Assembly (NCBI GenBank): GCA_041674285.1
Contig: JBAYVZ010000001.1
Coordinates: forward strand, 10,167-74,166
Direction of reading: 5' to 3'
Length of the DNA stretch: 64,000 nucleotides
Source of the DNA: Minisyncoccota bacterium
Lineage (GTDB): Bacteria; Patescibacteriota; Minisyncoccia; Phycocordibacterales; UBA9973
Position numbers and translations under genes: made by a program. The notes beneath the pieces were generated by a model. The model was not told where the DNA came from. It ran no database searches and saw nothing but the letters and a program-made list of their open reading frames with translations. This document shows positions 1-64,000 of this stretch, one piece after another (within the stretch, counting starts at the first letter, position 1; every line of letters starts with the position of its first letter).

Positions 1-1337
1 TATCTAATGGTAATATTGGTATCGGTACAGGATCTTCAAATCCTGGTCAGCCATTGGATATCTGGGGTTCATCTCCAAAAGTCAGATTGAACAACACTGC
101 GACTTCTCAGCCAAACGTATTCATGTTTGCTCGATCTGGTTCTACAAAAGCTACATGGGGTCTAGCTACTGCTTCTAATCAGATCATCACTGGATCTGTA
201 GTAGACGATTCTGTTATCTCTACTGTTGGCAGTATATATCTTGCAGCAGGTAATGTGACATCAGCGTCTCATCTATCTGTGAATACTTCAGGCTATGTAG
301 GTATCGGTACAAATTCTGCAAGTACAAAATTTGAAATAGGTACTTCTGATCTAGGTGATGGTGTCGCTGGTCCAGTTATTACACTAGGTAGGAATAGTAA
401 TGTTACAAATACAGGTGCTGGATCTATCAATTTCTTGAGCAAGGGTGGTACAGCAGGATATGTATGGCAAGACGCCGCAGGTAATCTACGCATTCATACA
501 TCATCACCAAGCAATGCAAATGATACAGCCGGTACAGTAGTCGGAGCACAGACTTCTACTCGTGAGACAAAGCAGGACATCGCAGATTACACAGATTATA
601 ATGCAGCATTGTCTATGATAGTAGATGCACCACTGCATACATTCAAGTACAAGAAGGAGGTTGCTGGTTACGGAGCAGATTCACCACTAGCCAAGACTCG
701 TATCGGATATATCGCAGACGAGGTAGATCCTGCATTCATGGTGGGTAATGTCATCGATCAAGTTTCAGTGAATGGTATTCTCATGGCTTCAGTAAAAGCT
801 ATGAACCTAAAAGTTCAAAACTTAGAAGCTCTAATATCTCAAAACAACAATAATGTTTCTTCTCTGATGTCTGATTTCTTTGGTGGTGTAGTCACAGATG
901 TATCCGGTACATTAGCGACAATCAAAGACCTAGCTGTGAGTACGTTAAAAGTAGGTAGTCCAGAAAAGAGAACAGGTATCACCATCTACGACGAAGCGAC
1001 AGGGGATCCATATTGTATAAAGGTTGTGAATGGTTCTATGCAGACAATCCCTGGTGAATGTGCGGTAGTATCTGCACCGACACCAGAGAGTCAGACTGCC
1101 GGAGCAGGGAACTCTACTCCAGAGCCTGCATCAGAAGTCACTCCGGAATCTACCCCAGAAGTAACACCTGAGGTGACACCAGAAGTAGTCCCAGAAGAGA
1201 TATCTCCTGAACCTACTCCAGAAATAGCTCCCGAGCCTACTCCCGAAGTAGTACCTGAACCTACCCCAAAAATAACCCCCGAGGTTACACCTGAGCCTAC
1301 TCCAGCCCCAGAATCTACTCCAGAAGCCACAATATAA
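1..1337 (+). CDS. Tail-fibre/endosialidase-like surface fibre protein (5'-truncated by window start) with C-terminal intramolecular chaperone (peptidase S74-like) domain and Pro/Glu/Thr-rich repeat tail
   Basis: Frame open from nt 3 with no upstream stop; the listed start at 54 is TTG. The S74-like block TSTRETKQDIADYTDY...HTFKYK...GYIADEVDPAFMV...VNGILMASVKAMNLKVQNLEALI matches tail-spike autoproteolytic chaperone domains. C-terminus is a TPEVTPEPTPE low-complexity repeat. Confidence 0.6.
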   Translation, partial: SNGNIGIGTGSSNPGQPLDIWGSSPKVRLNNTATSQPNVFMFARSGSTKATWGLATASNQIITGSVVDDSVISTVGSIYLAAGNVTSASHLSVNTSGYVGIGTNSASTKFEIGTSDLGDGVAGPVITLGRNSNVTNTGAGSINFLSKGGTAGYVWQDAAGNLRIHTSSPSNANDTAGTVVGAQTSTRETKQDIADYTDYNAALSMIVDAPLHTFKYKKEVAGYGADSPLAKTRIGYIADEVDPAFMVGNVIDQVSVNGILMASVKAMNLKVQNLEALISQNNNNVSSLMSDFFGGVVTDVSGTLATIKDLAVSTLKVGSPEKRTGITIYDEATGDPYCIKVVNGSMQTIPGECAVVSAPTPESQTAGAGNSTPEPASEVTPESTPEVTPEVTPEVVPEEISPEPTPEIAPEPTPEVVPEPTPKITPEVTPEPTPAPESTPEATI

Positions 1338-1340
1338 TAA

Positions 1341-1365
1341 ATCTTCCACAGGTCCGACCTGTGGA
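1341..1365. repeat. REP-like perfect palindrome cttccacaggtc-c-gacctgtggaag
   Basis: 12-bp arms that are exact reverse complements, GC-rich in an AT-rich context, immediately upstream of the RAYT gene. Confidence 0.8.
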
Positions 1366-1382
1366 AGACATGAAATTTATAT

Positions 1383-2087
1383 ATGTCAATAAGAAAAACA
1401 AATTTAGTATGCAATGAGTTTTATCATATATATAATCGTGGCAATGGTAAGAGTGCGATTTTTTTAGACGATGAAGATTACGATCGTTTTATTAAAATAT
1501 TATATATTTGTAATTCTGAGAATAATTTTAAATTCAGAGATTCAATTACTAGTCTTGGATTAGATGCTTTCGATTTTGAAAGGGGGAATACTCTTGTCGA
1601 TATTTTGGGTTGGGTTTTAATGCCGAATCATTTTCATCTAATTTTAATTTCCCACAGGTCCGACCGGTGGGAAAAAGATTATAATCCAATTACAGAATTT
1701 ATGCGAAAAGTCTCTACTTCATATGCTATGTATTTTAATAAAAAATATAAGCGCACAGGGTCTTTATTTGAAGGTAAATTTAAATCAAGTCACATTAATG
1801 AAGAGAATTATTTTAATTATATTTTTTCGTATGTACATTTAAATCCTATTAAATTAATACAAAAGGATTGGAAAGAAAATGGTATAAGAGATAAAAATAT
1901 AGCAATCAATTATTTAAAAACCTACAAATATTCTAGCTTCTTGGATTATTTTTCTGAGTACAGAAAACAAAGTAAGGTAATAAATAAAATTATATTACCG
2001 GAGCATCTAAAAATTAATCATACTAGAGAATTATTTGACTTTTTTAAGAATTATGTTCCCCACAGGTCGGACCTGTGGGGAAAGTAA
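1383..2087 (+). CDS. IS200/IS605-family Y1 (HUH) transposase of the REP-associated tyrosine transposase (RAYT) type
   Basis: YHIYNRGNGK N-terminal motif, HUH motif LMPNHFHLIL, C-terminal catalytic region KVSTSYAMYFNKKYKRTGSLFEGKFKSSHINEENYFNYIFSYVHLNPIK (RAYT-like GxLW...Y...NP layout). Flanked by REP-like palindromes. Confidence 0.7.
   Translation: MSIRKTNLVCNEFYHIYNRGNGKSAIFLDDEDYDRFIKILYICNSENNFKFRDSITSLGLDAFDFERGNTLVDILGWVLMPNHFHLILISHRSDRWEKDYNPITEFMRKVSTSYAMYFNKKYKRTGSLFEGKFKSSHINEENYFNYIFSYVHLNPIKLIQKDWKENGIRDKNIAINYLKTYKYSSFLDYFSEYRKQSKVINKIILPEHLKINHTRELFDFFKNYVPHRSDLWGK
1649..1675. repeat. REP-like palindrome (one-mismatch copy) inside the RAYT coding sequence
   Basis: ttcccacaggtccgaccggtgggaa has the same core as the flanking palindromes and encodes SHRSDRWEK in-frame between the HUH and Tyr regions. 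Confidence 0.7.
2056..2084. repeat. REP-like perfect palindrome ttccccacaggtc-g-gacctgtggggaa at the 3' end of the RAYT gene
   Basis: Exact 13-bp inverted arms; encodes the C-terminal PHRSDLWGK of the ORF. Confidence 0.8.
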
Positions 2088-2174
2088 GATATGTTTGATT
2101 GGTTGTTTTTGTTTTATTGTAATATAATTAAGATTATAAAATTGGAATAAATTAAAATATTGATTTAAAGATAA

Positions 2175-3509
2175 ATGAAATTTGGTAATAAAAATTTTTA
2201 TATTGGTTTTATAAAAAAAACATTTATAGTTTTCGCTATATTGTTTTTCAGTGTGTCTTTTGCTGATTTCTCAAGTTCTAGTTTCAATCTCGAGAATCCT
2301 CTGAGTGTCACAGAAGGTGGCCAGGCTACTTCCAGTAGTTTTAAGTACTTTGGGTCTACTGGGCAATTGATAGTGGGAGAGAGTAGTAGTACAAATTTCA
2401 AGCAAAATTCTGGATTCATGTATTTCCCATTTGCGACTTCGCCTGTACTGACAGCTACTGCAGGGGATACTACCGTATCGTTATCTTGGACTGCAGCTTC
2501 GGGGGTTTTTGCAAATGTCACTAGCTATGAATTGGGTAGTAGTACTTCTGCTGATTCTGGTTTTGTGTACGTGTCTGTCGGTACTAGTACTTCATCTACA
2601 AAGAGCTCACTTACAAACGGTACGACTTATTATTTCAAGGTTAGATCTTATGCTGCTGGGATACTAGTCAGTGAATCATCTGTAGTCTCATCTACTCCAG
2701 CATCTTCGGATAATGGTGGTTCTGGTGGGGGTGGCGGAGGAGGGGGTGGTGGAAGCAGTAGTGGTGGTACCTCGAATAATGTTAAATTCTCCGGCAGAGC
2801 TTATCCTCGCAGTACTGTGGTGCTACTCAAGGATGCCCAAGTTTTAACTTCGACCCTAGCAGGCAATGATGCCAACTTCACTATAAACATCAATAGCATG
2901 AATGCTGGTAATTATATTTTCTCTGTGTATTCCGAGGATGACAAGGGCAATAGATCTTCACTCCTTACTTTCCCAGTGTCTATTACTGCAGGTGCCAGTA
3001 CCGATATAGGAGGTATATTCATAGCACCGACTATCGCTACAGATAAATCAGAGGTAAAGCAGGGTGACAATATAACTTTCTTTGGTCAGTCTACCCCAAA
3101 TAGTGAGATCACGATTTCTATTCATTCAGAGCAGGAATTATTCGAAAAAACTAATTCAGACAAGGATGGTATATATCTCCGGATGGTAGATTCATCTCCT
3201 TTGGAGGTAGGTAGTCACTCTGCAAAATCAAAATCAGCGATAAATGGAGAGATTAGTTCCTATAGTAAGCCTATAGATTTTGCTGTCAGTGATAAAAATA
3301 TTGAAAATGATTTACTGAAGAAATGCCCTGCAAAAGGAGATCTGAATAATGACTGTAAGGTTAACTTGATTGATTTCTCTATAGCAGCTTTTTGGAATAA
3401 AAAAACACTAACTCAGAGTATTTCTGATAAAGAAAAATTAAAGTTGAACGGAGATGGAAAAATAAATCTGATCGACTTTAGTATCATGGCTTATTATTGG
3501 ACTGGATAA
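2175..3509 (+). CDS. Secreted FN3-domain protein with Gly-rich linker and C-terminal type-I dockerin
   Basis: N-terminal hydrophobic signal/anchor and FN3-like block (TVSLSWTAASG...TTYYFKVRSYAAG). GGSGGGGGGGGGGSSSGG linker. Two dockerin Ca-binding repeats GDLNNDCKVNLIDFSIAAFW and LNGDGKINLIDFSIMAYYW (DxNxDGxVNxxD pattern). Confidence 0.65.
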   Translation: MKFGNKNFYIGFIKKTFIVFAILFFSVSFADFSSSSFNLENPLSVTEGGQATSSSFKYFGSTGQLIVGESSSTNFKQNSGFMYFPFATSPVLTATAGDTTVSLSWTAASGVFANVTSYELGSSTSADSGFVYVSVGTSTSSTKSSLTNGTTYYFKVRSYAAGILVSESSVVSSTPASSDNGGSGGGGGGGGGGSSSGGTSNNVKFSGRAYPRSTVVLLKDAQVLTSTLAGNDANFTININSMNAGNYIFSVYSEDDKGNRSSLLTFPVSITAGASTDIGGIFIAPTIATDKSEVKQGDNITFFGQSTPNSEITISIHSEQELFEKTNSDKDGIYLRMVDSSPLEVGSHSAKSKSAINGEISSYSKPIDFAVSDKNIENDLLKKCPAKGDLNNDCKVNLIDFSIAAFWNKKTLTQSISDKEKLKLNGDGKINLIDFSIMAYYWTG

Positions 3510-3557
3510 TGTGTCGCGCTTTAAAGAATGATTGCGTGACGTGATTTCATTAAATCA

Positions 3558-4403
3558 ATGTATAAAAATTTTACAATTAAATTTATAATATTTTCTTTTT
3601 TACTATCTGTATTTACAAACAGTGTTTTTGCTGCAGATATAAGTATCAAATCTGACAGTAGTGATATAAAAATAGGTGATATCTATAAAGTGTCTATATT
3701 ACTCGATACAAAAAGTGAGTCTGTAAATACTATCGAAGGGGATGTGTCTTACGATAAAGATATGATGGATGTCGTATTCATAGATACATCAGCTTCTTTT
3801 GTAAATCTCTGGGTAGAAAAACCGTCCGTATCTGCTCCTGGGCGTATTCATTTTTCTGGCATGACTCCTGGGGGAGTCTCTGTGCCTGCTGGTGTTGTTT
3901 TTGATATGGTTTTCAAAGCAAAGAAGATAGGATCTTCTACTGTGTCTTTATCTAATATATCCTTGTATATAAACGATGGATTAGGGTCAAAAGCTCAGTC
4001 TAATTTTGATAATTTTACTGTTGTAGTGGGGGAGGGCGATTCTACTCGGGGTGTTTTTGATTTGTTCGATTCAGACAAGGTTTCCCCAGAGATTTTTACC
4101 ATAGAGAGAACTCGTGATGAATCTATCTTTGATGGAAAATATTTCATTGCTTTCAATGCGATAGACAAAGACTCTGGTATATCCAAGACCAGGTCCTGCG
4201 AATTCATGTCTTGTCGTGATGTGGTGAGTCCTACTCTCCTTTCAAATCAAACTCCATTTTATTTTATAAAAGTAATTGCTTTTGATATGAATGGCAATAC
4301 TACTTCTTCATTCTTAATCGCTGATATCGTTTATGTTGCCTTCTTTTCATTTATTATTTTTATTTTTGGTTTATTTTTATTCTATAAAAGTAAAAAGTTG
4401 TAG
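3558..4403 (+). CDS. Cohesin-like domain protein with signal peptide and C-terminal TM anchor
   Basis: Signal peptide, then a beta-sandwich-like region (IKIGDIYKVSILLD...IEGDVSYDKDMMDVVFID...FDMVFKAKKIGSSTVSLSN) resembling cohesin modules. C-terminal hydrophobic helix plus KSKKL stop-transfer. Confidence 0.45.
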   Translation: MYKNFTIKFIIFSFLLSVFTNSVFAADISIKSDSSDIKIGDIYKVSILLDTKSESVNTIEGDVSYDKDMMDVVFIDTSASFVNLWVEKPSVSAPGRIHFSGMTPGGVSVPAGVVFDMVFKAKKIGSSTVSLSNISLYINDGLGSKAQSNFDNFTVVVGEGDSTRGVFDLFDSDKVSPEIFTIERTRDESIFDGKYFIAFNAIDKDSGISKTRSCEFMSCRDVVSPTLLSNQTPFYFIKVIAFDMNGNTTSSFLIADIVYVAFFSFIIFIFGLFLFYKSKKL

Positions 4404-4435
4404 ATATTTATTTTTTAATAAGTTATAATAAATTT

Positions 4436-5950
4436 ATGTCTTTTAAAAATTTTTACAAAATAAATTTAAATAAAAAAATATTATTTTTATTTTTTATTTT
4501 TCTGTTTTCTTTTACTCAAAAAGTTTCTGCTGCAGAGTTAAACCTAATCCCATCTTTTTCTTCTTATGAAGTTGGGGATAATATTAAAGTCAGGGTTACA
4601 TTGTCTAGTTCGACTTCTGTGAATGCTGTGTCTGGAAATATAAAATTTTCTACAGACACTCTGACTATGACATCTGTTACCAAGGGGGGCTCAGTCGTTA
4701 GCTTGTGGGCAGTTGAACCTACATATTCAAATGCATCAGGTACTGTAAATTTTGAAGGTGTCATGCTCTCTGGATATACAGGTTCAGGTGGGACTGTATT
4801 GACTCTGAATTTCAAAGCTAAATCAGCGGGTACTGCATCAGCTAGCTTTTCTTCGTCTTCTGTTTTAGCTAGTGATGGAGAAGGTACAAATGTTTTGTCT
4901 AGATCCGGTAGTACGTCATTTAGGATTAATAAGCCGGCTGAAAAGAAAGTAGAAGAAAAACCAGCTGATAAAACTGATAAAAAAATAGAAACAAAGACTC
5001 TCTCTCCAAAAACTGAGACTACAGAGACTTCAAATACAAAAGTTGATTTAGTTTTGCCTACTATTCAAATACAAAAGATATCTGCAGATGATAGTATTGA
5101 TTCATTTGCTGTATTTAATGTGAACAGTGTGGGGAAGAAATTAAAATCACTATACAAGGTAGAAATCGATGGGGCACCTTATGCATGGGATAATCAGGAT
5201 GGTGGAGTATTTACTACACCTAAGTTGACAAAGGGGGATCACAGGTTGTCTATATCTATGGACACAGTTAACGGAGATATACTCTCAAGTAGTGTCGCTT
5301 TCTCTATCCTCAGTATCCCTGCACCTGTCATCACTGAATATTCTGAGAGTATAAATGAAAATAGTTATATAGTCATTAAAGGTAAGGCTGACCCGGATAC
5401 AGATGTTATATTGGTATTTGATTACAAATTATCAGACACTGGTGAATCTAAAAAATACGAAGCAGTAGCTCGATCAGATGAATATGGAAACTTCACTTAT
5501 TTGTCTGAAAAAGTTAAATCCGGATCTTATGATGTGTCAGCATATTACAAAGTAAAGAGTGGGTTTGATAGTGAAAAGAGTGCACCATTAAAATTGAATG
5601 TAAATTCAGAAAATAAAGTACTCCTATCAAAGGTTACAAATACTTTCTCTGTGGTTATATTGATTGTCGCACTCATTATATTGCTATTAATTGTTGCTAC
5701 TTGGGGGTGGTATAAGTTCCTAAATTACAAGGATAAGCACACAAAAAAGTTGTCCGACAGCAAGATAGTTATAGCAAAAAGTTTTGAGATTCTAGATAAT
5801 GATGTCGATAAACAGATCAAGATATTTAGAAAAATTAAATCTCTCGAGCCTTTGACCAAAGAAGAAAAAGCTTTCTTGAAAGAATTCAAGAGAGACATAC
5901 GGGCAGCAGAAAAAGTGATATCAGATGAAGTAAAGATTCCCAAGAAGTAA
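4436..5950 (+). CDS. Cohesin-like domain protein, membrane-anchored with charged cytoplasmic tail
   Basis: Signal peptide; cohesin-like pattern (NIKVRVTLSS...VSGNIKFSTDTLTMTS...GTVLTLNFKAKSAGTASASF). Second beta-rich domain, TM helix (VVILIVALIILLLIVATWGW), Lys/Glu-rich tail. Confidence 0.5.
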   Translation: MSFKNFYKINLNKKILFLFFIFLFSFTQKVSAAELNLIPSFSSYEVGDNIKVRVTLSSSTSVNAVSGNIKFSTDTLTMTSVTKGGSVVSLWAVEPTYSNASGTVNFEGVMLSGYTGSGGTVLTLNFKAKSAGTASASFSSSSVLASDGEGTNVLSRSGSTSFRINKPAEKKVEEKPADKTDKKIETKTLSPKTETTETSNTKVDLVLPTIQIQKISADDSIDSFAVFNVNSVGKKLKSLYKVEIDGAPYAWDNQDGGVFTTPKLTKGDHRLSISMDTVNGDILSSSVAFSILSIPAPVITEYSESINENSYIVIKGKADPDTDVILVFDYKLSDTGESKKYEAVARSDEYGNFTYLSEKVKSGSYDVSAYYKVKSGFDSEKSAPLKLNVNSENKVLLSKVTNTFSVVILIVALIILLLIVATWGWYKFLNYKDKHTKKLSDSKIVIAKSFEILDNDVDKQIKIFRKIKSLEPLTKEEKAFLKEFKRDIRAAEKVISDEVKIPKK

Positions 5951-6046
5951 AATATTTACAAGTTAAAATAAAAATGCCCTATTGGTTAAATAGGGTGTTT
6001 TTATTTGGTTTTTTTGTGTTTTTGCTGATATAATATGTACATATAG

Positions 6047-9000
6047 ATGAAAAATTTTGGACATAAAATAATTTCTTTGATTCTTTTGGTTGTACTACTG
6101 ATAACAAGTGGTTTTTTTGTTGATAATATAAAAAAAGCAAAAGCATCTAATTCAAAAACAGTTACAGTTACTTTTCGTACCACTCCAACTACTGCAACCG
6201 TTGCAAAAGCTCCACTGAAATATAATAAGGATTTTGCTTTTAGTTTTCAGATGGATGATGGTAGTGCGGACAACTACGAGAATGGTTTCAAATATATGTA
6301 TGGAGGTACTAGTTCATTATTAGAAGAAAGTTATGGTGGTAAATATTTTACAGATGGATCTGGACGATCTACTGCACTAGCTAGTAAGCCATTTCGTGGT
6401 GACTTTGTTTGGAATTCTCGAAACTATAGTTCAAGTTTTGTAGAGCTACACGCAGCCCTAAATACTCTTACTTGGACAAAACTCCTTGATGCGAATACTG
6501 CAGGATTTGACGTATTGAACCACAGTTGGTCTCATGCTGCTGTGACTACACTAGGGGATAATTATGTTTATGATTATCCTGCGCCACAAGGTGCTACTAC
6601 TCTGGAATCTGGTGGTTATGAATATGAACTTAGTCAAAACGAAGACGAGGTGGCTAGTCACGGGGTGACTATGGCACCACTTGCTATGGTTCCTCCGGCA
6701 GGAGATCATGGATATATAGATCCTGCTTTTTCTACTGGTTACAAGCTCGTAGCCAGTGAGAGTTCGTCTTTTACTTACTCAGGTGGGACGGTTGCTGTAG
6801 ATACGGGTGGTATGAATGTGACTTCGAGTGTAGATTTGGACCATCTTTTTGCTTATCGATATTTTTATGAAGATAGTAGATTTACCCCAAACACCGCTAC
6901 GGCTATCACTACACCCATAGACACACTTGCATCTCGTAGTCGTGGGTCAGATAAATACTGGGCTATTGGTTTTACTCATAGGACGAGTGTGGTCTCTGGT
7001 GGCCTATCAGAATCAAATTATGAATCATTGATGGACCATATTGCTAGTACTTATGGCCGTGATGGGGATGATTCTATCTGGATGGCTCCAGCCGAAGAGG
7101 TGTATGACTATTTATCCACAAAGCAAAATACAACAGTCTCTACAAACACAGTAGGGAATGTTATGACTATTACACTCGACACATCATCTGTACCAGCGTT
7201 GCGACGCGAGGCTCTATCTCTGGTTGTATCTTCTGATGCCGAGATTGAATCTATCGCATATGCTCCCGGAGAATTTACTGCTACTAGTTCAAATATAAAT
7301 ACTGGTCTGATTAATATGGATTGGGGTACTGTATATACAGCCAATGATTTTACCCGTGTAGAAACATTAGTATCCGCTGCTGAATCTAGTCGTGCGCAGT
7401 CTGACATCGATATCGCTACTACTTATGTCGCTATGTTGCCAGCAAGTGTTGAGAAAAATAATTTTACTAGTAGGTTAAATAATATTGTTGTTTTAGGTCA
7501 GCGATGGTTGATCAATCTGGGTATCAATAGTGCAGGCAAATTACAAGACACAGTAGTGGGTAGTGAGACAGAGAATCTTTGGTGGAATGAGATAAATTTA
7601 GTTTCCAATACTGGTTCAAATCAGACATCACCCATACTAGTAGACACTGCAAATGTAAATACTAGTCTTACTGTAGTTTTACCTCAATCTACTACTACAA
7701 ATTCTTGGGTAAAACCAGGAGCGGGTAGTGAGGGTCAGACTACTGTCACAGACGGTGATGGGGCTTATCCAAATGCTAAAATGCAAAAAGGTCTTTATAT
7801 CAGTAACGCAACAGAAACTTCACCTGTTGTTCAGATTCATAATCTTGACCCTGTAAAGAAATATAAGGTCACAATTTTTGGTTCTACAAAAAATTTAAAT
7901 AGCGGAAAAACTACGTCAAATATTGCAGTTCAGGGTGTATCTCAGGGTCCGTATCAGCATTATAATAATACAAGTAATACTTTAATATTTAGTTCCGTTT
8001 CTCCTACTGTTAGTGGGGTTATAGAGATTGTTATGACTCCTGTGAATCCAGCTTGGAGCGTGACTCCTATAAATGTCATCGATATCAGTGAGGTCACTCC
8101 TGCATTGCCAACTATAACTTTTAATTCTCAATCTCTACGCAGTCAGATTAGTGGGCTTGTTGATTACGGATATACTATTACTGATGACAATAGTGATCCT
8201 ATTTCCCTTATGAGCTATCAATACTCTGCCACCGGTGCATTTAATGGCGAGGAAGCGACTGCTACTCCAAAATCAAGCGACGGTCTTCATGATGGAATTT
8301 CTTCTTTGACTTCTTCTCCTGCGGGTGTTGCTCATGATTTCGTATGGGATGCTATTACTGATTTACTTGGACAAGAGGGAACTTTTTATCTAAGACTCCG
8401 ACCACAGAATCTATCCTCTGATGGGTCATATTCAATTGCTACTCCAGTCGCTCTCGATTTCAAGAACCCCGTACAGACTAGTATCGGCGCTACGACAACT
8501 TCATCTACTGCAAGTATCACTTGGACTACCCAAGAGATCGCGTATGGATTGGTGGAGTATGGTACTACGGATTCATATGGATCAAGTGTAGGATCCTTGT
8601 CATCTGGTACAGCGGTATTGAGTCATGATTTTGATTTGACTGGATTAGATGCTTGTACTACTTATCACTACCGTGTGTCTTCTCGAGATAGTGTGGGTAA
8701 CAATACCGTATCATCTGATCAGACGATGCATACAGCTGGATGCCCTGATCCTGTAGCTAGTCCTGTGGCTGGATTGTATAATGCGACTCAATCAGTGACA
8801 CTATCTGCTACTGGATCTTCTTCTATTCGCTATTCGACAACTAGTACCCCAGCTGATTGTTCTGCTGGTACTCTGTATAGTGGCGCGATATCTGTAGCAT
8901 CAGATACTACTATATATGTACGTGCTTGTGATATTTCAAACAATTCAACTACTGGTAGTTTCCTCTATACTATAGATTCCGAAGCCCCATCTACACCAGC

Positions 9001-10195
9001 TTCATCACCGTCGGATGGTACATACAACAGTACTCAGTCGGTCACACTATCAGCTGCAGGTTCTGATTCTATAAGATATTCTACATCGAGTACCCCAGCT
9101 GATTGTTCTGCTGGTACTCTATACAGTGGTGCTATCTCTGTGTCCTCTAATCAGACTATTTATGCTAGAGCATGTGATACCGCAGGTAATTCTTCTACGG
9201 CATCTTTTGCTTATGTTATAGATACTAGTGCCCCAGACACTGCGGTTGCTTCACCTAGTGCTGGTACATACAACAGCACTCAATCTGTGACCCTATCATC
9301 TTCTGGGTCAGATTCTATCCGCTATTCTACATCAGGCACACCATCTAACTGTTCTGCTGGTACTCTGTATAGTGGCGCGATATCTGTAGCATCAGATGCT
9401 ACTATATATGTACGTGCTTGTGACGGAGCAGGGAATGCCTCCACGACATCTTTTGCTTATGTGATAGACACTGAAGATCCTAGTATTCCCGTAGCGAGCC
9501 CCTCTGCTGGTACTCATGAGGGTACTCAATCAGTGACACTATCTGCTACTGGATCTTCTTCTATCCGCTATTCGACAACTAGTACTCCAGCTGATTGTTC
9601 TGCTGATACTCTATATGGTGGAGCGATAACTGTTGCTTCTGATACTACTTTATATGTGCTAGCTTGTGATGAGGCAGGGAATTCATCTACTGCATCTTTT
9701 GAATACGTAATAACAATAGATGATACTCCTCCAGCCCCTGTGAATGAATCCAGGAGATATGGTAGCTCATCTTCAAGCTCTTATTCATCTGCAAGTTCAA
9801 AAATATATTCACCTGTAATCGCTACCTCAAATGCTAGTGTTTTATCTGGGGTAGTTTCTAGCACGAATAGTCCAGATAATAAATATCCAATAGCTGTATC
9901 TATTAATACAGGTACTCCTAATGTTAAAAATAATATAGTTTTTTCTATTGAAAAATTACCAAATATTATTAAGATAAACAACTCAAATCCAAATATCAGA
10001 TCACTCCAAGAATTTTTAGTCGACTCATCGTCTGGACCCAAAGCTAAAGCTCTAGAGAAGCATGGTCTTACAAAGAATTTTGGATTACTCACAAAAGCCG
10101 CCCTTACTGAATGGCAAAAGGCGAATGGCCTAAAAGCTGATGGTATATTCGGACCAAAGACAAAAGCAAAAATAATTGAAATATTAAATAAATAA
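6047..10195 (+). CDS. Giant cell-surface protein with CE4/NodB-like polysaccharide deacetylase domain, FN3 domain, four tandem CHB_HEX_C-like Ig repeats and C-terminal PG_binding_1 domain
   Basis: Signal anchor; NodB-like motifs FQMDDGSAD and NHSWSHA. Four roughly 80-aa repeats (PVASPVAGLYNATQSVTLSATGSSSIRYSTTSTPADCSAGTLYSGAISVASDTTIYVRACD...). C-terminal LQEFLVDSSSGPKAKALEKHGLTKNFGLLTKAALTEWQKANGLKADGIFGPKTKAKI resembles the PG_binding_1 domain. Confidence 0.65.
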   Translation: MKNFGHKIISLILLVVLLITSGFFVDNIKKAKASNSKTVTVTFRTTPTTATVAKAPLKYNKDFAFSFQMDDGSADNYENGFKYMYGGTSSLLEESYGGKYFTDGSGRSTALASKPFRGDFVWNSRNYSSSFVELHAALNTLTWTKLLDANTAGFDVLNHSWSHAAVTTLGDNYVYDYPAPQGATTLESGGYEYELSQNEDEVASHGVTMAPLAMVPPAGDHGYIDPAFSTGYKLVASESSSFTYSGGTVAVDTGGMNVTSSVDLDHLFAYRYFYEDSRFTPNTATAITTPIDTLASRSRGSDKYWAIGFTHRTSVVSGGLSESNYESLMDHIASTYGRDGDDSIWMAPAEEVYDYLSTKQNTTVSTNTVGNVMTITLDTSSVPALRREALSLVVSSDAEIESIAYAPGEFTATSSNINTGLINMDWGTVYTANDFTRVETLVSAAESSRAQSDIDIATTYVAMLPASVEKNNFTSRLNNIVVLGQRWLINLGINSAGKLQDTVVGSETENLWWNEINLVSNTGSNQTSPILVDTANVNTSLTVVLPQSTTTNSWVKPGAGSEGQTTVTDGDGAYPNAKMQKGLYISNATETSPVVQIHNLDPVKKYKVTIFGSTKNLNSGKTTSNIAVQGVSQGPYQHYNNTSNTLIFSSVSPTVSGVIEIVMTPVNPAWSVTPINVIDISEVTPALPTITFNSQSLRSQISGLVDYGYTITDDNSDPISLMSYQYSATGAFNGEEATATPKSSDGLHDGISSLTSSPAGVAHDFVWDAITDLLGQEGTFYLRLRPQNLSSDGSYSIATPVALDFKNPVQTSIGATTTSSTASITWTTQEIAYGLVEYGTTDSYGSSVGSLSSGTAVLSHDFDLTGLDACTTYHYRVSSRDSVGNNTVSSDQTMHTAGCPDPVASPVAGLYNATQSVTLSATGSSSIRYSTTSTPADCSAGTLYSGAISVASDTTIYVRACDISNNSTTGSFLYTIDSEAPSTPASSPSDGTYNSTQSVTLSAAGSDSIRYSTSSTPADCSAGTLYSGAISVSSNQTIYARACDTAGNSSTASFAYVIDTSAPDTAVASPSAGTYNSTQSVTLSSSGSDSIRYSTSGTPSNCSAGTLYSGAISVASDATIYVRACDGAGNASTTSFAYVIDTEDPSIPVASPSAGTHEGTQSVTLSATGSSSIRYSTTSTPADCSADTLYGGAITVASDTTLYVLACDEAGNSSTASFEYVITIDDTPPAPVNESRRYGSSSSSSYSSASSKIYSPVIATSNASVLSGVVSSTNSPDNKYPIAVSINTGTPNVKNNIVFSIEKLPNIIKINNSNPNIRSLQEFLVDSSSGPKAKALEKHGLTKNFGLLTKAALTEWQKANGLKADGIFGPKTKAKIIEILNK
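8750..9700 (+). repeat. Four tandem roughly 240-bp intragenic repeats, near-identical at nucleotide level
   Basis: Blocks such as ctgtatagtggcgcgatatctgtagcatcagat(a/g)ctactatatatgtacgtgcttgtga recur at about 8870, 9110, 9360 and 9600. Confidence 0.7.
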
Positions 10196-10242
10196 AAAAT
10201 ACTACATCGTAGTATTTTTTATTACTATGATATAATATTTGA

Positions 10243-11862
10243 ATGAAAAAATATTTGGTGTCATTGTTTTCTTTTTTATTTTTAATTTTATTTGCATCAA
10301 ATGTGTATGCTTCAATCACTCCTATTATTACTTTGAGTGATACTAGCTTGGTGGCAGGCGAGACTGCTACTGTGACTTTTACTTTCACAGAAAATCCACT
10401 TTCTTTTACTGCTGATGATGTCACTGCTTCAAAGGGCATAATTTCTGATTTTACTGTCACGGGAGATCCTCTAGTTTATATTGCGACTTTTACCCCCACT
10501 TCTGAGATAATCGATGCATCAAATGTTATAACAATTGCATCAAAAGATACTATAAAAAAGTTTACAGGTCTACCTAGTTATTCTCGCACAGACCTTGCTT
10601 TTGATGGTACGAATATGTGGGTTACTTCTTATGTTGCAGAGAATAGTGTATCAAAGGTGGCTCCGGATGGTACTGTTACTACCTATACTGGTACAGGTAG
10701 TTGGCCAAAGGGGATTGAATTTGACGGTGTTAATATGTGGACTGCAAACTATCTTAGCCACAATGTATCCAAGATAACCCCAAGTGGTACCATCACAAAT
10801 TTTTCTGTAGCCGGTAATCCAGATGGTATAGCATTTGATGGCACAAATATGTGGACTGCAAACTATACTGGACATAGTGCTTCCAAGATTGAACCTAATG
10901 GCTCTGTTACTACTTATTCAGGTCAGGCAGGTAGTTACCCGTGGGATATTGCATTTGATGGTACAAATATGTGGACTGTAAACTATTATGGTGGCACCGT
11001 GACAAAATTCACACCCGAAGGTGTGGCTACTACATATAGTGGTATAGGTGACTGGGCTACTGGAATTGCATTTGACGGTACAAATATGTGGACTGTTAGT
11101 AATTATGAAAATCAAGTAGCAAAGATTGATCCCTCTGGTAATGTCACTACTTATTCTACTGGGGGTGGACTAGGTGCTGGTGGTTACGGATTGGTATTTG
11201 CAAATGATTATATCTGGGTTGCTGATAATGTTTCTAGTAGATTAATAAAGATGAATACTAGTGGTGTGATAGAGAAGACTTATTCTCTCGGTGTTTCTCC
11301 TTATAATGTCATCTCTGTAGATTCGGAGATCTGGATGACTTATAGTAGTGGTGGTATTGCTCGACTAGGTAGTAGTACTTCTGCTAATTCAGAAAATTAT
11401 GAAATAAATACAAGAACATACACATCATCATCTAGTTCTTCTTCTACCCACTACGGATGCAAGGATGAGTCAGCTATAAACTATGAATACTTTGCCGCGA
11501 GTGACCCGTCTCTGTGTAAATATGGAGAAAACCCCATTGTCGTAGCCACCAGCTCTCCTTCGGTATCTATGAATTCAAAAGAATTAATTTTGACTGTTAC
11601 TAGCGTATTTGAAAATAATATTTCTAAAATTAAAAATATTTTAAAATTTGGTTCGAATAATTCAGAAGTTGAGATGCTCCAGCAATTTTTAATTGATAAA
11701 AACATTGGTCCTGCGTCTGCATCTTTAAAAGATCACGGTACTACTTATGAATTTGGCCCTCTGACAAAATCTGCATTAGCTGAATGGCAAAAGGCGAGTG
11801 ATTTAAAGGCTGATGGTATTCTAGGTCCTCTGACAAAAGCTAAAATGCTGGGATCTCTATAA
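10243..11862 (+). CDS. Secreted Big-like plus 7-bladed beta-propeller (Vgb-lyase/NHL-like repeat) protein with C-terminal PG_binding_1 domain
   Basis: Signal peptide; seven repeats of the form FDGTNMWTANY...SKI.P.G.VTTY. C-terminal MLQQFLIDKNIGPASASLKDHGTTYEFGPLTKSALAEWQKASDLKADGILGPLTKAKM matches the PG_binding_1 domain of the preceding gene. Confidence 0.6.
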   Translation: MKKYLVSLFSFLFLILFASNVYASITPIITLSDTSLVAGETATVTFTFTENPLSFTADDVTASKGIISDFTVTGDPLVYIATFTPTSEIIDASNVITIASKDTIKKFTGLPSYSRTDLAFDGTNMWVTSYVAENSVSKVAPDGTVTTYTGTGSWPKGIEFDGVNMWTANYLSHNVSKITPSGTITNFSVAGNPDGIAFDGTNMWTANYTGHSASKIEPNGSVTTYSGQAGSYPWDIAFDGTNMWTVNYYGGTVTKFTPEGVATTYSGIGDWATGIAFDGTNMWTVSNYENQVAKIDPSGNVTTYSTGGGLGAGGYGLVFANDYIWVADNVSSRLIKMNTSGVIEKTYSLGVSPYNVISVDSEIWMTYSSGGIARLGSSTSANSENYEINTRTYTSSSSSSSTHYGCKDESAINYEYFAASDPSLCKYGENPIVVATSSPSVSMNSKELILTVTSVFENNISKIKNILKFGSNNSEVEMLQQFLIDKNIGPASASLKDHGTTYEFGPLTKSALAEWQKASDLKADGILGPLTKAKMLGSL

Positions 11863-11911
11863 AATGAAAATATTGTTGCATTTTTAATTATTTTGTGGTA
11901 TAATATACAGT

Positions 11912-13045
11912 ATGAAAATTGCTACAAATGTTACCCGAGAATATCTGGGTGGAATTACTCGTTCAAATATTAATTTTATGGATTCAATCCATGGAAAATA
12001 TGAAAATATTGTTGCTATTGAGTTAAATTCAAAAAGATATATTCAGGGTCCTAGGGTGTTCCATCACTTTTCTCCTGACTGGTTCCATCATCATATTGTG
12101 AATATACATGATATTCAATTGTTGAAATCTGTAAATTCTTCAAAAAATATAAAAGATTTAGAAAAAAAATATAGACCTGTAATAAATATAATAAAAGACA
12201 TTCTCAAAAAGGATAGACCTGATGTGATGTTTTTAAATGGCACATATTATATTCCTTGGCTGATGTCTATTGCTGCTCATGAATTAAAAATACCTATTGT
12301 TTTGAGATATGCGGGTGTGTACTCTCGTGAGACTGCAAATTTTAAACCCAAAGCTAGAAAAATATTTTCAGAAATTGAAAAATCTTTTCAAAAAAGAGCT
12401 AGTCATTTTATTTTTCCATCTCGAATTTGTCTGGATGTTGTAGAAAAAGAAGTAGCGAAAAAGGAAATTAAAAATACTTTTGTTATTCCGAATTCTTTTA
12501 GTATTCCAGATCAGAATTTTGTTTTCAATAGTGTCGAGAGGAGGATCGCTGCTGTTGGTAGATGGGATAAAATTAAAAACTTTGAGAAGTTTTTTGAAAT
12601 ACATAAATTGCTTAATAAACAAGGATGGAAACACGAATCTTCTTTTGTGACAGGTGATGCAAAGATTAAGTCGATGCCTAAAACAATAAATAGATTTGCC
12701 TCTATGACTCATGGCGAATTGCTTGAATTCTATTCCTCTCAGGGGCTGATTATTTGTCCTTCAATTTTTGAGACATTTGGTAATGTCGCCATGGAGGCTG
12801 TGTGCATGGGGGTTCCTGTATTGGTTAGTGATACTATGGGATGTTCTGAAATATTAAAAATTGCCGGATTGGATAGTATGGTTATCTCTTTTGATGACCC
12901 ACAAAAAGTAGCCGAGAGAGTCAAGAAATTGTGTGGACAGCAAATTCTGCCAAAGCAAATAAATAATCTAAGAAAAATTCTTAGTCCAAAGACTATAAAT
13001 GCTGAAATAATGTCCGTATTAAGAGATGCGGTGGTAAAGTATTAG
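11912..13045 (+). CDS. Glycosyltransferase, GT-B fold (family 4-like)
   Basis: C-terminal GT1 motif LIICPSIFETFGNVAMEAVCMGVPVLVSDTMGCSEIL. Preceded by an extended -10 promoter tggtataat. Confidence 0.7.
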   Translation: MKIATNVTREYLGGITRSNINFMDSIHGKYENIVAIELNSKRYIQGPRVFHHFSPDWFHHHIVNIHDIQLLKSVNSSKNIKDLEKKYRPVINIIKDILKKDRPDVMFLNGTYYIPWLMSIAAHELKIPIVLRYAGVYSRETANFKPKARKIFSEIEKSFQKRASHFIFPSRICLDVVEKEVAKKEIKNTFVIPNSFSIPDQNFVFNSVERRIAAVGRWDKIKNFEKFFEIHKLLNKQGWKHESSFVTGDAKIKSMPKTINRFASMTHGELLEFYSSQGLIICPSIFETFGNVAMEAVCMGVPVLVSDTMGCSEILKIAGLDSMVISFDDPQKVAERVKKLCGQQILPKQINNLRKILSPKTINAEIMSVLRDAVVKY

Positions 13046-13129
13046 TTCGTTTTACTAAATAAACCACACGAGATTGTCTCGTGTGGTTTATTATTTTGAA
13101 AATACCCTTATTTCTGATATATTATTGGG

Positions 13130-14239
13130 ATGTCACTATCCATAGGAATCGTAGGCCTACCAAACGTAGGAAAATCAACATTATTCAACGCTCTGACTAA
13201 AAAGAGTGTACCCGCAGAAAATTATCCATTCTGTACTATCGACCCATCTGTGGGTGTAGTTCCTGTGCCTGATGATCGTCTATATAAACTTGCAGATTTT
13301 TCAAAGACCAATCGTACGATTCCAGCAGTCGTAGAATTCGTAGATATCGCAGGTCTAGTAGAAGGTGCGAGTAAAGGTGAAGGGTTGGGTAATAAATTCC
13401 TAGCCAATATCCGCGAGACCGATGCCATACTACATATGGTGCGCCTGTTCCCATTATCTGGTGGGGACAAAGAGATAGCTCATGTCTATGGCAATGTAGA
13501 TCCAATGCGAGATATAGCAGTGATCAATCTCGAGCTGATCCTCGCTGATTTCGAGACTGTGACCAAGAGACTCAGTAATTTGCAAAAAGATGTAAAGAAA
13601 GGAGACAAAGAGGCTGTAATGGAAGATGATGTTCTTCGCCGTGTTGAAAAAGTATTAGAGGCGGGAAAACTCGCAAATAGCTTAGACTATACAGAAGAAG
13701 AATTTAAGAAAATCAAAAGTCTAAATCTACTGACTAGCAAGCCGATGATCTATGGATTAAATAAAAAAGCCGGAGTCAAAAATTTGGACGAAGAGAAACC
13801 TGAATATTTTAAAGAGATGACGGACGAGATTGTATCCGGTGGATCGCAGTGGATATTGATCGATGCCAAGATTGAAGATGAACTCAAGGATTTTGAAGGT
13901 GAGGAAAAAGAGACTTTTCGTCGTGAGCTCGGAGGTGAACATGATGGTATAAATGATCTGATTGGTGGATGCTACAAGCTATTAGGTTTGGATACATATT
14001 TTACGACAGGGGTAGAGGAGACTCGTGCATGGACTATCAAGACTGGTAGCACTGCACCAGTAGCGGGTATGGCCATACATACAGATTTCAAAGACAAATT
14101 CATCCGTGCTGAGGTAGTATTCTGGCGTGATTTACTAGACGCTGGCTCTATGGGTGAGGCTCGTGCAAAGGGTAAAGTCCGCACAGAAGGCAAGGAATAT
14201 ATAGTAAAAGATGGAGATGTAATGGAGTTTAAGGTATAG
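13130..14239 (+). CDS. ychF: Ribosome-binding ATPase YchF (Obg-family GTPase)
   Basis: IGIVGLPNVGKSTLFNALT P-loop, FCTIDP, VEFVDIAGLV, TGS-like C-terminus; length typical. Confidence 0.9.
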   Translation: MSLSIGIVGLPNVGKSTLFNALTKKSVPAENYPFCTIDPSVGVVPVPDDRLYKLADFSKTNRTIPAVVEFVDIAGLVEGASKGEGLGNKFLANIRETDAILHMVRLFPLSGGDKEIAHVYGNVDPMRDIAVINLELILADFETVTKRLSNLQKDVKKGDKEAVMEDDVLRRVEKVLEAGKLANSLDYTEEEFKKIKSLNLLTSKPMIYGLNKKAGVKNLDEEKPEYFKEMTDEIVSGGSQWILIDAKIEDELKDFEGEEKETFRRELGGEHDGINDLIGGCYKLLGLDTYFTTGVEETRAWTIKTGSTAPVAGMAIHTDFKDKFIRAEVVFWRDLLDAGSMGEARAKGKVRTEGKEYIVKDGDVMEFKV

Positions 14240-14358
14240 CTTATTTAAGAGATAATATATAGTATTACCACTTCTTGCCCCGTAGCAAATTTTATGCATT
14301 TGATAAAATTTTGCATTGGGGTAGTAAAAGATGGAGATGTAATGGAGTTCAAGGTATA
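14201..14358 (+). repeat. Direct duplication of the last 39 bp of ychF, bracketing an 80-bp hairpin-containing insert
   Basis: (a/g)tagtaaaagatggagatgtaatggagtt(t/c)aaggtatag at 14201-14239 and 14320-14358. Insert 14240-14319 contains attaccacttcttgccccgtagc and the stem cccc/gcaaatttt...aaaattttgc/gggg. Confidence 0.75.
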
Positions 14359-14825
14359 GTATTGCATTAATTTTTATTTTTGGTATATTAAAAAGATGAG
14401 ACAAAGTTTCAAAAACACAAACGTCATTTATATTAACCTGCTGAAATACCAGTTAGAGGGTTAATTTTTGTGTTTTTTTAAACTACTATAAAAGAACAAA
14501 AAAATGAGCTCTCTAACGATAGCTCATTTTTTTGTTCTTTTATTTTTGTACCTTTAAAATTTATCACAATGGAAACAAATCCATCCACACAAGAAGGAGA
14601 GACAACTCCTGTAGAAAAAAATGAAGTTGAATCTTCACAAAGAAAAGGCCCTTACGACTTAGGGAATTTGACTGTCGAAGAGAGCAACGATCTTCCTAAG
14701 ATTAAAAAGAATATGGAAGAACAAAAAAGAGGTTTTAACCATGATGGTGGTTGTTACTAATTTTTTGAAATTTAGAGATAAGACCCAGTATATATATGCT
14801 GGGTCTTTTATGTTATATTTAAAAT

Positions 14826-15161
14826 ATGCAAGATTTATTAAACCAAAAATGTGTGCCGTGCGAGGGCGGGGTAGATCCTATTAGCAGGTTTGATGCTGAG
14901 CTTATGCTCTCATACCACGTAAAAGACTGGGTGTTGAGCGAAGACTCAAAGAGTATATCCAAGAAATTTGAATTTAAAGATTTTAAACAAGCATTAGATT
15001 TTGTAAATAAAGTAGGGGACATAGCCGAGGGCGATGGACATCATCCAGATATCCATCTGACAGATTATAAATTCGTCACTATAAATCTCTCTACTCATGC
15101 TATAGGTGGTCTATCTCAGAATGATTTTATTGTCGCTGCAAAGGTTAATAACATAAAATAG
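14826..15161 (+). CDS. Pterin-4a-carbinolamine dehydratase (PCD/DCoH)
   Basis: Size about 110 aa and the signature EGDGHHPDI. Confidence 0.75.
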   Translation: MQDLLNQKCVPCEGGVDPISRFDAELMLSYHVKDWVLSEDSKSISKKFEFKDFKQALDFVNKVGDIAEGDGHHPDIHLTDYKFVTINLSTHAIGGLSQNDFIVAAKVNNIK

Positions 15162-15360
15162 CTTCCATAAAAGCTACAAGTAATATGAATGAATGAGTAA
15201 CAAAATAGTTCTTGAGAAAAGTCTTGCGCAGGAGATTAGAAAATAAATGAGTTTACGAATATTATTTTCTTGATCGACGAGCAGAGCAAATTCTCACTAG
15301 AGAATTATGTGTGCTTTTCGAGAGAAGCTATTTGTGAATCATTTAGTCATTAAGAATAAT

Positions 15361-15957
15361 ATGAACAAAGATTGGAAAAAAGTTGAAAAGGTTTTGATGG
15401 ATGGAGGAGTTGCTGTGATTCCTACTGATACTATTTACGGTATCGTGGCGCGAGCTTTCGATAAGAGGGCAGTAGAGCGTGTATATTCTGTGCGTGGGCG
15501 TGATGAGAAAAAGCCATGCATAATATTGATATCTGATTTCGACGATTTAAATAAACTAGGTATAAAGGTAAATGTTTTATGCGATGGCATAAAAGCTTTA
15601 CCTTTTTTAAGGAATAACTGGCCGGGTCAGGTGAGTGTGATACTACCTTGCAATTTAAAGAAATTTGAATATTTACATCGTGGTACAAATACACTAGCCG
15701 TGAGAATGATTGGAAGCAGGAATCAGCATCTTTTGAATCTAATTAAAAAAGTGGGGCCAATCATTGCCCCGTCTGCAAATCCCCAAGGTTTGCCACCGGC
15801 TCGCAATAGAAAGGAATCTCGAAAATATTTTGGTAATAGAGTAGATGCCTATGTATGCTATGGTACGAGAGAGGGTAGGCCCTCGACTCTCGTGGATCTA
15901 TCAAAATGTAAAATAGAAATTTTAAGACAAGGTAAAACAAAAATAAAACACCCGTAG
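15361..15957 (+). CDS. tsaC: L-threonylcarbamoyladenylate synthase TsaC/YrdC family (alternative upstream start at 15307)
   Basis: GGVAVIPTDTIYGIVARAFDKRAVERVYSVRGRDEKKPCIILI matches the YrdC/Sua5 core. The 15361 ATG gives a typical N-terminal spacing to the VIPTDT motif. Confidence 0.7.
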   Translation: MNKDWKKVEKVLMDGGVAVIPTDTIYGIVARAFDKRAVERVYSVRGRDEKKPCIILISDFDDLNKLGIKVNVLCDGIKALPFLRNNWPGQVSVILPCNLKKFEYLHRGTNTLAVRMIGSRNQHLLNLIKKVGPIIAPSANPQGLPPARNRKESRKYFGNRVDAYVCYGTREGRPSTLVDLSKCKIEILRQGKTKIKHP

Positions 15958-15962
15958 GTGTT

Positions 15963-16697
15963 TTATTTTTTCTTTTTATTCACTAGTTCTGCGTGTTGCT
16001 TTTTTAGGTCAGCAATCTCGGTAATTAAAAGTCCGAGAGTCTTTTCTATTTGGGTCAACATCTTGTCGTCATTTGTTTCTTCTTCTGTTTGTTCTTCCAT
16101 ATCTTCTGACATCTCATCCATATCTTTTTCAATTTCTCCGACATCTTCTTGGATTTCTTCGACGTCTTCTTGAATTTCATCTACATCTTTCTGGATTTCA
16201 TCCACATCTTTTTCAATTTCTCCGACATCCTCCTGAATCTCCTCAACATCCTCTTGAATCTCTTCAACATTTTCTTGAATTTCCTCGATATCTCGAGACA
16301 CTGCATGGAGCTTGCGAGCTTGTCTATTCACGCTCATCTGGATAAAGATAGAAAGATATATGGCCTCGAGGGATACTATGGTTGTGACTACTAGGAGTAT
16401 ATTGCTTAGGTCAAAACCTATAAAATAAAGCATAAAAGACATCATGAATAGTGCAGTGTGAACTAGAATAGAATTTGTAGAACCTATAGAATGAGTTGCT
16501 TTGATAGCAAAACGTTCAATTATATCAGCTTGTCGCTTTTTTAGTTCTCTTAGCATATGGTTTATTACGACGAGTGAGGAGCATGTGAACATGTACTCAT
16601 GTTCACAATGTCCGAGTCGAAGTCTTATTAAAGGGTTAATACATTCTTTATTATAAACCATATTTTTGCTATAATCTAGTGTATTATGGATAATCAA
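15963..16697 (-). CDS. Membrane protein (DUF1003/COG4420-like core) with C-terminal acidic heptad-repeat coiled coil
   Basis: Two TM helices followed by IFIQMSVNRQARK (SxNRQ motif), then about 9 tandem EEIQEDV/GEIEKDV heptads. Confidence 0.45.
   Translation of the reverse strand: MIIHNTLDYSKNMVYNKECINPLIRLRLGHCEHEYMFTCSSLVVINHMLRELKKRQADIIERFAIKATHSIGSTNSILVHTALFMMSFMLYFIGFDLSNILLVVTTIVSLEAIYLSIFIQMSVNRQARKLHAVSRDIEEIQENVEEIQEDVEEIQEDVGEIEKDVDEIQKDVDEIQEDVEEIQEDVGEIEKDMDEMSEDMEEQTEEETNDDKMLTQIEKTLGLLITEIADLKKQHAELVNKKKK
16080..16300. repeat. 21-bp tandem repeat array (about 9-10 units) encoding the EEIQEDV heptads
   Basis: Units such as ttcttggatttcttcgacgtc recur in tandem. Confidence 0.75.
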
Positions 16698-17243
16698 AAT
16701 AATCTACAACAAAGTAAGGATTCAAAGCCACACTCTTTTATCAAATTAGCTGTTATTGTCGCTATAGTCATCGTATCTAATTTGTTTTTTAACTACGCTG
16801 TATCTCTCATCTTCAATGAGCCTGTAAATGAAGCATACAAGACTGCTCCTCAAGTCGTAGAGCCAATTCTCACAAAAGAAAAGTGTCTATCTGTGGGTGG
16901 TCAGTGGACAGAGAGTGTCTATCCAAATGAAAAGGGTAGGACAGAGATTACTGGGTCTTGCTATGCAGAATATTCTAAACAAAAAGTCTACGATGCTGCG
17001 ATGAAGATTTTTAATCGTAATGTATTTATCACTCTCGTTGTCATAGGTGTACTCATGCTGGTGCTGGGTTCATTTATCGGGGTATCACTATTGTCTATTG
17101 CTTTTGCTTGGAGTGGGATACTTTCACTTATTATCGCATCTATGCGTTATTGGTCCGATGCTGACACCTGGGCAAAATTAATCATACTCGGACTTGCCTT
17201 GTGCCTACTGATTTGGATTACAATAAAAAGATTTAATAAATAG
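16686..17243 (+). CDS. Hypothetical membrane protein (N-terminal TM plus C-terminal 3-TM region)
   Basis: ORF with clear hydrophobic segments, divergent from the upstream gene; no recognisable family. Confidence 0.4.
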   Translation: MDNQNNLQQSKDSKPHSFIKLAVIVAIVIVSNLFFNYAVSLIFNEPVNEAYKTAPQVVEPILTKEKCLSVGGQWTESVYPNEKGRTEITGSCYAEYSKQKVYDAAMKIFNRNVFITLVVIGVLMLVLGSFIGVSLLSIAFAWSGILSLIIASMRYWSDADTWAKLIILGLALCLLIWITIKRFNK

Positions 17244-17249
17244 AAAAAA

Positions 17250-19724
17250 ATGAAAGAATACGATCACAATAAAATTGAAAAGAAATGGCAGAAAGAGTGG
17301 AGTGACGGTGATGTGTACAAGACTCTCGATTCAAAAAAAGCTAAAGCAAAAAAGTTAAAGCCTTTTTATGTTCTAGATATGTTCCCTTATCCATCAGGTG
17401 CAGGGCTCCATGTTGGTCATCCACGTGGGTATATCGGTAGCGATGTGTATTCTCGAGTAAAGCGTATGCAGGGGTACAATGTCCTACATCCTATGGGTTA
17501 TGATGCTTTTGGTCTACCTGCAGAGCAGTACGCTATCGAGCACAAGATACACCCAAGAAAAGCTGTAGATATCAATGTCAAAACATTTGAAAAACAACTC
17601 TCAATTATAGGTCTGTCATACGACTGGTCTCGCCGTGTAAATACTACAGACCCAGAATACTATCGATGGACTCAGTGGATATTCCTACAACTTTTTAATT
17701 CTTATTACGACACAAAGAAAAATAAAGCAGAAAATATAGATAGTTTAGTAAAAGTTTTTGAAAAAAGTGGCAATGCAAAAGTAAATGCGCACCATACATG
17801 TAAAATAATCTTCTCTGGCAAAGAGTGGAAAAATTTTGACGCACTAAAGAGGCAGGAGATTCTGATGAATTATAGATTGACGTATGAAGCCGAGAGTGAA
17901 GTGAACTGGTGTGAAGGTCTCGGTACAGTGCTTGCCAATGATGAGATTGTAGATGGCAAGGATGGCAAGCAAGTATCCGAGCGTGGAGGTTTCCCCGTAG
18001 AAAAAATGATTATCAAGCAATGGTCTATGCGTATCACTGCGTATGCAGATCGTTTGATCAAGGGTCTCGACACATTAGAATGGTCCAGTCACATAAAGGA
18101 AATTCAAAAGAACTGGATAGGTGAGAGTGTGGGGAGTGAGATTGAATTTAAAATAAAAGATAACGACGAAAAGATAAAAGTATTCACTACACGTGCCGAT
18201 ACTCTATTTGGTGTGACTTATGTAGTGCTGGCTCCAGAGAGTATTTTGATAGAAAAATTATCTGATCAAATAAAAAATAAAAAAGAAATAGAGAAATATA
18301 TAAGTGACGTAAAGAATAAGCCAGAAGAGGATAGAAAGAGTGCGGAGAAAGAAAAAACTGGCGTAGTCCTCGAAGGTATATATGCTATCAATCCTGCAAA
18401 CAATGAAGAGGTTCCTGTGTGGGTGGCTGACTATGTATTGTCTTCATACGGTACAGGTGCAGTGATGGCAGTGCCTATGTATGACGAGAGAGATAATCAG
18501 TTTGCTGTTAAATACAACCTTCCTATAATCGACAGGCCTCTTGTAGATATAAAAGAAATTACAGAAATGGTTGGAGGAAAAATAGTCACAAAATATAAGA
18601 TGCGTGATGCTATTTTTGCACGTCAGAGATACTGGGGTGAGCCGATTCCATTAAGGCGTGATAGAGATGGAATTATTTCGTCTGTAAAAAAGCTACCATT
18701 AGAACTTCCAAAAGTCACTTCATATGAACCAACAGGAAAAGCAGAGGGACCACTCGCAGGTGTGAAGGCATGGGTTAAAGATGGCTACGAGACAAATACT
18801 ATGCCAGGATGGGCAGGGTCTTCTTGGTACTTCCTACGATACATGGATCCAAAGAATGGTAAGAGTTTAGTGGGTGAAAATGAGATAAATTACTGGAAAA
18901 ATGTAGATGTGTATGTGGGTGGTGCAGAGCATGCTACAGGTCATCTACTATACTCTCGTTTCTGGCATAAATTCCTAAAGGATATAGGAGTTGCCAAGAC
19001 AGAGGAGCCATTCAAAAAAATGAAGAATCAGGGTATGATTCTGGCCTCAGATAATCGCAAGATGAGTAAAAGATGGGGTAATGTGATCAATCCAGATGAG
19101 ATAGTAAAGACTTATGGAGCAGACACTCTACGAGTATACGAGATGTTCATGGGACCATTTGACCAGAGTCTTCCTTGGAGTACAGAGAGTATCATAGGCT
19201 CACGCAGATTCATCGAGCGTGTGTGGCGCTTGTCAGCAAAAGTATCTAATAGTAAAACAAGTTCAGAATTAGAAAAAGTTCTACACAAGACAATCAAGAA
19301 AGTAAATGAAGATATCGAAAATTTTGCTTTCAATACAGCGATTTCGTCTATGATGATTTTTGTAAATGAAGCAGAAAAGAACGAGTGCATCTCTGTATCT
19401 GATTTCAAGATGTTCCTGCAGATTTTAGCACCATTTGCTCCGCATTTTACAGATGAATTGTGGCACGAGATGGGGGAGCAGAAGTCTATTCATATCTCTG
19501 GCTGGCCAAAATATAACCCAAAGAAAATAATTGAAGATAGTATGAAAATAGTTGTCCAAGTTAATGGCAAAGTTCGCTCCGAGCTCTCTATCTCAATAGA
19601 TGCCACAGACGATCAAATCAAGGAAATAGCCTTGAAAGACAAGGTTATAATATCTTGGGTGAACGGAGCTGATATAAAGCGAGTAATTTACGTAAAAGGT
19701 AGACTCGTGAATATAGTTGTCTAG
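17250..19724 (+). CDS. leuS: Leucyl-tRNA synthetase
   Basis: HIGH motif PYPSGAGLHVGHPRGY, KMSKS motif KMSKRWGNV, editing-domain insert, 824 aa. Confidence 0.92.
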   Translation: MKEYDHNKIEKKWQKEWSDGDVYKTLDSKKAKAKKLKPFYVLDMFPYPSGAGLHVGHPRGYIGSDVYSRVKRMQGYNVLHPMGYDAFGLPAEQYAIEHKIHPRKAVDINVKTFEKQLSIIGLSYDWSRRVNTTDPEYYRWTQWIFLQLFNSYYDTKKNKAENIDSLVKVFEKSGNAKVNAHHTCKIIFSGKEWKNFDALKRQEILMNYRLTYEAESEVNWCEGLGTVLANDEIVDGKDGKQVSERGGFPVEKMIIKQWSMRITAYADRLIKGLDTLEWSSHIKEIQKNWIGESVGSEIEFKIKDNDEKIKVFTTRADTLFGVTYVVLAPESILIEKLSDQIKNKKEIEKYISDVKNKPEEDRKSAEKEKTGVVLEGIYAINPANNEEVPVWVADYVLSSYGTGAVMAVPMYDERDNQFAVKYNLPIIDRPLVDIKEITEMVGGKIVTKYKMRDAIFARQRYWGEPIPLRRDRDGIISSVKKLPLELPKVTSYEPTGKAEGPLAGVKAWVKDGYETNTMPGWAGSSWYFLRYMDPKNGKSLVGENEINYWKNVDVYVGGAEHATGHLLYSRFWHKFLKDIGVAKTEEPFKKMKNQGMILASDNRKMSKRWGNVINPDEIVKTYGADTLRVYEMFMGPFDQSLPWSTESIIGSRRFIERVWRLSAKVSNSKTSSELEKVLHKTIKKVNEDIENFAFNTAISSMMIFVNEAEKNECISVSDFKMFLQILAPFAPHFTDELWHEMGEQKSIHISGWPKYNPKKIIEDSMKIVVQVNGKVRSELSISIDATDDQIKEIALKDKVIISWVNGADIKRVIYVKGRLVNIVV

Positions 19725-19797
19725 TATTGTATAGAAAATTAAGTTATAATATATAAATTGCCGACGCAATTATTATAATTATTATTTTATTTATACA

Positions 19798-22146
19798 ATG
19801 GAATCAAAAAACGTTAGTCTTATAAACAAGTTATCTTTCTTTTCTTTAGTAGGGTCTTTGTTATTGTCTGTATTCTTTTTTGTGCCGTATTCTTCTGTTA
19901 CAGCTGATGCTAGTAAGGGGTTTCTTATTTCTATAGGAGTTATTGCTTCTGTTTTTTTCTGGTTGATTGCTAGGCTGATGGATGGTAAATTTTTAATACC
20001 AAAAGATAAAATAATGTTATCTGTCTTGTCCTTGCCTGTAATGTTTTTTGTTGCGTCACTTTTTTCATCGTCATTACACACCTCTCTATTCTCTTCTGGA
20101 TTTGAGGTCGGTACTTTTGGTTTTATTTTGACGATGTCTCTCATTTTCTTTTTGTCTTCTATATATTTTCAAGGAGAAAAGGGTCTGTCTGTTTTCTTTA
20201 AATTTCTTTTCCTCGGTGGGGCCATCGCTGCGGGATTGCAATTGATCTATGTATTTTTAGGGAACATAAGTTTTGTAGCAAAATTCTTCTCTGCGATTTC
20301 TTCTGGTAATTTTGTAGGGTCTTGGAATGATTTTGTTCTATTCATGGGCCTGATGGTTATCTTGTCTATCTTCACTTTGGAATTCTTGAAATTGAGTAAA
20401 AAATATAAGATTTTCCTATATATATTAATGGCTGTAGGTTTGGTGTTTATGATGATTATAAATATCCCATTCGTGTGGTTGCTAGTAGGACTATTTTCTC
20501 TTGTTGTTTTTGTATATAGTATTTCTATTCAAAACGTAAAAAAGGGTGATGGTGAAAAAGAAAAGAAGTTACCAGTACCTTCATTGATCGTGATGATCGT
20601 CTCTGTTCTATTTTTGATAGGTGGTAGTTTGTTCGGTAGTTTGATATCTAGATATGTCAATTTATATAATCCAGATGTCCGACCATCTCTCTCTGCTACA
20701 TCTCAAATAGCATGGAAGGCTGTAAAACATAATCCATTCTTTGGTACAGGTCCAAATACTTTTGCTATCGACTGGGCGCTCTGGAAGCCTGAAGTTATAA
20801 AGGATACTGCTTATTGGAATTTGGATTTTGTTCAGGGTGTTGGTCTAGTTCCTACCTTCTTGGTTACTACTGGAGTCCTCGGTTTCCTCGCTATTCTTGT
20901 ATTTATGGGATTGTTTTTATGGAAAGGGGTCAAGTCTTTGAAATTTGCTTTTGGTGATGATCCATCTAACTATTTTATGATGTCATCATTTATCTTGGCC
21001 GTATACGGATGGGTGGCTATGCTAATATACACTCCAGGGATATTGATATGTGCACTTACTTTTGCTGCCAGTGGTGTATTTATAGGTGTTCTGGTGAATA
21101 AGAAGATCGTACCAGTTTATAATATTTCATTCTTGAATGATCCACGTAATAGTTTCTTTTCAATACTTACTATCGTGGTCTTGATGATTGTAGCTATCTC
21201 TGGTGTATATATGTATACACAAAAATTTGTTTCGATCGTGTACTTTTCTAAGGGGGTGAGTGCGACAGATAATTCTGTGGAATCTATGTCCAAGTCAGAG
21301 AGAATGCTTTTGAACGCAATAGCATTAGATCAAAATGATTTGTATTACAGAACTTTGTCACAGGTCTATGTAGCTCAGTTGAATTATATTTTGACAGACA
21401 AGACTTTATCTGAGGATATTGTAAAGTCTCGTGCTCAAAGTGTCGTAGCAAGTATACAGCAATCAGCAAGCGGTGCTGTGTCTGTCAGTCCAAAGAATTA
21501 CCAGAACTGGGTTAATCTGGGGAATGTCTATTCTTCATTGGTCACTATGGGAGTAGACAAAGCTTACGAGAACGCAGTGGACTCTTATAGTAAGGCATTG
21601 ACTTTCGCACCTTCAAATCCATCTATACTTCTCGCTCGTGCTCAACTTGAATTTTTGAAAAAAGATAATGAATCCGCTAAGAAATACATAGAAGAAGCTC
21701 TAAAGATGAAGAAAGATTATCTTGATGCTATATTCATGATGGCTCAGATACAAACTAGTGAGGGTAATCTGCCTGGTGCGATAAAACAAGCTGAGTACGC
21801 AGCTAGTCTATATCCAAATGATCCATCAGTATTCTTCCAGTTAGGTTTACTAAGATACAATAACAACGAGTTCACAAATGCGGTTAGTGCATTTGAGACA
21901 GCTGTTATATTGAATCCATCATATTTCAACGCTAGATATTTCTTAGGTATGTCTTATGCAAAGATAGGAAGGACTGCGGATGCAAAGATTCAATTTGAAA
22001 TATTAAATAAATACATACCAGACAACGCTGACGTAAAGAAAGAACTAGATAAATTAAACAATCCTAGCTCTGCTGATTCAAAAACAGTAAATAATAAAAA
22101 TACTGCAAATAAAAATATAAAATTACCTATCCCAGAAAAGAAATAA
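19798..22146 (+). CDS. Polytopic membrane protein with O-antigen-ligase-like (Wzy_C) core and C-terminal TPR repeats
   Basis: More than 10 TM helices in the N-terminal 500 aa; C-terminal approximately 250 aa has TPR-like repeats (YENAVDSYSKALTFAPSNP..., ARYFLGMSYAKIGRTADAKIQFE). This architecture is common in CPR genomes. Confidence 0.55.
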   Translation: MESKNVSLINKLSFFSLVGSLLLSVFFFVPYSSVTADASKGFLISIGVIASVFFWLIARLMDGKFLIPKDKIMLSVLSLPVMFFVASLFSSSLHTSLFSSGFEVGTFGFILTMSLIFFLSSIYFQGEKGLSVFFKFLFLGGAIAAGLQLIYVFLGNISFVAKFFSAISSGNFVGSWNDFVLFMGLMVILSIFTLEFLKLSKKYKIFLYILMAVGLVFMMIINIPFVWLLVGLFSLVVFVYSISIQNVKKGDGEKEKKLPVPSLIVMIVSVLFLIGGSLFGSLISRYVNLYNPDVRPSLSATSQIAWKAVKHNPFFGTGPNTFAIDWALWKPEVIKDTAYWNLDFVQGVGLVPTFLVTTGVLGFLAILVFMGLFLWKGVKSLKFAFGDDPSNYFMMSSFILAVYGWVAMLIYTPGILICALTFAASGVFIGVLVNKKIVPVYNISFLNDPRNSFFSILTIVVLMIVAISGVYMYTQKFVSIVYFSKGVSATDNSVESMSKSERMLLNAIALDQNDLYYRTLSQVYVAQLNYILTDKTLSEDIVKSRAQSVVASIQQSASGAVSVSPKNYQNWVNLGNVYSSLVTMGVDKAYENAVDSYSKALTFAPSNPSILLARAQLEFLKKDNESAKKYIEEALKMKKDYLDAIFMMAQIQTSEGNLPGAIKQAEYAASLYPNDPSVFFQLGLLRYNNNEFTNAVSAFETAVILNPSYFNARYFLGMSYAKIGRTADAKIQFEILNKYIPDNADVKKELDKLNNPSSADSKTVNNKNTANKNIKLPIPEKK

Positions 22147-22161
22147 TAATATTTTATTGAT

Positions 22162-23850
22162 ATGGTCAGTAAATTATTAAAATTATTGAATAAAGAATTT
22201 CATGGTGTAAACGAAGCCGCGCTACTGCTCGGCTTGTTTACGTTTGTGTCTCAGCTACTCGGTTTATATCGAGATAGGATGTTAGCTCATATGATAGGTC
22301 CAGGGCCGACTCTCGATGTGTATTATGCGGCATTTAGAATACCTGATTTTCTATATGTTTCTGTGGCGTCTCTCGCATCGATAACAGTACTCATGCCTTT
22401 TATGATGTCTCGCTTGAATTTCAAGAATGGGGAGGGGAAACTGATCGCACAGAGGTTTATAAATAATGTATTTAGTGCATATATGATTTTTATGGTTTTT
22501 ATTTGCGCTATTATATTCATATTGATGCCTTATATTGCACCACATATAGCACCAGGTTTTAATGGTGATCAAGTGAATATGCTGGTCACTACTAGTCGTC
22601 TCATGTTACTGTCTCCAGTACTAATCGGACTTTCAAATCTACTAGGTACTATTACTCAGATATTCAAGAATTTCTTTGTCTTTTCTCTGTCTCCTATATT
22701 TTATAATTTGGGAATTTTGGCTGGGATATTCTTCTTTTATCCTATTTTTGGGGTCTATGGTTTAGCATTGGGTGTGGCATTGGGTGCAATGTTGCATTTG
22801 CTAATACAGATTCCGGTTGTCATAAAACATGAATTTTTCCCATCCTTTACAAAGATAGATTGGGTAGAGATTTATAGTGTAGTAAAAGTATCATTACCCC
22901 GAACTTTGACTTTGTCTTTCGGTAGTATTGCATTTCTTTCTCTGGTTGCCATCGCTTCCACTATGAAATCTGGTTCTATCTCATTGTTTAATTTTGCTTT
23001 TAATCTACAGTCTGTACCAGTGGGAATCATCGGTATATCATATTCTGTTGCAGCTTTTCCTGTGCTAGTAAAATCATTCTCAAATAAAGATATGAATACT
23101 TTTATCAGTCATGTCGTCGGAGCTTCAAAACAGATTATTTTTTGGACGATGCCCGTCATCGCATTATTCATCGTATTGCGTGCCCAAATCGTCCGCGTAG
23201 CACTGGGAACCAATACTTTTTCTTGGTCAGATACACGTCTAACTGCAGCAGCGGGGGCTCTATTTATCGTATCGCTGGTGACACAGAGCTTAGTATTATT
23301 ATTTGTGAGGGGATACTACGCAACAGGTAACACTCGTAAGCCACTATTTGTAAATTTATTCTCTTCTGTATCTATTATTGTTTTTGCTTTATTTTTTATT
23401 TATATATTCAAGGTTTATCCGAATACTCTCGATGTATTTGAAAATCTTATGCGCGTCCACGATGTGCCAGGCACGATCATGTTCGCATTGCCTATTGCAT
23501 ACACCCTCGGTTCAATTTTGAATTTCTTTTTGATTTTTTATTTATTCAAAAAAGATTTTTTGAATAATATTGATTGCGGAATATTAAAGGTCTTTTTCCA
23601 GTCCTTACTCGCTTCTGTTTCTGTCGGATTTGTGTCTTATTTTATGTTGAATATTCTAGATGACTTATTGCCTCTCGATACTGGAATGGGTATATTCCTC
23701 CAAGGTTTCGTGTCTGGTGTGGCTGGTATTTGCGTTGGGGTTCTCGTTCTTTATCTATTTAAAAATCAAGAGTTATTTGATATATACAAGGCACTTCAAA
23801 AGAAATTCTGGCGTAGTGCTATGGTTGCCCCAGAGCAGGGAAAGCTATAG
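22162..23850 (+). CDS. murJ: Lipid II flippase MurJ (MviN family)
   Basis: 14-TM MOP-superfamily layout; N-terminal LLGLYRDRMLAHMIGPGPTLDVYYAAFRIPDFLY matches the MurJ signature. Confidence 0.75.
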   Translation: MVSKLLKLLNKEFHGVNEAALLLGLFTFVSQLLGLYRDRMLAHMIGPGPTLDVYYAAFRIPDFLYVSVASLASITVLMPFMMSRLNFKNGEGKLIAQRFINNVFSAYMIFMVFICAIIFILMPYIAPHIAPGFNGDQVNMLVTTSRLMLLSPVLIGLSNLLGTITQIFKNFFVFSLSPIFYNLGILAGIFFFYPIFGVYGLALGVALGAMLHLLIQIPVVIKHEFFPSFTKIDWVEIYSVVKVSLPRTLTLSFGSIAFLSLVAIASTMKSGSISLFNFAFNLQSVPVGIIGISYSVAAFPVLVKSFSNKDMNTFISHVVGASKQIIFWTMPVIALFIVLRAQIVRVALGTNTFSWSDTRLTAAAGALFIVSLVTQSLVLLFVRGYYATGNTRKPLFVNLFSSVSIIVFALFFIYIFKVYPNTLDVFENLMRVHDVPGTIMFALPIAYTLGSILNFFLIFYLFKKDFLNNIDCGILKVFFQSLLASVSVGFVSYFMLNILDDLLPLDTGMGIFLQGFVSGVAGICVGVLVLYLFKNQELFDIYKALQKKFWRSAMVAPEQGKL

Positions 23851-23910
23851 TAAAAATGTTTCTTTAAAAAATGCTTTTAAAACAAGCATTTTTTTGTTAT
23901 CATGTAGAAT

Positions 23911-25671
23911 ATGTCATTATTCTCAAGTATTTTAAAATATATTTGGCCACAGATGCGAAAATATAAATTCGCATTCTTTTTGATTTTGTTTATTTTTGCG
24001 CTTAGGACTGTTTTGGATGCAGTGGTTCGACCTTTTTTATTTAAAAAAATTATAGATTCAATATCTCTTTCTGGGGTGGATCGGATTTCCTTGACTGAGC
24101 CAATAACAAATCTAGTTATCATGATTATATCGGTCGGTTTCTCTCTGTTGATTATCGGGCGTCTTAGCAAGTATATGCATCTTTCTTTTGAAATAAATAT
24201 GATTAGTGATTTAAGAAATTTTGCATTCAAAAAAATTCAAGGCCACTCCCAGACTTTTTTCTCGAATACTTTTTCGGGGTCCCTGGTTACAAAATCTCGT
24301 AGATTCGTGGGTTCTTTTGAATCGATGTATGATATTTTTATATATGAATTCTGGAGTGTTTTTATCGCTCTGATTAGTATCTTTGTGGTTATGTATCATC
24401 AGTCGGTATTTCTGACATATATATTCCTAGTCTTCATAGTAGTTTTTGTCAGCTTAGTCTCTTTCTTTGTTGGGAAAAAAGTTAAATATGATTTAGAGGA
24501 GGCTCAAGCTGATTCAAAAATTGGGGGAAGATTGGCTGATATTTTTGGTAATATTTTAGCTGTAAAAATATTTTCTTCTGGTAAATCTGAAATTAAAGCA
24601 TTCGGGGAGATAGTAGAGAATGCCGCTCTCAAGAGTCGTAAGGCTTGGTTTTTTGGTAATAGAATAGACGCGCTACAGGGAACTCTAGTTTTCATCACTC
24701 AGAGTAGTATATTGTATTTTATGATTAAATTCTGGCTCGCAGGAGAGATCAGTACAGGAACAGTAGTCTTGATTCAGACTTACATGGTTATCATATTTGA
24801 TCGACTTTGGAATTTGGGTAATGCACTTACTAAATTCATGAAATATTCTGCTGACATGAAGGAGATGGTTGATATTTTTGAGGTAATTCAAGATGTAACA
24901 GATCCAGTAATTCCAGAAAAATTAAAAATGAAAAAAGGTCATCTTGTTTTTAATGATGTGAGTTTTAAATATAAAAATAATGAGGAGATTTTTAATAATT
25001 TTAATTTGGATATAAAACCCGGTGAGAGAATCGGTCTCGTAGGTCACTCTGGTGCCGGTAAATCTACTTTTGTAAATTTGATTCTAAGATTTTCTGATGT
25101 AAATAGTGGCAGTATCACTATAGACGGGCAGGACGTGCGCAATGTGACTCAGGATGATCTACGTAGTGCTATATCTTATGTGCCCCAGGAATCTGTATTA
25201 TTTCATCGAACAATACGTGAGAATATATCTTATGGAAAACAAGACGCCACAGACAAAGAAATTATTTCTGCAGCCAAGAAAGCCAGAGCTCATGGATTTG
25301 TAGAAAAGCTACCAAATAAATACGAGACATATGTAGGTGAGCGTGGAGTAAAGCTTTCTGGTGGTGAGCGTCAGCGTGTAGCTATCGCTCGGGCGATATT
25401 GAAAAATAGTCCGATATTTATCCTCGACGAAGCAACGAGCGCTCTGGATAGTATCTCAGAACAGTATATTCAGGATGCTTTTAATGAAATAATGAAAAAC
25501 AAGACTACTATCGTCATCGCTCACCGCCTGTCGACCATCCAAAAGATGGACCGAATAATAGTCCTGGAAGACGGTAAAATCGTCGAAGAGGGTACTCATG
25601 CTGAACTTCTAGAAAAAGGTGGCCAGTACTCCGATCTCTGGAATCACCAAGTCGGTGGTTTTATCGAATAA
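23911..25671 (+). CDS. ABC transporter permease/ATPase fusion (MsbA/exporter type)
   Basis: 6-TM N-terminal domain; Walker A GHSGAGKST, signature LSGGERQRVAIARA, Walker B ILDEATSALD. Confidence 0.85.
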   Translation: MSLFSSILKYIWPQMRKYKFAFFLILFIFALRTVLDAVVRPFLFKKIIDSISLSGVDRISLTEPITNLVIMIISVGFSLLIIGRLSKYMHLSFEINMISDLRNFAFKKIQGHSQTFFSNTFSGSLVTKSRRFVGSFESMYDIFIYEFWSVFIALISIFVVMYHQSVFLTYIFLVFIVVFVSLVSFFVGKKVKYDLEEAQADSKIGGRLADIFGNILAVKIFSSGKSEIKAFGEIVENAALKSRKAWFFGNRIDALQGTLVFITQSSILYFMIKFWLAGEISTGTVVLIQTYMVIIFDRLWNLGNALTKFMKYSADMKEMVDIFEVIQDVTDPVIPEKLKMKKGHLVFNDVSFKYKNNEEIFNNFNLDIKPGERIGLVGHSGAGKSTFVNLILRFSDVNSGSITIDGQDVRNVTQDDLRSAISYVPQESVLFHRTIRENISYGKQDATDKEIISAAKKARAHGFVEKLPNKYETYVGERGVKLSGGERQRVAIARAILKNSPIFILDEATSALDSISEQYIQDAFNEIMKNKTTIVIAHRLSTIQKMDRIIVLEDGKIVEEGTHAELLEKGGQYSDLWNHQVGGFIE

Positions 25672-25715
25672 TACTCCTTTTAATTTAAGTGTTTTTCTGG
25701 TAGGATAGGGGAATA

Positions 25716-27536
25716 ATGGACATAAAGCATATAAGAAATTTTAGTATCATCGCTCATATTGATCACGGTAAGAGTACCCTTGCAGACCGCATGTTAGAAG
25801 TGACGGGCACTATTGAGGCGCGTAAAATGAAGGATCAAGTTCTAGATTCTATGGAATTGGAGCGCGAGCGAGGTATTACGATCAAGATGCAGCCTGTACG
25901 TATGGAGCATAAAGTTGATGGTGAAAAATACATTTTAAACCTCATCGATACACCCGGGCACATCGACTTCTCATATGAGGTATCCCGTGCCCTGAAGGCC
26001 GTAGAAGGCTCTATATTGCTCGTAGACTCGACTCAGGGCGTACAGGCTCAGACACTCACTACTCTACAGATGGCTCGCGATTCTGGCCTTGTAATCATCC
26101 CTGTATTGTCCAAGATTGATTCACCACTATCTCGTGTAGATGAGGTAAAAATGGAAGTAGCAATACTTCTTGATATTGACCCAGATACTATCATGCTGGT
26201 CTCTGGCAAGACTGGTGACGGAGTTGCAGATCTTTTGAATGAGATTGTGAATCGTGTACCGCCTCCGACTTTTGAAGTAGCCACTGATAAGAATACAAAT
26301 AGTGCTCTTGTGTTTGACTTTAAATACGACAATCATCGTGGGGTCATCGTCTATGTCCGTGTATTTGGTGGATCATTTAAAAAAGGTGACTATCTAAAAT
26401 TCGCAGTATCAGATGAGCAGTTTATTGCTCTTGAGGTAGGGACATTTTCCCCCGAAGAGAATCCAAAAGATAGTCTAGTAAGTGGAGAGATTGGTTATAT
26501 CGTCACAGGTATTAAAAAGCCAGGTATAGCATCTGTCGGAGACACTGTCACAAATTCCAAGAACGGTGCGACAGCTCTGCATGGATATATGAATCCTCGT
26601 CCTGTAGTATGGGCGTCTGTATATCCTGAATCTGCAGATGATTTTACAAATCTAAAAGCTGCACTCGGCAAGCTGCGTCTTTCTGACTCTGCATTTTCAT
26701 ATGAAGAAGAGACATCTGGTACTCTCGGTCGTGGTTTTCGTTGCGGGTTCCTCGGCATGCTTCACCTTGAGATTATCACAGAGAGATTGTCTCGCGAATT
26801 TGACTTGCAGTTGATTGTGACGATGCCATCTATTACATACAAAGTATTATTGAGAAATGGAAAAGAAGAGACTATATATTCACCACACCTTTTCCCAGAC
26901 GATAGTAGTGTAGTAAAAGTTTTCGAGCCATGGATACACGTAAAGATTATCGCACCACTATCTTATGTAGGAGTGTTGATGCCATTTTTATTTGAACACG
27001 AGGCAGATATCAAGATGACTGAGAATTTTGGAGACAACAGAACCCAGGTCACAGTAGATATGCCTCTACGTGAATTGATGAGAAATTTCTTTGATGATCT
27101 TAAATCTCTGACTTCAGGATACGGATCTATCTCTTATGAGATGGATGAATACCGTGAGGCAGATGTAGTGCGTCTAGATATCATCGTAGCAGATGAGCCA
27201 GTGGTGGCATTCTGTCGTGTTGTGTCTCGTCGTCGTGCCGAAGATGAAGCAAGAGATCAGGTGGAGAGATTAAAGAAGGTAATCCCTCGTCATCAGTTTG
27301 CATTTAAAATCCAAGGCAAGGCCCTAGGCCGAATCATCGCATCTGAGTCTGTATCAGCCTACCGTAAAGATGTATTGATGCATGGTAGTAAGGTAGTAGG
27401 AGGTGGAGATATTAGTCGCAAAAAGAAACTATTGGAAAAACAAAAGAAGGGTAAGGCTCGCCAAGCTGAAAATGGAAAAGTGAACATAACCCAGGACGTA
27501 TTCCTAAAAATGATGCGCAGTGGTGGAGGTAAGTAA
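25716..27536 (+). CDS. lepA: Elongation factor 4 (LepA)
   Basis: IRNFSIIAHIDHGKSTLADR, DTPGHIDF, LepA C-terminal domain; 606 aa. Confidence 0.92.
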   Translation: MDIKHIRNFSIIAHIDHGKSTLADRMLEVTGTIEARKMKDQVLDSMELERERGITIKMQPVRMEHKVDGEKYILNLIDTPGHIDFSYEVSRALKAVEGSILLVDSTQGVQAQTLTTLQMARDSGLVIIPVLSKIDSPLSRVDEVKMEVAILLDIDPDTIMLVSGKTGDGVADLLNEIVNRVPPPTFEVATDKNTNSALVFDFKYDNHRGVIVYVRVFGGSFKKGDYLKFAVSDEQFIALEVGTFSPEENPKDSLVSGEIGYIVTGIKKPGIASVGDTVTNSKNGATALHGYMNPRPVVWASVYPESADDFTNLKAALGKLRLSDSAFSYEEETSGTLGRGFRCGFLGMLHLEIITERLSREFDLQLIVTMPSITYKVLLRNGKEETIYSPHLFPDDSSVVKVFEPWIHVKIIAPLSYVGVLMPFLFEHEADIKMTENFGDNRTQVTVDMPLRELMRNFFDDLKSLTSGYGSISYEMDEYREADVVRLDIIVADEPVVAFCRVVSRRRAEDEARDQVERLKKVIPRHQFAFKIQGKALGRIIASESVSAYRKDVLMHGSKVVGGGDISRKKKLLEKQKKGKARQAENGKVNITQDVFLKMMRSGGGK

Positions 27537-27566
27537 AAAGAGCCCAAATGGGCTCTTTTTACTTAT
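27537..27566 (+). terminator. Intrinsic terminator after lepA
   Basis: aaaagagcccaaatgggctctttttact: GC stem plus T-run. Confidence 0.7.
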
Positions 27567-27711
27567 ACAATAAAACGTTATTATAAATTGAATATTGGCA
27601 TGTAAAGCATTATCATACTTACTATAACTAGTATAGATATTATGGTAAATACCAATCTCATCCTCTTTTGGCTTTTTGCGCTGAAAATCATGTTATAATC
27701 ATATCAGAAAT

Positions 27712-28089
27712 ATGGAAGAATTCAAGAAGAAAAAAATGAATACCTTTTGGCACTCTCCATTATCGCTAATAGTGCTGTTTTTGATTTTTGTAATTTTTGC
27801 TTATAATATGGTGGGTTTATTTATAAAAGAAAGAGAAACTGCCAAGACCAAGGCTCTTGTTTTAGATAAAATGAATTCCCTCCAAGAGAGGGAGAAGTCT
27901 TTATCAGAATCAATCGAGCAATTAAAAACAGAAAAGGGGTCTGAAGTTTTAATAAGAGATAAATATCAAGTCGTAAGACCTGGCGAAAAAATGCTCGTGA
28001 TTGTAGACAAAGCAGAATTAGAGACTGAAGAAACTGAAAACACAAAAGAGCACGGTTTTTTAAATTGGTTTAAGAATTTGTTTAAATAA
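27712..28089 (+). CDS. FtsB/DivIC-like septum formation initiator (single TM plus coiled coil)
   Basis: N-terminal TM then coiled coil, ending ...LIRDKYQVVRPGEKMLVI, typical of FtsB/DivIC C-termini. The true start is possibly the internal Met at 27736. Confidence 0.4.
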   Translation: MEEFKKKKMNTFWHSPLSLIVLFLIFVIFAYNMVGLFIKERETAKTKALVLDKMNSLQEREKSLSESIEQLKTEKGSEVLIRDKYQVVRPGEKMLVIVDKAELETEETENTKEHGFLNWFKNLFK

Positions 28090-28112
28090 GAATTATTTAA
28101 AATAATAATCTG

Positions 28113-28183
28113 CGGGATTAGTTTAGTGGTAGGACGCGACCTTCCCAAGGTTGAGTCACGGGTTCGATTCCCGTATACCGCAC
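28113..28183 (+). tRNA. tRNA-Gly (anticodon CCC)
   Basis: Cloverleaf gcgggat-ta-gttt agtggt aggac-g-cgacc ttCCCaa ggttg-agtc-acggg ttcgatt cccgt-ataccgc-a. No encoded CCA. Confidence 0.8.
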
Positions 28184-28208
28184 TAGCTTTATAATTAATT
28201 TATTTTAT

Positions 28209-28592
28209 ATGAATTTACAAGAAGTAAAAAATGAAGATGGAAAGAGTGGTAGTCCGGTATTACCAGCAGGTACGAAGAATTATCTGATTGATATTGACGG
28301 AACTGTGTGTGAGGATATACCAAATGAAGAGCCAGAGAGATTCGCTACTGCATATGAGCTACCCGGTGCACGAGATTTTGTGAATAATCTATATGATGCG
28401 GGGCATATAGTGACATTCTTTACTTCACGCAAGGAGGATCATCGAGCGCCTACTGAAGAGTGGCTGGATGGTCATGGATTTAAATATCACGGTATAGTAT
28501 TTGGAAAACCACGAGGAGGGAACTATGTATGGATAGACAATGCAGACTTGGAGGCTATACAGTATAAGGGTGAATTTAAGGACTTGATTTAA
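28209..28592 (+). CDS. HAD-superfamily phosphatase-like small protein (deoxyribonucleotidase/PNK-phosphatase-like)
   Basis: Motif I LIDIDGTV and motif II VTFFTSR; 127 aa. Confidence 0.4.
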   Translation: MNLQEVKNEDGKSGSPVLPAGTKNYLIDIDGTVCEDIPNEEPERFATAYELPGARDFVNNLYDAGHIVTFFTSRKEDHRAPTEEWLDGHGFKYHGIVFGKPRGGNYVWIDNADLEAIQYKGEFKDLI

Positions 28593-28628
28593 GGGTCATT
28601 GTGTCAAGTGTTGCGCGAAAATTTTTTA

Positions 28629-28637
28629 TGATATAAT
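28629..28637 (+). promoter_or_regulatory. Extended -10 promoter element TGATATAAT upstream of the glutaredoxin-like gene
   Basis: tgatataat lies 60 nt upstream of the start. The same TGnTATAAT element recurs before many genes in this window (6024, 10226, 11895, 27686, 33540, 35146). Confidence 0.5.
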
Positions 28638-28698
28638 AAATTTCCAAACTTATTAATTAATTATGCCTAAACCCTAACGGGTCGGCCGAGAAAAATAT

Positions 28699-28938
28699 AT
28701 GAGTACAGTTACAGTATATAGCACACCGACATGTCATTTTTGCCACATGGCAAAAGATTACTTCAAGGAGAACAATGTAGCATTTGAAGATTTTAATGTT
28801 TCAGAGGATTTAGGCAAAAGACAAGAGATGATCCAAAAGAGTGGTCAGATGGGTGTACCAGTAATCATCATTGATGATAAATTAATCGTAGGATTCAATA
28901 AGCCTCAAATAGCAGAGTTGCTAGGAATCAAAGAATAG
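28699..28938 (+). CDS. Glutaredoxin/NrdH-like redoxin
   Basis: CxxC active site TPTCHFCH, thioredoxin-fold pattern GVPVIIID, 79 aa. Confidence 0.7.
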   Translation: MSTVTVYSTPTCHFCHMAKDYFKENNVAFEDFNVSEDLGKRQEMIQKSGQMGVPVIIIDDKLIVGFNKPQIAELLGIKE

Positions 28939-28990
28939 TAAAATTTTTTATTCTGTAGTATTATAAAAGCGCCTATATAGGCGCTTTTAT

Positions 28991-29062
28991 GCCCTCATAG
29001 TTCAATGGATATAACAGTTCCGTCCTAAGGAATAGATGTAGGTTCGATTCCCGCTGAGGGCA
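28991..29062 (+). tRNA. tRNA-Arg (anticodon CCU)
   Basis: Acceptor gccctca/tgagggc, anticodon arm gttcc-gtCCTaa-ggaat, T-loop ttcgatt. D-stem is 3 bp with one T-stem mismatch. Confidence 0.75.
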
Positions 29063-29070
29063 CAAATTAA

Positions 29071-29100
29071 AAAATCTCCATTTGGGAGATTTTTTAATTT
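29071..29100 (+). terminator. Perfect hairpin terminator downstream of tRNA-Arg
   Basis: aaaaaatctcc-atttg-ggagatttttt (11-bp stem with flanking A and T runs; potentially bidirectional). Confidence 0.7.
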
Positions 29101-29332
29101 GTGCCCGAAAGCAATCAAACTGCTTTGATTGCGTGCGGGAATCGAAGACCTTTTCCATATGAGCGTACTCGCGAATGGAAACGGTGTACTGATCCTGTAA
29201 GGATCGACATGCCCTAAAGGATTAGTATTTGTATATAATCGCTCTACTCTTATACAAATACTGAACGTACTCGCGGTCAGGGTGAGGGCACACTATCGTT
29301 TTTAATTTTATATTTGTTATAATTAAAAAATA

Positions 29333-29629
29333 ATGGAAGATCCACAAATTAAAAAATTATTAGAAGAAAATCTCGAGCTTGCAAAAGAGAATAATGAATT
29401 ATTGAAAAAAGTTCGCAATACTCAAAAGCTAGCTCAGATATATCGTATCGTTTACTGGGTAGTTATTATAGGTGCTTCATATGGGGCGTACTATTTTGTA
29501 CAGCCATATATAGGCGGTATCTTAGATGTATATAGTGGCGGAGGATTAGACTCCTTGAATTCAGGGGGGATGAATGGTGTCCCTGACCTAAATAGTCTAC
29601 AAGGGTTGCTCGAAAGTCTACAAAAATAA
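29333..29629 (+). CDS. Hypothetical small membrane protein
   Basis: Coiled-coil N-terminus, one TM (IVYWVVIIGASYGAYYFV), Gly-rich C-terminus; followed by the terminator aaacacccgtatgggtgtttta. Confidence 0.4.
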   Translation: MEDPQIKKLLEENLELAKENNELLKKVRNTQKLAQIYRIVYWVVIIGASYGAYYFVQPYIGGILDVYSGGGLDSLNSGGMNGVPDLNSLQGLLESLQK

Positions 29630-29717
29630 AACACCCGTATGGGTGTTTTATCTTATAAAATAGGGAATTGATAAATATTAAAAAATCTGGTAATATCAGA
29701 TTACGTCTTTTGAGGCA

Positions 29718-29913
29718 TGCCTGGATAGCTCAGTTGTAGCGTCCCCGCAAAGAGCATTGAAGTTGTTACGTTTAATATAAAGAAATACGCCTGGATAGCT
29801 GTTTTGGTGGATAACGCAAAATTGTTGTAAAGGTTTAAATAATGCCTGGATAGCTCAGTTGTAGCGTCCCCGCAAAGAGCATTGAAGTTGTTACGTTTAA
29901 TATAAAGAAATAC
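29718..29913 (+). repeat. Array of tRNA-Phe 5'-fragment repeats: two 70/71-nt units plus a degenerate 55-nt unit, each starting with the first 12-18 nt of tRNA-Phe
   Basis: Units at 29718-29787 and 29843-29913 are identical except for 1 nt; the degenerate unit at 29788-29842 begins gcctggatagctg. All start gcctggatagct(cagttg), which is the acceptor/D-arm 5' end of the downstream tRNA-Phe. Confidence 0.7.
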
Positions 29914-29986
29914 GCCTGGATAGCTCAGTTGGTAGAGCGCTCCCCTGAAGAGGGATAGGTCCCCAGTTCAAATCTGGGTCCAGGCA
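29914..29986 (+). tRNA. tRNA-Phe (anticodon GAA)
   Basis: gcctgga-ta-gctcagttggtagagc-g-ctccc ctGAAga gggat-aggtc-cccag ttcaaat ctggg-tccaggc-a; canonical Phe anticodon loop CTGAAGA. Confidence 0.85.
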
Positions 29987-30277
29987 CAACAACCCGACTT
30001 TTGTCGGAAGCAACAAAATTTTCACGGGCGGCGCATAGCGCCGACCAAGGATTTTCGCCTGATTTATATGAAATCCTTCAAAGGTTTTCTTAATTGTAAT
30101 TTTAGAACAAATTAATTATTGCCCTTGCGATTGTTTTTTGGATAATCTGTAGTATGGACATATTATTTTAATATAGTATAGTCTAACTAATATTTGTTTA
30201 TTTGAAAAAGTTTAAAGTGTAGTCACAGTAGAGGATTTACCCCCTTTTGTGACCACACTTTAAATAAAATAACTGTT

Positions 30278-30604
30278 ATGAAAACGACCAAAAGAATTGC
30301 CAATCCTGGTAGTAAAACACCTCAAGAAATTTTGGATAATATTCAAAAAGGCTTGAGCAGCCAAAAGATGATTATAAAATTTATAAATTTTGATTTTTTA
30401 TTGAAGAATCAATTCTTTATTAATTTTAGTTTTGAAACATCCACTGGTACAAAAGTAAAGGGCGCACTCGTTGTTTATCTTCAGAAAAGTCTGCTGGAAA
30501 TTTCAGTTGATTCAGAAGAAACTACAAGGGCTGAATTGATTTTTGGCATTGTAAAAAGTATTATCAGTAGGGCAATAAATGGAAACCCTATTGGAGTGAA
30601 TTAA
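30278..30604 (+). CDS. Hypothetical protein
   Basis: 108-aa ORF with no recognisable motifs; preceded by a 17-bp inverted repeat. Confidence 0.3.
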   Translation: MKTTKRIANPGSKTPQEILDNIQKGLSSQKMIIKFINFDFLLKNQFFINFSFETSTGTKVKGALVVYLQKSLLEISVDSEETTRAELIFGIVKSIISRAINGNPIGVN

Positions 30605-31252
30605 ATTAAAATCTGATTGCTCAGCGACACAAAAATTGTTCGTTGGGCAATTTTTGTATATTTTTTTGTTTCTATTGATCTAAAAAATAGAAACCTCAAC
30701 AGTTTTTAGTTGTCTGTTGAAAAAATAGACTACTTGTCATATTTTTACTTACTTAGTGCATGGTTATTAGTAAAAAATATGGTCATGTGTTCACATATAC
30801 ATTAATAACGGATGTTTAATAAGTACGATAAACCGCTAAAGTAGGAGCTTCCTATTTTGGCGGTTTCTATTTGCCAAGCTGGGCGCGGCTTGCATTAAAA
30901 TTTATATATGTTATATATAAAACATGTTCAGAAGTATCAACAAATCAGTCGTGGTGGTCAACCTTTCATTTGAAGGCTGATTTTTGCGTTGACATTCACT
31001 TAAACTAACTCAAAACAAACACCAGCCTTCAAATGAAGCTGGTGTTTGTTTTCGTATCAGTATTCCCAGGGTGTCATGAACCCCTGGGAATGGTGGTCCG
31101 AAAGGCCGCTAGAGCAAAAATGCTCTATTCATCTAGGCTATATGCCGAAGATGAACGGGAGTATGAATATACTCACCAAAACAATTCGTAATAAGGTGAC
31201 AAAGACACCTCTATGCTCTTTGACAAAAGAATAAAAATTTAAAAAATAGAAT

Positions 31253-32704
31253 ATGATTACGCAAACTACTGATATATTGCAAATGTTATTACTGAGTTAC
31301 TTTAATTCGAAATTTTCTCCAAACACTAAGAAATCCTATTTTTTAGGCGAGCTTGAGTTGGACAAGAAAATAGCAATGGCAAAAGGTACAAGGTATAGAT
31401 CTTGGGCAACGATAGCACCTAACTGGTATGCCAATACTGCCATATCAAGGCCTCACATGGAATTTGTAAACAAACCCAAGAAAACTTATCAAAAATTGGT
31501 GAAATTAATTTCTGCTACGACCCAGAAAAACTTGAGAGAAATAGATAAAATATATCGGGAAAAAATAACTAGTTGTGTTGAAATAATTAGAGATATATTC
31601 AATGAACCAGACGCTAACGTTATTTTTGAAAGTAATGGAACAATGGCTCTGGCCTTCATAAGGGCACTCTCTGGAGCTGAAGGACAAAAAGTTATTTCAA
31701 CGAGCGATATGGGCAGAATAGCAGGATTAGCATTACAAGGGCAAGATACCTCTATAGCTAAGGAAGATTTCAAACAACAGATCGGCTTGTTCTCACCGAG
31801 CGGAAAATTAGATAAAATAATACATTCTCAATACTTTGAGGTTGATTTATACAATGAAGACCGACCAAAAACAATTGATCAAATTTGTATTGAGTTATTT
31901 GAAACAGTAAAGCAGGAAAAACCCAAGCTGGTTATCGTTCCCCAAGTAAGCCGTACAGGAATAAAATTGCCGGTGGAAAAGATCGGAAGATTTATAAAAC
32001 AAATTAACAGGCAGCAAGGTTTAAGCATTTTTTTTGCAGTTGACGGAGCTCAAGCAATTGGCAGGTCAAATTCTGAAGATCTCAAAAAGCCTCTTAAATA
32101 TTGTGATGCATATTTTTTTGTAGGGCAAAAAGCACTCGGGTCAATGACACTAGCGGCGATCATGGTGAAGTCAGATTTTGTCAAAAATAATGCGAAAAGT
32201 TTAATAAATTCAAGTATTACTCCTCGGTTGTGCTGTTATAAATTTTTTGAACTGCCAACTGAAATAAAAAGTTTTATGCAAAAAAGAGGAGGAAATTTTG
32301 CGATATCTCTTCCCGAAATCGAATCGTTGGATCTATCTCTGAGGGCATTTTATCAAAGAGGTGAAGGGGGAACTTTCAAGGAAAGGAGAAAATACCAAAT
32401 CTCAAGAACTATAAAAATAAATTCCTTTATTGTCTCAGAATTAAGTAAAATAAGAGGAATTAAAGTTTTCACTACTACGGAAGACACTCCTTTAAGTCCA
32501 AGTATTATTATCTTTACTGTAATCGAAGGAAATGGAGTAGGTGCAGAAACATTAAGGCAGAAACTTCAAGAACTTCACTCTCCGATTACCTTTGCCCCGA
32601 TCTACCAGAGACCGATTTTAAGAATTGGCCTTAGTGAACTTCGTGAGCAGGATATAAATTATCTTATTACTTCAATCAAAAAAATTGTACATTGTAAAAA
32701 ATAA
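31253..32704 (+). CDS. PLP-dependent enzyme, aminotransferase class V fold (cysteine desulfurase/epimerase-like)
   Basis: FFAVDGAQAIGR (vDaaQs.G-like) and the candidate PLP-lysine region FFVGQKALGSMTLAAIMV; 483 aa. Confidence 0.45.
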   Translation: MITQTTDILQMLLLSYFNSKFSPNTKKSYFLGELELDKKIAMAKGTRYRSWATIAPNWYANTAISRPHMEFVNKPKKTYQKLVKLISATTQKNLREIDKIYREKITSCVEIIRDIFNEPDANVIFESNGTMALAFIRALSGAEGQKVISTSDMGRIAGLALQGQDTSIAKEDFKQQIGLFSPSGKLDKIIHSQYFEVDLYNEDRPKTIDQICIELFETVKQEKPKLVIVPQVSRTGIKLPVEKIGRFIKQINRQQGLSIFFAVDGAQAIGRSNSEDLKKPLKYCDAYFFVGQKALGSMTLAAIMVKSDFVKNNAKSLINSSITPRLCCYKFFELPTEIKSFMQKRGGNFAISLPEIESLDLSLRAFYQRGEGGTFKERRKYQISRTIKINSFIVSELSKIRGIKVFTTTEDTPLSPSIIIFTVIEGNGVGAETLRQKLQELHSPITFAPIYQRPILRIGLSELREQDINYLITSIKKIVHCKK

Positions 32705-32705
32705 A

Positions 32706-32745
32706 ACCAAAAGCCGAGGAATCTAAATACCTCGGCTTTTCTTGT
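32706..32745 (+). terminator. Intrinsic terminator
   Basis: aaaagccgagg-aatctaaata-cctcggctttt followed by a T-run. Confidence 0.7.
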
Positions 32746-33064
32746 TTTAGAGTAATCCAGTATTCGCTGTTTACAGTTTGAAGCGAAAATAAAATCTTGA
32801 ATTTATTGTTCAGAAAAAAATCAAAATCCTCCATATTTTGTTTGGGTTAATTTTTATTTACACAATGAGCACTTTTATCTTAAAGATACCTTTTTCTGTG
32901 GATTCAAAAGTGTAATCATTGAATTATCTAATAGAGCCTATCAATTTAATCCACATAAAAAAATTCATTTTGAATATCATCACCTGGTAACATCGAGGTT
33001 GACCTAAATTATTAAAAAGCTCTGGGGATCCAATTGTGTATTAAATCCCTCTCTTAAAAAATCA

Positions 33065-33418
33065 TTACAATATCCGTGTTCCATTTTCAACCGACTTGGC
33101 TAAATTGAGCAATACAGTTCCAGCTGTACTAGATACTGCCGCCAATACCAAGCATTCTGATTTAACACCAGCTATCTTTTTAGGTGGAAAATTTAAAACC
33201 GCAATAATTTGCTTACCGAGTAGGTTTTCAGGAGAATAGTTTTCGGTAATTTGAGCAGAACTCTTTTTTATACCATAAGCACCAAAATCAATTTCTAAAA
33301 CATAAGCAGGTTTAATTGCTTTCTCATTTAAGCTTACACTTAATATTGTTCCAACATACATACCTATTTTTAAAAAATCAGTAAATTCAATTTGCGAAAG
33401 ATTTTCCACTTTTATCAT
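33065..33418 (-). CDS. CsaA/YgjH-like tRNA-binding domain protein (EMAP/Trbp111 fold)
   Basis: FLKIGMYVGTILSV...PAYVLEIDFGAYG...GKQIIAVLNFPPKKIAGVKSECLVLAA matches the PF01588 tRNA_bind pattern. Confidence 0.7.
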   Translation of the reverse strand: MIKVENLSQIEFTDFLKIGMYVGTILSVSLNEKAIKPAYVLEIDFGAYGIKKSSAQITENYSPENLLGKQIIAVLNFPPKKIAGVKSECLVLAAVSSTAGTVLLNLAKSVENGTRIL

Positions 33419-33556
33419 AACATTATTATATCCCTAATTTAATGAAATTGAAATATCTCGATACCAAATTAAATTTAGCTCGTAATAGTTATCAAAGGCA
33501 TCTATAAATAATAAAAAAACCGATGTGAAAACCACATTTATGGTATAATTATATTT

Positions 33557-33985
33557 ATGAATGAAAATAAATTTCCTATACCTCATTTAAACCTTGACGA
33601 AAATAAAAAATTACTTGAAAAAGAAGGTGAAGAGAGGTGTGCAGATTGGTTGGCTCGTTTTCCAGAAAAAGTAGTGTCTACAGAAGAAAGACGAGATGCG
33701 GAGAAAGAGATTATGGAATTTGAAGGATTTATTATAAATTTTGAGAAAACACATTCTTTATCAGAATTAAATAAGATTATTGACCTTAATCCAGAAGATT
33801 CACCAAATCACCCCCTCAGAGAGCCTGCTCGATTAGCACTAATACCTATCGTTACACTGATCAGTACTTTAAAAAATGAAACAGATATATCTGAAGAAAA
33901 ACTCAAAGAGCTAAAATCTAAATACATGATATTATCTAGGGCTGTTGGAATGATTAATAAAAATAAAGTAGATCATAATAGGTAA
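33557..33985 (+). CDS. Hypothetical protein
   Basis: 142-aa acidic ORF; tggtataat promoter 9 nt upstream. Confidence 0.35.
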   Translation: MNENKFPIPHLNLDENKKLLEKEGEERCADWLARFPEKVVSTEERRDAEKEIMEFEGFIINFEKTHSLSELNKIIDLNPEDSPNHPLREPARLALIPIVTLISTLKNETDISEEKLKELKSKYMILSRAVGMINKNKVDHNR

Positions 33986-34089
33986 TTTGGAATGAATTAA
34001 ATTAAAACTGATTGTTCAGGACAAAAATTGTTCTGAGTAATTTTTGTTTATATTTTATAGTATTCTATTTTTATTTGTTATATAATTTG

Positions 34090-34617
34090 ATGGTGACAGA
34101 GATACAAATTACAAATCAAAATAGAAAAAGAGCCCTTATGGTTGTCGATGTTCAAGCAGGGTTTTTAAATGATCAAAATCGTTGGATTATTCCCAATATT
34201 CAGAAAGTAGTTCAGAACGGGAAATACAATTTAATTATTGAATCAATTTTTCATGCGGAAGCTGGGTCTTTGTGGGATAGGCAGACAAATTGGACATTTC
34301 CACTACAACCAACAGTTCCAGAAATCAAGAATCTTTTTAACCAAGATTCTGTTTTAATTACTAAAGAAACGAAATCAGTATTCAAGGGAGATAAAGATTT
34401 ATTTCAAATACTAAAAGATAAAAACATAGAAGAAGTACATATTGTTGGTCTTGATACTAATGACTGCGTATTTGCCACAGCACAAGAATCCTTTGACCTT
34501 GGCTTTTTTACTTATGTCATTGAAGAATGCACCGAATCAAGTCAGAGTTCTGAACTTCGTGACTGTGCATTGAAAATCTTAAGGGAATTAAATATGACTA
34601 CTAATTTAATTAAATAA
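34090..34617 (+). CDS. Isochorismatase-family (cysteine hydrolase) protein
   Basis: RALMVVDVQAGFLN and HIVGLDTNDCVFATAQESFDLGF match conserved isochorismatase hydrolase motifs. The annotated upstream start at 34012 is an alternative codon giving a poor N-terminus. Confidence 0.7.
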   Translation: MVTEIQITNQNRKRALMVVDVQAGFLNDQNRWIIPNIQKVVQNGKYNLIIESIFHAEAGSLWDRQTNWTFPLQPTVPEIKNLFNQDSVLITKETKSVFKGDKDLFQILKDKNIEEVHIVGLDTNDCVFATAQESFDLGFFTYVIEECTESSQSSELRDCALKILRELNMTTNLIK

Positions 34618-34633
34618 GGTGTAATTATTTTTT

Positions 34634-35155
34634 ATGAATTTTACAAATCAAAAAACTGAAGATACTTTAAAGAAAAAAACAATAAAAGCTTTAAATTGGA
34701 TTGTGAATATTTTGAACGAACACAAAATCGACTACGTTGTCAGTGGAGGATTTTCAGCAAAACTGTATAGTTCAAAGCGTGAATTACATGATATTGATAT
34801 AGATATTTTTGAAAACAAATTTGATGAATTATTATCAGAAATATCTAAATATATAACCTATGGCCCAGATAGATATAAGGATGGCAAATGGGATATGAAT
34901 CTGATTACTCTTAATTATGGAGGTCAGGAAATAGATATAGGTGATTTATCGGATGCGTATATAAGCAATAAAGAAAGAACGGCATGGATTAAATTAGAAA
35001 ATAAACTTGAGCCCGTTAAAATGACTGTGGGAGGAATAGAAGTAAATGTAATTAATCCTCAGGATTTAATAAATTACAAAAAAAATTTGGATGGTGATCA
35101 TCAATTGGAGGATATTAAGTCGGTGGAAGCATATATTAAAAATATAATGTTATAA
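34634..35155 (+). CDS. Lnu(A)/LinA-like nucleotidyltransferase (lincosamide/aminoglycoside nucleotidyltransferase family)
   Basis: IDYVVSGGFSAKLYSSKRELHDIDIDIF aligns with the Lnu(A) core (WLDGGWGVDVLTGKQQREHRDIDIDF from memory); 173 aa. Confidence 0.5.
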   Translation: MNFTNQKTEDTLKKKTIKALNWIVNILNEHKIDYVVSGGFSAKLYSSKRELHDIDIDIFENKFDELLSEISKYITYGPDRYKDGKWDMNLITLNYGGQEIDIGDLSDAYISNKERTAWIKLENKLEPVKMTVGGIEVNVINPQDLINYKKNLDGDHQLEDIKSVEAYIKNIML

Positions 35156-35162
35156 TTATATT

Positions 35163-35468
35163 ATGTTATATCCATATATTACATGGCTTACAATATTTGT
35201 TTTCATCCCCTCAATAATCCTCTGGGTTTTTAATTTTAAATATCTTAAAAAATACAGTAAGGTTATTTTATTTGTAGCCATTGGTGCATTTGTATGGGGA
35301 TTCTGTTTTGATATTGTTGGAAGTGTCTTTTGGCATACTTGGACATATCACAATACATTCGGACCATGGCTCCTAGGATTACCACTAGAGGAGTATTTGA
35401 TCTTACTCACTCTTCCTCAAGAACTGACAATCATAGTATTATTAATGAGAAAGAAAATATATGGATAA
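35163..35468 (+). CDS. Lycopene-cyclase-domain small membrane protein (CrtYc-like half)
   Basis: 3-TM 101-aa protein with the PLEEY motif (GLPLEEYLILLTLPQE). Confidence 0.4.
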   Translation: MLYPYITWLTIFVFIPSIILWVFNFKYLKKYSKVILFVAIGAFVWGFCFDIVGSVFWHTWTYHNTFGPWLLGLPLEEYLILLTLPQELTIIVLLMRKKIYG

Positions 35469-35781
35469 ATATACTTATTTTATTTTAAATACTTTATTTT
35501 TCTGTCCAATGATTCTCTTTTTATTACTTAGATATAAAGATATAATTTTTGCTCGAATAAAGTTTATTCTTCTCTCGGGTCTTCTTGGCGGCGTATTGTT
35601 TTTTATAATTGACTTACCAGCTACTCGCTGGGGTGCATGGTCTATGAATTATGAAAAAACTATCGGACCCATGTTCGGTGGTAGTGTGGTTGAGGAATTG
35701 ATCTGGGTTATCCTAGTTATGATAATTATTGCCTCTATGGTTGAGGTATTTTTAGCGAAAATTGACAAAAAATCTCTATAA
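35461..35781 (+). CDS. Lycopene-cyclase-domain small membrane protein (CrtYd-like half)
   Basis: 3-TM 106-aa protein overlapping the previous gene by 8 nt; motif GGSVVEELIWVIL. Confidence 0.4.
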   Translation: MDKYTYFILNTLFFCPMILFLLLRYKDIIFARIKFILLSGLLGGVLFFIIDLPATRWGAWSMNYEKTIGPMFGGSVVEELIWVILVMIIIASMVEVFLAKIDKKSL

Positions 35782-35816
35782 AGTATTATGAAGAAAAATC
35801 TTTAAATATACAGATT

Positions 35817-36272
35817 ATGAGAATAATAATTAAAAAATCAAAAGTTTCTGATTCAAATGAAATTAGGCTCCTTGAGACGAAAATTTGGGGTGAAGAAGTC
35901 ACTAATAAATATGATATGCCTATGATTATTCGTTTTGGTTATGTTTTTGTTGCTTGTGATGGTAAAAAAATCATAGGTAGTATTTCAAGCTATAGAACAA
36001 ATAAGAATGAAGTATATGTATGTGATATCGTTGTAGATGAGGAATACAGAGGCAATCGTATAGGTGAAAGACTGTACAACAGGCTTTTAAATGAAGTGTA
36101 CGGCACGAATGTTGTGTCTTTCTTGGATCCAGACAGGACAGCAACGCTAGAATTGCATAAAAAACTCGGAGCAAAAGTAATCAAAAAAATGAATAATGTT
36201 TATTCTTTAGATGGTGAAGATTCTAATTTAGAACAAGGCAAGAGGCTTTTTGTTAGGATTGAGAATAAGTAA
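35817..36272 (+). CDS. GNAT family N-acetyltransferase
   Basis: Motif A VDEEYRGNRIGERLYNRLLNE; 151 aa. Confidence 0.7.
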   Translation: MRIIIKKSKVSDSNEIRLLETKIWGEEVTNKYDMPMIIRFGYVFVACDGKKIIGSISSYRTNKNEVYVCDIVVDEEYRGNRIGERLYNRLLNEVYGTNVVSFLDPDRTATLELHKKLGAKVIKKMNNVYSLDGEDSNLEQGKRLFVRIENK

Positions 36273-36684
36273 AAATAATAAAACCCAGAATTTTAGTTTC
36301 TGAGCTTTGTTTTTTAGGTTTAATTTATATATTAAAACGGTTACCGACCCAGATGCCATATTAAGATATTGCTGTATGTATCATGAGATGATATAATATT
36401 CTAGAATAGCTGATGCTCAATAGGTTGTTCAAACTTGTCAAAGGCACCCTTTCTTGCTGGTTAGGGTGTCTTTTTTATTTGTACACGTTTTATTTTATGT
36501 AAAGAAGGCTATTTTGTAATAAAAAAAATCACCCTTTCGAGTGATTCTTTATTAATTTGGATTCTTCCTTCCTAGCAAAATTTTCAGTTCTGATAATAGA
36601 TTGAGTAATAAATTAACCTTGGGTTGACATGAGTATGTTTTAGGTGTAATCTAAAAAAGAATTCACCAAATAATACGTAACATT

Positions 36685-36936
36685 ATGGAAATCATTTTAG
36701 ATGAAAAAAGCATCAAAGCTTCTGGTCGTCCAGGCCAACCAGGAAACACTCCTGCAGCATTAGTTAAGCGCTTCAAGGCTAAACTTTTAAAAATGGGTAA
36801 TTTTATGGGTGCTGATAAAATTGAGCACCAAGAACGCCACAAAAAAGAGGTGTACATTATTACCAAAGGAGAAAATCGCCTAGTTATAACTGCACATGGT
36901 GGCGGTTCTGACGGAGGTTGGCTTGGGGTAGAGTAA
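36685..36936 (+). CDS. Hypothetical small basic protein
   Basis: 83-aa ORF followed by the hairpin terminator aaggtt...aacctt plus T-run. Confidence 0.3.
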   Translation: MEIILDEKSIKASGRPGQPGNTPAALVKRFKAKLLKMGNFMGADKIEHQERHKKEVYIITKGENRLVITAHGGGSDGGWLGVE

Positions 36937-37719
36937 AAAGAGAAGGTTGGATCATTTGGTCTAACCTTTTATTTTTTTTCAACGAGTTCATGTTCATTGT
37001 TTGACATGTAAGTTTTTTATGATAGGATGTAACTAATCTTATCTTTCAGTAATCAATAGGGTAAGCTTAAAACCAGAGCCTCGGTCATTTCGGTGATCGA
37101 GGTTTTTTTGTTTCTGATATGTAGGAGGTAAGAGAGCAACAATAATTGCTATTATTTCTATTGGAGTTATAGTTGGAATTGCTCAAATTTATGCTCAACT
37201 ATGTTTTTAAGCCACTCTATATATTATACTACAAAACAAGGTAAAATGCAAGTTGAATTGCCTTGCATTATAAGGGTGTTTTGAGATAATACCTGTATGA
37301 CAGATGGAATAACACCCAACAAAGAAACCCATATTATTGAGTCCTCAAATGAGCCTGTCGTATACTTTAACATAACATAATAATGAACATGAAAAAGAAA
37401 AATTATTTATACATTACATCAATTATATTTTTAATTGTGGGTCTCGTGCATTTTTTAAAAATATTAACTGTTTTTGAAATACAGATAGCAGGTCAAGAAT
37501 ATCCACTTTGGCTTAGTTGGATTGAAATGATTATTGCATTGTATTTATCTTTTCTTGGTTTTCATTTGAGTAAAAAATAATAGATTTAAAGGGAGTGTTC
37601 TCGCTATTTTAAGAATTTTTAATAAAATAGGTTCGAGCGAAGTCATATAACCACCCACGATAGTTTTTATAAAGTTGGAATCTTTCGACATCCTTAGTCT
37701 AGGCATCACGATATAAATA

Positions 37720-37750
37720 AAACCCCGCAATTGCGGGGTTTTATTTATAT
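37720..37750. terminator. Bidirectional intrinsic terminator
   Basis: aaaaccccgcaattgcggggtttt lies between convergent genes. Confidence 0.75.
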
Positions 37751-38239
37751 AGACTTCACTTTTAGATTTGTTTGTTTGTGCTTGTTTATCTTTGGGAGCT
37801 TGATCACGAGTAGGCCGTGCTTTTCTATTGCTTCAGCTTCTTCAGGGTCTACTTCTTCTGGTAGGCTAATTGTTCTTGAAAAGCTTCCCCAGTATAGCTC
37901 TCTGACATAGTAATCTCCCTCTTTTATTGATCTATTTTCTTCTCTTTTACCTTTGATAGTCAGAGTGTCTCTTGTGATCATAATAGATAGATTCTCTGGT
38001 AGTACACCGGCTATCATACTCTGCACTACGATCTCGCCATTTGTCTGATATAGGTCGATAGTGAGCTCTCCGTCTTGTTCTTCTTCGACTTCTTCTTTGA
38101 ATTCAACTTCGTGATTTTTCTTCATTAACTTCGGCTCTTCGTCTACGAGAAATTCACTCTCGTCATCGAATTTAATACCACCGGTTAATTTTTCAAAAAA
38201 AGATTTCTTTTTTAGCATAGTTTTATATTGTTTGCGCAA
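37745..38239 (-). CDS. Small heat-shock protein, Hsp20/alpha-crystallin family
   Basis: Alpha-crystallin domain (GELTIDLYQTNGEIVVQSMIAGVLPENLSIMITRDTLTIKG...FSRTISLPEEVDPEEAEAIEKHGLLVIKLPK). Confidence 0.85.
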   Translation of the reverse strand: MRKQYKTMLKKKSFFEKLTGGIKFDDESEFLVDEEPKLMKKNHEVEFKEEVEEEQDGELTIDLYQTNGEIVVQSMIAGVLPENLSIMITRDTLTIKGKREENRSIKEGDYYVRELYWGSFSRTISLPEEVDPEEAEAIEKHGLLVIKLPKINKHKQTNLKVKSI

Positions 38240-38936
38240 AGCGCGGACTCATTCTTCTTAGTTTTTCAAAAATAAGAATATTTATAATCGCGACTACCCA
38301 CAGGAAACCAAAGACAGACAGAAAGTTTTCACCGCTTCCTTTCATTATAAAGAAATTGAACAGGCTATGCAAGGTAATTGCGAGTAGTAATCCGATAATC
38401 GCATATCTTTTTTTAAATCTTTTTATGTAAAATGCCAATCCAAATGCGCTACCTATCATACTACTTGCGATAGCATGCAGTAGTGTCGATCCTAGGAATC
38501 GCAAGTTGCCAGTGAGTAGTCCGACAACTGTCCCGTCTACTTGGAGTGGGTTGATCAGAAAGAATACATTTTCAAGTGCAGCGAACCCCAGTGCGGCTGC
38601 GATAAAGTACATAGGGTAGTCTATCGGCTGGTCTATATGTCCACTACCAAATACTACTACTATAACTGCTAGCATCTTTAGAATCTCTTCTATCGCTGCA
38701 AATGCAATTATCTGCCATGTCTTGTCTAGTATCAATGTGGCAGAATATCTCTGTAGCCATATAGCTAGTAGTACCATCACCCCACCGAGCACAAAAGACA
38801 TGATTATCAATCCTGTTGGTTCTTTGTCGTCTCCGTCTTCTTGTCTTAGCCAAAACCATAGCCATAGTATGGCTGGTAGTGCTCCTCCTAGTACTGCATA
38901 TATTAGAGTTTTTGGGTCTGATATAAGATTATCCAT
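38223..38936 (-). CDS. PrsW-family intramembrane protease
   Basis: Motifs AAIEEILKML (EExxK), AALGFAALENVFF and HAIASSMIGSAFG; polytopic. Confidence 0.65.
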   Translation of the reverse strand: MDNLISDPKTLIYAVLGGALPAILWLWFWLRQEDGDDKEPTGLIIMSFVLGGVMVLLAIWLQRYSATLILDKTWQIIAFAAIEEILKMLAVIVVVFGSGHIDQPIDYPMYFIAAALGFAALENVFFLINPLQVDGTVVGLLTGNLRFLGSTLLHAIASSMIGSAFGLAFYIKRFKKRYAIIGLLLAITLHSLFNFFIMKGSGENFLSVFGFLWVVAIINILIFEKLRRMSPRFAQTI

Positions 38937-41139
38937 TATTTATTGTTGGCCACTTTTCTACCATCAATAGGCCTGTGTCTTTATGAATAATAGACCACAA
39001 TTCTTCTGTGACGAATGGCATGAATGGGTGGAGTACTGTTGTTATCTTCTCTAGAGTATTCAATAGGAATTGTGCACGAGCCATTTTCGCACTCTCATCA
39101 TCTCCGTTTAGTATTATTTTGCTTTCCTCAATTATCACATCTGCAAATCGTGTCCATGCATATGCATAGAGCTTTTCTCCGACTAGATAGAATTTGTATT
39201 CATCCATTTCTTTTGTGATCTCAGATATCAGATTGTCTCGCTCTTCGATCAAAGTTTTTTCACTATCTGTATATGCGTCAAACTTTGGATCACATGTGAT
39301 GCCTTCAGTGCTCGATAGGGTAAAGCGCGCGATGTTCCAGAGTTTATTTGCAAAGTGCTTGTATGCTTTTACTTTTTGCATATCAAATTTTGTATCATTA
39401 CCTGGGCCTACACCTACGACGAGTGCCATGCGTAATGCGTCTGTTCCGTATTCGTTTATCACATCTATTGGGTCTATTCCATTGTTTGCAGACTTGCTGA
39501 ATTTCTTACCTTTACTATCACGAACTATCCCATGGAAATAAACAGTATCGAATGGAACTTCATTTAATAGATATTGAGACATGAGGACCATACGAGCAAC
39601 CCAAAATGGCAGGATTTCATATCCCGGCATAACTATTGTAGTAGGATGGTAATTCTTTAAATCTGCAGAATTCATATCTGGCCATCCGAGAGTAGAGAAT
39701 GTCCATAGTCCTGAAGAGAACCAAGTGTCTAGACTATCAGAGTCTTGTTCCCAGCCTTCACCTTCGGGTGCTTCCATATCGCAATAAACTTCATCACCTC
39801 GGTACCATACAGGCACACGGTGTCCGTACCAGATCTGGCGAGATATACACCAGTCGCGAAGATTCGCAATCCAGTGTGAATATATTTTTTCAAATCTATC
39901 TGGTAATACTTTTATTTTGCCATCAACAACAGGTTCAAGCATCAGATCCTTTAAGGTCTTGCCAGTATGTCTTTCTATTGGTTTGTTTACATTTATGAAC
40001 CACTGTAGTTTTGGAATTGGTTCGATGATTGCACCTGTGCGTTCTGCTGTCGATACATTTTGATCAACTTCGACTTCAGATTCCATCAAATTATTATCGC
40101 GTAGCCACTGTGCTACTATCTCACGAGCTTCACCTGTCTTCTTTCCCAGAAGATTTTCACCACCTACTGTCATCTTGGCATATTCATTGATAACTGGTTT
40201 TACCTCCAAGTTATTCTTTTGAGCCATTTCCCAGTCTATCTGACTATCTGCCGGGGTCACTCCGAGGGCTCCAGTACCAAAATCTTTTTCTACATTGTGG
40301 TCTGCGATTATTTTGATTGATAGTGGTACTCCGCAAAAATCAGCCACTTCAAAAGTCTGACCGACATATTGAGTATATCTTTCATCTGCAGGGTTTACAG
40401 CTACTGCCATGTCTCCGACTTTTGTCTCTGGTCGAGTCGTAGATATAGAGATAGGGAAGTCTTTTGAATATTTAAATGTGTATAGTTTTGCTTTTCTTTC
40501 TTCGTAAACTACTTCGTCATCTGATATTACCGTCTGGCCTTTTGGGTCCCAGTTCACAATACGATACCCACGGTAGATCAGACCTTCGTCGTACATTTTC
40601 TTGAATGCAGTGCGTACAGCAAAGTTCCTCTTTTCGTCTAGGGTAAATGCTTCACGAGACCAGTCTATGGATGCACCCATCTTTTTAATCTGAGATACTA
40701 TAGTGTCGTGACTCTCTTGGGCGAATTTGTCTACGCGTTTTAGGAATTCTTCACGGCCTAGATCTGTCTTTCTTTTTCCTTCTTCTTTTTCTAGAATTTT
40801 TTCAACTTTTGATTGTGTGGCGATAGCTGCATGGTCTGTACCAGGGATCCAAAGAGTTTTCTTTCCCTTCATACGATTATACCGAACTAAGACATCTTGC
40901 ATTGTGTCTTCAAAAGCGTGACCTAGGTGTAGTGTACCTGTCACATTTGGAGGAGGTAGGACGATAGAGAAATGTGGAGCGTCGGGTTTTGTGACTCCTT
41001 TTTCTATACAAACATCCGGATTAAAAAATCCACTATCTTGCCATTGCTGGTAAATACGATCCTCAGTATCGGCTGGGTTGTATGGTTGTAATAGCTTTTT
41101 ATCAATATTTGGTTCTTTGTATTCAGGTTTGTCTTGCAT
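38929..41139 (-). CDS. valS: Valyl-tRNA synthetase (short form lacking the C-terminal coiled coil)
   Basis: PPPNVTGTLHLGHA HIGH region, KMSKS variant GKKFSKSANN, editing domain; 736 aa. Confidence 0.9.
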   Translation of the reverse strand: MQDKPEYKEPNIDKKLLQPYNPADTEDRIYQQWQDSGFFNPDVCIEKGVTKPDAPHFSIVLPPPNVTGTLHLGHAFEDTMQDVLVRYNRMKGKKTLWIPGTDHAAIATQSKVEKILEKEEGKRKTDLGREEFLKRVDKFAQESHDTIVSQIKKMGASIDWSREAFTLDEKRNFAVRTAFKKMYDEGLIYRGYRIVNWDPKGQTVISDDEVVYEERKAKLYTFKYSKDFPISISTTRPETKVGDMAVAVNPADERYTQYVGQTFEVADFCGVPLSIKIIADHNVEKDFGTGALGVTPADSQIDWEMAQKNNLEVKPVINEYAKMTVGGENLLGKKTGEAREIVAQWLRDNNLMESEVEVDQNVSTAERTGAIIEPIPKLQWFINVNKPIERHTGKTLKDLMLEPVVDGKIKVLPDRFEKIYSHWIANLRDWCISRQIWYGHRVPVWYRGDEVYCDMEAPEGEGWEQDSDSLDTWFSSGLWTFSTLGWPDMNSADLKNYHPTTIVMPGYEILPFWVARMVLMSQYLLNEVPFDTVYFHGIVRDSKGKKFSKSANNGIDPIDVINEYGTDALRMALVVGVGPGNDTKFDMQKVKAYKHFANKLWNIARFTLSSTEGITCDPKFDAYTDSEKTLIEERDNLISEITKEMDEYKFYLVGEKLYAYAWTRFADVIIEESKIILNGDDESAKMARAQFLLNTLEKITTVLHPFMPFVTEELWSIIHKDTGLLMVEKWPTINNG

Positions 41140-41188
41140 GTATAAAATATAGCATTTTTAAAGCCATCTTTCCAATTATTAAAAACTA

Positions 41189-41216
41189 TTTTGACTTAAT
41201 TTTAAAAAGTGGTAAT
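41189..41216 (+). promoter_or_regulatory. Promoter-like element ttgacttaattttaaaaagtggtaat (copy 1)
   Basis: TTGACT -35, 16-17 nt spacer, TGgTAAT extended -10; identical copy at 41910-41937. Confidence 0.55.
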
Positions 41217-41249
41217 CTGTGAAAAAAAGAAACTTTAAAACAAATAATT

Positions 41250-41840
41250 ATGGAAAATCAAAAACCTAAAATCAACGTCTCAAAGACATCTAATGATTCT
41301 GATTATTCTCTTGGTAGAGCTCTAAATTTTTGTTATGAATATGACAATTATACTAATTCTCTCCAAGCTAGAGTTGATCGCCTCAAGGCTAAAAAACAAG
41401 AAGAAGTTTTTACTGCTTTGATTAATGAAATTAAAAATAAGATGCCTGAAAAATTTAAGAAATTTTTTGAGTTGAATTTTTCTTTTGACTTGCAGTATAA
41501 CCCTAATGATCCAAAACATAATCTTTTCAAGATGATACGTGATCATATGTATGGATTTATCGGAATTACTTTGTACCGTATCGAGACTATCAGTATTAAA
41601 AATTCTGGATTTGTAAATTTAGAAGATTTTTTGAATTCATTGTCACTTTTAAATGATTCACTCGATGGTGTTTTTAAGGTTGGATGTCATCAATCAGATA
41701 TGTCGAAAGAAGAAATTAAAAGAATGCAAATGATTTCTTTGTCTTTTTGGCTCGATAAGCCAGATTATATTAGAGAAATGAATAGAAAATCTATGGATGA
41801 TTTATTTAATGCACAAGAAAAACTTAGTAAAAAAAGTTAG
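41250..41840 (+). CDS. Hypothetical protein (cassette cargo 1)
   Basis: 196-aa ORF between the shared promoter and terminator repeats; no recognisable domain. Confidence 0.4.
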   Translation: MENQKPKINVSKTSNDSDYSLGRALNFCYEYDNYTNSLQARVDRLKAKKQEEVFTALINEIKNKMPEKFKKFFELNFSFDLQYNPNDPKHNLFKMIRDHMYGFIGITLYRIETISIKNSGFVNLEDFLNSLSLLNDSLDGVFKVGCHQSDMSKEEIKRMQMISLSFWLDKPDYIREMNRKSMDDLFNAQEKLSKKS

Positions 41841-41845
41841 GTAAT

Positions 41846-41896
41846 TAAAACCCCAAATTCCCGTTTGCTTTCAGAGATGAAAGTGAACGGGTTTTT
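41846..41896 (+). terminator. Intrinsic terminator (cassette terminator copy 1)
   Basis: aaattcccgtttgctttcagagatgaaagtgaacgggtttttt: nested stem cccgtt/aacggg plus ctttc/gaaag and a T-run. Confidence 0.7.
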
Positions 41897-41909
41897 TATT
41901 TATATTATG

Positions 41910-41937
41910 CTTTGACTTAATTTTAAAAAGTGGTAAT
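41910..41937 (+). promoter_or_regulatory. Promoter-like element (copy 2 of ttgacttaattttaaaaagtggtaat)
   Basis: 27/27 identity with 41190-41216. Confidence 0.55.
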
Positions 41938-41963
41938 GTAAAAAGAAAAACTTAACAAAAGCC

Positions 41964-42788
41964 ATGGAAATAAAACAAAAGATTTTGAAAGAGCCTGTGC
42001 TTATCTCTGGTAAGGATTACTGGGGAAGGTCAGCATGGATTAAATTTTCTCCGTCCGTTCGTTCTGGGTGGTGGTGGAAAACCAAAGATGGGGTGATTCC
42101 TATTAATCACAAAATTGCAGAAAAAAGACGCGGGCAAATATCTCTTTGTTCGGGCTCAGAATCTATCGCAGTATGGGAGCATATAGGTGTTTTGAGATTT
42201 TTAGGATTTGATTGTGTTGAAGTAGAATCATCGCCTTGGGCTCCGTATGATGGATCCGCGCTTATTTACTACGAACACTTGGAGGGTAAATTTGCTGTTA
42301 GTGGCAGCAATATCCCCTGGGTCAGGATAACCGAAGATGTAAAGAGTGCGTATGATCCAAATAAGAGAGATGGTTATGTGAAGATCAGTCCTGTATTGTC
42401 TGATGGAAATGAAGTTGCTGATTTATGCTTGAGTGTTGAGGCAGGATGGTCTCCTCTCCCGAGCATAAATAGAACTGTGTTTGCTTCTGATCAGGATTAT
42501 CTATTAAGTATCTTGGGTGTAAAAGCCCAGGGCTATCCTCATTATCTTTATAATGTTGCAAAAGTTGCATCAAAACTTGGCTACCCTCATTTCAAGGAGC
42601 TAACATGGTTGGAAGATCATGGGCCAGAAAAAACCGCTGAACTATTTTTTAGCCATCGTGTTCTGGATTTGTTGGGATGCATGAGTTTGTGTCACCATGA
42701 ATACTTGCCTGTTGGTCATGTCGAGTCTCGTTTTGCTGGTCACGAAGTAGACCTCAGCGCAGTAAAAAAGTGTTTTGTATATTTATAA
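41964..42788 (+). CDS. LpxC-family (UDP-3-O-acyl-GlcNAc deacetylase-like) zinc deacetylase homologue
   Basis: VWEHIGVLRFLGFDCVEVESSPWAPYDGSALIY parallels the LpxC motif TVEHL.AL.G.GIDN..IE....E.PImDGSA. C-terminal HRVLDLLGCMSL parallels the LpxC HxxxD zinc motif (HKxLDxxGDL). Confidence 0.55.
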   Translation: MEIKQKILKEPVLISGKDYWGRSAWIKFSPSVRSGWWWKTKDGVIPINHKIAEKRRGQISLCSGSESIAVWEHIGVLRFLGFDCVEVESSPWAPYDGSALIYYEHLEGKFAVSGSNIPWVRITEDVKSAYDPNKRDGYVKISPVLSDGNEVADLCLSVEAGWSPLPSINRTVFASDQDYLLSILGVKAQGYPHYLYNVAKVASKLGYPHFKELTWLEDHGPEKTAELFFSHRVLDLLGCMSLCHHEYLPVGHVESRFAGHEVDLSAVKKCFVYL

Positions 42789-42794
42789 AGTCGT

Positions 42795-42852
42795 TTTAGA
42801 GCCCTAAATTCCCGTTTGCTTTCAGAGATGAAAGTGAGCGGGATTTTTTTAT
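42795..42852. terminator. Intrinsic terminator (cassette terminator copy 2; also terminates convergent tsaD)
   Basis: ctaaattcccgtttgctttcagagatgaaagtgagcgggattttttt: 2 mismatches versus copy 1. Confidence 0.7.
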
Positions 42853-44022
42853 TGGTTTTTTAAGATAATTAAAGTATCCTGCGATGGCTATCATCAGGCC
42901 GTTGTCAGTAGAAAGTTTTTTTGTAGGGAAGTATACTTTAATTTTTAATTTTTCATTTTTAATTTTTAAACCTACTTTCTCTCTCAATACTTTTTGTAAA
43001 TGCGTATTTGCAGATACTCCACCACCCACTATCAGCGTCTGGATTTTATATTTTTCTATGGCCTTGATTGTCTTGTATGTCAGGACTTCTACTATTGAAT
43101 CTTCTACTTCACAAGCTATTTCTTTTTTTTGTTCATCATTTATATCTCCAAGGTCGCGTATCAAATACAGCACTGCAGTCTTGAGTCCAGAGAATGAAAA
43201 ATCAAAATCTCCAGAGTGTATCATTGGGCGAGGTAATTTAATTTTATTCTCCTCTTGAGGAGTACCCGCCAATGCGGGGGAGGTGGATGTATTTGAATTC
43301 TTTCGATGCTCTGCTGCCAATTTAGAAATCTCTGGTCCGCCGGGGTACGGCAGGGATAGCATGCGGGCTACCTTATCAAAAGCTTCACCTGCTGCATCGT
43401 CACGAGTTTGACCGATGACTTTGTATTTGCCGAAATCTTTCATGAGGACTAGCTCTGTATGTCCACCAGATACGAGCAGAGAAAGAGCAGGGAACTGTAT
43501 CTCTGGAATTTTCCCCTCATCTGTCATCAATATAGATAATATATGCCCCTCCATGTGGTTCACAGGTAGTAGTGGGAGATCCCATGCGATAGACAGTGCT
43601 TTTGCAAAGCTGATACCTACCCATAGTGCTGGCTCGAGGCCTGGACCTACTGTCACAGCTATGGCATCTATCTTGGGCTTGGCTATCTTAGATATGGAAT
43701 TTATGAATGTTTCTGGTAAGTCATTTTCTCTTGAGAGTATCTCTTTTATTTTTACCTCATCAATTTTTAATTTTTCATTTTTAATTTTTAATTTAAATAG
43801 TCCTGCATCTTTGAGTGCTTTTTCAAAAACGGGTACGATATTCTTGCCGTGCTCGCGCTTTGCCATCATAGGGAATACGCCACCATAGTTCGTATGGATG
43901 GGTTGGGATTGTATTGCATTTGCCATCATGTGCAGACAGTGACTACTCTTTCCACGCTTCCGCGCGTCGAGTATCGCTATTCCTGTATCGTCGCAAGATG
44001 TTTCTATTGCTAGTATCTTCAT
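42796..44022 (-). CDS. tsaD: tRNA N6-adenosine threonylcarbamoyltransferase TsaD (Kae1/Gcp family) with Lys-rich insertions
   Basis: N-terminal MKILAIETSCDDTGIAILD, ...GGVFPMMAKREH..., ...LLVSGGHTELVLM..., C-terminal ...GGGVSANTHLQ...; 408 aa versus about 340 typical. Confidence 0.9.
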   Translation of the reverse strand: MKILAIETSCDDTGIAILDARKRGKSSHCLHMMANAIQSQPIHTNYGGVFPMMAKREHGKNIVPVFEKALKDAGLFKLKIKNEKLKIDEVKIKEILSRENDLPETFINSISKIAKPKIDAIAVTVGPGLEPALWVGISFAKALSIAWDLPLLPVNHMEGHILSILMTDEGKIPEIQFPALSLLVSGGHTELVLMKDFGKYKVIGQTRDDAAGEAFDKVARMLSLPYPGGPEISKLAAEHRKNSNTSTSPALAGTPQEENKIKLPRPMIHSGDFDFSFSGLKTAVLYLIRDLGDINDEQKKEIACEVEDSIVEVLTYKTIKAIEKYKIQTLIVGGGVSANTHLQKVLREKVGLKIKNEKLKIKVYFPTKKLSTDNGLMIAIAGYFNYLKKPIKKSRSLSSLKANGNLGL

Positions 44023-44128
44023 AATATTAATTATACTTTGAATTAAAATTTAAATTACCACTTCCCGCCCCGTAGGAAGTACTCTTTCCTTTGGGGTCGC
44101 AAGAGGTCTCTATCGCTAGAATCTTCAT
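43990..44128. repeat. 33-bp duplication of the tsaD start region, bracketing a 73-bp hairpin-containing insert
   Basis: gtcgcaagatgtttctattgctagtatcttcat (43990-44022) versus gtcgcaagaggtctctatcgctagaatcttcat (44096-44128). The 4 mismatches are all synonymous for MKILAIETSCD. The insert contains attaccacttcccgccccgtagg and the stem cccc/ggaa...ttcc/gggg. Confidence 0.75.
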
Positions 44129-44208
44129 TTTTAGAATATAGCAAATATAAGCCTTTTTGACTATACTTTATAAATATGTTATTTTAAATAAAAGAAAATT
44201 AATTTATC

Positions 44209-44790
44209 ATGAAAAAACATTTAATCACAATTGCGGGGAATAATGGAAGTGGTAAATCAACTACTTCAAAAAAAATAGCAAACACTCTAGGTTATACTCA
44301 TAAATCAACCGGAGATTTTATGCGATCTATAGCACTAGAAAAAGGTGTGACATTACAAGAATTGGGTAGTATTGCAGAAAAAGATCCAACTATAGACAAA
44401 ATGTTGGATGATTCAAATCTTGAAATTGGAAAGATGGACAATGTTGTTCTCGATTCACGTTTAGGGTTTTATTTTATACCGGATTCATTTAAAGTTTTTT
44501 TGAAGTGTGATTCAAAAATTGCGGCTACTCGATTTCTTAAATCAGCAGTAGAAAATCCAGACAGATTGAATGAAAATTTATCTAAGTCAGAAGATGTATC
44601 AGACATAGCTCGCTCATTTGATATCCGTTTGGAGAGTGAGAAAAAAAGATATGATGATTTGTATGGGATAAAAGATCATACAGATACATCAAATTTTGAT
44701 CTAGTTATTGATACGAGCCTTCCCGAGAACTCAAAAGAAAGAGTTCCACAAATTATTATTGAGGTCTACAATCAGTGGCTTAATAAGTAA
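44209..44790 (+). CDS. P-loop nucleoside monophosphate kinase-like protein (cytidylate-kinase-like)
   Basis: ITIAGNNGSGKSTTSKKIA Walker A at the N-terminus; 193 aa; family-level call only. Confidence 0.45.
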   Translation: MKKHLITIAGNNGSGKSTTSKKIANTLGYTHKSTGDFMRSIALEKGVTLQELGSIAEKDPTIDKMLDDSNLEIGKMDNVVLDSRLGFYFIPDSFKVFLKCDSKIAATRFLKSAVENPDRLNENLSKSEDVSDIARSFDIRLESEKKRYDDLYGIKDHTDTSNFDLVIDTSLPENSKERVPQIIIEVYNQWLNK

Positions 44791-44856
44791 TTTAAAGAAA
44801 AAAAGCTTCCTTTTAGGGGGCTTTTTTTTATTCCACAAAGGGTTTATAGTATATAT

Positions 44857-46272
44857 ATGAAGCTACTATCAAATATCATCAAGAACATAGAAGTCCTAGA
44901 AACACATGGCAATGTAGATGTATCTATTTCTGCTGTCTCGCTTTCAAATAAAGATATAGTAGAGAATTCACTCTTTGTGGCCATAAAAGGTCATATTACA
45001 GATGGGCACAATTTTATAGATGATGTGATATCAAAGGGTGCAAAGGTGATAGTGCACCAGGCGGATTTAGATCAATATAATCATGGAGTGGTTTATGTAA
45101 AAGTTCGCGACACAAAGGGGGCAGTCGGTATCATCGCGCACAATTTCTACAATCATCCATCTTTTAAATTAAAATTGGTTGGAGTCACTGGTACAAATGG
45201 CAAGACTACCGTAGCTACTCTTTCGCATAATCTATTTTCAAACTTGGGCTATAAGACTGGGCTCATCTCTACTGTCGCTGACAAGATTGGTGATCAAATC
45301 ATCGATTCCAAGAGAATCATACCTACTACTCCAGATGCGATCACTTTGAATAATATACTATCTACTATGGTGGATGCTGGTTGTGAATATTGTTTTATGG
45401 AAGTCTCATCCCATGCAGTAGCTGAAAAGAGAATCGCAGGTCTATCTTTTACTGGGGGTATATTTACAAACCTGACTCACGATCATCTCGATTATCATAA
45501 AGATTTTGAGAATTATCTGAATGCAAAAAAAGCTTTTTTCGACGGTCTGCATGATACTGCTTTTGCTCTTGCCAATATCGATGATGGAAGTGGAGAGGCA
45601 ATGCTCCTAGATACAAAAGCAAAAAAATATTTCTATGGTTTTAAAAAACCGGCATCTTTCGATTCAAAATTGGAATCCAGATTGATTGGCGATTTCAATA
45701 TGTATAATGTCCTCGCTGTGTATGGTGCGGCATCACTCCTAGGGATAGAGGACGACAGATTAATATCTGAGATAAAAAAGCTAGATCCAGTAGAAGGACG
45801 ATTTAATTATTTTAAATCAGACAGTGGTGTCACTGGCATCGTAGACTACGCACATACTCCGGATGCACTAGAGAATGCCTTGCAGACGACTCTGCGCCTT
45901 GCAGGAGATGAATCTACTGATAGTAGGGTCATCACTGTAGTCGGATGTGGTGGTGAGAGGGACAAGACAAAGCGCCCGATGATGGCTCAGATTGCATATG
46001 CGGATAGTGATGTTGTCATTCTGACTTCTGACAATCCACGCAGTGAAAAGATTGAGGATATACTCGCAGATATGCGCGCTGGACTACCCGAGGATGTAGA
46101 GGGTGTGTATGTCATATCCGATAGGCACGAGGCTATACAGAAAGCTTGCGAGATGTCTGTACCAGAGGACTATATATTGGTAGCTGGCAAGGGGCATGAA
46201 AAATATCAAGAGATAAATGGCGTGAAAAATCATTTTGACGATATGGAAGAATTAAAAAAATATTTAAAGTAA
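44857..46272 (+). CDS. murE: UDP-N-acetylmuramoyl-L-alanyl-D-glutamate--2,6-diaminopimelate ligase MurE
   Basis: VGVTGTNGKTT and the DNPR motif (LTSDNPRSE) diagnostic of meso-DAP-adding MurE; Mur ligase C-terminal domain. Confidence 0.88.
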   Translation: MKLLSNIIKNIEVLETHGNVDVSISAVSLSNKDIVENSLFVAIKGHITDGHNFIDDVISKGAKVIVHQADLDQYNHGVVYVKVRDTKGAVGIIAHNFYNHPSFKLKLVGVTGTNGKTTVATLSHNLFSNLGYKTGLISTVADKIGDQIIDSKRIIPTTPDAITLNNILSTMVDAGCEYCFMEVSSHAVAEKRIAGLSFTGGIFTNLTHDHLDYHKDFENYLNAKKAFFDGLHDTAFALANIDDGSGEAMLLDTKAKKYFYGFKKPASFDSKLESRLIGDFNMYNVLAVYGAASLLGIEDDRLISEIKKLDPVEGRFNYFKSDSGVTGIVDYAHTPDALENALQTTLRLAGDESTDSRVITVVGCGGERDKTKRPMMAQIAYADSDVVILTSDNPRSEKIEDILADMRAGLPEDVEGVYVISDRHEAIQKACEMSVPEDYILVAGKGHEKYQEINGVKNHFDDMEELKKYLK

Positions 46273-46275
46273 TAA

Positions 46276-46306
46276 AATAGCCGCAGGCGAAAGCCTGCGG
46301 TTTTTT
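46276..46306 (+). terminator. Intrinsic terminator after murE
   Basis: agccgcaggcgaaagcctgcggttttttttat. Confidence 0.75.
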
Positions 46307-46624
46307 TTATTGACATTTTGTTTTTTAAATGTGATGATTGTAAAAAATCCCAAACCTATGCCAAATAAAGAAACAGTTACTCCAGCTGAAAATGGAGATG
46401 CCAAGGTTCCTCATACAAAGATGGATGAGGGATATAATGAGAGAACTGAAAACATAGAAACTTGCACTCATCACAATGAAGAAGATGGGGTTCGCGGCGG
46501 AAAGTGTTCCGGTCAAGGTCGCCATGGTGGCCAATACCCAAGACAAGGAGATTAACCTCCTCTCAATTTTTTAAAAAAGAACAGCTCCCAGGGCTGTTTT
46601 CTTTTTGTTTAAAATACAGGGTTT

Positions 46625-47974
46625 TTGTGTTATAATGAGCTCTCAATGAAAAACTACAAGAATCTATTTAAGGACAAAAAAATAACGATTATGGGCTTAG
46701 GACTACTGGGGCGTGGACTCGGATATACCAAATTCCTAGCAGAGTGCGGTGCGGATTTGATAGTGACTGATCTAAAGAATTCTGATCAATTAGCAACTTC
46801 AGTAAAAGTCCTCTCGAAATTCCCAAATATAAAATTCGTATTAGGCGAGCATAGGCTCGAGGATTTTCGTGATAGGGATATGATAATAAAAAATCCAGGT
46901 ATTCCTATGGATTCTGTATATATTGCAGAGGCGAGGAAGAACAATATCCCGATAGAGATGGATGTATCACTCTTTGCAAAATGCGCACCCGGCGTAGAGA
47001 TCGTGGGAGTGACTGGTACTCGTGGTAAATCCATGACGACAAACTTGATATATGAGATATTGAAATCTCAAGAGAAATCTTTAAACAAGAGTGTATTCAT
47101 CGGTGGCAATGTACGCGGTGTAGCGACACTCCCACTCCTTTCAAAAGTAAAAGATGGCGATATTCTTGTAGCAGAGCTTGATTCATGGCAGCTCCAAGGT
47201 TTTGGTGATTCAAAATTATCTCCGCATATTTCTGTATTCACTAATTTTATGACTGACCATATGAATTACTATCGGGATAATATGGACCTATACTTTGCCG
47301 ACAAGGCCAATATTTTTAAATATCAAAAGGCGGGGGATACACTAGTGATCCGTCCGGGTATGAAGAAATTAATACCAAAGGATATAAAGAGTAAGCTCAT
47401 AGTGGTGAAGCCGAATACTGTAAAAGATTGGAAGTTTGCAGTACCCGGTGTACACCAGATGGAGAATATGGCCTGTGCTGTAGAAGTTGCGAAACTTTTT
47501 GGTATACCAGAGTCAAAAATCAAAAAAGCGGTAAAAGATTTTGGGGGTCTCGAAGGGCGACTTGAACTCGTAAAGAATGCTCGTGGTATCAAGATCTATA
47601 ATGACAACAATGCTACTACACCAGAGGCGACTATTTCTGGGCTGCAAGCTATCGGTGAAAAGAAAAATGTGATTTTGATTTGTGGTGGTAATGATAAGAA
47701 TATTCCAGTTATAGATTTTGTAAAAGCTATCAATAAATATTGTAAATTGGTAGTGACTATTCCGGGTACTGGCACTGATAAGTTATCAAGTGAAAAGTTG
47801 AAAGTTGAAAGTATAAAGACTGAAAATCTAAAGCAGGCATTTGATACTGCTACAAAATCCGCAAAAAGGGGAGACATCATTCTATTCTCTCCAGCCTTTT
47901 CTTCTTTTTCTCAATACAACAATGAATACGAGCGTAATGATGAATTTGTAAAATTAGTAAAGAAATTTAAATAA
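46625..47974 (+). CDS. murD: UDP-N-acetylmuramoylalanine--D-glutamate ligase MurD
   Basis: N-terminal Rossmann ITIMGLGLLGRGLGYTKFLAECGADLIVTD, GVTGTRGKS, Mur ligase layout. Confidence 0.85.
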   Translation: MCYNELSMKNYKNLFKDKKITIMGLGLLGRGLGYTKFLAECGADLIVTDLKNSDQLATSVKVLSKFPNIKFVLGEHRLEDFRDRDMIIKNPGIPMDSVYIAEARKNNIPIEMDVSLFAKCAPGVEIVGVTGTRGKSMTTNLIYEILKSQEKSLNKSVFIGGNVRGVATLPLLSKVKDGDILVAELDSWQLQGFGDSKLSPHISVFTNFMTDHMNYYRDNMDLYFADKANIFKYQKAGDTLVIRPGMKKLIPKDIKSKLIVVKPNTVKDWKFAVPGVHQMENMACAVEVAKLFGIPESKIKKAVKDFGGLEGRLELVKNARGIKIYNDNNATTPEATISGLQAIGEKKNVILICGGNDKNIPVIDFVKAINKYCKLVVTIPGTGTDKLSSEKLKVESIKTENLKQAFDTATKSAKRGDIILFSPAFSSFSQYNNEYERNDEFVKLVKKFK

Positions 47975-47975
47975 A

Positions 47976-48596
47976 ATGGATGAAGTCAATAAATACGCAA
48001 AGATAATATGGGATTATATGCTCATGCATCAAGATTTAAAACCGGTGGATGCTATTTTTGTCTTGGGTTCTACGGATTTACGTGTTGCTGAGAGGGCTGC
48101 ATATTTATATTTACAAGGTCATGCCCCGTTTATTATTTGTTCTGGTGGTTTTGGTAAAATTTCAAAATTTAATAGACCAGAAGCAGTTGAATTTTCGGAT
48201 GTTATTATAGAAATGGGGGTACCTGCTGATAAAATATTGATTGAAGATAAGGCTAGTAATACTGGAGAGAATATTTTATTTACTAAAAAAATATTAGAAG
48301 AAAAAAACATAAAATTAAACAGTATCATTGCAGTGCAAAAACCTTATATGGAAAGGAGAACTTTTGCTACGATTAAAAAACAGTGGCCAGAAATTGACTT
48401 GCTAGTAACATCACCGCTTGTATCATATGAAGAATGGGGTAATCAGGATTTTATTGAAGTGATGGTTGGTGACTTGGAGAGAATTAAAGAGTATCCTAAA
48501 TTGGGTTTCCAGATTGAACAGGATATTCCAGATGATGTGTGGCAAGCCCATGATGAACTTGTTAAATTAGGCTTTGATAAATATAAATTAAAATAA
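47976..48596 (+). CDS. YdcF/ElyC/SanA-like DUF218 protein
   Basis: DAIFVLGSTDLRVAERAAYLYLQGHAPFIICSGGFG matches the DUF218 core. Confidence 0.6.
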   Translation: MDEVNKYAKIIWDYMLMHQDLKPVDAIFVLGSTDLRVAERAAYLYLQGHAPFIICSGGFGKISKFNRPEAVEFSDVIIEMGVPADKILIEDKASNTGENILFTKKILEEKNIKLNSIIAVQKPYMERRTFATIKKQWPEIDLLVTSPLVSYEEWGNQDFIEVMVGDLERIKEYPKLGFQIEQDIPDDVWQAHDELVKLGFDKYKLK

Positions 48597-48597
48597 A

Positions 48598-49167
48598 ATG
48601 AAAACAGCAATAATAATACATGGGATGCCAAGTAAAGAAGAGTACTATGACGTAGATCGTCCGGCGTCTTCGAATTGTCATTGGCTACCTTGGATCCAAA
48701 AGCAATTTTTGCTAAAGGATATTGTCGCTCAGACACCAGAGATGCCTGTGCCGTATAATCCAGAATATTCTGCATGGAGTGGAATGCTAGAGCGGTTTCC
48801 ATTGGATCAGGATACTATTTTGATTGGTCACTCTTGCGGAGGTGGATTGATCTTGCGTTATCTTAGTGAAAATAATATAAAAGTAGGCAAGGTTGTCCTC
48901 GTCGCTCCATGGATCGATCCTGATAAATTTTTAGATACAGGAATTTTTGATTTTAATCTAGATGAAAATCTTGTAGACAAGACTGACGGTATAACTATTT
49001 TTTCTTCTACAAATGATATGAAAGAAGTACAGGACAGTATTGAAATAATAAAATCAAAAGTTAAAAATATAAAGATAGTCGAATTTAAAGACATGGGACA
49101 TTTCTGTTTTTCAGATATGGGCACAGATAAATTCCCTGAACTTTTAGCAGAATTAGATTTAAAATAA
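48598..49167 (+). CDS. Alpha/beta hydrolase (YdeN/RBBP9-like serine hydrolase)
   Basis: IIHGMPS...WLPWIQKQ...IGHSCGG (GxSxG) and overall PF06821-like layout. Confidence 0.55.
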   Translation: MKTAIIIHGMPSKEEYYDVDRPASSNCHWLPWIQKQFLLKDIVAQTPEMPVPYNPEYSAWSGMLERFPLDQDTILIGHSCGGGLILRYLSENNIKVGKVVLVAPWIDPDKFLDTGIFDFNLDENLVDKTDGITIFSSTNDMKEVQDSIEIIKSKVKNIKIVEFKDMGHFCFSDMGTDKFPELLAELDLK

Positions 49168-49853
49168 TGCAAAACGAAAAGCACATTGTAATATTTTCTC
49201 ATGGGTTCGGAGTCGCAAAAGATGACCGAGGGTTGCTCTCGGGCCCTATGGGTGTAGCTGAGATGCTACAGGAAAATGGCATTGAAACATTTTTATTTGA
49301 TTATAATAATGTTGACGTAGTGAACAATACTATTACTGCTACACCTCTGAGTATTCAGGCGCAAATGCTCTCAAAAAATATATCAGAAATTAGGGAGCAG
49401 AATCCTGACGCAATTATAGACATTATTGCTCATTCACAAGGTTGTCTAATACCAGCTATGGTTAAGCCTGCCAATATTCGTAAAATTATTTTTCTTGCAC
49501 CGTCTCTAGATGTTAACAATCAGAGAATGATAGATTTGTTTAAAAATCACCCAGATACAAAGATAAATACTGAAGGGGTTTCAGTTCTTGGTCGTCGAGA
49601 TGGCACGATAACCTTTGTTCCCAGCCTGTATTGGGGTGAAAGAGAAAAAACAGTACCGATCCCTCTTTACAATGCGCTTGCAGAAAATACAGAAATTACA
49701 ATTATTAAAGCTAGTGACGATAATGTATTGGGTGATTTGAAAATAGATGGCCTGTCAGATAAGATAAAATTTACAAGCTTGCCTGGAGATCATCAATTCA
49801 ATGGGGAAAGTCGTGCCGGCCTATTGGAAAAAATTAAAGAAATAATCTTATGA
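49167..49853 (+). CDS. Alpha/beta hydrolase (lipase/esterase-like)
   Basis: Nucleophile elbow IIAHSQGC; 228 aa. Confidence 0.5.
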   Translation: MQNEKHIVIFSHGFGVAKDDRGLLSGPMGVAEMLQENGIETFLFDYNNVDVVNNTITATPLSIQAQMLSKNISEIREQNPDAIIDIIAHSQGCLIPAMVKPANIRKIIFLAPSLDVNNQRMIDLFKNHPDTKINTEGVSVLGRRDGTITFVPSLYWGEREKTVPIPLYNALAENTEITIIKASDDNVLGDLKIDGLSDKIKFTSLPGDHQFNGESRAGLLEKIKEIIL

Positions 49854-50476
49854 AATTAATTTTAGCTTCAGATTTTAGTTTTCTTTTGAAATACGGTTAT
49901 GATGCCGTAGGTATTTCAAAGGATCAAATGAAAATCGGCTGGGTCACTACTGCGTCAAAGGGTGAAAAGGATAGTAGTTTTATTGCTTCAACAAGAAATA
50001 CTTTAGTAAATGAGAAATATAATTTTGAGGAATTTGATATAGAGGGCAAGACAAGTGAGGAGATTAGAAATTTTTTTAAAGATAAAAATGTAGTTCATAT
50101 AGAAAGTGGTAATACTTTTTATTTATTGAGAGTAATTCGAGAAACTGGTTTTGCGGACATTTTAAAGGAATTAATAAATGAGGGACGTGTGTATATTGGC
50201 AGTAGCGCAGGTGCATATATAATGTGTCCAAGTGTTGTAGTGTCTGACTGGAATGATTCGAGTGTGGATCGTTTTGGCGTTACTGATTTTACTGCTCTTG
50301 GTTATGTTCCTTTTGTTTTAAGAGTTCATTATAGGGAAAATAGAGAAGATTTTATTCGTGAAAGAATGAAGACTTTAGAGTATCCTTTTAGAATTTTGAG
50401 AGATGGACAAGGTATAATAGTCGAAGATGGTAAATATACTTTTATGGGTGATGGTGAAGAAGTAATTTTAAAATAA
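49850..50476 (+). CDS. Peptidase S51 family (dipeptidase E/cyanophycinase-like)
   Basis: VHIESGNTFYLLRVIRETGFADILKEL...YIGSSAGAYIMCP with catalytic Ser in GSSAG. Confidence 0.6.
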   Translation: MKLILASDFSFLLKYGYDAVGISKDQMKIGWVTTASKGEKDSSFIASTRNTLVNEKYNFEEFDIEGKTSEEIRNFFKDKNVVHIESGNTFYLLRVIRETGFADILKELINEGRVYIGSSAGAYIMCPSVVVSDWNDSSVDRFGVTDFTALGYVPFVLRVHYRENREDFIRERMKTLEYPFRILRDGQGIIVEDGKYTFMGDGEEVILK

Positions 50477-50547
50477 TACCTGTCCCGTAGTAAATTTTTG
50501 ATTACGGGATATAATGATAAAATTAACAGTTAAAATTTAGTATCGGG

Positions 50548-51855
50548 ATGAACATCGACTTATCAAAAATTAAACATGTGCACTTTATAGGAATAGGCGG
50601 GATTGGTATCTCGGCTATTGCTCGTATGATGGTATCTATGGGAAAGAAGGTTTCAGGTCAAGACGTGCACGAGTCAAATATAACAGCTGACTTATCTTCT
50701 CTCGGTGCGGATATTGTTCTAGGGCAATCTATGGAAAATATTCCCGCAGATGCAGATCTCGTAGTCTATACCATTGCTATCGAATACTACGATGAAAAGT
50801 TTTTCTCTGAATTAAAATTCCAAGATATTCCTATACGTTCATATCCGCAAATGCTAGGCGAGATATCAAGAGATCAGTACACGATAGCCGTCACTGGTAC
50901 TCATGGCAAGACCACGACTACGGGTATGACCGCCCAGATATTCAGAGACCTGGAGAGGGATCCGACAGTCGTCGTGGGTAGTCTACTGTCTGACGGGACA
51001 AATTTTGTATACGGCCACAGTGGGATATTTATCGCAGAGTCTTGCGAGTACCGTCGCTCGTTTTTGAATATGAGTCCAAAGATTTTGGTGATTACAAATG
51101 TAGATGAAGATCACCTAGACTACTACCGAGATATCGAAGATATAAAAAGTGCTTTCCATGAGTTGGCTATGAAGGTCCCCGAAGATGGATTTATAGTATG
51201 TGATCCAAACGACAACAATATCCCAGATATCATCGCTGATACAAAAGCTACTATTGTAAACTATCAAGATTTTTACGAAGCTGATTTAAAATTGAAAATC
51301 CCTGGTATACACAACAAGAAAAATGCAGCATGTGCGGTGGCCGTGGCTACATGCCTGGGTATAACAGAGGATGATGCTAGGGGTGCAGTGGTGAATTTCT
51401 CTGGTACATGGAGACGATTCCAATACAAAGGCAAGCTTGATAGTGGTGCTATCGTATACGATGACTACGCCCACCATCCTACAGAGATAAAGGCCAGTCT
51501 CCAAGGTTTTCGCGAATTGTATCCTGCAGAGGATGGATACCGTTTGACTATTGTATTCCAGCCACATCTATATAGCCGTACAAAATCATTGCTAGCAGAT
51601 TTTGCTACGAGTTTTGTATCTGCAGACAATGTGCTCTTCCTGCCTATATATGCAGCTCGTGAGGTAGATGATGGAACTGTATCTTCAAAAATTTTATCAG
51701 AAGAGGTAAATAAGCATAAAAATAATTCTGCATCATTCCCTGACTTTGATAGTGCATTCGAGACTCTCAGCATGATGGGGCTACACGACAAGGATATCAT
51801 CATCACACTAGGTGCAGGGGATGCATTACTGATTGGAGACCGTCTACTCGCGTGA
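50548..51855 (+). CDS. murC: UDP-N-acetylmuramate--L-alanine ligase MurC
   Basis: VHFIGIGGIGISAIARMM, AVTGTHGKTTTT, Mur ligase middle and C-terminal domains. Confidence 0.88.
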   Translation: MNIDLSKIKHVHFIGIGGIGISAIARMMVSMGKKVSGQDVHESNITADLSSLGADIVLGQSMENIPADADLVVYTIAIEYYDEKFFSELKFQDIPIRSYPQMLGEISRDQYTIAVTGTHGKTTTTGMTAQIFRDLERDPTVVVGSLLSDGTNFVYGHSGIFIAESCEYRRSFLNMSPKILVITNVDEDHLDYYRDIEDIKSAFHELAMKVPEDGFIVCDPNDNNIPDIIADTKATIVNYQDFYEADLKLKIPGIHNKKNAACAVAVATCLGITEDDARGAVVNFSGTWRRFQYKGKLDSGAIVYDDYAHHPTEIKASLQGFRELYPAEDGYRLTIVFQPHLYSRTKSLLADFATSFVSADNVLFLPIYAAREVDDGTVSSKILSEEVNKHKNNSASFPDFDSAFETLSMMGLHDKDIIITLGAGDALLIGDRLLA

Positions 51856-51868
51856 TACAATATAAACA

Positions 51869-52705
51869 ATGAAATATAAAATATTTATTTTAATTATTTT
51901 TACTTTTTTCTGTGGGCATGTATATGCCGCCGATGTGGCAAATACTGGATTCATTCCTGGGCAGATTTGGTATTCCGAGAATCCTCTCGTAGAGGGTCAG
52001 ACTGTAAAGATTTATACTGCAGTGTGGAATGGAGACAATTATCCTCTAGAGGCCAATGTAGAATTCTACGACAAGAATGTGATACTCGGCACTAGGACTA
52101 TATCTGTACCCAAAGATACCATCCAAAATGTATCTATTTCATGGAAGGTGACAGCTGGGGACCACGTCATCTCTGCAAAGATACTATCTTCCAAGATTAT
52201 CGAATCTGGTAAATCTTCCCCCGTAGTTCTAGAGAGGAATACTACAGAAGAGGATCGTAAATTTGTTTCTAAATTGATAGAGCAGATAGATGGTACTCCT
52301 GTATCGAGTACTGATGCATTGAAAAATAAACTCGACGAGACAAAAGCAAACCTGTCTGATATCCTACCAGAATCTTTTGCTACTCCAATATCAAATTCTC
52401 TGTCTTCTGTGGATACTTTTCGTGACGAGACTTATACAAAGATAACTGTATCAAAAGACGAGACCCAAAAAGAGATTGATTCTCTTGATAATAAAAACAC
52501 AGTAAAGGGGACGACTGTTTCTGATAATAAAAAAGCTGAAAAGAAGAGTCTGGGTGGCGCAGACAAGCCCATCGCCTATGTAAAATTATTTTTCTTGGCT
52601 ATTGCCTCATTTATCTTCGGCACACCTTTTGTATTTTATCTAGTTATCGCTTTTATTGTATTTTTGATAATTAGATCTATATACAGGAAGCTCAGTTTTA
52701 GCTAA
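51869..52705 (+). CDS. Hypothetical secreted protein with C-terminal TM anchor
   Basis: Signal peptide, beta-rich N-domain, C-terminal hydrophobic segment. Confidence 0.4.
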   Translation: MKYKIFILIIFTFFCGHVYAADVANTGFIPGQIWYSENPLVEGQTVKIYTAVWNGDNYPLEANVEFYDKNVILGTRTISVPKDTIQNVSISWKVTAGDHVISAKILSSKIIESGKSSPVVLERNTTEEDRKFVSKLIEQIDGTPVSSTDALKNKLDETKANLSDILPESFATPISNSLSSVDTFRDETYTKITVSKDETQKEIDSLDNKNTVKGTTVSDNKKAEKKSLGGADKPIAYVKLFFLAIASFIFGTPFVFYLVIAFIVFLIIRSIYRKLSFS

Positions 52706-52724
52706 TTTTGGTTAAAACCCCCTT

Positions 52725-53000
52725 GTGTCGTATAATATCAAAATGCAAAGAGTTGTATTTTCTCTGGTTTTGATTGTGTTATTTTTCCTACTACCTTGGT
52801 ACTTGGTGGCACTATTCACACTAGCGGGACTATTTTTATTTGATGATTATTATGAATTTTTTTTAATCAGTATACTGATATATAGTATCTACACACCTGT
52901 GTATTATTTTATAACACCATTCATATTTTCTATTTCGATTTTGATTATTTTCTTTGGTCTTAATTATTTAAAAAAATATATAATTTTATATCAAAAATGA
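52725..53000 (+). CDS. Hypothetical small membrane protein
   Basis: 3 predicted TM helices; 91 aa; overlaps the next gene by 4 nt. Confidence 0.3.
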   Translation: MSYNIKMQRVVFSLVLIVLFFLLPWYLVALFTLAGLFLFDDYYEFFLISILIYSIYTPVYYFITPFIFSISILIIFFGLNYLKKYIILYQK

Positions 53001-54694
53001 AATTTAGATTTTATCGCCATAAATACAGAGATATAGAGATCGCCCCAGACGAGATTTTTCTTGATTCAAAAAATTTACCGAATTTCAATACTCAGCAGTT
53101 CGAGGGGCGTATTGAAAAGCCAATAAGTAAAAACGTTGTGGTGTTGCTGGGGATATTTTTCCTGTTTTTTGGTGGCACTTTCGTATGGAAGCTAGGAGCA
53201 CTGCAGATTCATCAGGGTGAAGCCTATTTAAAAAGAAGTGAAAACAATACTCTGTCGAAACAACCAATATTCGCAGACAGAGGTCTGATCTATGACAGAA
53301 ATGGCAAGTTGCTGGCTTGGAATACCTGGGATATACAGGGCGGTAAATTTGAAGCTCCGACTCGGACTTATATATCTCTATCTGGATTCGCTCATGCGTT
53401 AGGTTATGTTAGTGCCCCAGCTAAAGATTCAAAAGGTACCTACTGGCAAGATCGTTTCATTGGTAAGGATGGAGTAGAGAAATTCTATGACATGCGACTC
53501 CAAGGTAAAAATGGTGTACGCATAACCGAGACAAATGTAAAAGGTGTAGTTCAATCTGAGAACATAGTCTCTCCTCCTTCGCCTGGGGATGCCCTCTATT
53601 TATCTGTGGATGCTGATATACAAAATAAATTATATTCTTATATAGCAGATATGGCCCATAGTGTAGGGTTCTCTGGTGGTGCTGGGGTTTTGATGGATAT
53701 TAATAGTGGAGAAGTAATAGCTCTGACTAGTTATCCAGAATATAATCCAGCGGTCCTGTCTCTAGGTAAAGACAAGCAAGTGATCAATGGATACCTTACA
53801 GATAATCGCAAGGTTTTTCTTAATCGAGCGGTAAATGGATTGTATACTCCGGGTTCAATAGTAAAACCTTTTGTCGGGTACGGTGCTCTCGTTGAAAATG
53901 TGATAAGTCCATTCAAAGTCATATTATCCAATGGTTCCATCGAGATACCTAATCCATATTTTCCAGAGAAAAAATCAGTATTTAAAGACCACGGAGTTTT
54001 CGGGTATGTGGACATGAAAAAGGCGATAGCCGTATCTTCTGACGTATATTTCTATGCTATCGGTGGCGGATTCAAAGATCAAAAGGGTCTCGGTATAGTA
54101 AAGATAGATGATTATACTCAAATGTTTGGAATAGCAAAAAAGACTGGCATAGATTTGTCTAATGAAAAAGAGGGGAGCATACCTACTCCAGAATGGAAGA
54201 TAAAAACATTCAAGGGTGATCCGTGGAGAGTGGGAGACACATACAATACCTCTATCGGTCAGTATGGATTCCAAGTCACACCTATTCAGATGGTGCGTGC
54301 TACTGCTTCGCTCGTGAATGGTGGTAATCTTGTCACTCCACATCTACTGCATAATGACAAAGATATGGAAAATAAAAAAAGCACCATAAAAATAGATGAA
54401 GAGAAGATGAAATATATTCGCGAGGGTATGCGTATGGCTGTGACAGAGGGAACTGCTATGTCATTGAATCTTGCAAATGTAAAAGTCGCTGCAAAATCTG
54501 GTACAGCCCAGGTCGGTCTAGGCAACACAAATACAAACTCGTGGATCATAGGATTTTTCCCTTATGAGAATCCAAAATACGCTTTTGTTGTGATGATGGA
54601 GCGTGGACCAAAAGCTGCCAGTGGCAATGCTACGCGTGTAGCTAGTCAGATGATCGACTATATGTCTGTTTACAAGCCCGAATATTTCAAATAA
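52997..54694 (+). CDS. Penicillin-binding protein 2 (class B transpeptidase, MrdA/FtsI type)
   Basis: N-terminal TM anchor, dimerisation domain, transpeptidase motifs SIVK (SxxK), SSD (SxN) and KSGTA (KTG). Confidence 0.85.
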   Translation: MKFRFYRHKYRDIEIAPDEIFLDSKNLPNFNTQQFEGRIEKPISKNVVVLLGIFFLFFGGTFVWKLGALQIHQGEAYLKRSENNTLSKQPIFADRGLIYDRNGKLLAWNTWDIQGGKFEAPTRTYISLSGFAHALGYVSAPAKDSKGTYWQDRFIGKDGVEKFYDMRLQGKNGVRITETNVKGVVQSENIVSPPSPGDALYLSVDADIQNKLYSYIADMAHSVGFSGGAGVLMDINSGEVIALTSYPEYNPAVLSLGKDKQVINGYLTDNRKVFLNRAVNGLYTPGSIVKPFVGYGALVENVISPFKVILSNGSIEIPNPYFPEKKSVFKDHGVFGYVDMKKAIAVSSDVYFYAIGGGFKDQKGLGIVKIDDYTQMFGIAKKTGIDLSNEKEGSIPTPEWKIKTFKGDPWRVGDTYNTSIGQYGFQVTPIQMVRATASLVNGGNLVTPHLLHNDKDMENKKSTIKIDEEKMKYIREGMRMAVTEGTAMSLNLANVKVAAKSGTAQVGLGNTNTNSWIIGFFPYENPKYAFVVMMERGPKAASGNATRVASQMIDYMSVYKPEYFK

Positions 54695-54720
54695 ATTATC
54701 TTTACTTATAACCTCTAAAA

Positions 54721-55203
54721 ATGTATAATGACCCAATCATGAATGAAACAAATTATATAACTGAAGACAAAAAAGACTTATTAATAGATGAACTTCACTA
54801 CCTGAAGACTGTTCGTCGCAAGGAGATATTAGAGGCCCTAGAAGCAGCAAAGGCACTAGGTGACCTATCTGAGAATGCAGAGTATCACCAGGCTCGTGAG
54901 GACCAAGGCAAGACTGAAGATCGTATTAATCAGATCGATCATATGCTGAATTCTGCTGTAGTCGTAAAAAAGCATCACAGCAATCAGGTAGAGATCGGCA
55001 CAACAGTACACGTCAAAAAAGATGGTTCAAAGGATGGAGTGAAATACAGTATCGTAGGAGCAGAAGAAGCTGATATGATGCACAATAAAATCTCAAACAA
55101 ATCACCACTTGGTGCTGCACTATTTGGCAAGAAAAAGGGTGATGTAGTCACTATCAATACACCAAAAGGAGCTTCCAAATATACTATACTTGATATAGAA
55201 TAG
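54721..55203 (+). CDS. greA: Transcription elongation factor GreA
   Basis: N-terminal coiled coil (LKTVRRKEILEALEAAKALGDLSENAEYHQARE) and C-terminal FKBP-like domain; 160 aa. Confidence 0.85.
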   Translation: MYNDPIMNETNYITEDKKDLLIDELHYLKTVRRKEILEALEAAKALGDLSENAEYHQAREDQGKTEDRINQIDHMLNSAVVVKKHHSNQVEIGTTVHVKKDGSKDGVKYSIVGAEEADMMHNKISNKSPLGAALFGKKKGDVVTINTPKGASKYTILDIE

Positions 55204-55207
55204 AATT

Positions 55208-56665
55208 ATGGCTTCAACAGAAGAATTGCGCGCTGCGCGCTTAGCAAAAATTGAATTATTAAAAAAAGCGAATATGGATCCGTTCACAGCGGAGTCTTTT
55301 CGTGATTATACAATCGGAGAGGTGATAGATGGTTTCCCTATGTTGTCTGAGAATGGCAAGACCGTCACTATAGGTGGGCGTGTGATGTCTCTACGTGGAC
55401 AGGGGGCTATTTTATTTTTTAATCTAAATGATGGATCTGGGGTATTTCAAGGTCTATTGAAAAAGGGAGCACTCGCAGACGAGATGTTCTCGCTATTTGT
55501 CGATACCGTCGACATGGCGGATTTCATCGAAGTATCTGGAACCCTGTTCACTACAAAGACTGGTCAGGCTACAGTAGAGGTGAATAGCTGGAGGATGCTG
55601 ACAAAAGCTCTAGCCCCACTACCAGACAAATGGGCAGGTCTTCAGGACGTAGAAGAGAGATTCAGAAAGAGATATCTAGATATCCTAACTACAGACGGAC
55701 TAGCAGATATGTTCTACAAGAAATCAAAATTCTGGGAAGTAACTCGCAACTTTATGAAAGATCATGGATTCCTAGAGGTAGAGACTCCGACTCTCGAGGT
55801 CACTACTGGTGGTGCTGAGGCAAACCCATTCAAGACTCATCACAAAGATTTTGATATTGATGTATTTATGCGTATCTCTGTAGGAGAGCTCTGGCAAAAG
55901 CGCCTGATGGCAGCTGGATTCCCAAAGACTTTCGAAATAGGTCGCGTGTATCGCAACGAGGGCACTAGTCCAGAGCATCTACAAGAATTCACAAATATGG
56001 AATTCTACTGGGGTTATGCAAACTACAAAGATGGTATGAAGCTCTCTCAGGAGCTATACCAAAAAATAGCTACTGAGGTTTTTGGAACTACAACATTTAG
56101 TACTCGTGGGCACTCTTTTGATCTTTCCGGTGATTGGCCAGTGATCGAATACAAGGATGAAGTATTGAAGCAAACAGGTATCGATATCATGTCTGCTAGC
56201 GAGTCTGATATGACGAAAAAGCTCGACGAGCTAGGTGTAAAATATGATGGAGAAAACAGGGAGAGATTGATGGATACGCTATGGAAATACTGTCGCAAGA
56301 ATATCGCAGGTCCCGTATTTCTGATTCACCACCCAAAACTCGTGTCGCCACTGGCAAAAGCTTGCCGTGACAATCCTGATCTGACCGAGCGTTTCCAGAT
56401 TATCATCGCTGGTTCTGAGGTAGGGAATGGATTCTCTGAACTCAATGATCCTATCGACCAGCGTGCAAGATTTGAACTACAGCAAAAATTGATAGAGAGA
56501 GGGGATGATGAGGCGATGATGCCAGAGTGGGAATTCGTAGACATGTTAGAACATGGTATGCCACCTACTTGTGGATTCGGTTTCGGAGAGAGATTGTTCT
56601 CATTTATGGTGGACAAGCCAATCCGCGAGACTCAACTATTCCCATTGATGAAGCCAAAAGAGTAA
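55208..56665 (+). CDS. lysS: Lysyl-tRNA synthetase, class II
   Basis: OB-fold N-domain and class II motifs (FLEVETPTL, FEIGRVYRNEG, GFGFGERL). Confidence 0.9.
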   Translation: MASTEELRAARLAKIELLKKANMDPFTAESFRDYTIGEVIDGFPMLSENGKTVTIGGRVMSLRGQGAILFFNLNDGSGVFQGLLKKGALADEMFSLFVDTVDMADFIEVSGTLFTTKTGQATVEVNSWRMLTKALAPLPDKWAGLQDVEERFRKRYLDILTTDGLADMFYKKSKFWEVTRNFMKDHGFLEVETPTLEVTTGGAEANPFKTHHKDFDIDVFMRISVGELWQKRLMAAGFPKTFEIGRVYRNEGTSPEHLQEFTNMEFYWGYANYKDGMKLSQELYQKIATEVFGTTTFSTRGHSFDLSGDWPVIEYKDEVLKQTGIDIMSASESDMTKKLDELGVKYDGENRERLMDTLWKYCRKNIAGPVFLIHHPKLVSPLAKACRDNPDLTERFQIIIAGSEVGNGFSELNDPIDQRARFELQQKLIERGDDEAMMPEWEFVDMLEHGMPPTCGFGFGERLFSFMVDKPIRETQLFPLMKPKE

Positions 56666-56719
56666 TATGCAAAAAAGGAGCCTGACAACGTCGGCTCCTT
56701 TTTAATTTTACCAGTCAAA

Positions 56720-56977
56720 TTACCAGTTAAACTCGTAACTCTGTTCTCTGTCCTTTGAGTACTGGAATACGCAAGATTTTACCCATGTTTTAATTGATCC
56801 AAATTCCTTAATAATTAGCTTTCTTAGGTCTCTGTTATTCTGAGTCTTCTTTGTTGCTTCGTTATAAAGAAATGAATAGAAATCTTTTAAATCATTTGGG
56901 ATTCTTCCTCTGCTTTCTGTGATTCGTGTTGCACCAGGTGTTAGCCAGTCAACTAATCGCGATACTTTTTTATGCAT
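56720..56977 (-). CDS. Hypothetical small basic protein with strong SD
   Basis: 85-aa ORF preceded by aaaaaggaggaataat-ATG, one of only two canonical SDs noticed in the window. Confidence 0.45.
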   Translation of the reverse strand: MHKKVSRLVDWLTPGATRITESRGRIPNDLKDFYSFLYNEATKKTQNNRDLRKLIIKEFGSIKTWVKSCVFQYSKDREQSYEFNW

Positions 56978-56995
56978 ATTATTCCTCCTTTTTAT

Positions 56996-57127
56996 TTATT
57001 CCCAAAAATTTTTTCGAGTTTTGGACATGTTGAACATCATCCAAAACCCATCCTTTTCGAGGGGTATAATAGTACGCCAAAACCACACTCTAATTAAACG
57101 AACAAATCTCGGTAGCTTGTTTTTCAT
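56996..57127 (-). CDS. Hypothetical 43-aa peptide with strong SD (not in the 60-aa ORF track)
   Basis: Minus-strand ATG at 57127 preceded by aaaaaggaggatat. The 5' leader duplicates that of the downstream 85-aa ORF (tcctcctttttattt repeat on the plus strand). Confidence 0.35.
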   Translation of the reverse strand: MKNKLPRFVRLIRVWFWRTIIPLEKDGFWMMFNMSKTRKNFWE

Positions 57128-57217
57128 ATATCCTCCTTTTTATTTTAATTAAATCAAATATGTGAATATTGTCAATAGTATTTGCAAAAAAGAGCTTTTA
57201 ATGTTAATATTTGACCC

Positions 57218-57847
57218 ATGAAAACATTAAACGCAACAAAGCGAAGTAAGGCTGAAAAGCTAGCAATCGTACGAAGTAACGGTATGGTTCCAGCTGTAGT
57301 CTATGGCGCGAAAGTGGATAATACATCTATTTCCGTACCAAGTATCGATTTTATAAAAGTTTGGAAAGCTGCAGGAGAGTCTAGTACTATCGTACTATCT
57401 CTCGAGGGCAAGAACATCGACGTTCTTATCCATGAAGTACAGGTAGATCCAATCAAAGGATTTCCAAAGCACGTAGATTTCCTTGCTGTGGATATGAACA
57501 AGCCAGTAGAAGTATCTGTACCTCTTGAATTCGTAGGTGTAGCACCTGCAGAAAAAACAGGTCTAGGTAGTCTAGTAAAAGTTATCCACGAAGTAGAGAT
57601 AAGTGCTCTTCCAAAGGACATCCCAGCACACATCACTGTAGATATATCTACTCTTGAGACTCTGGAGAATCAAATTCACGTATCAGATCTAGTTCTACCA
57701 GCAGGTGTGACTATGATCTCAGACGCAGAAGAGGTGGTAGCATTGGTTGCAGCAGCAAAAGAAGAAGTTGAATCTGCTCCAGTTGACCTATCTTCTATTG
57801 AAGTAGAGAAAAAAGGCAAGAAAGAAGAGGAAGCAGCAGCTGAATAA
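57218..57847 (+). CDS. rplY: Ribosomal protein L25 / general stress protein Ctc
   Basis: N-terminal L25 fold (LNATKRSKAEKLAIVRSNGMVPAVVYG) plus the Ctc C-terminal extension. Confidence 0.85.
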   Translation: MKTLNATKRSKAEKLAIVRSNGMVPAVVYGAKVDNTSISVPSIDFIKVWKAAGESSTIVLSLEGKNIDVLIHEVQVDPIKGFPKHVDFLAVDMNKPVEVSVPLEFVGVAPAEKTGLGSLVKVIHEVEISALPKDIPAHITVDISTLETLENQIHVSDLVLPAGVTMISDAEEVVALVAAAKEEVESAPVDLSSIEVEKKGKKEEEAAAE

Positions 57848-57907
57848 TAATCTTAATACTTAAATATATTAAGTTCAGACAAGAAAATATGCTATAATAA
57901 AAACTGT

Positions 57908-59254
57908 ATGAAGATACGGTTTTTATTATGCATAGTGCTCGTTTCTTTTTTTGTTTTTGGTCCTACTTTGGTAGTGGCTAGTGATCTTTCCAATGCACAG
58001 GCGGATCGTGCCAAATTAGAAGCAGAGCTCGCGAACCTTGAAAAGGATATAGCAGCAAAACAAAAGCAGCTCGACAAACAAAAGGGTAAATCCGCTACTT
58101 TGTCTGGTGATATCAAGCTCCTCACTTCTCAGATTGCAAAATCTAAAAAAGAAATTCAGGCAAAAAATTTAACAATTCAAAAATTAGGGGGTGAGATAGT
58201 TCAAAAGAATAAAAAAATTCAGACATTGACAGAGAAGATTGAATCTGAAAAGCAGACACTGGCTCAGCTTGTTCGCAAGAGCCGTGAGATAGATGATAAA
58301 TCTGTTGTTTCTTTTGTATTATCCGGAGAATCTATCTCTGATGTATATGGAGAATTTGATAAATTCATGGCTCTATCTGACTCTATTGGTGATTCAGTAG
58401 GTTTGATAAGGCATGCTAGGAATGAGACTGAGTCAGAAAAGAAAAATCTAGAAATTCAAAAAGATAAACAGCTCGATGTAAAAGTAGAGCTCGAGAATAC
58501 AAAAAAGAAAGTTGAACAGAATGAAAAAGACAAAAAACAACTTCTTTCTATTAGTAAAAACAAAGAAGCTGAATACCAAAAAGTCCTAGCAGAAAAAGCC
58601 AAGAGAAAGAATGAGATACTAACTGCACTCTTCGGTCTGCGTGATACTGGTGCTATCCCATTCTCAAAAGCTCTAGAATATGCCAATTTGGCATCAGAGA
58701 AGACCGGTGTGCGTGCTGCCTTTGTCCTAGGTATATTGACTCAGGAGAGTAATCTGGGTACTGATCAGGGGTCTTGCTACGTCACAGATATAAATACTGG
58801 TACCGGTGTGAGCTCTCGCAGTGGCAAGATTTTCAAGAATGTTATGAAGCCTACCCGTGATGTAAAACCATTCTTTGAGATCACTGCTAGTGTGGGCCGT
58901 GATCCTTACAAGACCCTTATATCTTGTCCTATCGGTGGATTTGGTTATGGTGGGGCTATGGGTCCTGCACAATTCATACCTTCTACTTGGATGATGTTAA
59001 AGTCTAGAATCGGTAAAGCTCTAGGAATACCAAATCCTGACCCATGGTTTGCTCGAGATGCATTTATGGCTTCTGCTATGTATTTGGCTGATCTAGGGGC
59101 AAACAAGGGTGGTTATACAGCAGAGAGGAATGCTGCCTGCAAATACTACTCTGGTAGATCCTGTGGCCTTGTGACTGGGAATACTAGTTATGGGAACAGT
59201 GTTATGACCAAAACTGCTAAAATCCAGTCAAATATCGATTTGTTGCAAAATTAA
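57908..59254 (+). CDS. Secreted coiled-coil protein with C-terminal lytic-transglycosylase-like (SLT/GH23-like) domain
   Basis: Signal peptide; 250-aa coiled coil (EnvC-like); C-terminal ...ILTQESNLG...GGAMGPAQFIPSTW... resembles the SLT catalytic E-S ... GLMQ.xP.T motif. Confidence 0.5.
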   Translation: MKIRFLLCIVLVSFFVFGPTLVVASDLSNAQADRAKLEAELANLEKDIAAKQKQLDKQKGKSATLSGDIKLLTSQIAKSKKEIQAKNLTIQKLGGEIVQKNKKIQTLTEKIESEKQTLAQLVRKSREIDDKSVVSFVLSGESISDVYGEFDKFMALSDSIGDSVGLIRHARNETESEKKNLEIQKDKQLDVKVELENTKKKVEQNEKDKKQLLSISKNKEAEYQKVLAEKAKRKNEILTALFGLRDTGAIPFSKALEYANLASEKTGVRAAFVLGILTQESNLGTDQGSCYVTDINTGTGVSSRSGKIFKNVMKPTRDVKPFFEITASVGRDPYKTLISCPIGGFGYGGAMGPAQFIPSTWMMLKSRIGKALGIPNPDPWFARDAFMASAMYLADLGANKGGYTAERNAACKYYSGRSCGLVTGNTSYGNSVMTKTAKIQSNIDLLQN

Positions 59255-59280
59255 TAAAGTCGTGCTAATATAACAAAACT

Positions 59281-59490
59281 ATGAAGAAAGATATTCACCC
59301 GAAATACGATAACAATACAAAGGTTACTTGTGCATGTGGAGCTACTTTTGCAGTAGGTTCAACAGCAAAAGAAATCAACGTTGAAATCTGCAGTCAGTGT
59401 CACCCATTCTATACTGGAAACGAAAAGGTTCTAGACACAGCAGGACGTGTGGACCGTTTCAAAAAGCGTGCAGCAGCAGTAAAAAAATAG
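59281..59490 (+). CDS. rpmE: Ribosomal protein L31
   Basis: MKKDIHPKY...CxC...[10 protein letters not shown] motifs; 69 aa. Confidence 0.85.
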
Positions 59491-59494
59491 CTTA

Positions 59495-59525
59495 TATAAA
59501 AGATCGCTCTTTTTGGGCGGTTTTT
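59495..59525 (+). terminator. Intrinsic terminator after rpmE
   Basis: aaaagatcgctctttttgggcggttttttg. Confidence 0.55.
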
Positions 59526-59658
59526 TGTTTGCCTTCTGTTATAATATAAGTATAAAATTTTGTAATTTAAAATTTTTAATTTTATAAAAAAATGTTTTAA
59601 AAAATTAATTCATTTAGATATTATTTAAAAATTACAAAATTAAAAATTCAAAAATTGT

Positions 59659-60627
59659 ATGTTAGACCTAACTGAATTAAAGAATAATCACAAGACTAGC
59701 TATCTCGCACATGAATACGAGCGTCTTTTATCTCTAGAAAAAAATGTAAATGATATGGTTGCCGAGGATGAGAGTATGAAAGACCTGGCCGAAGAAGAAC
59801 TTCAAAATATTAAATTCCAAAAGGACGGCATCGAGAGACAGGTAGAGGAAATAATGAAATCCGAAAAAGAGGAAGAAGAATTCCCGAATGAGATAATTCT
59901 CGAAGTCCGTGCTGGTGCCGGTGGGGACGAGGCGTCACTATTCGCATGGCAGCTAGCCCACATGTACGAGATGTATGCCGAGGATCTAGGCTGGGGCTGG
60001 AAGACAAACTACGAATCAGCAAATGATGTCGGTGGGTACAAAGAGGCTTCTTTTGAGGTAAGGGGCAAGGATTGCTACAAGATGCTCCGCTACGAGACAG
60101 GAGTCCATCGTGTACAGCGCATACCTGCGACTGAAAAGAATGGCCGAATACACACATCTACAGCATCGGTAGCTGTGCTACCTATTCGTAAAAAGGCAAA
60201 GTTTGAAATCAATCCAGCAGACCTAGATATGGAGTACTCTCGATCTGGTGGTGCAGGAGGACAGAATGTGAACAAGGTGGAGACTGCAGTTCGATTGATT
60301 CACAAGCCTACAGGTATCGATGTGCGCTGTACCTCAGAGCGTACACAGCTAGGGAACAGGGAGAAGGCCATGTCTATCCTAACTGCAAAACTCGAAGCTA
60401 TGAAGGAAGAAGAAGAAGCAAAGAAATATTCTGCAGATAGAAAGAATCAGATCGGGACAGGGGACAGAAGTGAGAAAATCCGTACATACAACTTCCCTCA
60501 GGATCGTGTGACTGATCACCGCATCCGCCAATCATGGAGTAATATCCCAGGTATAATGGAAGGTAAAATAGAAAAGATTATCGACGCACTAGCATCTGGT
60601 GAGACAGGCGACGCTACAGATGAATAG
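59659..60627 (+). CDS. prfA: Peptide chain release factor 1
   Basis: GGQ motif [18 protein letters not shown] and RF1-type PxT tripeptide (RIPATE); 322 aa. Confidence 0.8.
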
Positions 60628-60850
60628 TAAAATACCCGAGAAATCGGGTATTTTACTATTTGCTATGTTTTTATATCTCTGTTATACTTGCCTCCAGTAG
60701 TTTGCGTTATGTTTTGGTGAGTTGCATTCTTCGTTGTGGTAAACATTGAGGTATGTAAATGAAATCAGGCTTTTGCGATTACATTTATAAATTAGTTTTA
60801 TTCAAAGATTAATATTGCAAAGTATTATTCCGAGAATCACATTGTCATAT

Positions 60851-61111
60851 ATGGCAAAGAAATTATATGTTGGTGGTCTTCCTTACAAGACTACTAACGA
60901 CGAGCTAAAAGCTCACTTTGAAGGTGCTGGTGCAGTATCTTCAGCAACAATTATCATGGATAAGATGACAGGCCGATCAAAAGGTTTTGGATTCGTAGAA
61001 ATGGAAAACGATGCTGATGCTGACAAAGCAATCTCAATGTTTAATGGTCAAGATTTCGATGGTCGAAATCTAACTGTTAATGAGGCTCGCCCAATGGCAC
61101 CACGCGCATAA
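60851..61111 (+). CDS. RRM-domain RNA-binding protein
   Basis: RNP2 KLYVGGL and RNP1 KGFGFVEM; start taken at ATG 60851 rather than the upstream TTG. Confidence 0.75.
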   Translation: MAKKLYVGGLPYKTTNDELKAHFEGAGAVSSATIIMDKMTGRSKGFGFVEMENDADADKAISMFNGQDFDGRNLTVNEARPMAPRA

Positions 61112-61127
61112 TATCTATATTATGATG

Positions 61128-61165
61128 CAAACAAAAATCCCCGCTCCGGCGGGGATTTTTGTTTG
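61128..61165 (+). terminator. Intrinsic terminator
   Basis: caaacaaaaatccccgctccggcggggatttttgtttg. Confidence 0.75.
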
Positions 61166-61195
61166 ACATTTTATAATTTCTGGTGTATTATTTTG
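61166..61195 (+). promoter_or_regulatory. Sigma-70-like promoter ttgacattttataatttctggtgtattat
   Basis: TTGACA, 17-nt spacer, tattat; a near-identical element at 61916-61947 precedes the next gene. Confidence 0.6.
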
Positions 61196-61215
61196 AAAAC
61201 CCAATTTTTGTAATC

Positions 61216-61863
61216 ATGAATAAACCACAAAATGGATTTGAAAGAAAAATCCAAATGGCTTCAGACAAGCCTACAATGTCTAAAAACTTTTTAACTCAAT
61301 TCCAGTATTTGGATATCATGAGTCATTCAAGTTTGGAAACAGATCGCCGTTTTAATCGTGAGGATTACTACTACGATACCTCAAGTTTTTCACTACTGAA
61401 AGATCAGCTTTCTTTTAGAGTTAGAAAGACTGAAATGGGTGTATCGTTGAAATTTATGGATCACCGTGATTATGTAGAGCATCCGTTTAGTGATGAGGAG
61501 GTAATCGAATGGGAAAAAAGTAAAAAGACAAAGATCCCGACCTCTGTATTCATCAGTGCACCACTATTGGGTAGAACCAAAAAAATGGATTTGACCTTAG
61601 TTGGTATGATTTACTCAATCAGAGCATTGGCATTAGACGGATCTATGGTTTTAGACCACAATTGCTTTAATGGTAGTGAATATGTTAGCTATGAAGTTCG
61701 CCTAAAAGAATGCGAGCAAAGTGTTGTAGGTGAATTTGATAAAATCATGAAGACATACGTAGGTACTACTATGACAAACATCATCGAATCAAAATACCAA
61801 CGCTTGGCTAATGTAATCAGACTTCAAAACCAAAAGAAAGTTGCCCCGGCTGCAGCGAATTAA
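61216..61863 (+). CDS. CYTH-domain protein (triphosphate tunnel metalloenzyme family)
   Basis: FERKIQM (ExExK-like), REDYYYDT, LSFRVRK motifs; start set at ATG 61216 because the listed GTG overlaps the -10 element. Confidence 0.5.
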   Translation: MNKPQNGFERKIQMASDKPTMSKNFLTQFQYLDIMSHSSLETDRRFNREDYYYDTSSFSLLKDQLSFRVRKTEMGVSLKFMDHRDYVEHPFSDEEVIEWEKSKKTKIPTSVFISAPLLGRTKKMDLTLVGMIYSIRALALDGSMVLDHNCFNGSEYVSYEVRLKECEQSVVGEFDKIMKTYVGTTMTNIIESKYQRLANVIRLQNQKKVAPAAAN

Positions 61864-61977
61864 AAAGAGCCTAAAAAACGATCAGACCTGCGTACTTTGT
61901 ACCAGGTCTTTTCTTTTGACATTTATAAAATTATGGTGTAATATTTTGAAAAAACATTTTTTAAATTTTGTAATTAT

Positions 61978-62403
61978 ATGAGCAACCAACAAACGCGCGG
62001 CAACACCGTGGAACCTCGTTACCCATCAGATGCGGTAAGTGCAATGAATTCTGGTAAAAAATCAGGTACTTCAGCAATCCAACATCCTTCAACTTTTAAA
62101 ACTGAAGGACTAAAACCAGATTTTACGAGAAAAATCAACCCAGAACAGCATATGAAGCTGATTCAGCATTTTTCCGAATCGACACGGAATGCCATTCCTC
62201 AAGTTTCTGAAGCAAATGGTGTAAAAGTTAAACACATCAGGGTAAATGTTGAGTACGGTGTAATTCATATTAGTACCTATAAAAATGGGGATAATATAGA
62301 TTATGAAATTTCAATGTTTGTTGTTGGGGACTTACTTTCGTCCGAAAAATGGTTCTTTAAGATCCTGGACATCAACGGAGTAATGATCCGTTTCGCTAGT
62401 TAA
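61978..62403 (+). CDS. Hypothetical protein
   Basis: 141-aa ORF behind the duplicated promoter element; no motif recognised. Confidence 0.35.
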   Translation: MSNQQTRGNTVEPRYPSDAVSAMNSGKKSGTSAIQHPSTFKTEGLKPDFTRKINPEQHMKLIQHFSESTRNAIPQVSEANGVKVKHIRVNVEYGVIHISTYKNGDNIDYEISMFVVGDLLSSEKWFFKILDINGVMIRFAS

Positions 62404-62531
62404 CACTAAATGGCCTGTCGTATTTTACGGCAGGCCGTTTGTTTGCTTTAAAGTCAATTTTTTGCTATATTTGGTTTGCCTACTATTTGTAGGTTTTGTT
62501 TAGTTTTGAATGTTTTTTTATTTTTATATAT

Positions 62532-62606
62532 GAGTGTGTAGTTCAGTGGTAGAACGCTGTCCTGATAAGACAGAGGTCGATGGTCCGATTCCATCCACAC
62601 TCACCA
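62532..62606 (+). tRNA. tRNA-Ile (anticodon GAU) with genomically encoded CCA
   Basis: gagtgtg-ta-gttcagtggtagaac-g-ctgtc ctGATaa gacag-aggtc-gatgg tccgatt ccatc-cacactc-a-cca. Confidence 0.85.
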
Positions 62607-62654
62607 TCCTTCTTTAAATAGAGGGGTATCTGGGGCAATAAGCCTTTTCTTTTT

Positions 62655-62915
62655 ATGGAAAATAATACACAAAAAAAATGGTGGGTAGATGGATTGGGTA
62701 TAGCTATGAAGATTTCTTCTTGGATTGCTGTTCCTATCATCGTATCACTAGTATTGGGTAAGTTTTTAGATAAAAAATACAATACAGAACCAATAATCTT
62801 TATTTCACTTACAATACTCGCTTTTATGATTACGATTTACGGCATTGTGAGATTTTCCATGAGTTATATTAAAGACATAGAAAAAGAAGATACTAAAAAT
62901 GACAAAAGAAACTAA
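62655..62915 (+). CDS. AtpI/AtpZ-like small membrane protein preceding atpB
   Basis: 86-aa 2-TM protein immediately upstream of F0 subunit a, overlapping it by 17 nt. Confidence 0.4.
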   Translation: MENNTQKKWWVDGLGIAMKISSWIAVPIIVSLVLGKFLDKKYNTEPIIFISLTILAFMITIYGIVRFSMSYIKDIEKEDTKNDKRN

Positions 62916-63831
62916 TCACAATGAAATAGATTTAAATACAAACACTTCAGAGGTTGTTGCCGTAGAAGAATCACATGGTGTAACTCACGAGGCTACTTTA
63001 TATGCCGAGCATATAGGTGATATTGGCCCAATGCCTGTCACGAATGCATTATTCACTAGCTGGATCGTGGTGGGTGTTATAGTAATTTTTGCATTAGTTC
63101 TAAAATTTAAAATCAAGCAGGTTCCTCGAGGTATTCAAAATTTCTTTGAGTTCGTTATCGATGGGGCTATGTCTCTGGCTGATCAGGTGACTGGAGACAG
63201 GAAGATATCTGAAAAGGCTTTTCCTATGGTTTTCCCTGTATTCATATTTATACTACTTAGTAACTGGATGGGTATATTGCCACTGGGTGGTTTTGGCCTA
63301 CTGGAACAGACTGATCACGGACAAGCTTTTATCCCCCTTATCCGTAGTGGTACAGCAGATATCAATGGAAACTTGGCTCTAGCTCTCATCTCTATACTGG
63401 GTGCGAATATTTTTGGAATCATCTCAATAGGTCTGTGGAAAACAATCAATAAATATGTTAATCTTAATGCTCTTGGTAGTATATTTACCAAGATAAAGAA
63501 GGATCCTATAATCATTCTCACTGCACCTATCATGTTTGCAATTGGATTCTTGGAATTGATCGGTGAGTTTGCAAAAATCGCATCACTGTCATTCCGTCTT
63601 TTTGGTAACGTATTCGCAGGGGAGGTGTTGCTAGCATCTATGGCAGCAGTTCTCGCATACGCTGTACCTATCCCATTCTTGATTCTTGAAGTTTTTGTTG
63701 GAGTTATTCAGGCATTTATCTTTGCCATCCTGACTTTGGTGTACTACACCATCGCATCACAGGATCACGAAGATCACGATGAACATGAAGATCACAGCAA
63801 GACAGTTCAGGATGGCGCAGTAGCGCATTAA
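62899..63831 (+). CDS. atpB: ATP synthase F0 subunit a
   Basis: Conserved SLSFRLFGNVFAGEVLL (essential Arg) and 5-6 TM helices. Confidence 0.88.
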   Translation: MTKETNHNEIDLNTNTSEVVAVEESHGVTHEATLYAEHIGDIGPMPVTNALFTSWIVVGVIVIFALVLKFKIKQVPRGIQNFFEFVIDGAMSLADQVTGDRKISEKAFPMVFPVFIFILLSNWMGILPLGGFGLLEQTDHGQAFIPLIRSGTADINGNLALALISILGANIFGIISIGLWKTINKYVNLNALGSIFTKIKKDPIIILTAPIMFAIGFLELIGEFAKIASLSFRLFGNVFAGEVLLASMAAVLAYAVPIPFLILEVFVGVIQAFIFAILTLVYYTIASQDHEDHDEHEDHSKTVQDGAVAH

Positions 63832-63854
63832 AATTTGAGGTCAAATATTATTAG

Positions 63855-64000
<146 letters not shown>

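Follow-up and report, generated by a model that had tools for sequence, protein, structure and literature searches.

An upstream array of tRNA 5' pseudo-copies at a Minisyncoccota tRNA-Phe gene belongs to a class widespread in Patescibacteria

The gene for tRNA-Phe(GAA) in a Minisyncoccota bacterium stands behind three tandem units that open with the tRNA's own first nucleotides, and arrays of this class are widespread among the tRNA genes of Patescibacteria. On balance, the units are probably old partial tandem duplications that arose by local unequal exchange without integrating elements, and we propose that they are transcribed as part of the 5' leader of the tRNA. Below, "window" refers to the whole stretch of DNA that was analyzed (64 kb).

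Results

Partial copies of tRNA-Phe form an array upstream of the intact gene

The 12-mer GCCTGGATAGCT, with which tRNA-Phe begins, has four exact matches on the + strand of the 64-kb window, at positions 29719, 29789, 29844 and 29914, against a chance expectation of 0.15; none of 100 shuffles reached four matches. The last match opens the intact tRNA-Phe(GAA) gene (29914-29986/7, + strand), which was predicted by ARAGORN, is recognized as a tRNA by Rfam (RF00005, 68.2 bits) and has no encoded CCA. Read 5' to 3', the layout is a candidate promoter, unit A1 (29719-29788, 70 nt), unit B (29789-29843, 55 nt), unit A2 (29844-29913, 70 nt) and the tRNA, with all units on the + strand. This confirms an earlier note on this DNA, which had described repeat units carrying the tRNA-Phe 5' segment in front of the intact gene. 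The same note gave the long units as 70 and 71 nt with a 1-nt difference, but both are 70 nt long and 100% identical. Its statement that the array is not CRISPR-like holds, as there is no spacer diversity, A1 equals A2 and the units are derived from the tRNA.

Unit A combines a pseudo 5' part of tRNA-Phe with a 34-nt AT-rich tail. It matches the tRNA exactly at nt 1-18 and then in degenerate form to about position 39, and its D arm, as read from the sequence, carries 1-nt deletions (CAGTTG-TAG-CG-TCCCC). Unit B is exact at nt 1-12 only, continues as GTTTTGGTGGATAACGC and likewise ends in a tail. The true repeat, longer than a single unit, is a direct one: the 84 nt at 29717-29800 recur without a mismatch 125 nt further on, at 29842-29925, which indicates that A and B were duplicated together. 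An independent assembly (L001, 99.86% identical) contains an identical array. Tandem Repeats Finder did not report the array between 29 and 31 kb, and a search with Rfam 15 (cmscan, E <= 1, 27500-31500) gave no match over 29697-29913. Besides the four heads and a 3' half at 37674-37708, no further tRNA-Phe fragments were found in the window, and a degenerate whole-tRNA-Phe pattern had 0 matches in species-representative genomes.

The array lies in a cassette bordered on the left by a terminator-like hairpin of the upstream 98-aa ORF (29623-29654, + strand; AAAATAAAACACCC/GGGTGTTTTATCTT), whose 14-nt arms are 93% complementary and which is kept in relatives. On the right, the cassette ends at a palindromic terminator of the convergent Hsp20 gene (37716-37747; AAATAAAACCCCGCAATTGCGGGGTTTTATTT). 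Further upstream of the array are genes for an ABC transporter, LepA, DivIC, tRNA-Gly, a HAD-like protein, glutaredoxin and tRNA-Arg, followed by the 98-aa ORF with its hairpin. Between hairpin and array we found a candidate sigma-70 promoter (29668-29696, + strand) with TTGATA, a 17-nt spacer and TAATAT, which scored 9/12 matches in the promoter scan and has a TG upstream of the -10 box. Of its 29 nt, 24-27 are conserved in six relatives, where the candidate promoter is always 5' of the first unit or of a unit-less tRNA. The short leader from the -10 box to unit A1 (29697-29718, + strand, read from the sequence) is poorly conserved, with 13/26 to 17/22 positions identical to relatives.

Units vary in type, number and order among close relatives

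Orthologous loci were gathered via homologues of the upstream 98-aa ORF. The window and L001 (100% amino acid identity of the flanking ORF) share the state promoter-A-B-A-tRNA. With falling identity of the flanking ORF, the other loci show promoter-A-tRNA in an inverted cassette (L262, 96%), promoter-A-B-tRNA (L002, 88%), promoter-B-A up to the contig end (L264, 81%), promoter-tRNA without units in an inverted cassette (L005, 75%), promoter-A-tRNA in an inverted cassette (L006, 65%), two B units (L010, 61%) and at least three identical 70-nt B units (L007-9, 48%). No units are present in L014-17 and L020. Short-read assemblies may collapse or break such arrays. Contig breaks or runs of Ns fall inside arrays of relatives.

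The type-A head of the window recurs in L002, L006, L262 and L264, and unit B of L264 is identical to that of the window at 55/55 positions. Heads co-vary with the acceptor stem of the local tRNA. They read GCCTGGA in all copies of the window and in L264, GCCTAGA in L002, L006 and L262, and GCTCAGA in L007, each matching the tRNA next to it. The tRNA-Phe of the window differs from the allele of L002, L005, L006 and L262 at 5/73 positions, in the T loop and the acceptor stem. The cassette orientation is reversed in L005, L006 and L262, and the cassette of L262 is nearly identical to those of the distant L006 and L005, so that cassettes have evidently been swapped between lineages and flipped between the palindromic terminators on either side. 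Heads are better conserved than the leader (A head 35/36, B 55/55 and 52/55, versus 13/26 and 17/22 for the leader), a comparison that is confounded by this exchange of cassettes between lineages.

Stereotyped units precede tRNA genes of many identities

Species-representative genomes were scanned for two D-arm-like sites 45-75 nt apart, which gave at least 120 loci. Most matches consist of 1-9 fragments, behind which an intact tRNA gene (Lys, Thr, Phe, Asn, Gly, Val, Ala, Ile) lies on the same strand. Outside Patescibacteria the units retain CAGTTGGTAG (63 loci among the matches listed). The variant GTTTTGGTAG was found at no fewer than 33 genome loci, and all 22 that are named among the 25 listed are Patescibacteria (Paceibacterota, Nomura-, Taylor-, Kaiser- and Saccharibacteria, Minisyncoccia). 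Metagenomes were scanned for a B head followed by a D-arm site, yielding at least 119 loci; these were ascertained by the exact B motif, so that conservation at positions 8-22 is not readable from them. In the metagenome matches listed (at least 119) the B head stands before tRNA-Phe (22), tRNA-Thr (44) and tRNA-Val (24) as well as before tRNA-Ala, -Ile, -Lys, -Asn and -Met. Patescibacteria tRNA genes of many identities carry 1-5 units upstream, each opening with nt 1-12 of that very tRNA and continuing with a stereotyped signature that disables the D arm.

The units fall into two types. We defined type A as the tRNA's own nt 1-18 followed by TAGCG, i.e. CAGTTG-TAG-CG, as found in A1 and A2 of the window; the same kind of head also precedes tRNA-Lys (L044, L070) and tRNA-Val (L101, L106). 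For type B, the definition was nt 1-12 of the respective tRNA, then GTTTTGGT(A/G)G, with the next head or the tRNA 35-75 nt away. The unit at 29789-29843 of the window, GCCTGGATAGCT+GTTTTGGTGG, is of this type. Its signature replaces C13A14G15 by GTT and positions 23-25 by R-T-A; across units these three positions show an R-T-A bias, and G never occurs at 24 or 25. Shared signatures were present in units of Phe, Thr, Val, Ala, Ile, Lys, Asn, Met and Asp tRNAs and in both Paceibacteria and Saccharibacteria. The units track the D-loop variants of their own tRNA (TAGTAG, GGYTAG), yet GTTT is kept at positions 13-16. A real tRNA with a GTTTTGG D loop was considered as donor of the signature and rejected, as this motif occurs in the D region of 0/548 predicted tRNAs from the loci collected.

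Of 235 tRNA genes, 103 are preceded by one or more copies of their own first 11 nt, in a set of loci selected in part for the presence of a unit. Copies of tRNA 5' ends lie upstream only and copies of 3' ends downstream only. Across the class, tails are 34-75 nt long and TAT is shared at positions -3 to -1. Other tRNAs of the phylum carry elements of 100-220 nt that have a copy of the tRNA 3' end at their border.

Arrays of this kind are frequent break points in short-read assemblies, and at least two matches to the general pattern of the genome scan are false positives: L050 is a CRISPR array, and L134 is a duplicate at a scaffold gap. For the array in the window, however, an assembly artefact or a CRISPR-like array is hardly credible. 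The independent assembly L001 has the identical array, homologous units come up across numerous samples and assemblers as well as on long-read contigs, and their differences from the tRNA are consistent. Moreover, variable spacers are missing, and no spacer is as long as a repeat.

The downstream island is separate from the array

Directly behind tRNA-Phe, the window carries a 7.7-kb island (29988-37660) that extends to the 3' pseudo-half of the tRNA. As evidenced by five relatives (L002, L006, L010, L014 and L262), in which the 98-aa ORF, the tRNA-Phe cassette and Hsp20/PrsW/LeuRS follow each other directly, this segment is an insertion, and BLAST homology with relatives picks up again at 37660/37661. 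The earlier note thus rightly placed the array at the edge of a variable region. According to ORF predictions and Pfam scans, the proteins encoded in the island are aminotransferase-V-like, a tRNA_bind protein, an isochorismatase, a nucleotidyltransferase, two that are lycopene-cyclase-like and a GNAT, next to a 108-aa ORF and small ORFs. Its GC content is 0.30-0.34, compared with about 0.37. An integrase domain was not found in the Pfam scan of 30.0-37.7 kb.

The note had also suggested that the distal end of the island might hold a tRNA-Phe fragment. Such a fragment exists at 37674-37708 (+ strand; gttggaatctttcgacatccttagtctaggcatca, a T-arm-like segment plus GTCTAGGCATCA), but it is a degenerate 3' half and is also found in island-free genomes. 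The orthologous 3' half lies 23-26 nt after the tRNA in L002, L006 and L262, and in L262 it is followed by a 12-nt trailer that is the same as that of the tRNA. Its presence in these relatives shows that the 3' half is older than the island, and it has the look of a partial tandem duplication of the 3' end. Another putative 3' fragment at about 37630-37660, which is even more degenerate, was considered and rejected as not significant (p = 0.25).

The note had interpreted the 5' units as scars of repeated integration and excision at tRNA-Phe, tied to the downstream island. The locus is a rearrangement hot spot, with the 7.7-kb insertion, a displaced-looking 3' half, cassette inversion and allele exchange, and the elements bounded by tRNA 3'-end copies at other tRNAs of the phylum (see above) point the same way. 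We nevertheless consider integration scars very unlikely. The comparison with relatives gave the outcome that the note itself had named as refuting its reading: L002 carries near-identical A and B units (A head 35/36, B 52/55) without the island, and L262 and L006 have unit A and no island. The fragments are 5' parts located upstream at a spacing of 55-70 nt instead of displaced 3' parts, and the A units are identical, as tandem duplication predicts. The island has no integrase domain, and at its border a copy of the window tRNA's own 3' end gave no significant match (p = 0.25). Across the class, the 227 B-like heads all lie within array distance of a same-strand tRNA, with 11 orphans that are all at contig ends, and 0/227 are parted from their tRNA by a kb-scale element. 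Viral contigs lack the unit pattern, which also led us to reject a phage origin of the units. The 7.7-kb insertion is an event separate from and independent of the 5' array.

Units lie between a candidate promoter and the gene

Upstream of unit-less tRNAs and of first units, -10-like hexamers peak at a distance of 8-10 nt, while unit tails show no such peak. At the right distance, the hexamers are found in 2-6% of tails compared with 9-15% of the regions upstream of first units or unit-less tRNAs. With -10 hexamers before the first units but not in the tails, the units are most likely transcribed as a leader. These data bear on the alternative that the units are duplicated promoters, each with -35 and -10 boxes, which multiply the transcription of tRNA-Phe. 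By eye, unit B of L002 contains TTGGTG, a 16-nt spacer and (TGt)TATAAA, a plausible extended -10, the tail in L148/L107 repeats the -10 region of the upstream promoter, and promoter motifs have been discussed for plastid trnF arrays (PMC3786074). Even so, we regard duplicated promoters as a remote prospect and rejected promoters inside the units, in agreement with both the scan of the window, which finds none there, and the class-wide depletion of hexamers in tails. Furthermore, unit B of the window and of L264 has TGTAAA, i.e. lost A-11, yet is conserved at 55/55 positions, and the distance between the candidate TTGGTA and any -10 box is not constant.

Within the units no conserved structure was detected, as the alifold consensus is empty and the acceptor strand has no partner at any offset. 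A hairpin that pairs the acceptor strand inside the unit was rejected on the same grounds. The fold of the window leader plus tRNA has a z of -0.41, and its centroid shows the cloverleaf only. In the ViennaRNA ensemble of the window transcript, the 3' acceptor strand is predicted to pair with the head of A1 at P = 0.39 and with the true 5' strand at P = 0.55. A processing stem between leader and trailer, formed by 5' units and downstream 3' copies, was likewise rejected, since the two show no association (Fisher p = 0.84). Likeness of the B head to a DnaA box, Chi, an integron core site or a Cas9 repeat was checked by eye and dismissed, as it concerned single variants only.

Heads appear to be reset from the gene

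Heads are identical to their tRNA at nt 1-7 in 131 of 198 cases. Where they differ, 21 substitutions keep and 47 lose pairing with the tRNA 3' strand, which equals the neutral expectation and speaks against selection for this pairing. Identity declines with distance from the tRNA, from 79% in the nearest to 63% in the second and 50% in the third head, and the distal head is the more diverged one in 13 arrays and the less diverged one in 4 (p = 0.049). This gradient fits a homogenization that spreads outward from the gene. Neutral substitutions and gradient together speak for heads being reset repeatedly from the gene, by slippage or unequal exchange, rather than for selection on base pairing. 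At 63 single-unit loci, identity ends sharply at +1 (median 2 nt upstream), though nt 1-12 are identical.

Discussion

Partial tandem duplication or selected leader element

Starting from the observed anatomy of the array, the presence and absence of units among relatives, class membership and head-identity statistics, we suggest the following course of events. Units A and B would be 3'-truncated copies of the start of tRNA-Phe with a disabled D arm. Located between the candidate promoter and the gene, they would be transcribed as a leader of about 210 nt, and RNase P, by cutting at position +1 of the tRNA, would remove them. Copy number and order may shift as the 12-18-nt heads mispair during strand slippage or take part in unequal exchange, with the A-B-A state of the window resulting from a perfect 125-nt duplication. 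The same exchanges would keep the heads identical to the tRNA 5' end by concerted evolution, and no integrase would be involved. In this explanation, the units would have no sequence-specific function. The restriction of 5' copies to the upstream side and of 3' copies to the downstream side is what partial tandem duplications overlapping the gene ends would give. However, a purely neutral process leaves unexplained why signatures are common to different tRNA genes and to two classes, and at single-unit loci, where identity ends at +1, recombinational homogenization should be inefficient with only 12-16 nt of identity.

As the main alternative, the units may be a selected cis element in the pre-tRNA leader or in promoter-proximal DNA, with copy number setting its strength. 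This possibility deserves tentative consideration in two variants. In one, the unit acts as an unstructured decoy of the acceptor 5' strand that competes for the 3' strand and tunes maturation, while the disabled D arm blocks a tRNA fold. In the other, it is an operator or protein-binding site around TAGCTGTTTTGGTAGRTA. One signature that recurs with tRNAs of many identities, in two classes of the phylum, would suit such an element, as would its absence from real tRNAs (0/548) and the retention of GTTT at positions 13-16 in units that otherwise track the D-loop variants of their own tRNA. Head identity lasts despite randomized flanks, heads are far better conserved than the adjoining leader, and in the model the A1 head captures the 3' acceptor strand (P = 0.39). 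On the other hand, the units are labile and dispensable, being absent from L005, L014-17 and L020 and differing in type, number and order between close relatives. Structure within the unit is not conserved, head substitutions are unbiased toward pairing (21 kept, 47 lost), tail length ranges from 34 to 75 nt and there is no link with downstream 3' copies (Fisher p = 0.84). In addition, the proximal-to-distal gradient of divergence suits passive homogenization.

In its broadest form, the idea of a selected element describes phylum-wide and hitherto undescribed pre-tRNA leader elements, each an unstructured decoy of the tRNA's first 12 nt combined with the D-arm-disabling GUUUUGGUAG-R-U-A or the type-A deletions, with a sequence that follows the acceptor stem of the gene behind it. 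Such elements could set the output of mature tRNA via competition for the 3' strand or via a binding factor, and their copy number would be an evolvable dial; we treat this as speculative, if worth pursuing.

Implications

A survey of prokaryotic partial tRNA genes names only two sources, the integration of elements and CRISPR spacers (PMC9897764). Leader arrays of 5' pseudo-copies represent a third, common one. They break short-read assemblies and could pass for att sites when islands are mapped. In the literature searched, coverage of which was incomplete and does not prove absence, we found no bacterial description of such arrays.

In a phylum with ultra-small genomes, a large share of tRNA genes, among loci chosen for having a unit, carries at least 35-75 nt of seemingly spare leader that is stereotyped and co-evolves with the acceptor stem. 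This implies either unusually active and precise concerted evolution at 12-nt repeats or an unrecognized control of tRNA expression or processing. The question is testable: Saccharibacteria, which have the same units, grow in co-culture, and related arrays are present in Psychromonas isolates.

Comparison with known systems

When elements integrate into a tRNA gene in the classical manner, fragments of its 3' part are moved downstream (Williams 2002, as cited in PMC9897764); the duplicated 3' part comes to lie at the distal end of an element in the kb range, in most cases one with an integrase gene (PMC9897764). The locus resembles the attL/attR fragments of islands, prophages and ICEs in that a partial copy lies by an intact gene, a variable island abuts it and a 3' fragment (37674-37708) lies beyond. 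In contrast to att-site fragments, the units derive from the 5' part, follow each other every 55-70 nt without an intervening element and are carried by island-free relatives.

The repeats of the E. coli tyrT operon (rtT/rttR) comprise units of about 178 bp, which are located downstream of the gene and carry the tRNA 3' end. Like the array in the window, they are tandem units with a tRNA piece next to a tRNA gene, and there they are co-transcribed; they lack a phylum-wide signature. One tyrT repeat unit encodes the rttR RNA (Bosl and Kersten 1991, as cited in PMC3318445).

Our scans revealed leader arrays in other phyla as well, for example at tRNA-Lys in Chitinophagaceae (8 x 71 nt) and Bacteroidales (9 x 69 nt), at tRNA-Thr in Bryobacterales (5 x 74 nt) and at tRNA-Asn in Psychromonas. 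As in the window, their units have the exact tRNA 5' start, stop short of the T arm's 3' strand, close with an AT-rich tail and adjoin the gene. Their copies are near-identical, which suggests recent expansions. Whereas these units have an intact D arm and a closed hairpin in place of the anticodon arm, those of the window belong to the Patescibacteria kinds A and B, in which the D arm is disabled.

The closest described analogue is the pseudogene arrays of plastid trnF(GAA), in which the functional gene is preceded on its 5' side by 1-7 partial copies of 32-73 bp in tandem (PMC3786074). They are known from Brassicaceae, Solanaceae, Asteraceae and others, vary in copy number and are attributed to local duplication or recombination (PMC3786074). 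The two systems share the tRNA species and tandem partial copies of similar length adjoining the gene (70, 55 and 70 nt here), and copy number varies among relatives in both, here from 0 to at least 3 units in permuted order. The plastid copies are near sigma-70-type motifs, and here a conserved candidate promoter is located 5' of the first unit. The two systems differ in what the copies keep. Plastid copies mostly retain the anticodon, D and T domains, usually without acceptor strands, whereas here the acceptor 5' strand is kept best and tracks the tRNA. Moreover, the D arm is here disabled in a stereotyped way, and the units accompany many tRNA identities across a bacterial phylum.

Probable rearrangement of the tRNA-Phe cassette

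Two similar palindromic terminators (29623-29654 and 37716-37747) bracket the entire tRNA-Phe cassette of the window (29623-37747), which comprises the promoter, the units that copy the start of the tRNA, the intact tRNA and a degenerate 3' pseudo-half (37674-37708). Among the relatives, the cassette is inverted in L005, L006 and L262 compared with the window, L002 and L264. Moreover, the similarity of the flanking ORF and that of the cassette disagree among relatives: the flanking ORF of L262 is 96% identical to that of the window, but in the cassette L262 closely matches L006, with near-identity, although the ORF of L006 is 65% identical to the window's. Since orientation varies and cassette similarity does not follow the flanking gene, these sequence comparisons suggest that the cassette undergoes inversion and exchange.

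Unit arrays are places where short-read assemblies break, and the unit copy numbers given for relatives may be too low. Contigs end inside the array in L003, L004, L008, L009, L012, L013, L263 and L264, and in the relative's locus L007 a scaffold gap, a run of N at 6380-6480, lies within it.

A point of divergence is found at tRNA-Gly. The independent assembly L001, elsewhere 99.86% identical to the window, departs from it precisely at the tRNA-Gly 5' end (window 28112; L001 1-1543), where a 512-aa ORF on the opposite strand replaces the window sequence. L002, L003 and L005 are without tRNA-Gly between the DivIC and HAD-like genes. This point is either a further tRNA-associated breakpoint or an assembly join.

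A candidate structured element downstream of tRNA-Arg

Downstream of tRNA-Arg(CCT) (28991-29063), the forward strand carries an element of ~190 nt (29101-29291) whose fold departs strongly from random expectation (z = -4.75). It is closed by the helix GUGCCC/GGGCAC, the 3' strand of which duplicates the 3' end of tRNA-Arg (GGTGAGGGCAC). On other CPR contigs, homologous elements follow Arg, Glu, Lys, Thr, Ser, Leu, Ala, Asp, Val and Phe tRNAs at a downstream distance of 100-220 nt, every one terminating in a copy of the last 11-20 nt of its own tRNA. An alignment of seven sequences revealed compensatory changes in 18 of the 22 predicted pairs, and Rfam contained nothing matching the element. 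It is a candidate for a new structured RNA linked to tRNAs or for a miniature element that targets them.

Sequence context of tRNA and unit starts

About one third of the CPR tRNA genes lacking units have a TANNNT hexamer ending 8-11 nt before tRNA +1, a spacing which implies that 5' leaders in the phylum are very short or missing. Ahead of tRNAs and of units alike, about two thirds of the sites at CPR loci have A at position -2 and T at -1. With AT at -2/-1 and G as the first base of the tRNA, an ATG arises at two junctions in the window (29717-29728 and 29842-29853), where it opens the two-codon mini-ORF ATG CCT GGA TAG with a stop formed by tRNA U8-A9-G10. This mini-ORF is probably a trivial outcome of tRNA sequence rules.

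Long leader arrays in other phyla

In the scan of species-representative genomes, contigs from other phyla displayed long arrays of near-identical units before intact tRNAs: 8 x 71 nt before tRNA-Lys in Chitinophagaceae (L038), 9 x 69 nt before tRNA-Lys in Bacteroidales (L088), 5 x 74 nt before tRNA-Thr in Bryobacterales (L072) and units at 75 nt before tRNA-Asn in Psychromonas isolates (L052, L056 and L095). These units preserve the acceptor strand exactly, along with the D arm, but a closed hairpin takes the place of the anticodon arm.

Follow-up and report, generated by a model that had tools for sequence, protein, structure and literature searches.

A probable strain-variable gene slot of a Candidatus Paceibacterota clade, bordered by valS and tsaD, with cassettes that end in a terminator-like copy of the tsaD 3′ end

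The interval between valS and tsaD is probably a strain-variable gene slot in one clade of Candidatus Paceibacterota, a hotspot resembling the 'minimal mobile element' (MME) in which repeated terminator-like (T) and promoter-like (P) modules would provide portable homology for recombination. The DNA analysed, hereafter the window, is a 64-kb stretch of a Paceibacterota MAG drawn from a 230-kb contig, with the locus tags WC089_00210 and WC089_00215. It was compared with about ten related Paceibacterota loci (~100 kb), all of the compared sequences being metagenome assemblies.

A conserved frame around variable genes

The gene order murE-kinase-tsaD-[slot]-valS-prsW-hsp20 is kept in every relative examined (~10 loci). 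The left flank is valS (38929-41139, minus strand), which encodes a valyl-tRNA synthetase of 736 aa (Pfam tRNA-synt_1, 2e-125, and Anticodon_1) and adjoins the slot in loci L001, L007, L008, L010, L011, L012, L014 and L019, while L015 holds the start of valS only. The right flank is tsaD (42796-44022, minus strand; 408 aa; Pfam TsaD, 2e-80), whose 3′ end is the source of the T unit. Next to valS, the intergenic sequence 41140-41189 (tataaaatatagcatttttaaagcc...ccaattatta) is conserved in relatives as far as the start of the cassettes, and its minus strand bears TGcTATATT, a promoter-like motif for valS.

The cargo found between these flanks belongs to at least five unrelated families, and its genes, one to three per slot, form at least eight arrangements, each occupant being a self-contained unit transcribed rightward. 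Single occupants are an LpxC-like gene (L001), a member of the ORF196 family (L009/L010), an AIRS/PurM-like gene (L014), a different AIRS (L012) and a 161-aa ORF (L011). Two-gene slots hold ORF196 and the LpxC-like gene in the window, TM171 and the LpxC-like gene in L015 and probably L005, and AIRS and ORF196 in L008, while L007/L006 carry AIRS, TM170 and an ArsA-like gene. The original prediction described a modular, cassette-like architecture, against which conservation of the interval in all relatives would have spoken. Because relatives carry other cargo between valS and tsaD, the interval is not conserved in all of them, and the modular description holds: every gene has its T, and three families have P. 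Nor is the LpxC-like gene a simple insertion, as it occupies the slot alone in L001.

The first cargo gene of the window, ORF196 (41250-41840, plus strand), encodes a 196-aa protein with no assigned function and has a GC content of 28% (z -2.1 relative to the window genes). Its orthologues in the same slot are 94% (L008) and 60% (L009/L010) identical at the amino-acid level, and six distant homologues share 24-31% identity. The protein found no match in Pfam, NCBIfam or PADLOC, and its AF2 model (pLDDT 82) no PDB fold match with Foldseek; the context of one homologue, P0008 (29% identical), is uninformative, consisting of short contigs with small unknown genes. The second cargo gene (41964-42788, plus strand; 274 aa) encodes an LpxC-fold zinc deacetylase homologue. 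Its Pfam LpxC match is marginal and covers the C-terminal part only (27.8 bits), and a phmmer search of PDB sequences returned no LpxC, so that of the two PDB searches the fold search alone found this family: the top 50 Foldseek PDB matches of the AF2 model (pLDDT 86.8) are all LpxC (TM 0.72-0.77), with confident matches at TM 0.74-0.77 and E 1e-15. Residues E72, H73, H231, D235 and H260 are invariant in six homologues, and we are confident that the protein, as modelled, has a genuine LpxC fold. That two unrelated genes are wrapped in the same signals, as first noted, is borne out by a BLASTP E value of 0.14 and by differing folds, and the wrapped units are thus not a tandem gene duplication. 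PADLOC applied to seven cargo proteins gave no defence-system match and one weak P-loop match only.

Shared signals of the cassettes

The T unit occurs at 41845-41897 and 42796-42848 as two 53-nt copies of 91% identity, whose longest common exact run is 32 nt (41855-41886 = 42806-42837); a search for T finds these two matches in the 64-kb window and none in shuffled sequences. The 45-bp terminator repeat first proposed is therefore real in both copies, with coordinates off by 1-2 nt, and in the proposed string 'ctaaatt' fits the second copy, the first reading 'ccaaatt'. What the original prediction missed is that T lies inside tsaD. The second copy, T2 (42796-42851, plus strand), corresponds, in reverse complement, to the final 17 codons of tsaD (KKSRSLSSLKANGNLGL) and its stop codon, with a hairpin at 42810-42843 followed by seven T residues; all other T units are therefore orphan copies of the tsaD 3′ end. 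The internal copy, T1 (41845-41900, plus strand), begins with TTA, the antisense of the tsaD stop, and carries a hairpin at 41860-41891 and a T-run at 41892-41897.

Both copies are called terminator-like (14-15 pairs, then 6-7 T), and their hairpins start about 20 nt past the cargo stop codon, that of ORF196 for T1 and that of the LpxC-like gene for T2. They thus have the form of a Rho-independent terminator, a stable G+C-containing stem-loop and a U-run downstream of a stop codon. Predicted RNA folding is stronger on the cargo (plus) strand, with -21.5 kcal/mol (z -6.0) versus -14.9 on the minus strand for T1, and -23.4 kcal/mol (z -5.4) versus -12.6 for T2. Two G.U pairs of the cargo strand are A.C mismatches on the tsaD strand, and the U-run is present on the cargo strand only; owing to this asymmetry, T should end cargo transcripts without forming strong structure in the tsaD mRNA. 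From these sequence features, we infer that T works as the terminator of cargo transcripts. Shared Rho-independent terminators of convergent genes likewise place a stem-loop and a U-run where two genes meet, but T lies wholly within the coding sequence of one partner and is strong in one direction only. An Rfam scan of 40500-44500 (E ≤ 1) found no family, so neither T nor P with its 5′UTR is a known RNA element.

T is found 3′ of every cargo gene, in 16 copies from 10 genomes. Its 37-nt core is identical at 37/37 positions in L011, where TsaD is 70% identical, and just 2 of the 227 37-nt windows elsewhere in tsaD are conserved as well as this core; mean pairwise identity is 0.915 for the T core versus 0.775 for the remaining tsaD. 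The unit is real tsaD coding sequence, since the C-terminal ...LKA.GNL.. is kept in about 50 TsaD homologues and across Paceibacterota TsaD, and the C-terminus is conserved at the level of the clade as ...KKSRSLSSLKANGNLG[FL]. The left flank of T goes with the upstream cargo and its right part with the downstream context, and the left flank of T1 is identical to that of the T at the end of tsaD in L008. The hairpin is degenerate where a terminator is not required by any cargo: in L013, the tsaD stop lies 45 nt from a valS-promoter-like sequence and the hairpin folds with a z of -0.7, and in L019 the slot has a separate terminator of its own. L013 was considered as an empty slot, an assignment left uncertain by an ORF beyond the valS-promoter-like sequence that is not valS, on a contig that ends 127 nt further.

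The promoter-like box P (TTTGACTTAATTTTAAAAAGTGGTAAT) is identical at 27/27 positions between 41190-41216 and 41911-41937, as the original prediction stated, and a search allowing up to 3 mismatches finds this unique pair in the 64-kb window and no match in 100 shuffles. Beyond the box, a weaker likeness of the two copies extends about 25 nt into the 5′UTRs (39 nt at 87%), P1 being followed by the ORF196-type 5′UTR (41190-41249, plus strand) and P2 by the GTAAAAAGAAAAAC-type 5′UTR (41911-41963, plus strand). The box comprises TTGACT (5/6 of the sigma-70 consensus), a 16-nt spacer, where sigma-70-type promoters have 16-18 nt, that ends in TGG and so places a TG at the extended -10, and TAATCT or TAATGT (3/6). 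It falls below the threshold of the consensus scan and is missing from the scan list because of this weak -10 hexamer. In L008, the ORF196 orthologue likewise has P and the ORF196-type UTR upstream, and the orthologue in L010 has them with 4 mismatches. The P2-type box and UTR stand upstream of the LpxC-like gene in L001, L005 and L015 and of TM170 in L007 and L015. P is thus found 5′ of ORF196, the LpxC-like gene and TM170 at every position that these genes occupy, P with its 5′UTR being used by 3 of 5 cargo families, and the box is kept 5′ of cargo ORFs in six genomes while the adjoining spacers vary. On sequence grounds, P is a putative promoter. The boundaries of P/UTR and of T lie about 10 nt from the cargo start and stop codons.

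In arrays of two or three cassettes, neighbouring units meet at a T-spacer-P-UTR junction that is conserved and about 120 nt long; the other slots consist of one gene and one T. In the window, the 13-nt spacer of this junction (ATTTATATTATGC, 41898-41910) is the same as that which joins AIRS and TM170 in L007, and the junction at 41845-41958 is 94.8% identical over 115 nt to L007 5957-6071. The presence of the same spacer in different arrays argues for one junction-forming event followed by shuffling.

In the sequences searched, the repeats are confined to the slot and do not act as cassette signals spread over the genome, neither T nor P being found outside the slot in the 64-kb window or in the ~100 kb of related loci. 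The P pattern has 1 match in 185,579 species genomes, and a 28-nt T core matched two metagenome contigs, both at the valS-tsaD locus. Neither the T nor the P pattern occurs in the viral contigs of IMG/VR, and blastn of the whole region against plasmid and phage collections gave no match. With two copies each in the 64 kb, in the slot only, and none outside the slot in the related loci, T and P do not show the scatter of repeats of the REP or MITE-like kind.

Indels and mosaic histories

The closest relative, L008, matches the window at 95.5% identity in the hsp20-valS stretch as well as in the ORF196 cassette. The window exceeds it by an LpxC-like segment of 951 bp, and T1 and T2 both map to the single T of L008, so that the limits of this indel are exactly the two T copies. 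Conversely, L008 has an AIRS segment of 1330 bp that the window lacks, and this closest pair, with 99% identical ValS, is already separated by two indels and one gene replacement.

The neighbouring genes ValS, TsaD and AIRS give three differing tree topologies. ValS of the window is 99% identical to that of L008 and 83% to that of L007, the latter being 94% identical to those of L001, L012 and L014; for TsaD, the window and L007 share 96% identity, and for AIRS the identity is 79% between L008 and L014 versus 67% between L007 and L008. Across the slot, divergence from L008 steps from 4.5% to 7-8%. The junction module of the window is of the L007 type and its LpxC-like ORF is nearest to those of L015/L005, and sliding-window identity places the T2 region nearest to L001 (0.94) and the rest of tsaD nearest to L008/L007. 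The crossover itself cannot be placed, because there are too few differences within T.

Also considered was a single event in which spacer-P-LpxC-like-T-tsaD would have entered as one piece, anchored by homology at T and joined illegitimately at the 5′ end of tsaD. It has no specific support, because murE beyond the join is as diverged from L008 (92.9%) as tsaD is (91.6%). The 5′ end of tsaD does carry a scar (44023-44128), for which such an import would account. Separately, the neighbouring tsaD-murE slot shows an ORF-precise swap between Gmk and a Cmk-like gene.

Could the same arrangements have arisen by vertical descent from a longer ancestral array (AIRS, TM170, ORF196, LpxC-like, ArsA-like) with P and T repeats, through deletions only and with no transfer? 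As this account expects, the eight arrangements all fit a single colinear order, in which AIRS precedes TM170 or ORF196, and these in turn precede LpxC-like or ArsA-like. Recombination between T copies would yield exactly the LpxC-like indel observed, and cargo divergence roughly follows host divergence, ORF196 identities of 94% and 60% going with TsaD identities of 96% and 84%, respectively. The account has difficulty with the three topologies of adjacent genes, with the divergence step across the slot, with the differing nearest relatives of the junction module and the LpxC-like ORF, and with the differences already separating the ValS-99% pair. Furthermore, none of the relatives examined carries more than three cassettes, and to delete the first cassette, recombination would have to join P′ and P, whose shared sequence is only TTTGAC. 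We therefore regard descent with differential loss as unlikely.

A model of exchange by homologous recombination

According to the definition of Saunders & Snyder (2002) and Snyder et al. (2007), as quoted in PMC3082526, MMEs consist of conserved flanking genes around strain-variable whole-gene cassettes, exchanged by homologous recombination, usually after transformation. The slot resembles the Neisseria MMEs in that two conserved genes flank strain-variable whole-gene cassettes that contain no mobility genes. As to recombination, mosaic identities, the divergence step and the T-bounded indel are seen, with breakpoints that are not placeable within T; exchange in Neisseria is ascribed to transformation followed by homologous recombination, whereas at the slot recombination is an inferred mechanism. 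The slot also differs from Neisseria MMEs in that one common terminator, the antisense of the 3′ coding end of a flanking gene, ends every cassette, in that several cassettes have one promoter and 5′UTR in common, in that arrays are stacked via T-spacer-P, and in its CPR host.

In the model that we favour, cassettes would be lost, gained and swapped through ordinary homologous recombination with DNA taken up from related strains. T copies, P/UTR copies and the flanking genes valS and tsaD would provide the sites of crossover, and new junctions would arise by occasional illegitimate joins. The internal T copies, as orphans of the tsaD 3′ end, would serve the cargo as terminators. That CPR bacteria take up and recombine DNA is plausible, since com genes are conserved across CPR phyla and ComEC-dependent natural transformation with homologous recombination has been demonstrated in Saccharibacteria (PMC10633639). 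The short homology available (~32-55 nt for T and ~27-50 nt for P/UTR) is little for RecA-dependent exchange and counts against this model. Homologous recombination also accounts for the shuffling of cassettes, not for the first placing of unrelated ORFs between a common P/UTR and T.

A related mode of entry is thought to operate in the T6SS effector-immunity arrays of V. cholerae and in Rhs/CDI orphan 3′ ends, where modules would enter beside a conserved gene, one end pairing by homology and the other being joined illegitimately, leaving orphaned 3′ regions and mosaic arrays (PMC5361080). The slot differs in that its orphan piece is only ~55 nt long and is reused as a putative terminator, and in that its cargo does not consist of toxin-immunity pairs and has no PADLOC defence match.

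Comparison with integron-like systems

The original prediction of a mobile cassette array between valS and tsaD stands as far as the variation in cargo is concerned, but no mobility enzyme or integron-type site was found. T might nevertheless be the recombination site of an undescribed CPR cassette system, integron-like in logic, in which the tsaD-terminal copy would act as the attachment site and a recombinase encoded elsewhere, or a housekeeping enzyme, would move single-gene cassettes. The slot does resemble integron arrays and CALINs (clusters of attC sites without an integrase): unrelated co-oriented ORFs are each followed by the same imperfect palindromic unit, and the limits of cassette indels coincide exactly with that repeat. 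A duplicated gene 3′ end is, moreover, the scar classically left when an element integrates into the end of a gene. The partition of T, with its left flank moving with upstream cargo and its right part with downstream context, and the near identity of the non-coding internal T copies, loop included, point the same way.

Integron cassettes are mostly promoterless and expressed from a common Pc, and attC sites measure 57-141 nt, with R″ (RYYYAAC) and R′ (GTTRRRY) core sites and extrahelical bases. At the slot, in contrast, each cassette has upstream of it a promoter-like box whose -35 and extended -10 are conserved, and a regular-expression search of both strands of T1, of T2 and of the entire interval found no R″/R′ pair. 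T is 53-56 nt long with an uninterrupted, perfect short stem of 14 bp on the cargo strand, and so lacks the length and bulge architecture of attC as well. No integrase lies next to the array in the ~10 loci, where the neighbours are valS, prsW, hsp20, tsaD, the kinase and murE everywhere, and no recombinase or Phage_integrase is present among 20 further proteins of the window. The repeat of the slot is both terminator-like and part of an essential gene, its double duty as tsaD codons and stem already explains its conservation, and it decays where cargo needs no terminator. It occurs at one locus, with 1-3 cassettes, and the viral contigs, plasmids and phages searched are without it. A dedicated site-specific system acting on T thus seems improbable, more so than differential loss. 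Were it real, its cassettes would differ from those of integrons in bearing promoters and its site in doubling as a terminator and as the tsaD 3′ coding end.

A recent duplication of the regulatory cassette, as first suggested, is contradicted by the sharing of the T-spacer-P junction with relatives at TsaD identities of 89-96% and by the retention of T down to 70%. A private tandem duplication in this genome, or an assembly chimera at short repeats of co-occurring strains, might be suspected from the 27/27 identity of P1 and P2 (the two P copies of L015 differ at 3 positions) and from the metagenomic origin of all sequences, but it is very improbable given P-ORF196-T in L008 (an NCBI MAG), T-spacer-P-LpxC-like in L005 and L015 (two Logan runs), ArsA-like-T-tsaD in L006 and L007, exact repeats (27 and 32 nt) shorter than the usual final assembly k-mers, and the 230-kb source contig.

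Significance for Patescibacteria

The CPR/Patescibacteria have genomes of about 1 Mb and symbiotic lifestyles, and gene gain and loss in these bacteria are little understood. The exchange model that we favour would make the valS-tsaD interval a concrete, PCR-addressable hotspot between two universal genes, where gene content changes in less time than it takes 4-5% nucleotide divergence to build up. It also illustrates genome economy, as a predicted strand-specific terminator is contained within the last 17 codons of the essential tsaD and reused as the boundary of every cassette. The origin of the cassettes poses a problem that parallels the one raised by integron cassettes. If a dedicated recombinase were involved, the slot might represent a new class of cassette system, and if such a T-site system were true, the Gmk/Cmk-like swap would hint at general ORF replacement between fixed expression signals. 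If the repeats do act as portable homology, the slot would constitute a natural expression scaffold in which promoter and terminator stay fixed while the ORF between them is exchanged, and it could be a candidate neutral integration site for Paceibacterota genetics.

Repeated putative expression signals in the valS-tsaD interval

The valS and tsaD genes, both on the minus strand, flank a slot (~41140-42796) that holds two plus-strand ORFs, ORF196 (196 aa, 41250-41840) and an LpxC-like ORF (274 aa, 41964-42788). Their products are unrelated to each other and exactly match WC089_00210 and WC089_00215 of a Candidatus Paceibacterota MAG (230-kb contig). A promoter-like box, P, occurs as the identical 27-mer TTTGACTTAATTTTAAAAAGTGGTAAT at 41190-41216 and 41911-41937, and a terminator-like unit, T, as 53-nt copies at 41845-41897 (T1) and 42796-42848 (T2) that are 91% identical and have an exact run of 32 nt in common. 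Pattern searches tolerating 3 mismatches returned two matches for each in the 64-kb window and none in 100 shuffles. The repetition of P (27/27) and T around two unrelated ORFs, from which the original prediction derived a cassette array, is thereby confirmed. P comprises TTGACT, a 16-nt spacer with TGG at its end, and TAATCT or TAATGT, i.e., a good −35 element and a TG extended −10 with a weak −10 hexamer, which is why a consensus scan did not list it. Similarity persists, more weakly, in the 5′UTRs downstream. Both T copies are called terminator-like: 6-7 T come directly after a stem of 14-15 bp that is capped by a GAGA loop. An Rfam scan of the region returned no family.

The terminator-like unit coincides with the tsaD 3′ end

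What had been taken for a cassette terminator is the end of tsaD. T2 lies wholly within this gene and, in reverse complement, gives KKSRSLSSLKANGNLGL-stop. The sequence is genuinely coding, since ...LKA.GNL.. ends TsaD in ~50 Paceibacterota homologues. In the clade with TsaD at least ~70% identical, the C-terminus is ...SRSLSSLKANGNLG[FL], with base pairing between the SRSLS and LKANG codons. All other T copies retain the antisense stop TTA at their left edge and are therefore orphan tsaD 3′ ends. The 37-nt T core is matched 37/37 in the related locus L011 despite a TsaD that is 70% identical; its mean pairwise identity is 0.915 versus 0.775 for the remaining tsaD, and only 2 of 227 other 37-nt tsaD windows are as conserved. 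Double constraint, on codons and on the stem, can be sufficient to explain this conservation.

The cargo-strand RNA of T folds at −21.5 and −23.4 kcal/mol (z −6.0 and −5.4) with a U-run next to it, while the tsaD-strand RNA has no U-run and folds less stably (−14.9 and −12.6 kcal/mol) because two G·U pairs turn into A·C mismatches. Where cargo apparently has no need of it, the hairpin is degenerate: in the relative L013, tsaD stops 45 nt from a valS-promoter-like sequence and the hairpin reaches −11 kcal/mol (z −0.7), and in L019 the slot has a separate terminator and the tsaD end forms no hairpin. Read from the sequence, T would be a one-way intrinsic terminator of the slot, encoded within tsaD.

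In the closest relative, L008, the tsaD-terminal T (2695-2731, minus strand) has an ATTT loop instead of GAGA and several arm changes. These alter TsaD (..SPPLSKLKANGNLGF) and leave the hairpin stable (−19.6 kcal/mol); the stem is therefore maintained despite the peptide change. The window tsaD also contains an exact 30-nt direct repeat (42940-42969 and 43762-43791), encoding LKIKNEKLKI at two separate protein sites. At least the 3′-proximal copy (KVGLKIKNEKLKI) is found in L006, L007, L008 and L015 and is absent from L001, L010, L011 and L012, which points to copying or gene conversion within tsaD in the former subclade.

Slot contents in related genomes

Relatives' contigs, obtained through LpxC-like homologues, a 28-nt T-core scan and TsaD homologues, all have the neighbourhood murE-kinase-tsaD-[slot]-valS-prsW-hsp20. 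The slot holds an LpxC-like gene in L001, an ORF196 family member (60% aa identity) in L009/L010, a 397-aa AIRS/PurM-like protein in L014, an AIRS protein unlike it in L012, and an unrelated 161-aa ORF in L011. Arrays are [AIRS][ORF196] in L008, [TM171][LpxC-like] in L015, and [AIRS][TM170][ArsA/Get3-like ATPase] in L007/L006; L005 begins with T-spacer-P-LpxC-like. T stands 3′ of every cargo gene (16 copies, 10 genomes) and P upstream of ORF196, LpxC-like and TM170 irrespective of position, the AIRS and ArsA-like genes being preceded by other sequences. In multi-cassette arrays, cassettes are linked by a conserved T-spacer-P-UTR module. The window copy (41845-41958) is 94.8% identical to that of L007, 13-nt spacer included, yet it links AIRS to TM170 there and ORF196 to LpxC-like here.

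In the more distant L019 (TsaD 71% identical), all ORFs of the 508-nt slot (2364-2871) are short and broken (31-51 aa); the slot has a promoter like that 5′ of the L008 AIRS gene and its own hairpin terminator just beyond tsaD. It may represent a decayed cargo gene, at a stage preceding the terminator's move into tsaD.

Turnover and mosaic histories

The window and L008 are 95.5% identical across hsp20-prsW-valS and across the ORF196 cassette. L008 lacks the 951-bp T1-to-T2 segment (spacer-P-LpxC-like-T), both window T copies aligning onto its lone T, and the window lacks the 1330-bp L008 AIRS cassette. In tsaD and murE, identity is lower (91.6% and 92.9%), with the step at the slot. ValS is 99% identical between window and L008, 83% between window and L007, and 94% between L007 and L001/L012/L014; TsaD is 96% identical between window and L007; AIRS is 79% identical between L008 and L014 and 67% between L007 and L008. 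The adjacent ValS, TsaD and AIRS therefore have three different histories. The junction module of the window is L007-type, whereas the closest matches to the window's LpxC-like ORF are in L015/L005. What flanks T on the left tracks the cargo 5′ of it (window and L008 agree after ORF196), and the right part of T tracks the downstream sequence. The indels, mosaic identities and T-flank pattern indicate that T, P and their surroundings have recombined. Every arrangement is colinear with one gene order, as would follow from a history of deletions only, but the discordant identities argue against such a history.

Cargo proteins

The LpxC-like protein has a borderline Pfam LpxC match and only five relatives among 5.8 billion proteins. 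Its fold, predicted with these relatives, is confident (pLDDT 86.8), and the best 50 PDB matches of the model are all LpxC (TM 0.72-0.77, 15-18% identity). E72-H73, H231...D235 and H260 are invariant in the protein and its homologues, and we take them to correspond to LpxC catalytic and zinc-binding residues. Given these residues and the all-LpxC matches, the name is correct at the level of the predicted fold. The ORF encodes a full-length putative deacetylase of LpxC fold whose catalytic residues are conserved, and its host is a CPR bacterium; to our knowledge, CPR bacteria make no lipid A. Homologues 40% identical occur in L002 (8432-9253, mraZ/aspS) and L004 (3760-4611, frr/holB), unrelated contexts in which T and P are absent around the gene.

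ORF196 (GC 28%, among the lowest in the window) belongs to no family found; an orthologue shares its 90% cluster, and six further homologues are distant (24-31% identity). Its predicted fold, a long helix with a small alpha/beta domain, had no match in the PDB.

Neighbouring sites

In a window-specific insertion of ~106 bp at the tsaD 5′ end (44023-44128), 73 foreign nt containing a CCCC...GGGG hairpin precede a repeat of tsaD codons 1-11 (MKILAIETSCD), which subsequently goes out of register. This remnant differs from the L008/L015 alleles by 0-1 mismatch and the functional start by 4. The insertion resembles what an illegitimate join would leave behind, an indication that such joins happen here.

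Between tsaD and murE, the window carries a Cmk-like (cytidylate kinase) ORF (44209-44790, region 44157-44830) where its closest relatives L006, L007 (8841-9467) and L008 (860-1486) carry Gmk (guanylate kinase); the rest of the window has no gmk. Flank identity of 93-97% reaches to ~12 nt short of the ATG and resumes ~5 nt past the stop, and the promoter (TTGACT-N17-TATTTT) and terminator (GCTTCCTTTTAGGGGGC, then T8) are conserved. This slot repeats the ORF-precise pattern, Cmk-like replacing Gmk between unchanged promoter and terminator. Elsewhere (54-5950), large secreted-type proteins with cohesin, dockerin, Big_6/fn3 and Peptidase_S74 domains form a cellulosome-like adhesion module.

Possible mechanism of cargo exchange

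The cassette idea proved largely right for an arrangement that is old and confined to one locus. Neither T nor P occurs outside the slot in the window or ~100 kb of related loci, and IMG/VR, plasmids and phages have none; a JGI metagenome scan gave two contigs, both of this locus, and GTDB (one genome per species) a single P match, in L008. Dedicated mobility machinery is not visible: no recombinase gene lies beside the array in any locus or was found among 20 other window proteins, and T has neither attC core sites nor attC architecture. A recombinase acting in trans on T is improbable. In a further difference from integrons, the cassettes here appear to carry promoters of their own, judging by the promoter-like boxes.

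The slot is best described as a hotspot resembling minimal mobile elements, in which the repeated T and P/UTR modules would offer internal portable homology for cassette deletion, insertion and cargo exchange. T/P homology is short, and breakpoint mapping inside T located no crossover. Homologous recombination does not account for the first placement of unrelated ORFs between the same P/UTR and T; cargo boundaries lie ~10 nt from start and stop codons. Orphaned gene-end copies likewise mark the array junctions of V. cholerae T6SS and Rhs sequential-displacement arrays, whose proposed origin is attributed to homology-facilitated illegitimate recombination (PMC5361080). In this group, uptake of DNA and its recombination are plausible: CPR phyla are reported to share conserved com genes, and Saccharibacteria have been shown to undergo ComEC-dependent transformation with homologous recombination (PMC10633639).

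Follow-up and report, generated by a model that had tools for sequence, protein, structure and literature searches.

We describe here a populous, conserved family of LpxC-like proteins, apparently with an intact catalytic centre, in organisms that have no visible lipid A pathway; a literature search found no description of this family. The member at hand is encoded on the forward strand, at 41964..42788 of the window (the whole 64-kb stretch of DNA that was analysed), by an ORF of 274 aa that runs from ATG to TAA. The protein is identical to WC089_00215, a 'MAG: hypothetical protein' from a 230-kb contig of a Candidatus Paceibacterota bacterium, and we use that name for it. Judging from its sequence and predicted structure, we consider that WC089_00215 is probably (at a rough probability of 0.6) an active cytoplasmic zinc N-deacetylase, the substrate of which would be a non-acylated amino-sugar derivative from cell-wall metabolism or salvage.

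Family membership and relationship to LpxC

As a single sequence, WC089_00215 is only just recognizable as a relative of LpxC. The profile check proposed in an earlier note on this DNA, against Pfam PF03331 (LpxC), gave a marginal score of 27.8 bits, the gathering cutoff being 27, and the strongest part of the match was confined to the C-terminal 55 residues. Zero matches were obtained at E≤10 to NCBIfam, including the LpxC equivalog (TIGR00325 / PRK1318x), a single-sequence search of the PDB returned noise only, and the Pfam models of the NagA, PIG-L/LmbE and CE4 deacetylases gave zero matches. The PADLOC defence-protein models matched neither WC089_00215 nor the adjacent 196-aa ORF.

The relationship is far stronger when the family is considered as a whole. 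A word-indexed protein search gave few members, and the family size was taken from HMMER instead: scanned exhaustively, 1.84 billion representatives yielded at least 276 clusters at 50 % identity with E≤1e-3, and 206 of these reached E<1e-10. Among the 150 matches listed, nearly all were approximately 260–300 aa long and aligned over almost their full length. At least four loci were found in a GTDB scan and at least seven in a metagenome scan, numbers that undercount the family as both scans used a single narrow peptide pattern. The family alignment contains 145 members that, apart from two close relatives, are 23–42 % identical to WC089_00215. Searched against the PDB, the 145-member profile aligned end to end (residues 20–271) with the solved LpxCs, reaching E=5e-18 for LpxC of Aquifex aeolicus and E=2e-17 for that of E. 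coli; individual PF03331 matches were found for 122 of the 145 members, with a best E of 7e-16. An AF2 model of WC089_00215 built on the same alignment (pLDDT 97.3, pTM 0.94) gave a Foldseek list in which the top 50 PDB structures were all LpxC, with TM 0.71–0.80, rmsd of about 4 Å, 15–19 % identity and E of about 1e-16. WC089_00215 belongs to the LpxC superfamily, and given the family profile the homology is far beyond chance. The proposal in the earlier note of an LpxC homologue is thus borne out by a genuine LpxC fold with zinc and catalytic motifs in place, and the structure prediction that it recommended led, in all of the top 50 matches, to LpxC.

Membership of the superfamily is to be distinguished from being LpxC. 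The NCBIfam LpxC equivalog gave weak matches in only 43 of the 145 members (best E=1.9e-10); by this profile the family members fall short of the equivalog and would not count as LpxC sensu stricto. The family HMM scored 187 members at 180–300+ bits, compared with about 64 bits for E. coli LpxC and four LpxCs of canonical type. Because of this gap, we regard the proteins as a discrete family within the LpxC superfamily rather than as fringe LpxCs. The earlier note had also called the protein short: its length of 274 aa was exact, and it is not unusual, as the family median is 277 aa and the Aquifex LpxC chains have 267–282 aa. Relative to LpxC of the E. coli type, a C-terminal tail is the sole missing part.

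Chromosomal setting and distribution

The gene is monocistronic in the window and convergent with tsaD. Upstream of it on the forward strand lies a predicted promoter-like element of the extended −10 type (TTGACT, 16 nt, TGG-TAATGT; 41911..41949), with a second copy at 41190–41228. An exact 26-mer of this element (repeat family D2) occurs twice, against zero occurrences expected by chance. On the 3′ side of the gene, a terminator-like hairpin with a T-run (42796..42848 on the forward strand, stem 42810–42843) overlaps the last codons of tsaD, and it too has a second copy, at 41845–41897. These duplicated sequences, a promoter element of 39 nt and a terminator of 53 nt, bracket not the enzyme gene but an adjacent forward-strand ORF of 196 aa immediately upstream (41250..41840), which had no match in Pfam, NCBIfam or PADLOC.

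The nature of this arrangement becomes clear from comparison with locus L012, in which an enzyme 75 % identical to WC089_00215 is found in the order ValRS, one promoter, enzyme, one terminator, TsaD. The 196-aa ORF is absent from L012; the difference between the two loci is a 721-bp insertion consisting of this ORF and one extra copy each of the promoter and the terminator. The 'mobile-looking cassette' perceived in the earlier note owes its look to the duplicated elements that flank the 196-aa ORF. Since L012 is syntenic and lacks the ORF, we conclude that the enzyme gene, flanked by ValRS and TsaD just as it is in L012, occupies a conserved chromosomal site, and that the ORF is a recent, lineage-specific insertion separate from the enzyme. 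Location of the enzyme gene in a mobile cassette is ruled out by this synteny. No integrase or transposase was found near the gene, and the GC content of the flanking 2-kb windows (0.35–0.41) falls inside the range of 0.30–0.42 found over the window.

The neighbours of the gene in the window are ValRS, TsaD, a cytidylate-kinase-like protein, MurE, MurD, a third Mur ligase, a PBP, GreA and AspRS, with the Mur ligases at a distance of 2–9 kb. Genes for peptidoglycan synthesis and division are abundant (MurJ, DivIC, the three Mur ligases, the PBP and an SLT), and no lipid A gene was present among the window ORFs that were of at least 110 aa and scanned or that carried precomputed Pfam labels. The absence of a visible lipid A pathway, as read earlier from the letters alone, therefore holds for these ORFs, and no lpx gene was found within 10 kb of the family gene in about 20 related loci.

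Across these roughly 20 independent loci the family gene is almost always monocistronic, has no conserved operon partner, and has different neighbours in almost every one. It lies between rseP-frr and holB-mreB in L007 and L010, between mraZ-rsmH-ftsL-PBP-murE and AspRS-GreA in L001, and between ClpP and trigger factor in the Saccharibacteria locus L009. PNPase adjoins it in L011, DprA and SerRS are its neighbours in L015, and PurE and PurC in L018; in L013, a gene for a ZIP zinc transporter overlaps its 3′ end. A GH3 glycosidase of the NagZ type and an LRR protein precede it, and Ddl follows it, in L024 and L025. Pyrophosphohydrolase genes are found just upstream on the same strand, MazG in L023 and NUDIX in L014, and in L014 the family gene is followed by an ArgJ-type acetyl-transfer context. 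Neighbours related to the cell wall and to amino sugars are in modest excess across the loci, which is suggestive; the proximity of WC089_00215 to peptidoglycan genes may equally be due to chance in small CPR genomes dense in housekeeping genes.

A further observation concerns the markers beside the family gene, which adjoins dcw genes in the window and in L001, and rseP-frr in L007 and L010. On the E. coli map, and in classical diderms, those same markers flank lpxC and lpxD-fabZ-lpxA-lpxB. To see in this a vestigial synteny is speculation: the dcw and the frr-rseP arrangements are each found in two lineages, with small genomes dense in housekeeping genes.

All of the named family members that we found are from CPR bacteria (Paceibacterota, Taylorbacteria, Nomurabacteria and Saccharibacteria), and all are annotated as 'hypothetical' or 'uncharacterized'. 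The assignment of the window itself to the CPR, raised as a possibility in the earlier note, is confirmed by the identity of its protein to that of the Paceibacterota MAG. Some members appear to be non-CPR, on the sole evidence of their GC content of 0.56–0.66 and the 5.7-Mb length of one contig: L014 lies on this contig (GC 0.56–0.66), L003 and L004 on contigs of 65 % GC. Another locus classed as non-CPR, L020, is on a contig that also carries FabA/Z and a SWIB protein.

Catalytic centre and substrate-binding positions

For residue mapping, the sequence of E. coli LpxC, verified with PDB 4MQY, was aligned onto the family HMM with hmmalign, and the roles of LpxC residues were taken from published work (PMC13333357, PMC11472313, PMC9842644). 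In LpxC, zinc is bound by His79, His238 and Asp242, Glu78 is the general base and His265 is a catalytic residue (PMC13333357). The zinc ligands correspond in WC089_00215 to H73 (conserved in 144/145 members), H231 (143/145) and D235 (143/145), the general base to E72 (142/145), and the catalytic histidine to H260 (144/145). These residues are located in three forward-strand segments: E72-H73, encoded at 42177..42182; H231-R-V-L-D235-L-L-G238-C239, encoded at 42654..42680, in which R232 takes the place of LpxC K239 and C239 that of D246; and G259-H260-E-V-D263, encoded at 42738..42752, where G259 is equivalent to LpxC G264. The motif P94-Y-D-G-S-A99, cited in the earlier note, is present at 42243..42260, so that the LpxC core and the C-terminal zinc motif, H231-RVLD-LLG238, were both read correctly from the sequence.

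P94 is invariant in the 145-member alignment, and E72, H73, G190, W215, H231, R232, D235, G238, S255, G259, H260 and D263 are nearly so. The positions at which E. coli LpxC tolerates mutation least have been listed from deep mutational scanning (PMC9842644), and of these H79, D242, G264 and H265 are all kept by the family. Comparison of WC089_00215 with its 75 %-identical relative in L012 gave dN 0.165 and dS 1.76, an omega of about 0.09 in which dS is near saturation.

Our observations are consistent with a model in which WC089_00215 would be a soluble zinc-dependent amide hydrolase with the two-domain LpxC fold. The zinc would be held by His73, His231 and Asp235. Glu72 would activate the zinc-bound water for attack on an N-acetyl carbonyl, as in LpxC, with His260 assisting protonation or stabilization of the oxyanion. 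The predicted substrate would be a non-acylated N-acetyl-hexosamine derivative, either a sugar phosphate or a nucleotide sugar, of cell-wall amino-sugar metabolism or salvage. The LpxC oxyanion position T191 is Ala in WC089_00215 (A188) and is divided in the family between Thr (57), Ser (27), Pro (29) and Ala (28; n=145). Given this Ala, and with no D246 partner for the catalytic histidine, catalysis may differ in detail from that of LpxC or be weaker.

In contrast to the catalytic residues, those that hold the substrate in LpxC have largely been replaced. Three positions are essential in the E. coli enzyme: G210, which lines the acyl groove and tolerates Ala and Gly only; D246, which orients H265 and tolerates only Asp; and F192, which binds substrate and tolerates Phe, Ile, Met, Trp and Tyr (PMC9842644). 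At the G210 position WC089_00215 has Y207 and the family Trp (124/145); at D246 it has C239, with Ala in 85/145 members and Asp in 8/145; at F192 it has Q189, and Gln is found in 91/145. The replacement of these essential positions argues that the substrate is different from that of LpxC. On this point the earlier note is strongly supported.

Residues of the hydrophobic passage for the acyl chain are altered as well. The tunnel residues of E. coli LpxC are L18, L62, I198, C207, F212 and V217 (PMC11472313). Their equivalents in WC089_00215 are Y19 (Phe or Tyr in the family), G57 (family Arg, 85/145), L195, K204, F210 (family His, 56/145) and W215 (family Trp, 144/145), and A215 of the acyl groove is replaced by L213 (Val or Ile in the family). 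Insert II of WC089_00215 retains its length and beta-alpha-beta pattern, and within it the forward-strand segment Y207-P208-H209 ... W215 (42582..42608; family consensus W-P-H ... W) replaces the passage-lining G210-S211 ... V217 of LpxC. The signature of the family as a whole is Q-G-W-P ... G-W-P-H ... W where LpxC has G-G-S. With Trp, Tyr and Arg in place of the acyl-groove residues, there is unlikely to be room for a long acyl chain. We infer that the groove is occluded, a reading made from aligned positions in a region of low identity. The different acylated amino sugar proposed in the earlier note is disfavoured by the same residues.

The part of the site that would receive the sugar is partly preserved. 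In LpxC, the loop R190-T191-F192-G193 and K239 contact the glucosamine (PMC9842644). The loop is partly retained in WC089_00215 as K187-A188-Q189-G190 (42522..42533, forward strand; Thr to Ala, Phe to Gln). In the family it reads [K/R]-x-Q-G, with G190 in 133/145 members, Gln for Phe and a variable Thr position. Arg232 stands for K239, and is Arg in 140/145 members. The equivalents of K143 and K262, which we take to be the UDP-contacting lysines of LpxC, are changed in the family. A hexosamine-type head group remains plausible as a ligand of WC089_00215.

No segment of the protein is hydrophobic (maximum KD19=1.15). As it has neither a signal peptide nor a membrane segment, WC089_00215 is most likely soluble and cytoplasmic. 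No evidence was found for the host-derived substrate that had earlier been raised as a possibility, and an enzyme of this kind would act in the cytoplasm.

Alternative readings and known systems

The alternative that we take most seriously, while still thinking it unlikely, is an active zinc amidohydrolase that acts on something other than an amino sugar, such as an N-acetylated amino acid, an acetyl-polyamine, another small metabolite, or an amide in a peptide or protein. Preservation of the catalytic core alongside change at most substrate-contact positions, including F192 to Gln and the equivalents of K143 and K262, is what such an enzyme might show. No sugar-metabolism gene is consistently adjacent, and the ArgJ-type acetyl-transfer context after the L014 member fits the same reading. 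It accounts less well for the partly kept glucosamine loop with its common G190, for the Arg that so regularly stands for K239, and for the peptidoglycan or amino-sugar neighbours at several loci. The family also conserves many Trp and Tyr residues (W36, W38, W92, Y95, W207 and W215), of a kind typical of carbohydrate or nucleotide stacking. We therefore prefer the amino-sugar deacetylase.

A second possibility adds a history to the amino-sugar deacetylase. Here the family would be a neofunctionalized LpxC descendant, surviving from a CPR lineage that gave up its LPS outer membrane or never finished building one, and now deacetylating GlcNAc-phosphate or UDP-GlcNAc in peptidoglycan salvage. 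The dcw and rseP-frr neighbours described above could be read as hints of such a past, and as a complete account we consider it doubtful. If true, it would provide the first function outside lipid A for the LpxC fold, and the family would be a molecular fossil with a bearing on whether the CPR ancestor was diderm. Descent from a working lipid A pathway would make it a data point in the debate over diderm or monoderm ancestry (PMC8871954).

That WC089_00215 is a true LpxC, a UDP-3-O-acyl-GlcNAc deacetylase in a cryptic lipid A-like pathway, is very unlikely. The fold, the complete set of zinc and catalytic residues, the PF03331 score just over threshold and the retained length and beta-alpha-beta topology of Insert II would all suit a true LpxC, as would the fact that our inspection covered 64 kb of the genome. 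Against this, the Tyr or Trp, Cys or Ala, and Gln found at G210, D246 and F192 are none of them tolerated by E. coli LpxC (PMC9842644). WC089_00215 lacks an NCBIfam LpxC match, its relatives match weakly where they match at all, and a wide score gap separates the family from canonical LpxC. Besides the lack of lpx genes in the window, CPR genomes have been reported to be without lpxC, kdsA, lipid A genes and fatty-acid synthesis (PMC5220378). With the small residues of the acyl room, the histidine-orienting Asp and the Phe of the sugar loop all replaced, we infer that WC089_00215 is not an enzyme of lipid A synthesis.

Least probable of all is that the LpxC scaffold has lost catalysis and survives as a relic, or has been kept for binding or regulation: pseudoenzymes normally lose catalytic or metal residues, and although the Asp partner of the catalytic His is gone, the T191 position is variable (Ala here) and the context shows no functional partner, the retention of the five core residues in >97 % of the 145 members, despite only 23–42 % identity to WC089_00215, and the strong purifying selection indicated by the low omega argue that this is a working metalloenzyme.

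The existence of so populous and conserved a family, apparently with its catalytic centre intact, where no lipid A pathway is visible has implications for how LpxC homologues are interpreted. LpxC has been treated as a single-function enzyme: a marker of lipid A synthesis, a major antibiotic target and a marker gene for the LPS outer membrane. LPS cannot be inferred from a weak PF03331 match, and there is probably a second chemistry or substrate for the LpxC fold. The envelope of CPR bacteria and their salvage of precursors are poorly understood, and a cytoplasmic deacetylase of this family may act in their cell-wall amino-sugar metabolism.

Among known systems, LpxC itself (EC 3.5.1.108; PF03331; PDB 4MDT, 1P42) is the closest. 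WC089_00215 shares with it the two-domain beta-alpha-alpha-beta fold (TM 0.76–0.80); the His/His/Asp zinc site, the Glu general base and the second catalytic His, which fall at equivalent places in the alignment; and Insert I and Insert II of similar length and secondary structure. Both proteins are soluble and cytoplasmic. The family differs from LpxC in its low identity (15–19 %), its own motif set and the lack of the C-terminal tail; in having Trp, Tyr and Arg in the acyl passage, with D246 replaced by Ala or Cys, F192 by Gln and K239 by Arg; and in being found in organisms that have no visible lipid A pathway.

Several amino-sugar N-deacetylases, namely NagA (GlcNAc-6-P), the PIG-L/LmbE enzymes (MshB, BshB) and the CE4 deacetylases, also use metal-activated water. 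Their folds are unrelated to that of WC089_00215, and they would be its functional analogues if its substrate is a non-lipid GlcNAc derivative. An orphan 'lpxC2' has been described in a few monoderm Bacillota (Desulfotomaculum acetoxidans and Peptococcaceae DCMF) as a possible remnant (PMC11448272). It is a singleton LpxC homologue in bacteria without the LPS and outer-membrane gene set (PMC11448272), and in this it resembles WC089_00215, beside which no lipid A gene is visible in the window ORFs covered. The Bacillota proteins are described as paralogues, whereas the family reported here comprises at least 276 clusters with a motif signature of its own.

A lineage-specific insertion and the convergent tsaD gene

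The comparison of loci revealed a lineage-specific insertion of 721 bp beside the LpxC-like gene (window 41964-42788, forward strand), which is missing at L012, the locus whose enzyme is 75 % identical to the window protein. The insertion, located within 41190-41949, carries an ORF of 196 aa on the forward strand (41250-41840) that had no match in Pfam, NCBIfam or PADLOC, and includes a second copy of both the promoter-like 39-mer and the 53-nt terminator hairpin of the LpxC-like gene.

On the other side, the LpxC-like gene converges with tsaD (42796-44022, reverse strand), which encodes an unusually long TsaD of 408 aa. An exact, A/T-rich direct repeat of 30 nt occurs twice inside tsaD (42940-42969 and 43762-43791); each copy specifies the peptide LKIKNEKLKI, and the two copies fall in distinct insertions within the protein. 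The LpxC-like gene's terminator hairpin (42810-42843) falls inside the final ~16 codons of tsaD, which leaves two readings: a hairpin that acts in both directions, or a TsaD whose C-terminus, as annotated, represents read-through.

Predicted surface proteins at the start of the window

The region 54-11862 encodes a series of large predicted surface proteins, one of 1382 aa, with cohesin, dockerin, bacterial Ig, endosialidase-chaperone and peptidoglycan-binding domains, as well as four chitobiase/hexosaminidase C-terminal domains. These proteins may be the means by which an episymbiont attaches to its host or targets the host wall.

Genomic settings and domain fusions of LpxC homologues

The neighbours of family members (homologues of the LpxC-like enzyme at other loci) varied. 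Downstream of the family member at L018, positions 11641-18946 encode a SMODS/AGS_C nucleotidyltransferase, an SMC_N/AAA_21 ATPase and an N6/N4 DNA methyltransferase, a gene group that is likely to be a defence island. At L013 (380-2012), a ZIP-family zinc transporter gene lies downstream of the LpxC-like gene and overlaps it by 11 nt, a suggestive pairing that fits a zinc enzyme.

At L014 (8263-10789), in a high-GC genome of 5.7 Mb, the family member comes after ArgJ and a NUDIX hydrolase, the three genes being co-oriented and spaced by 63 and 28 nt; this family member also adjoins a fragmented secA. An MBL-fold hydrolase, MazG and a small ORF precede the family member at L023 (8308-10819). 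That nucleotide pyrophosphohydrolases lie upstream at both loci, in lineages unrelated to each other, may be a hint of a substrate linked to a nucleotide. The most direct amino-sugar and peptidoglycan setting among the loci seen is that of L024 (524-5620) and L025 (6784-11892), where the family member is flanked on one side by a GH3 (NagZ-type) glycosidase and an LRR protein, and on the other by a D-Ala-D-Ala ligase.

Lastly, the word-indexed protein search also brought up deltaproteobacterial proteins of 423 aa (P0158-P0161) in which an LpxC domain (PF03331) is joined to a response-regulator receiver domain (PF00072). These proteins are annotated as plain LpxC, and may represent LpxC under phosphorylation control.
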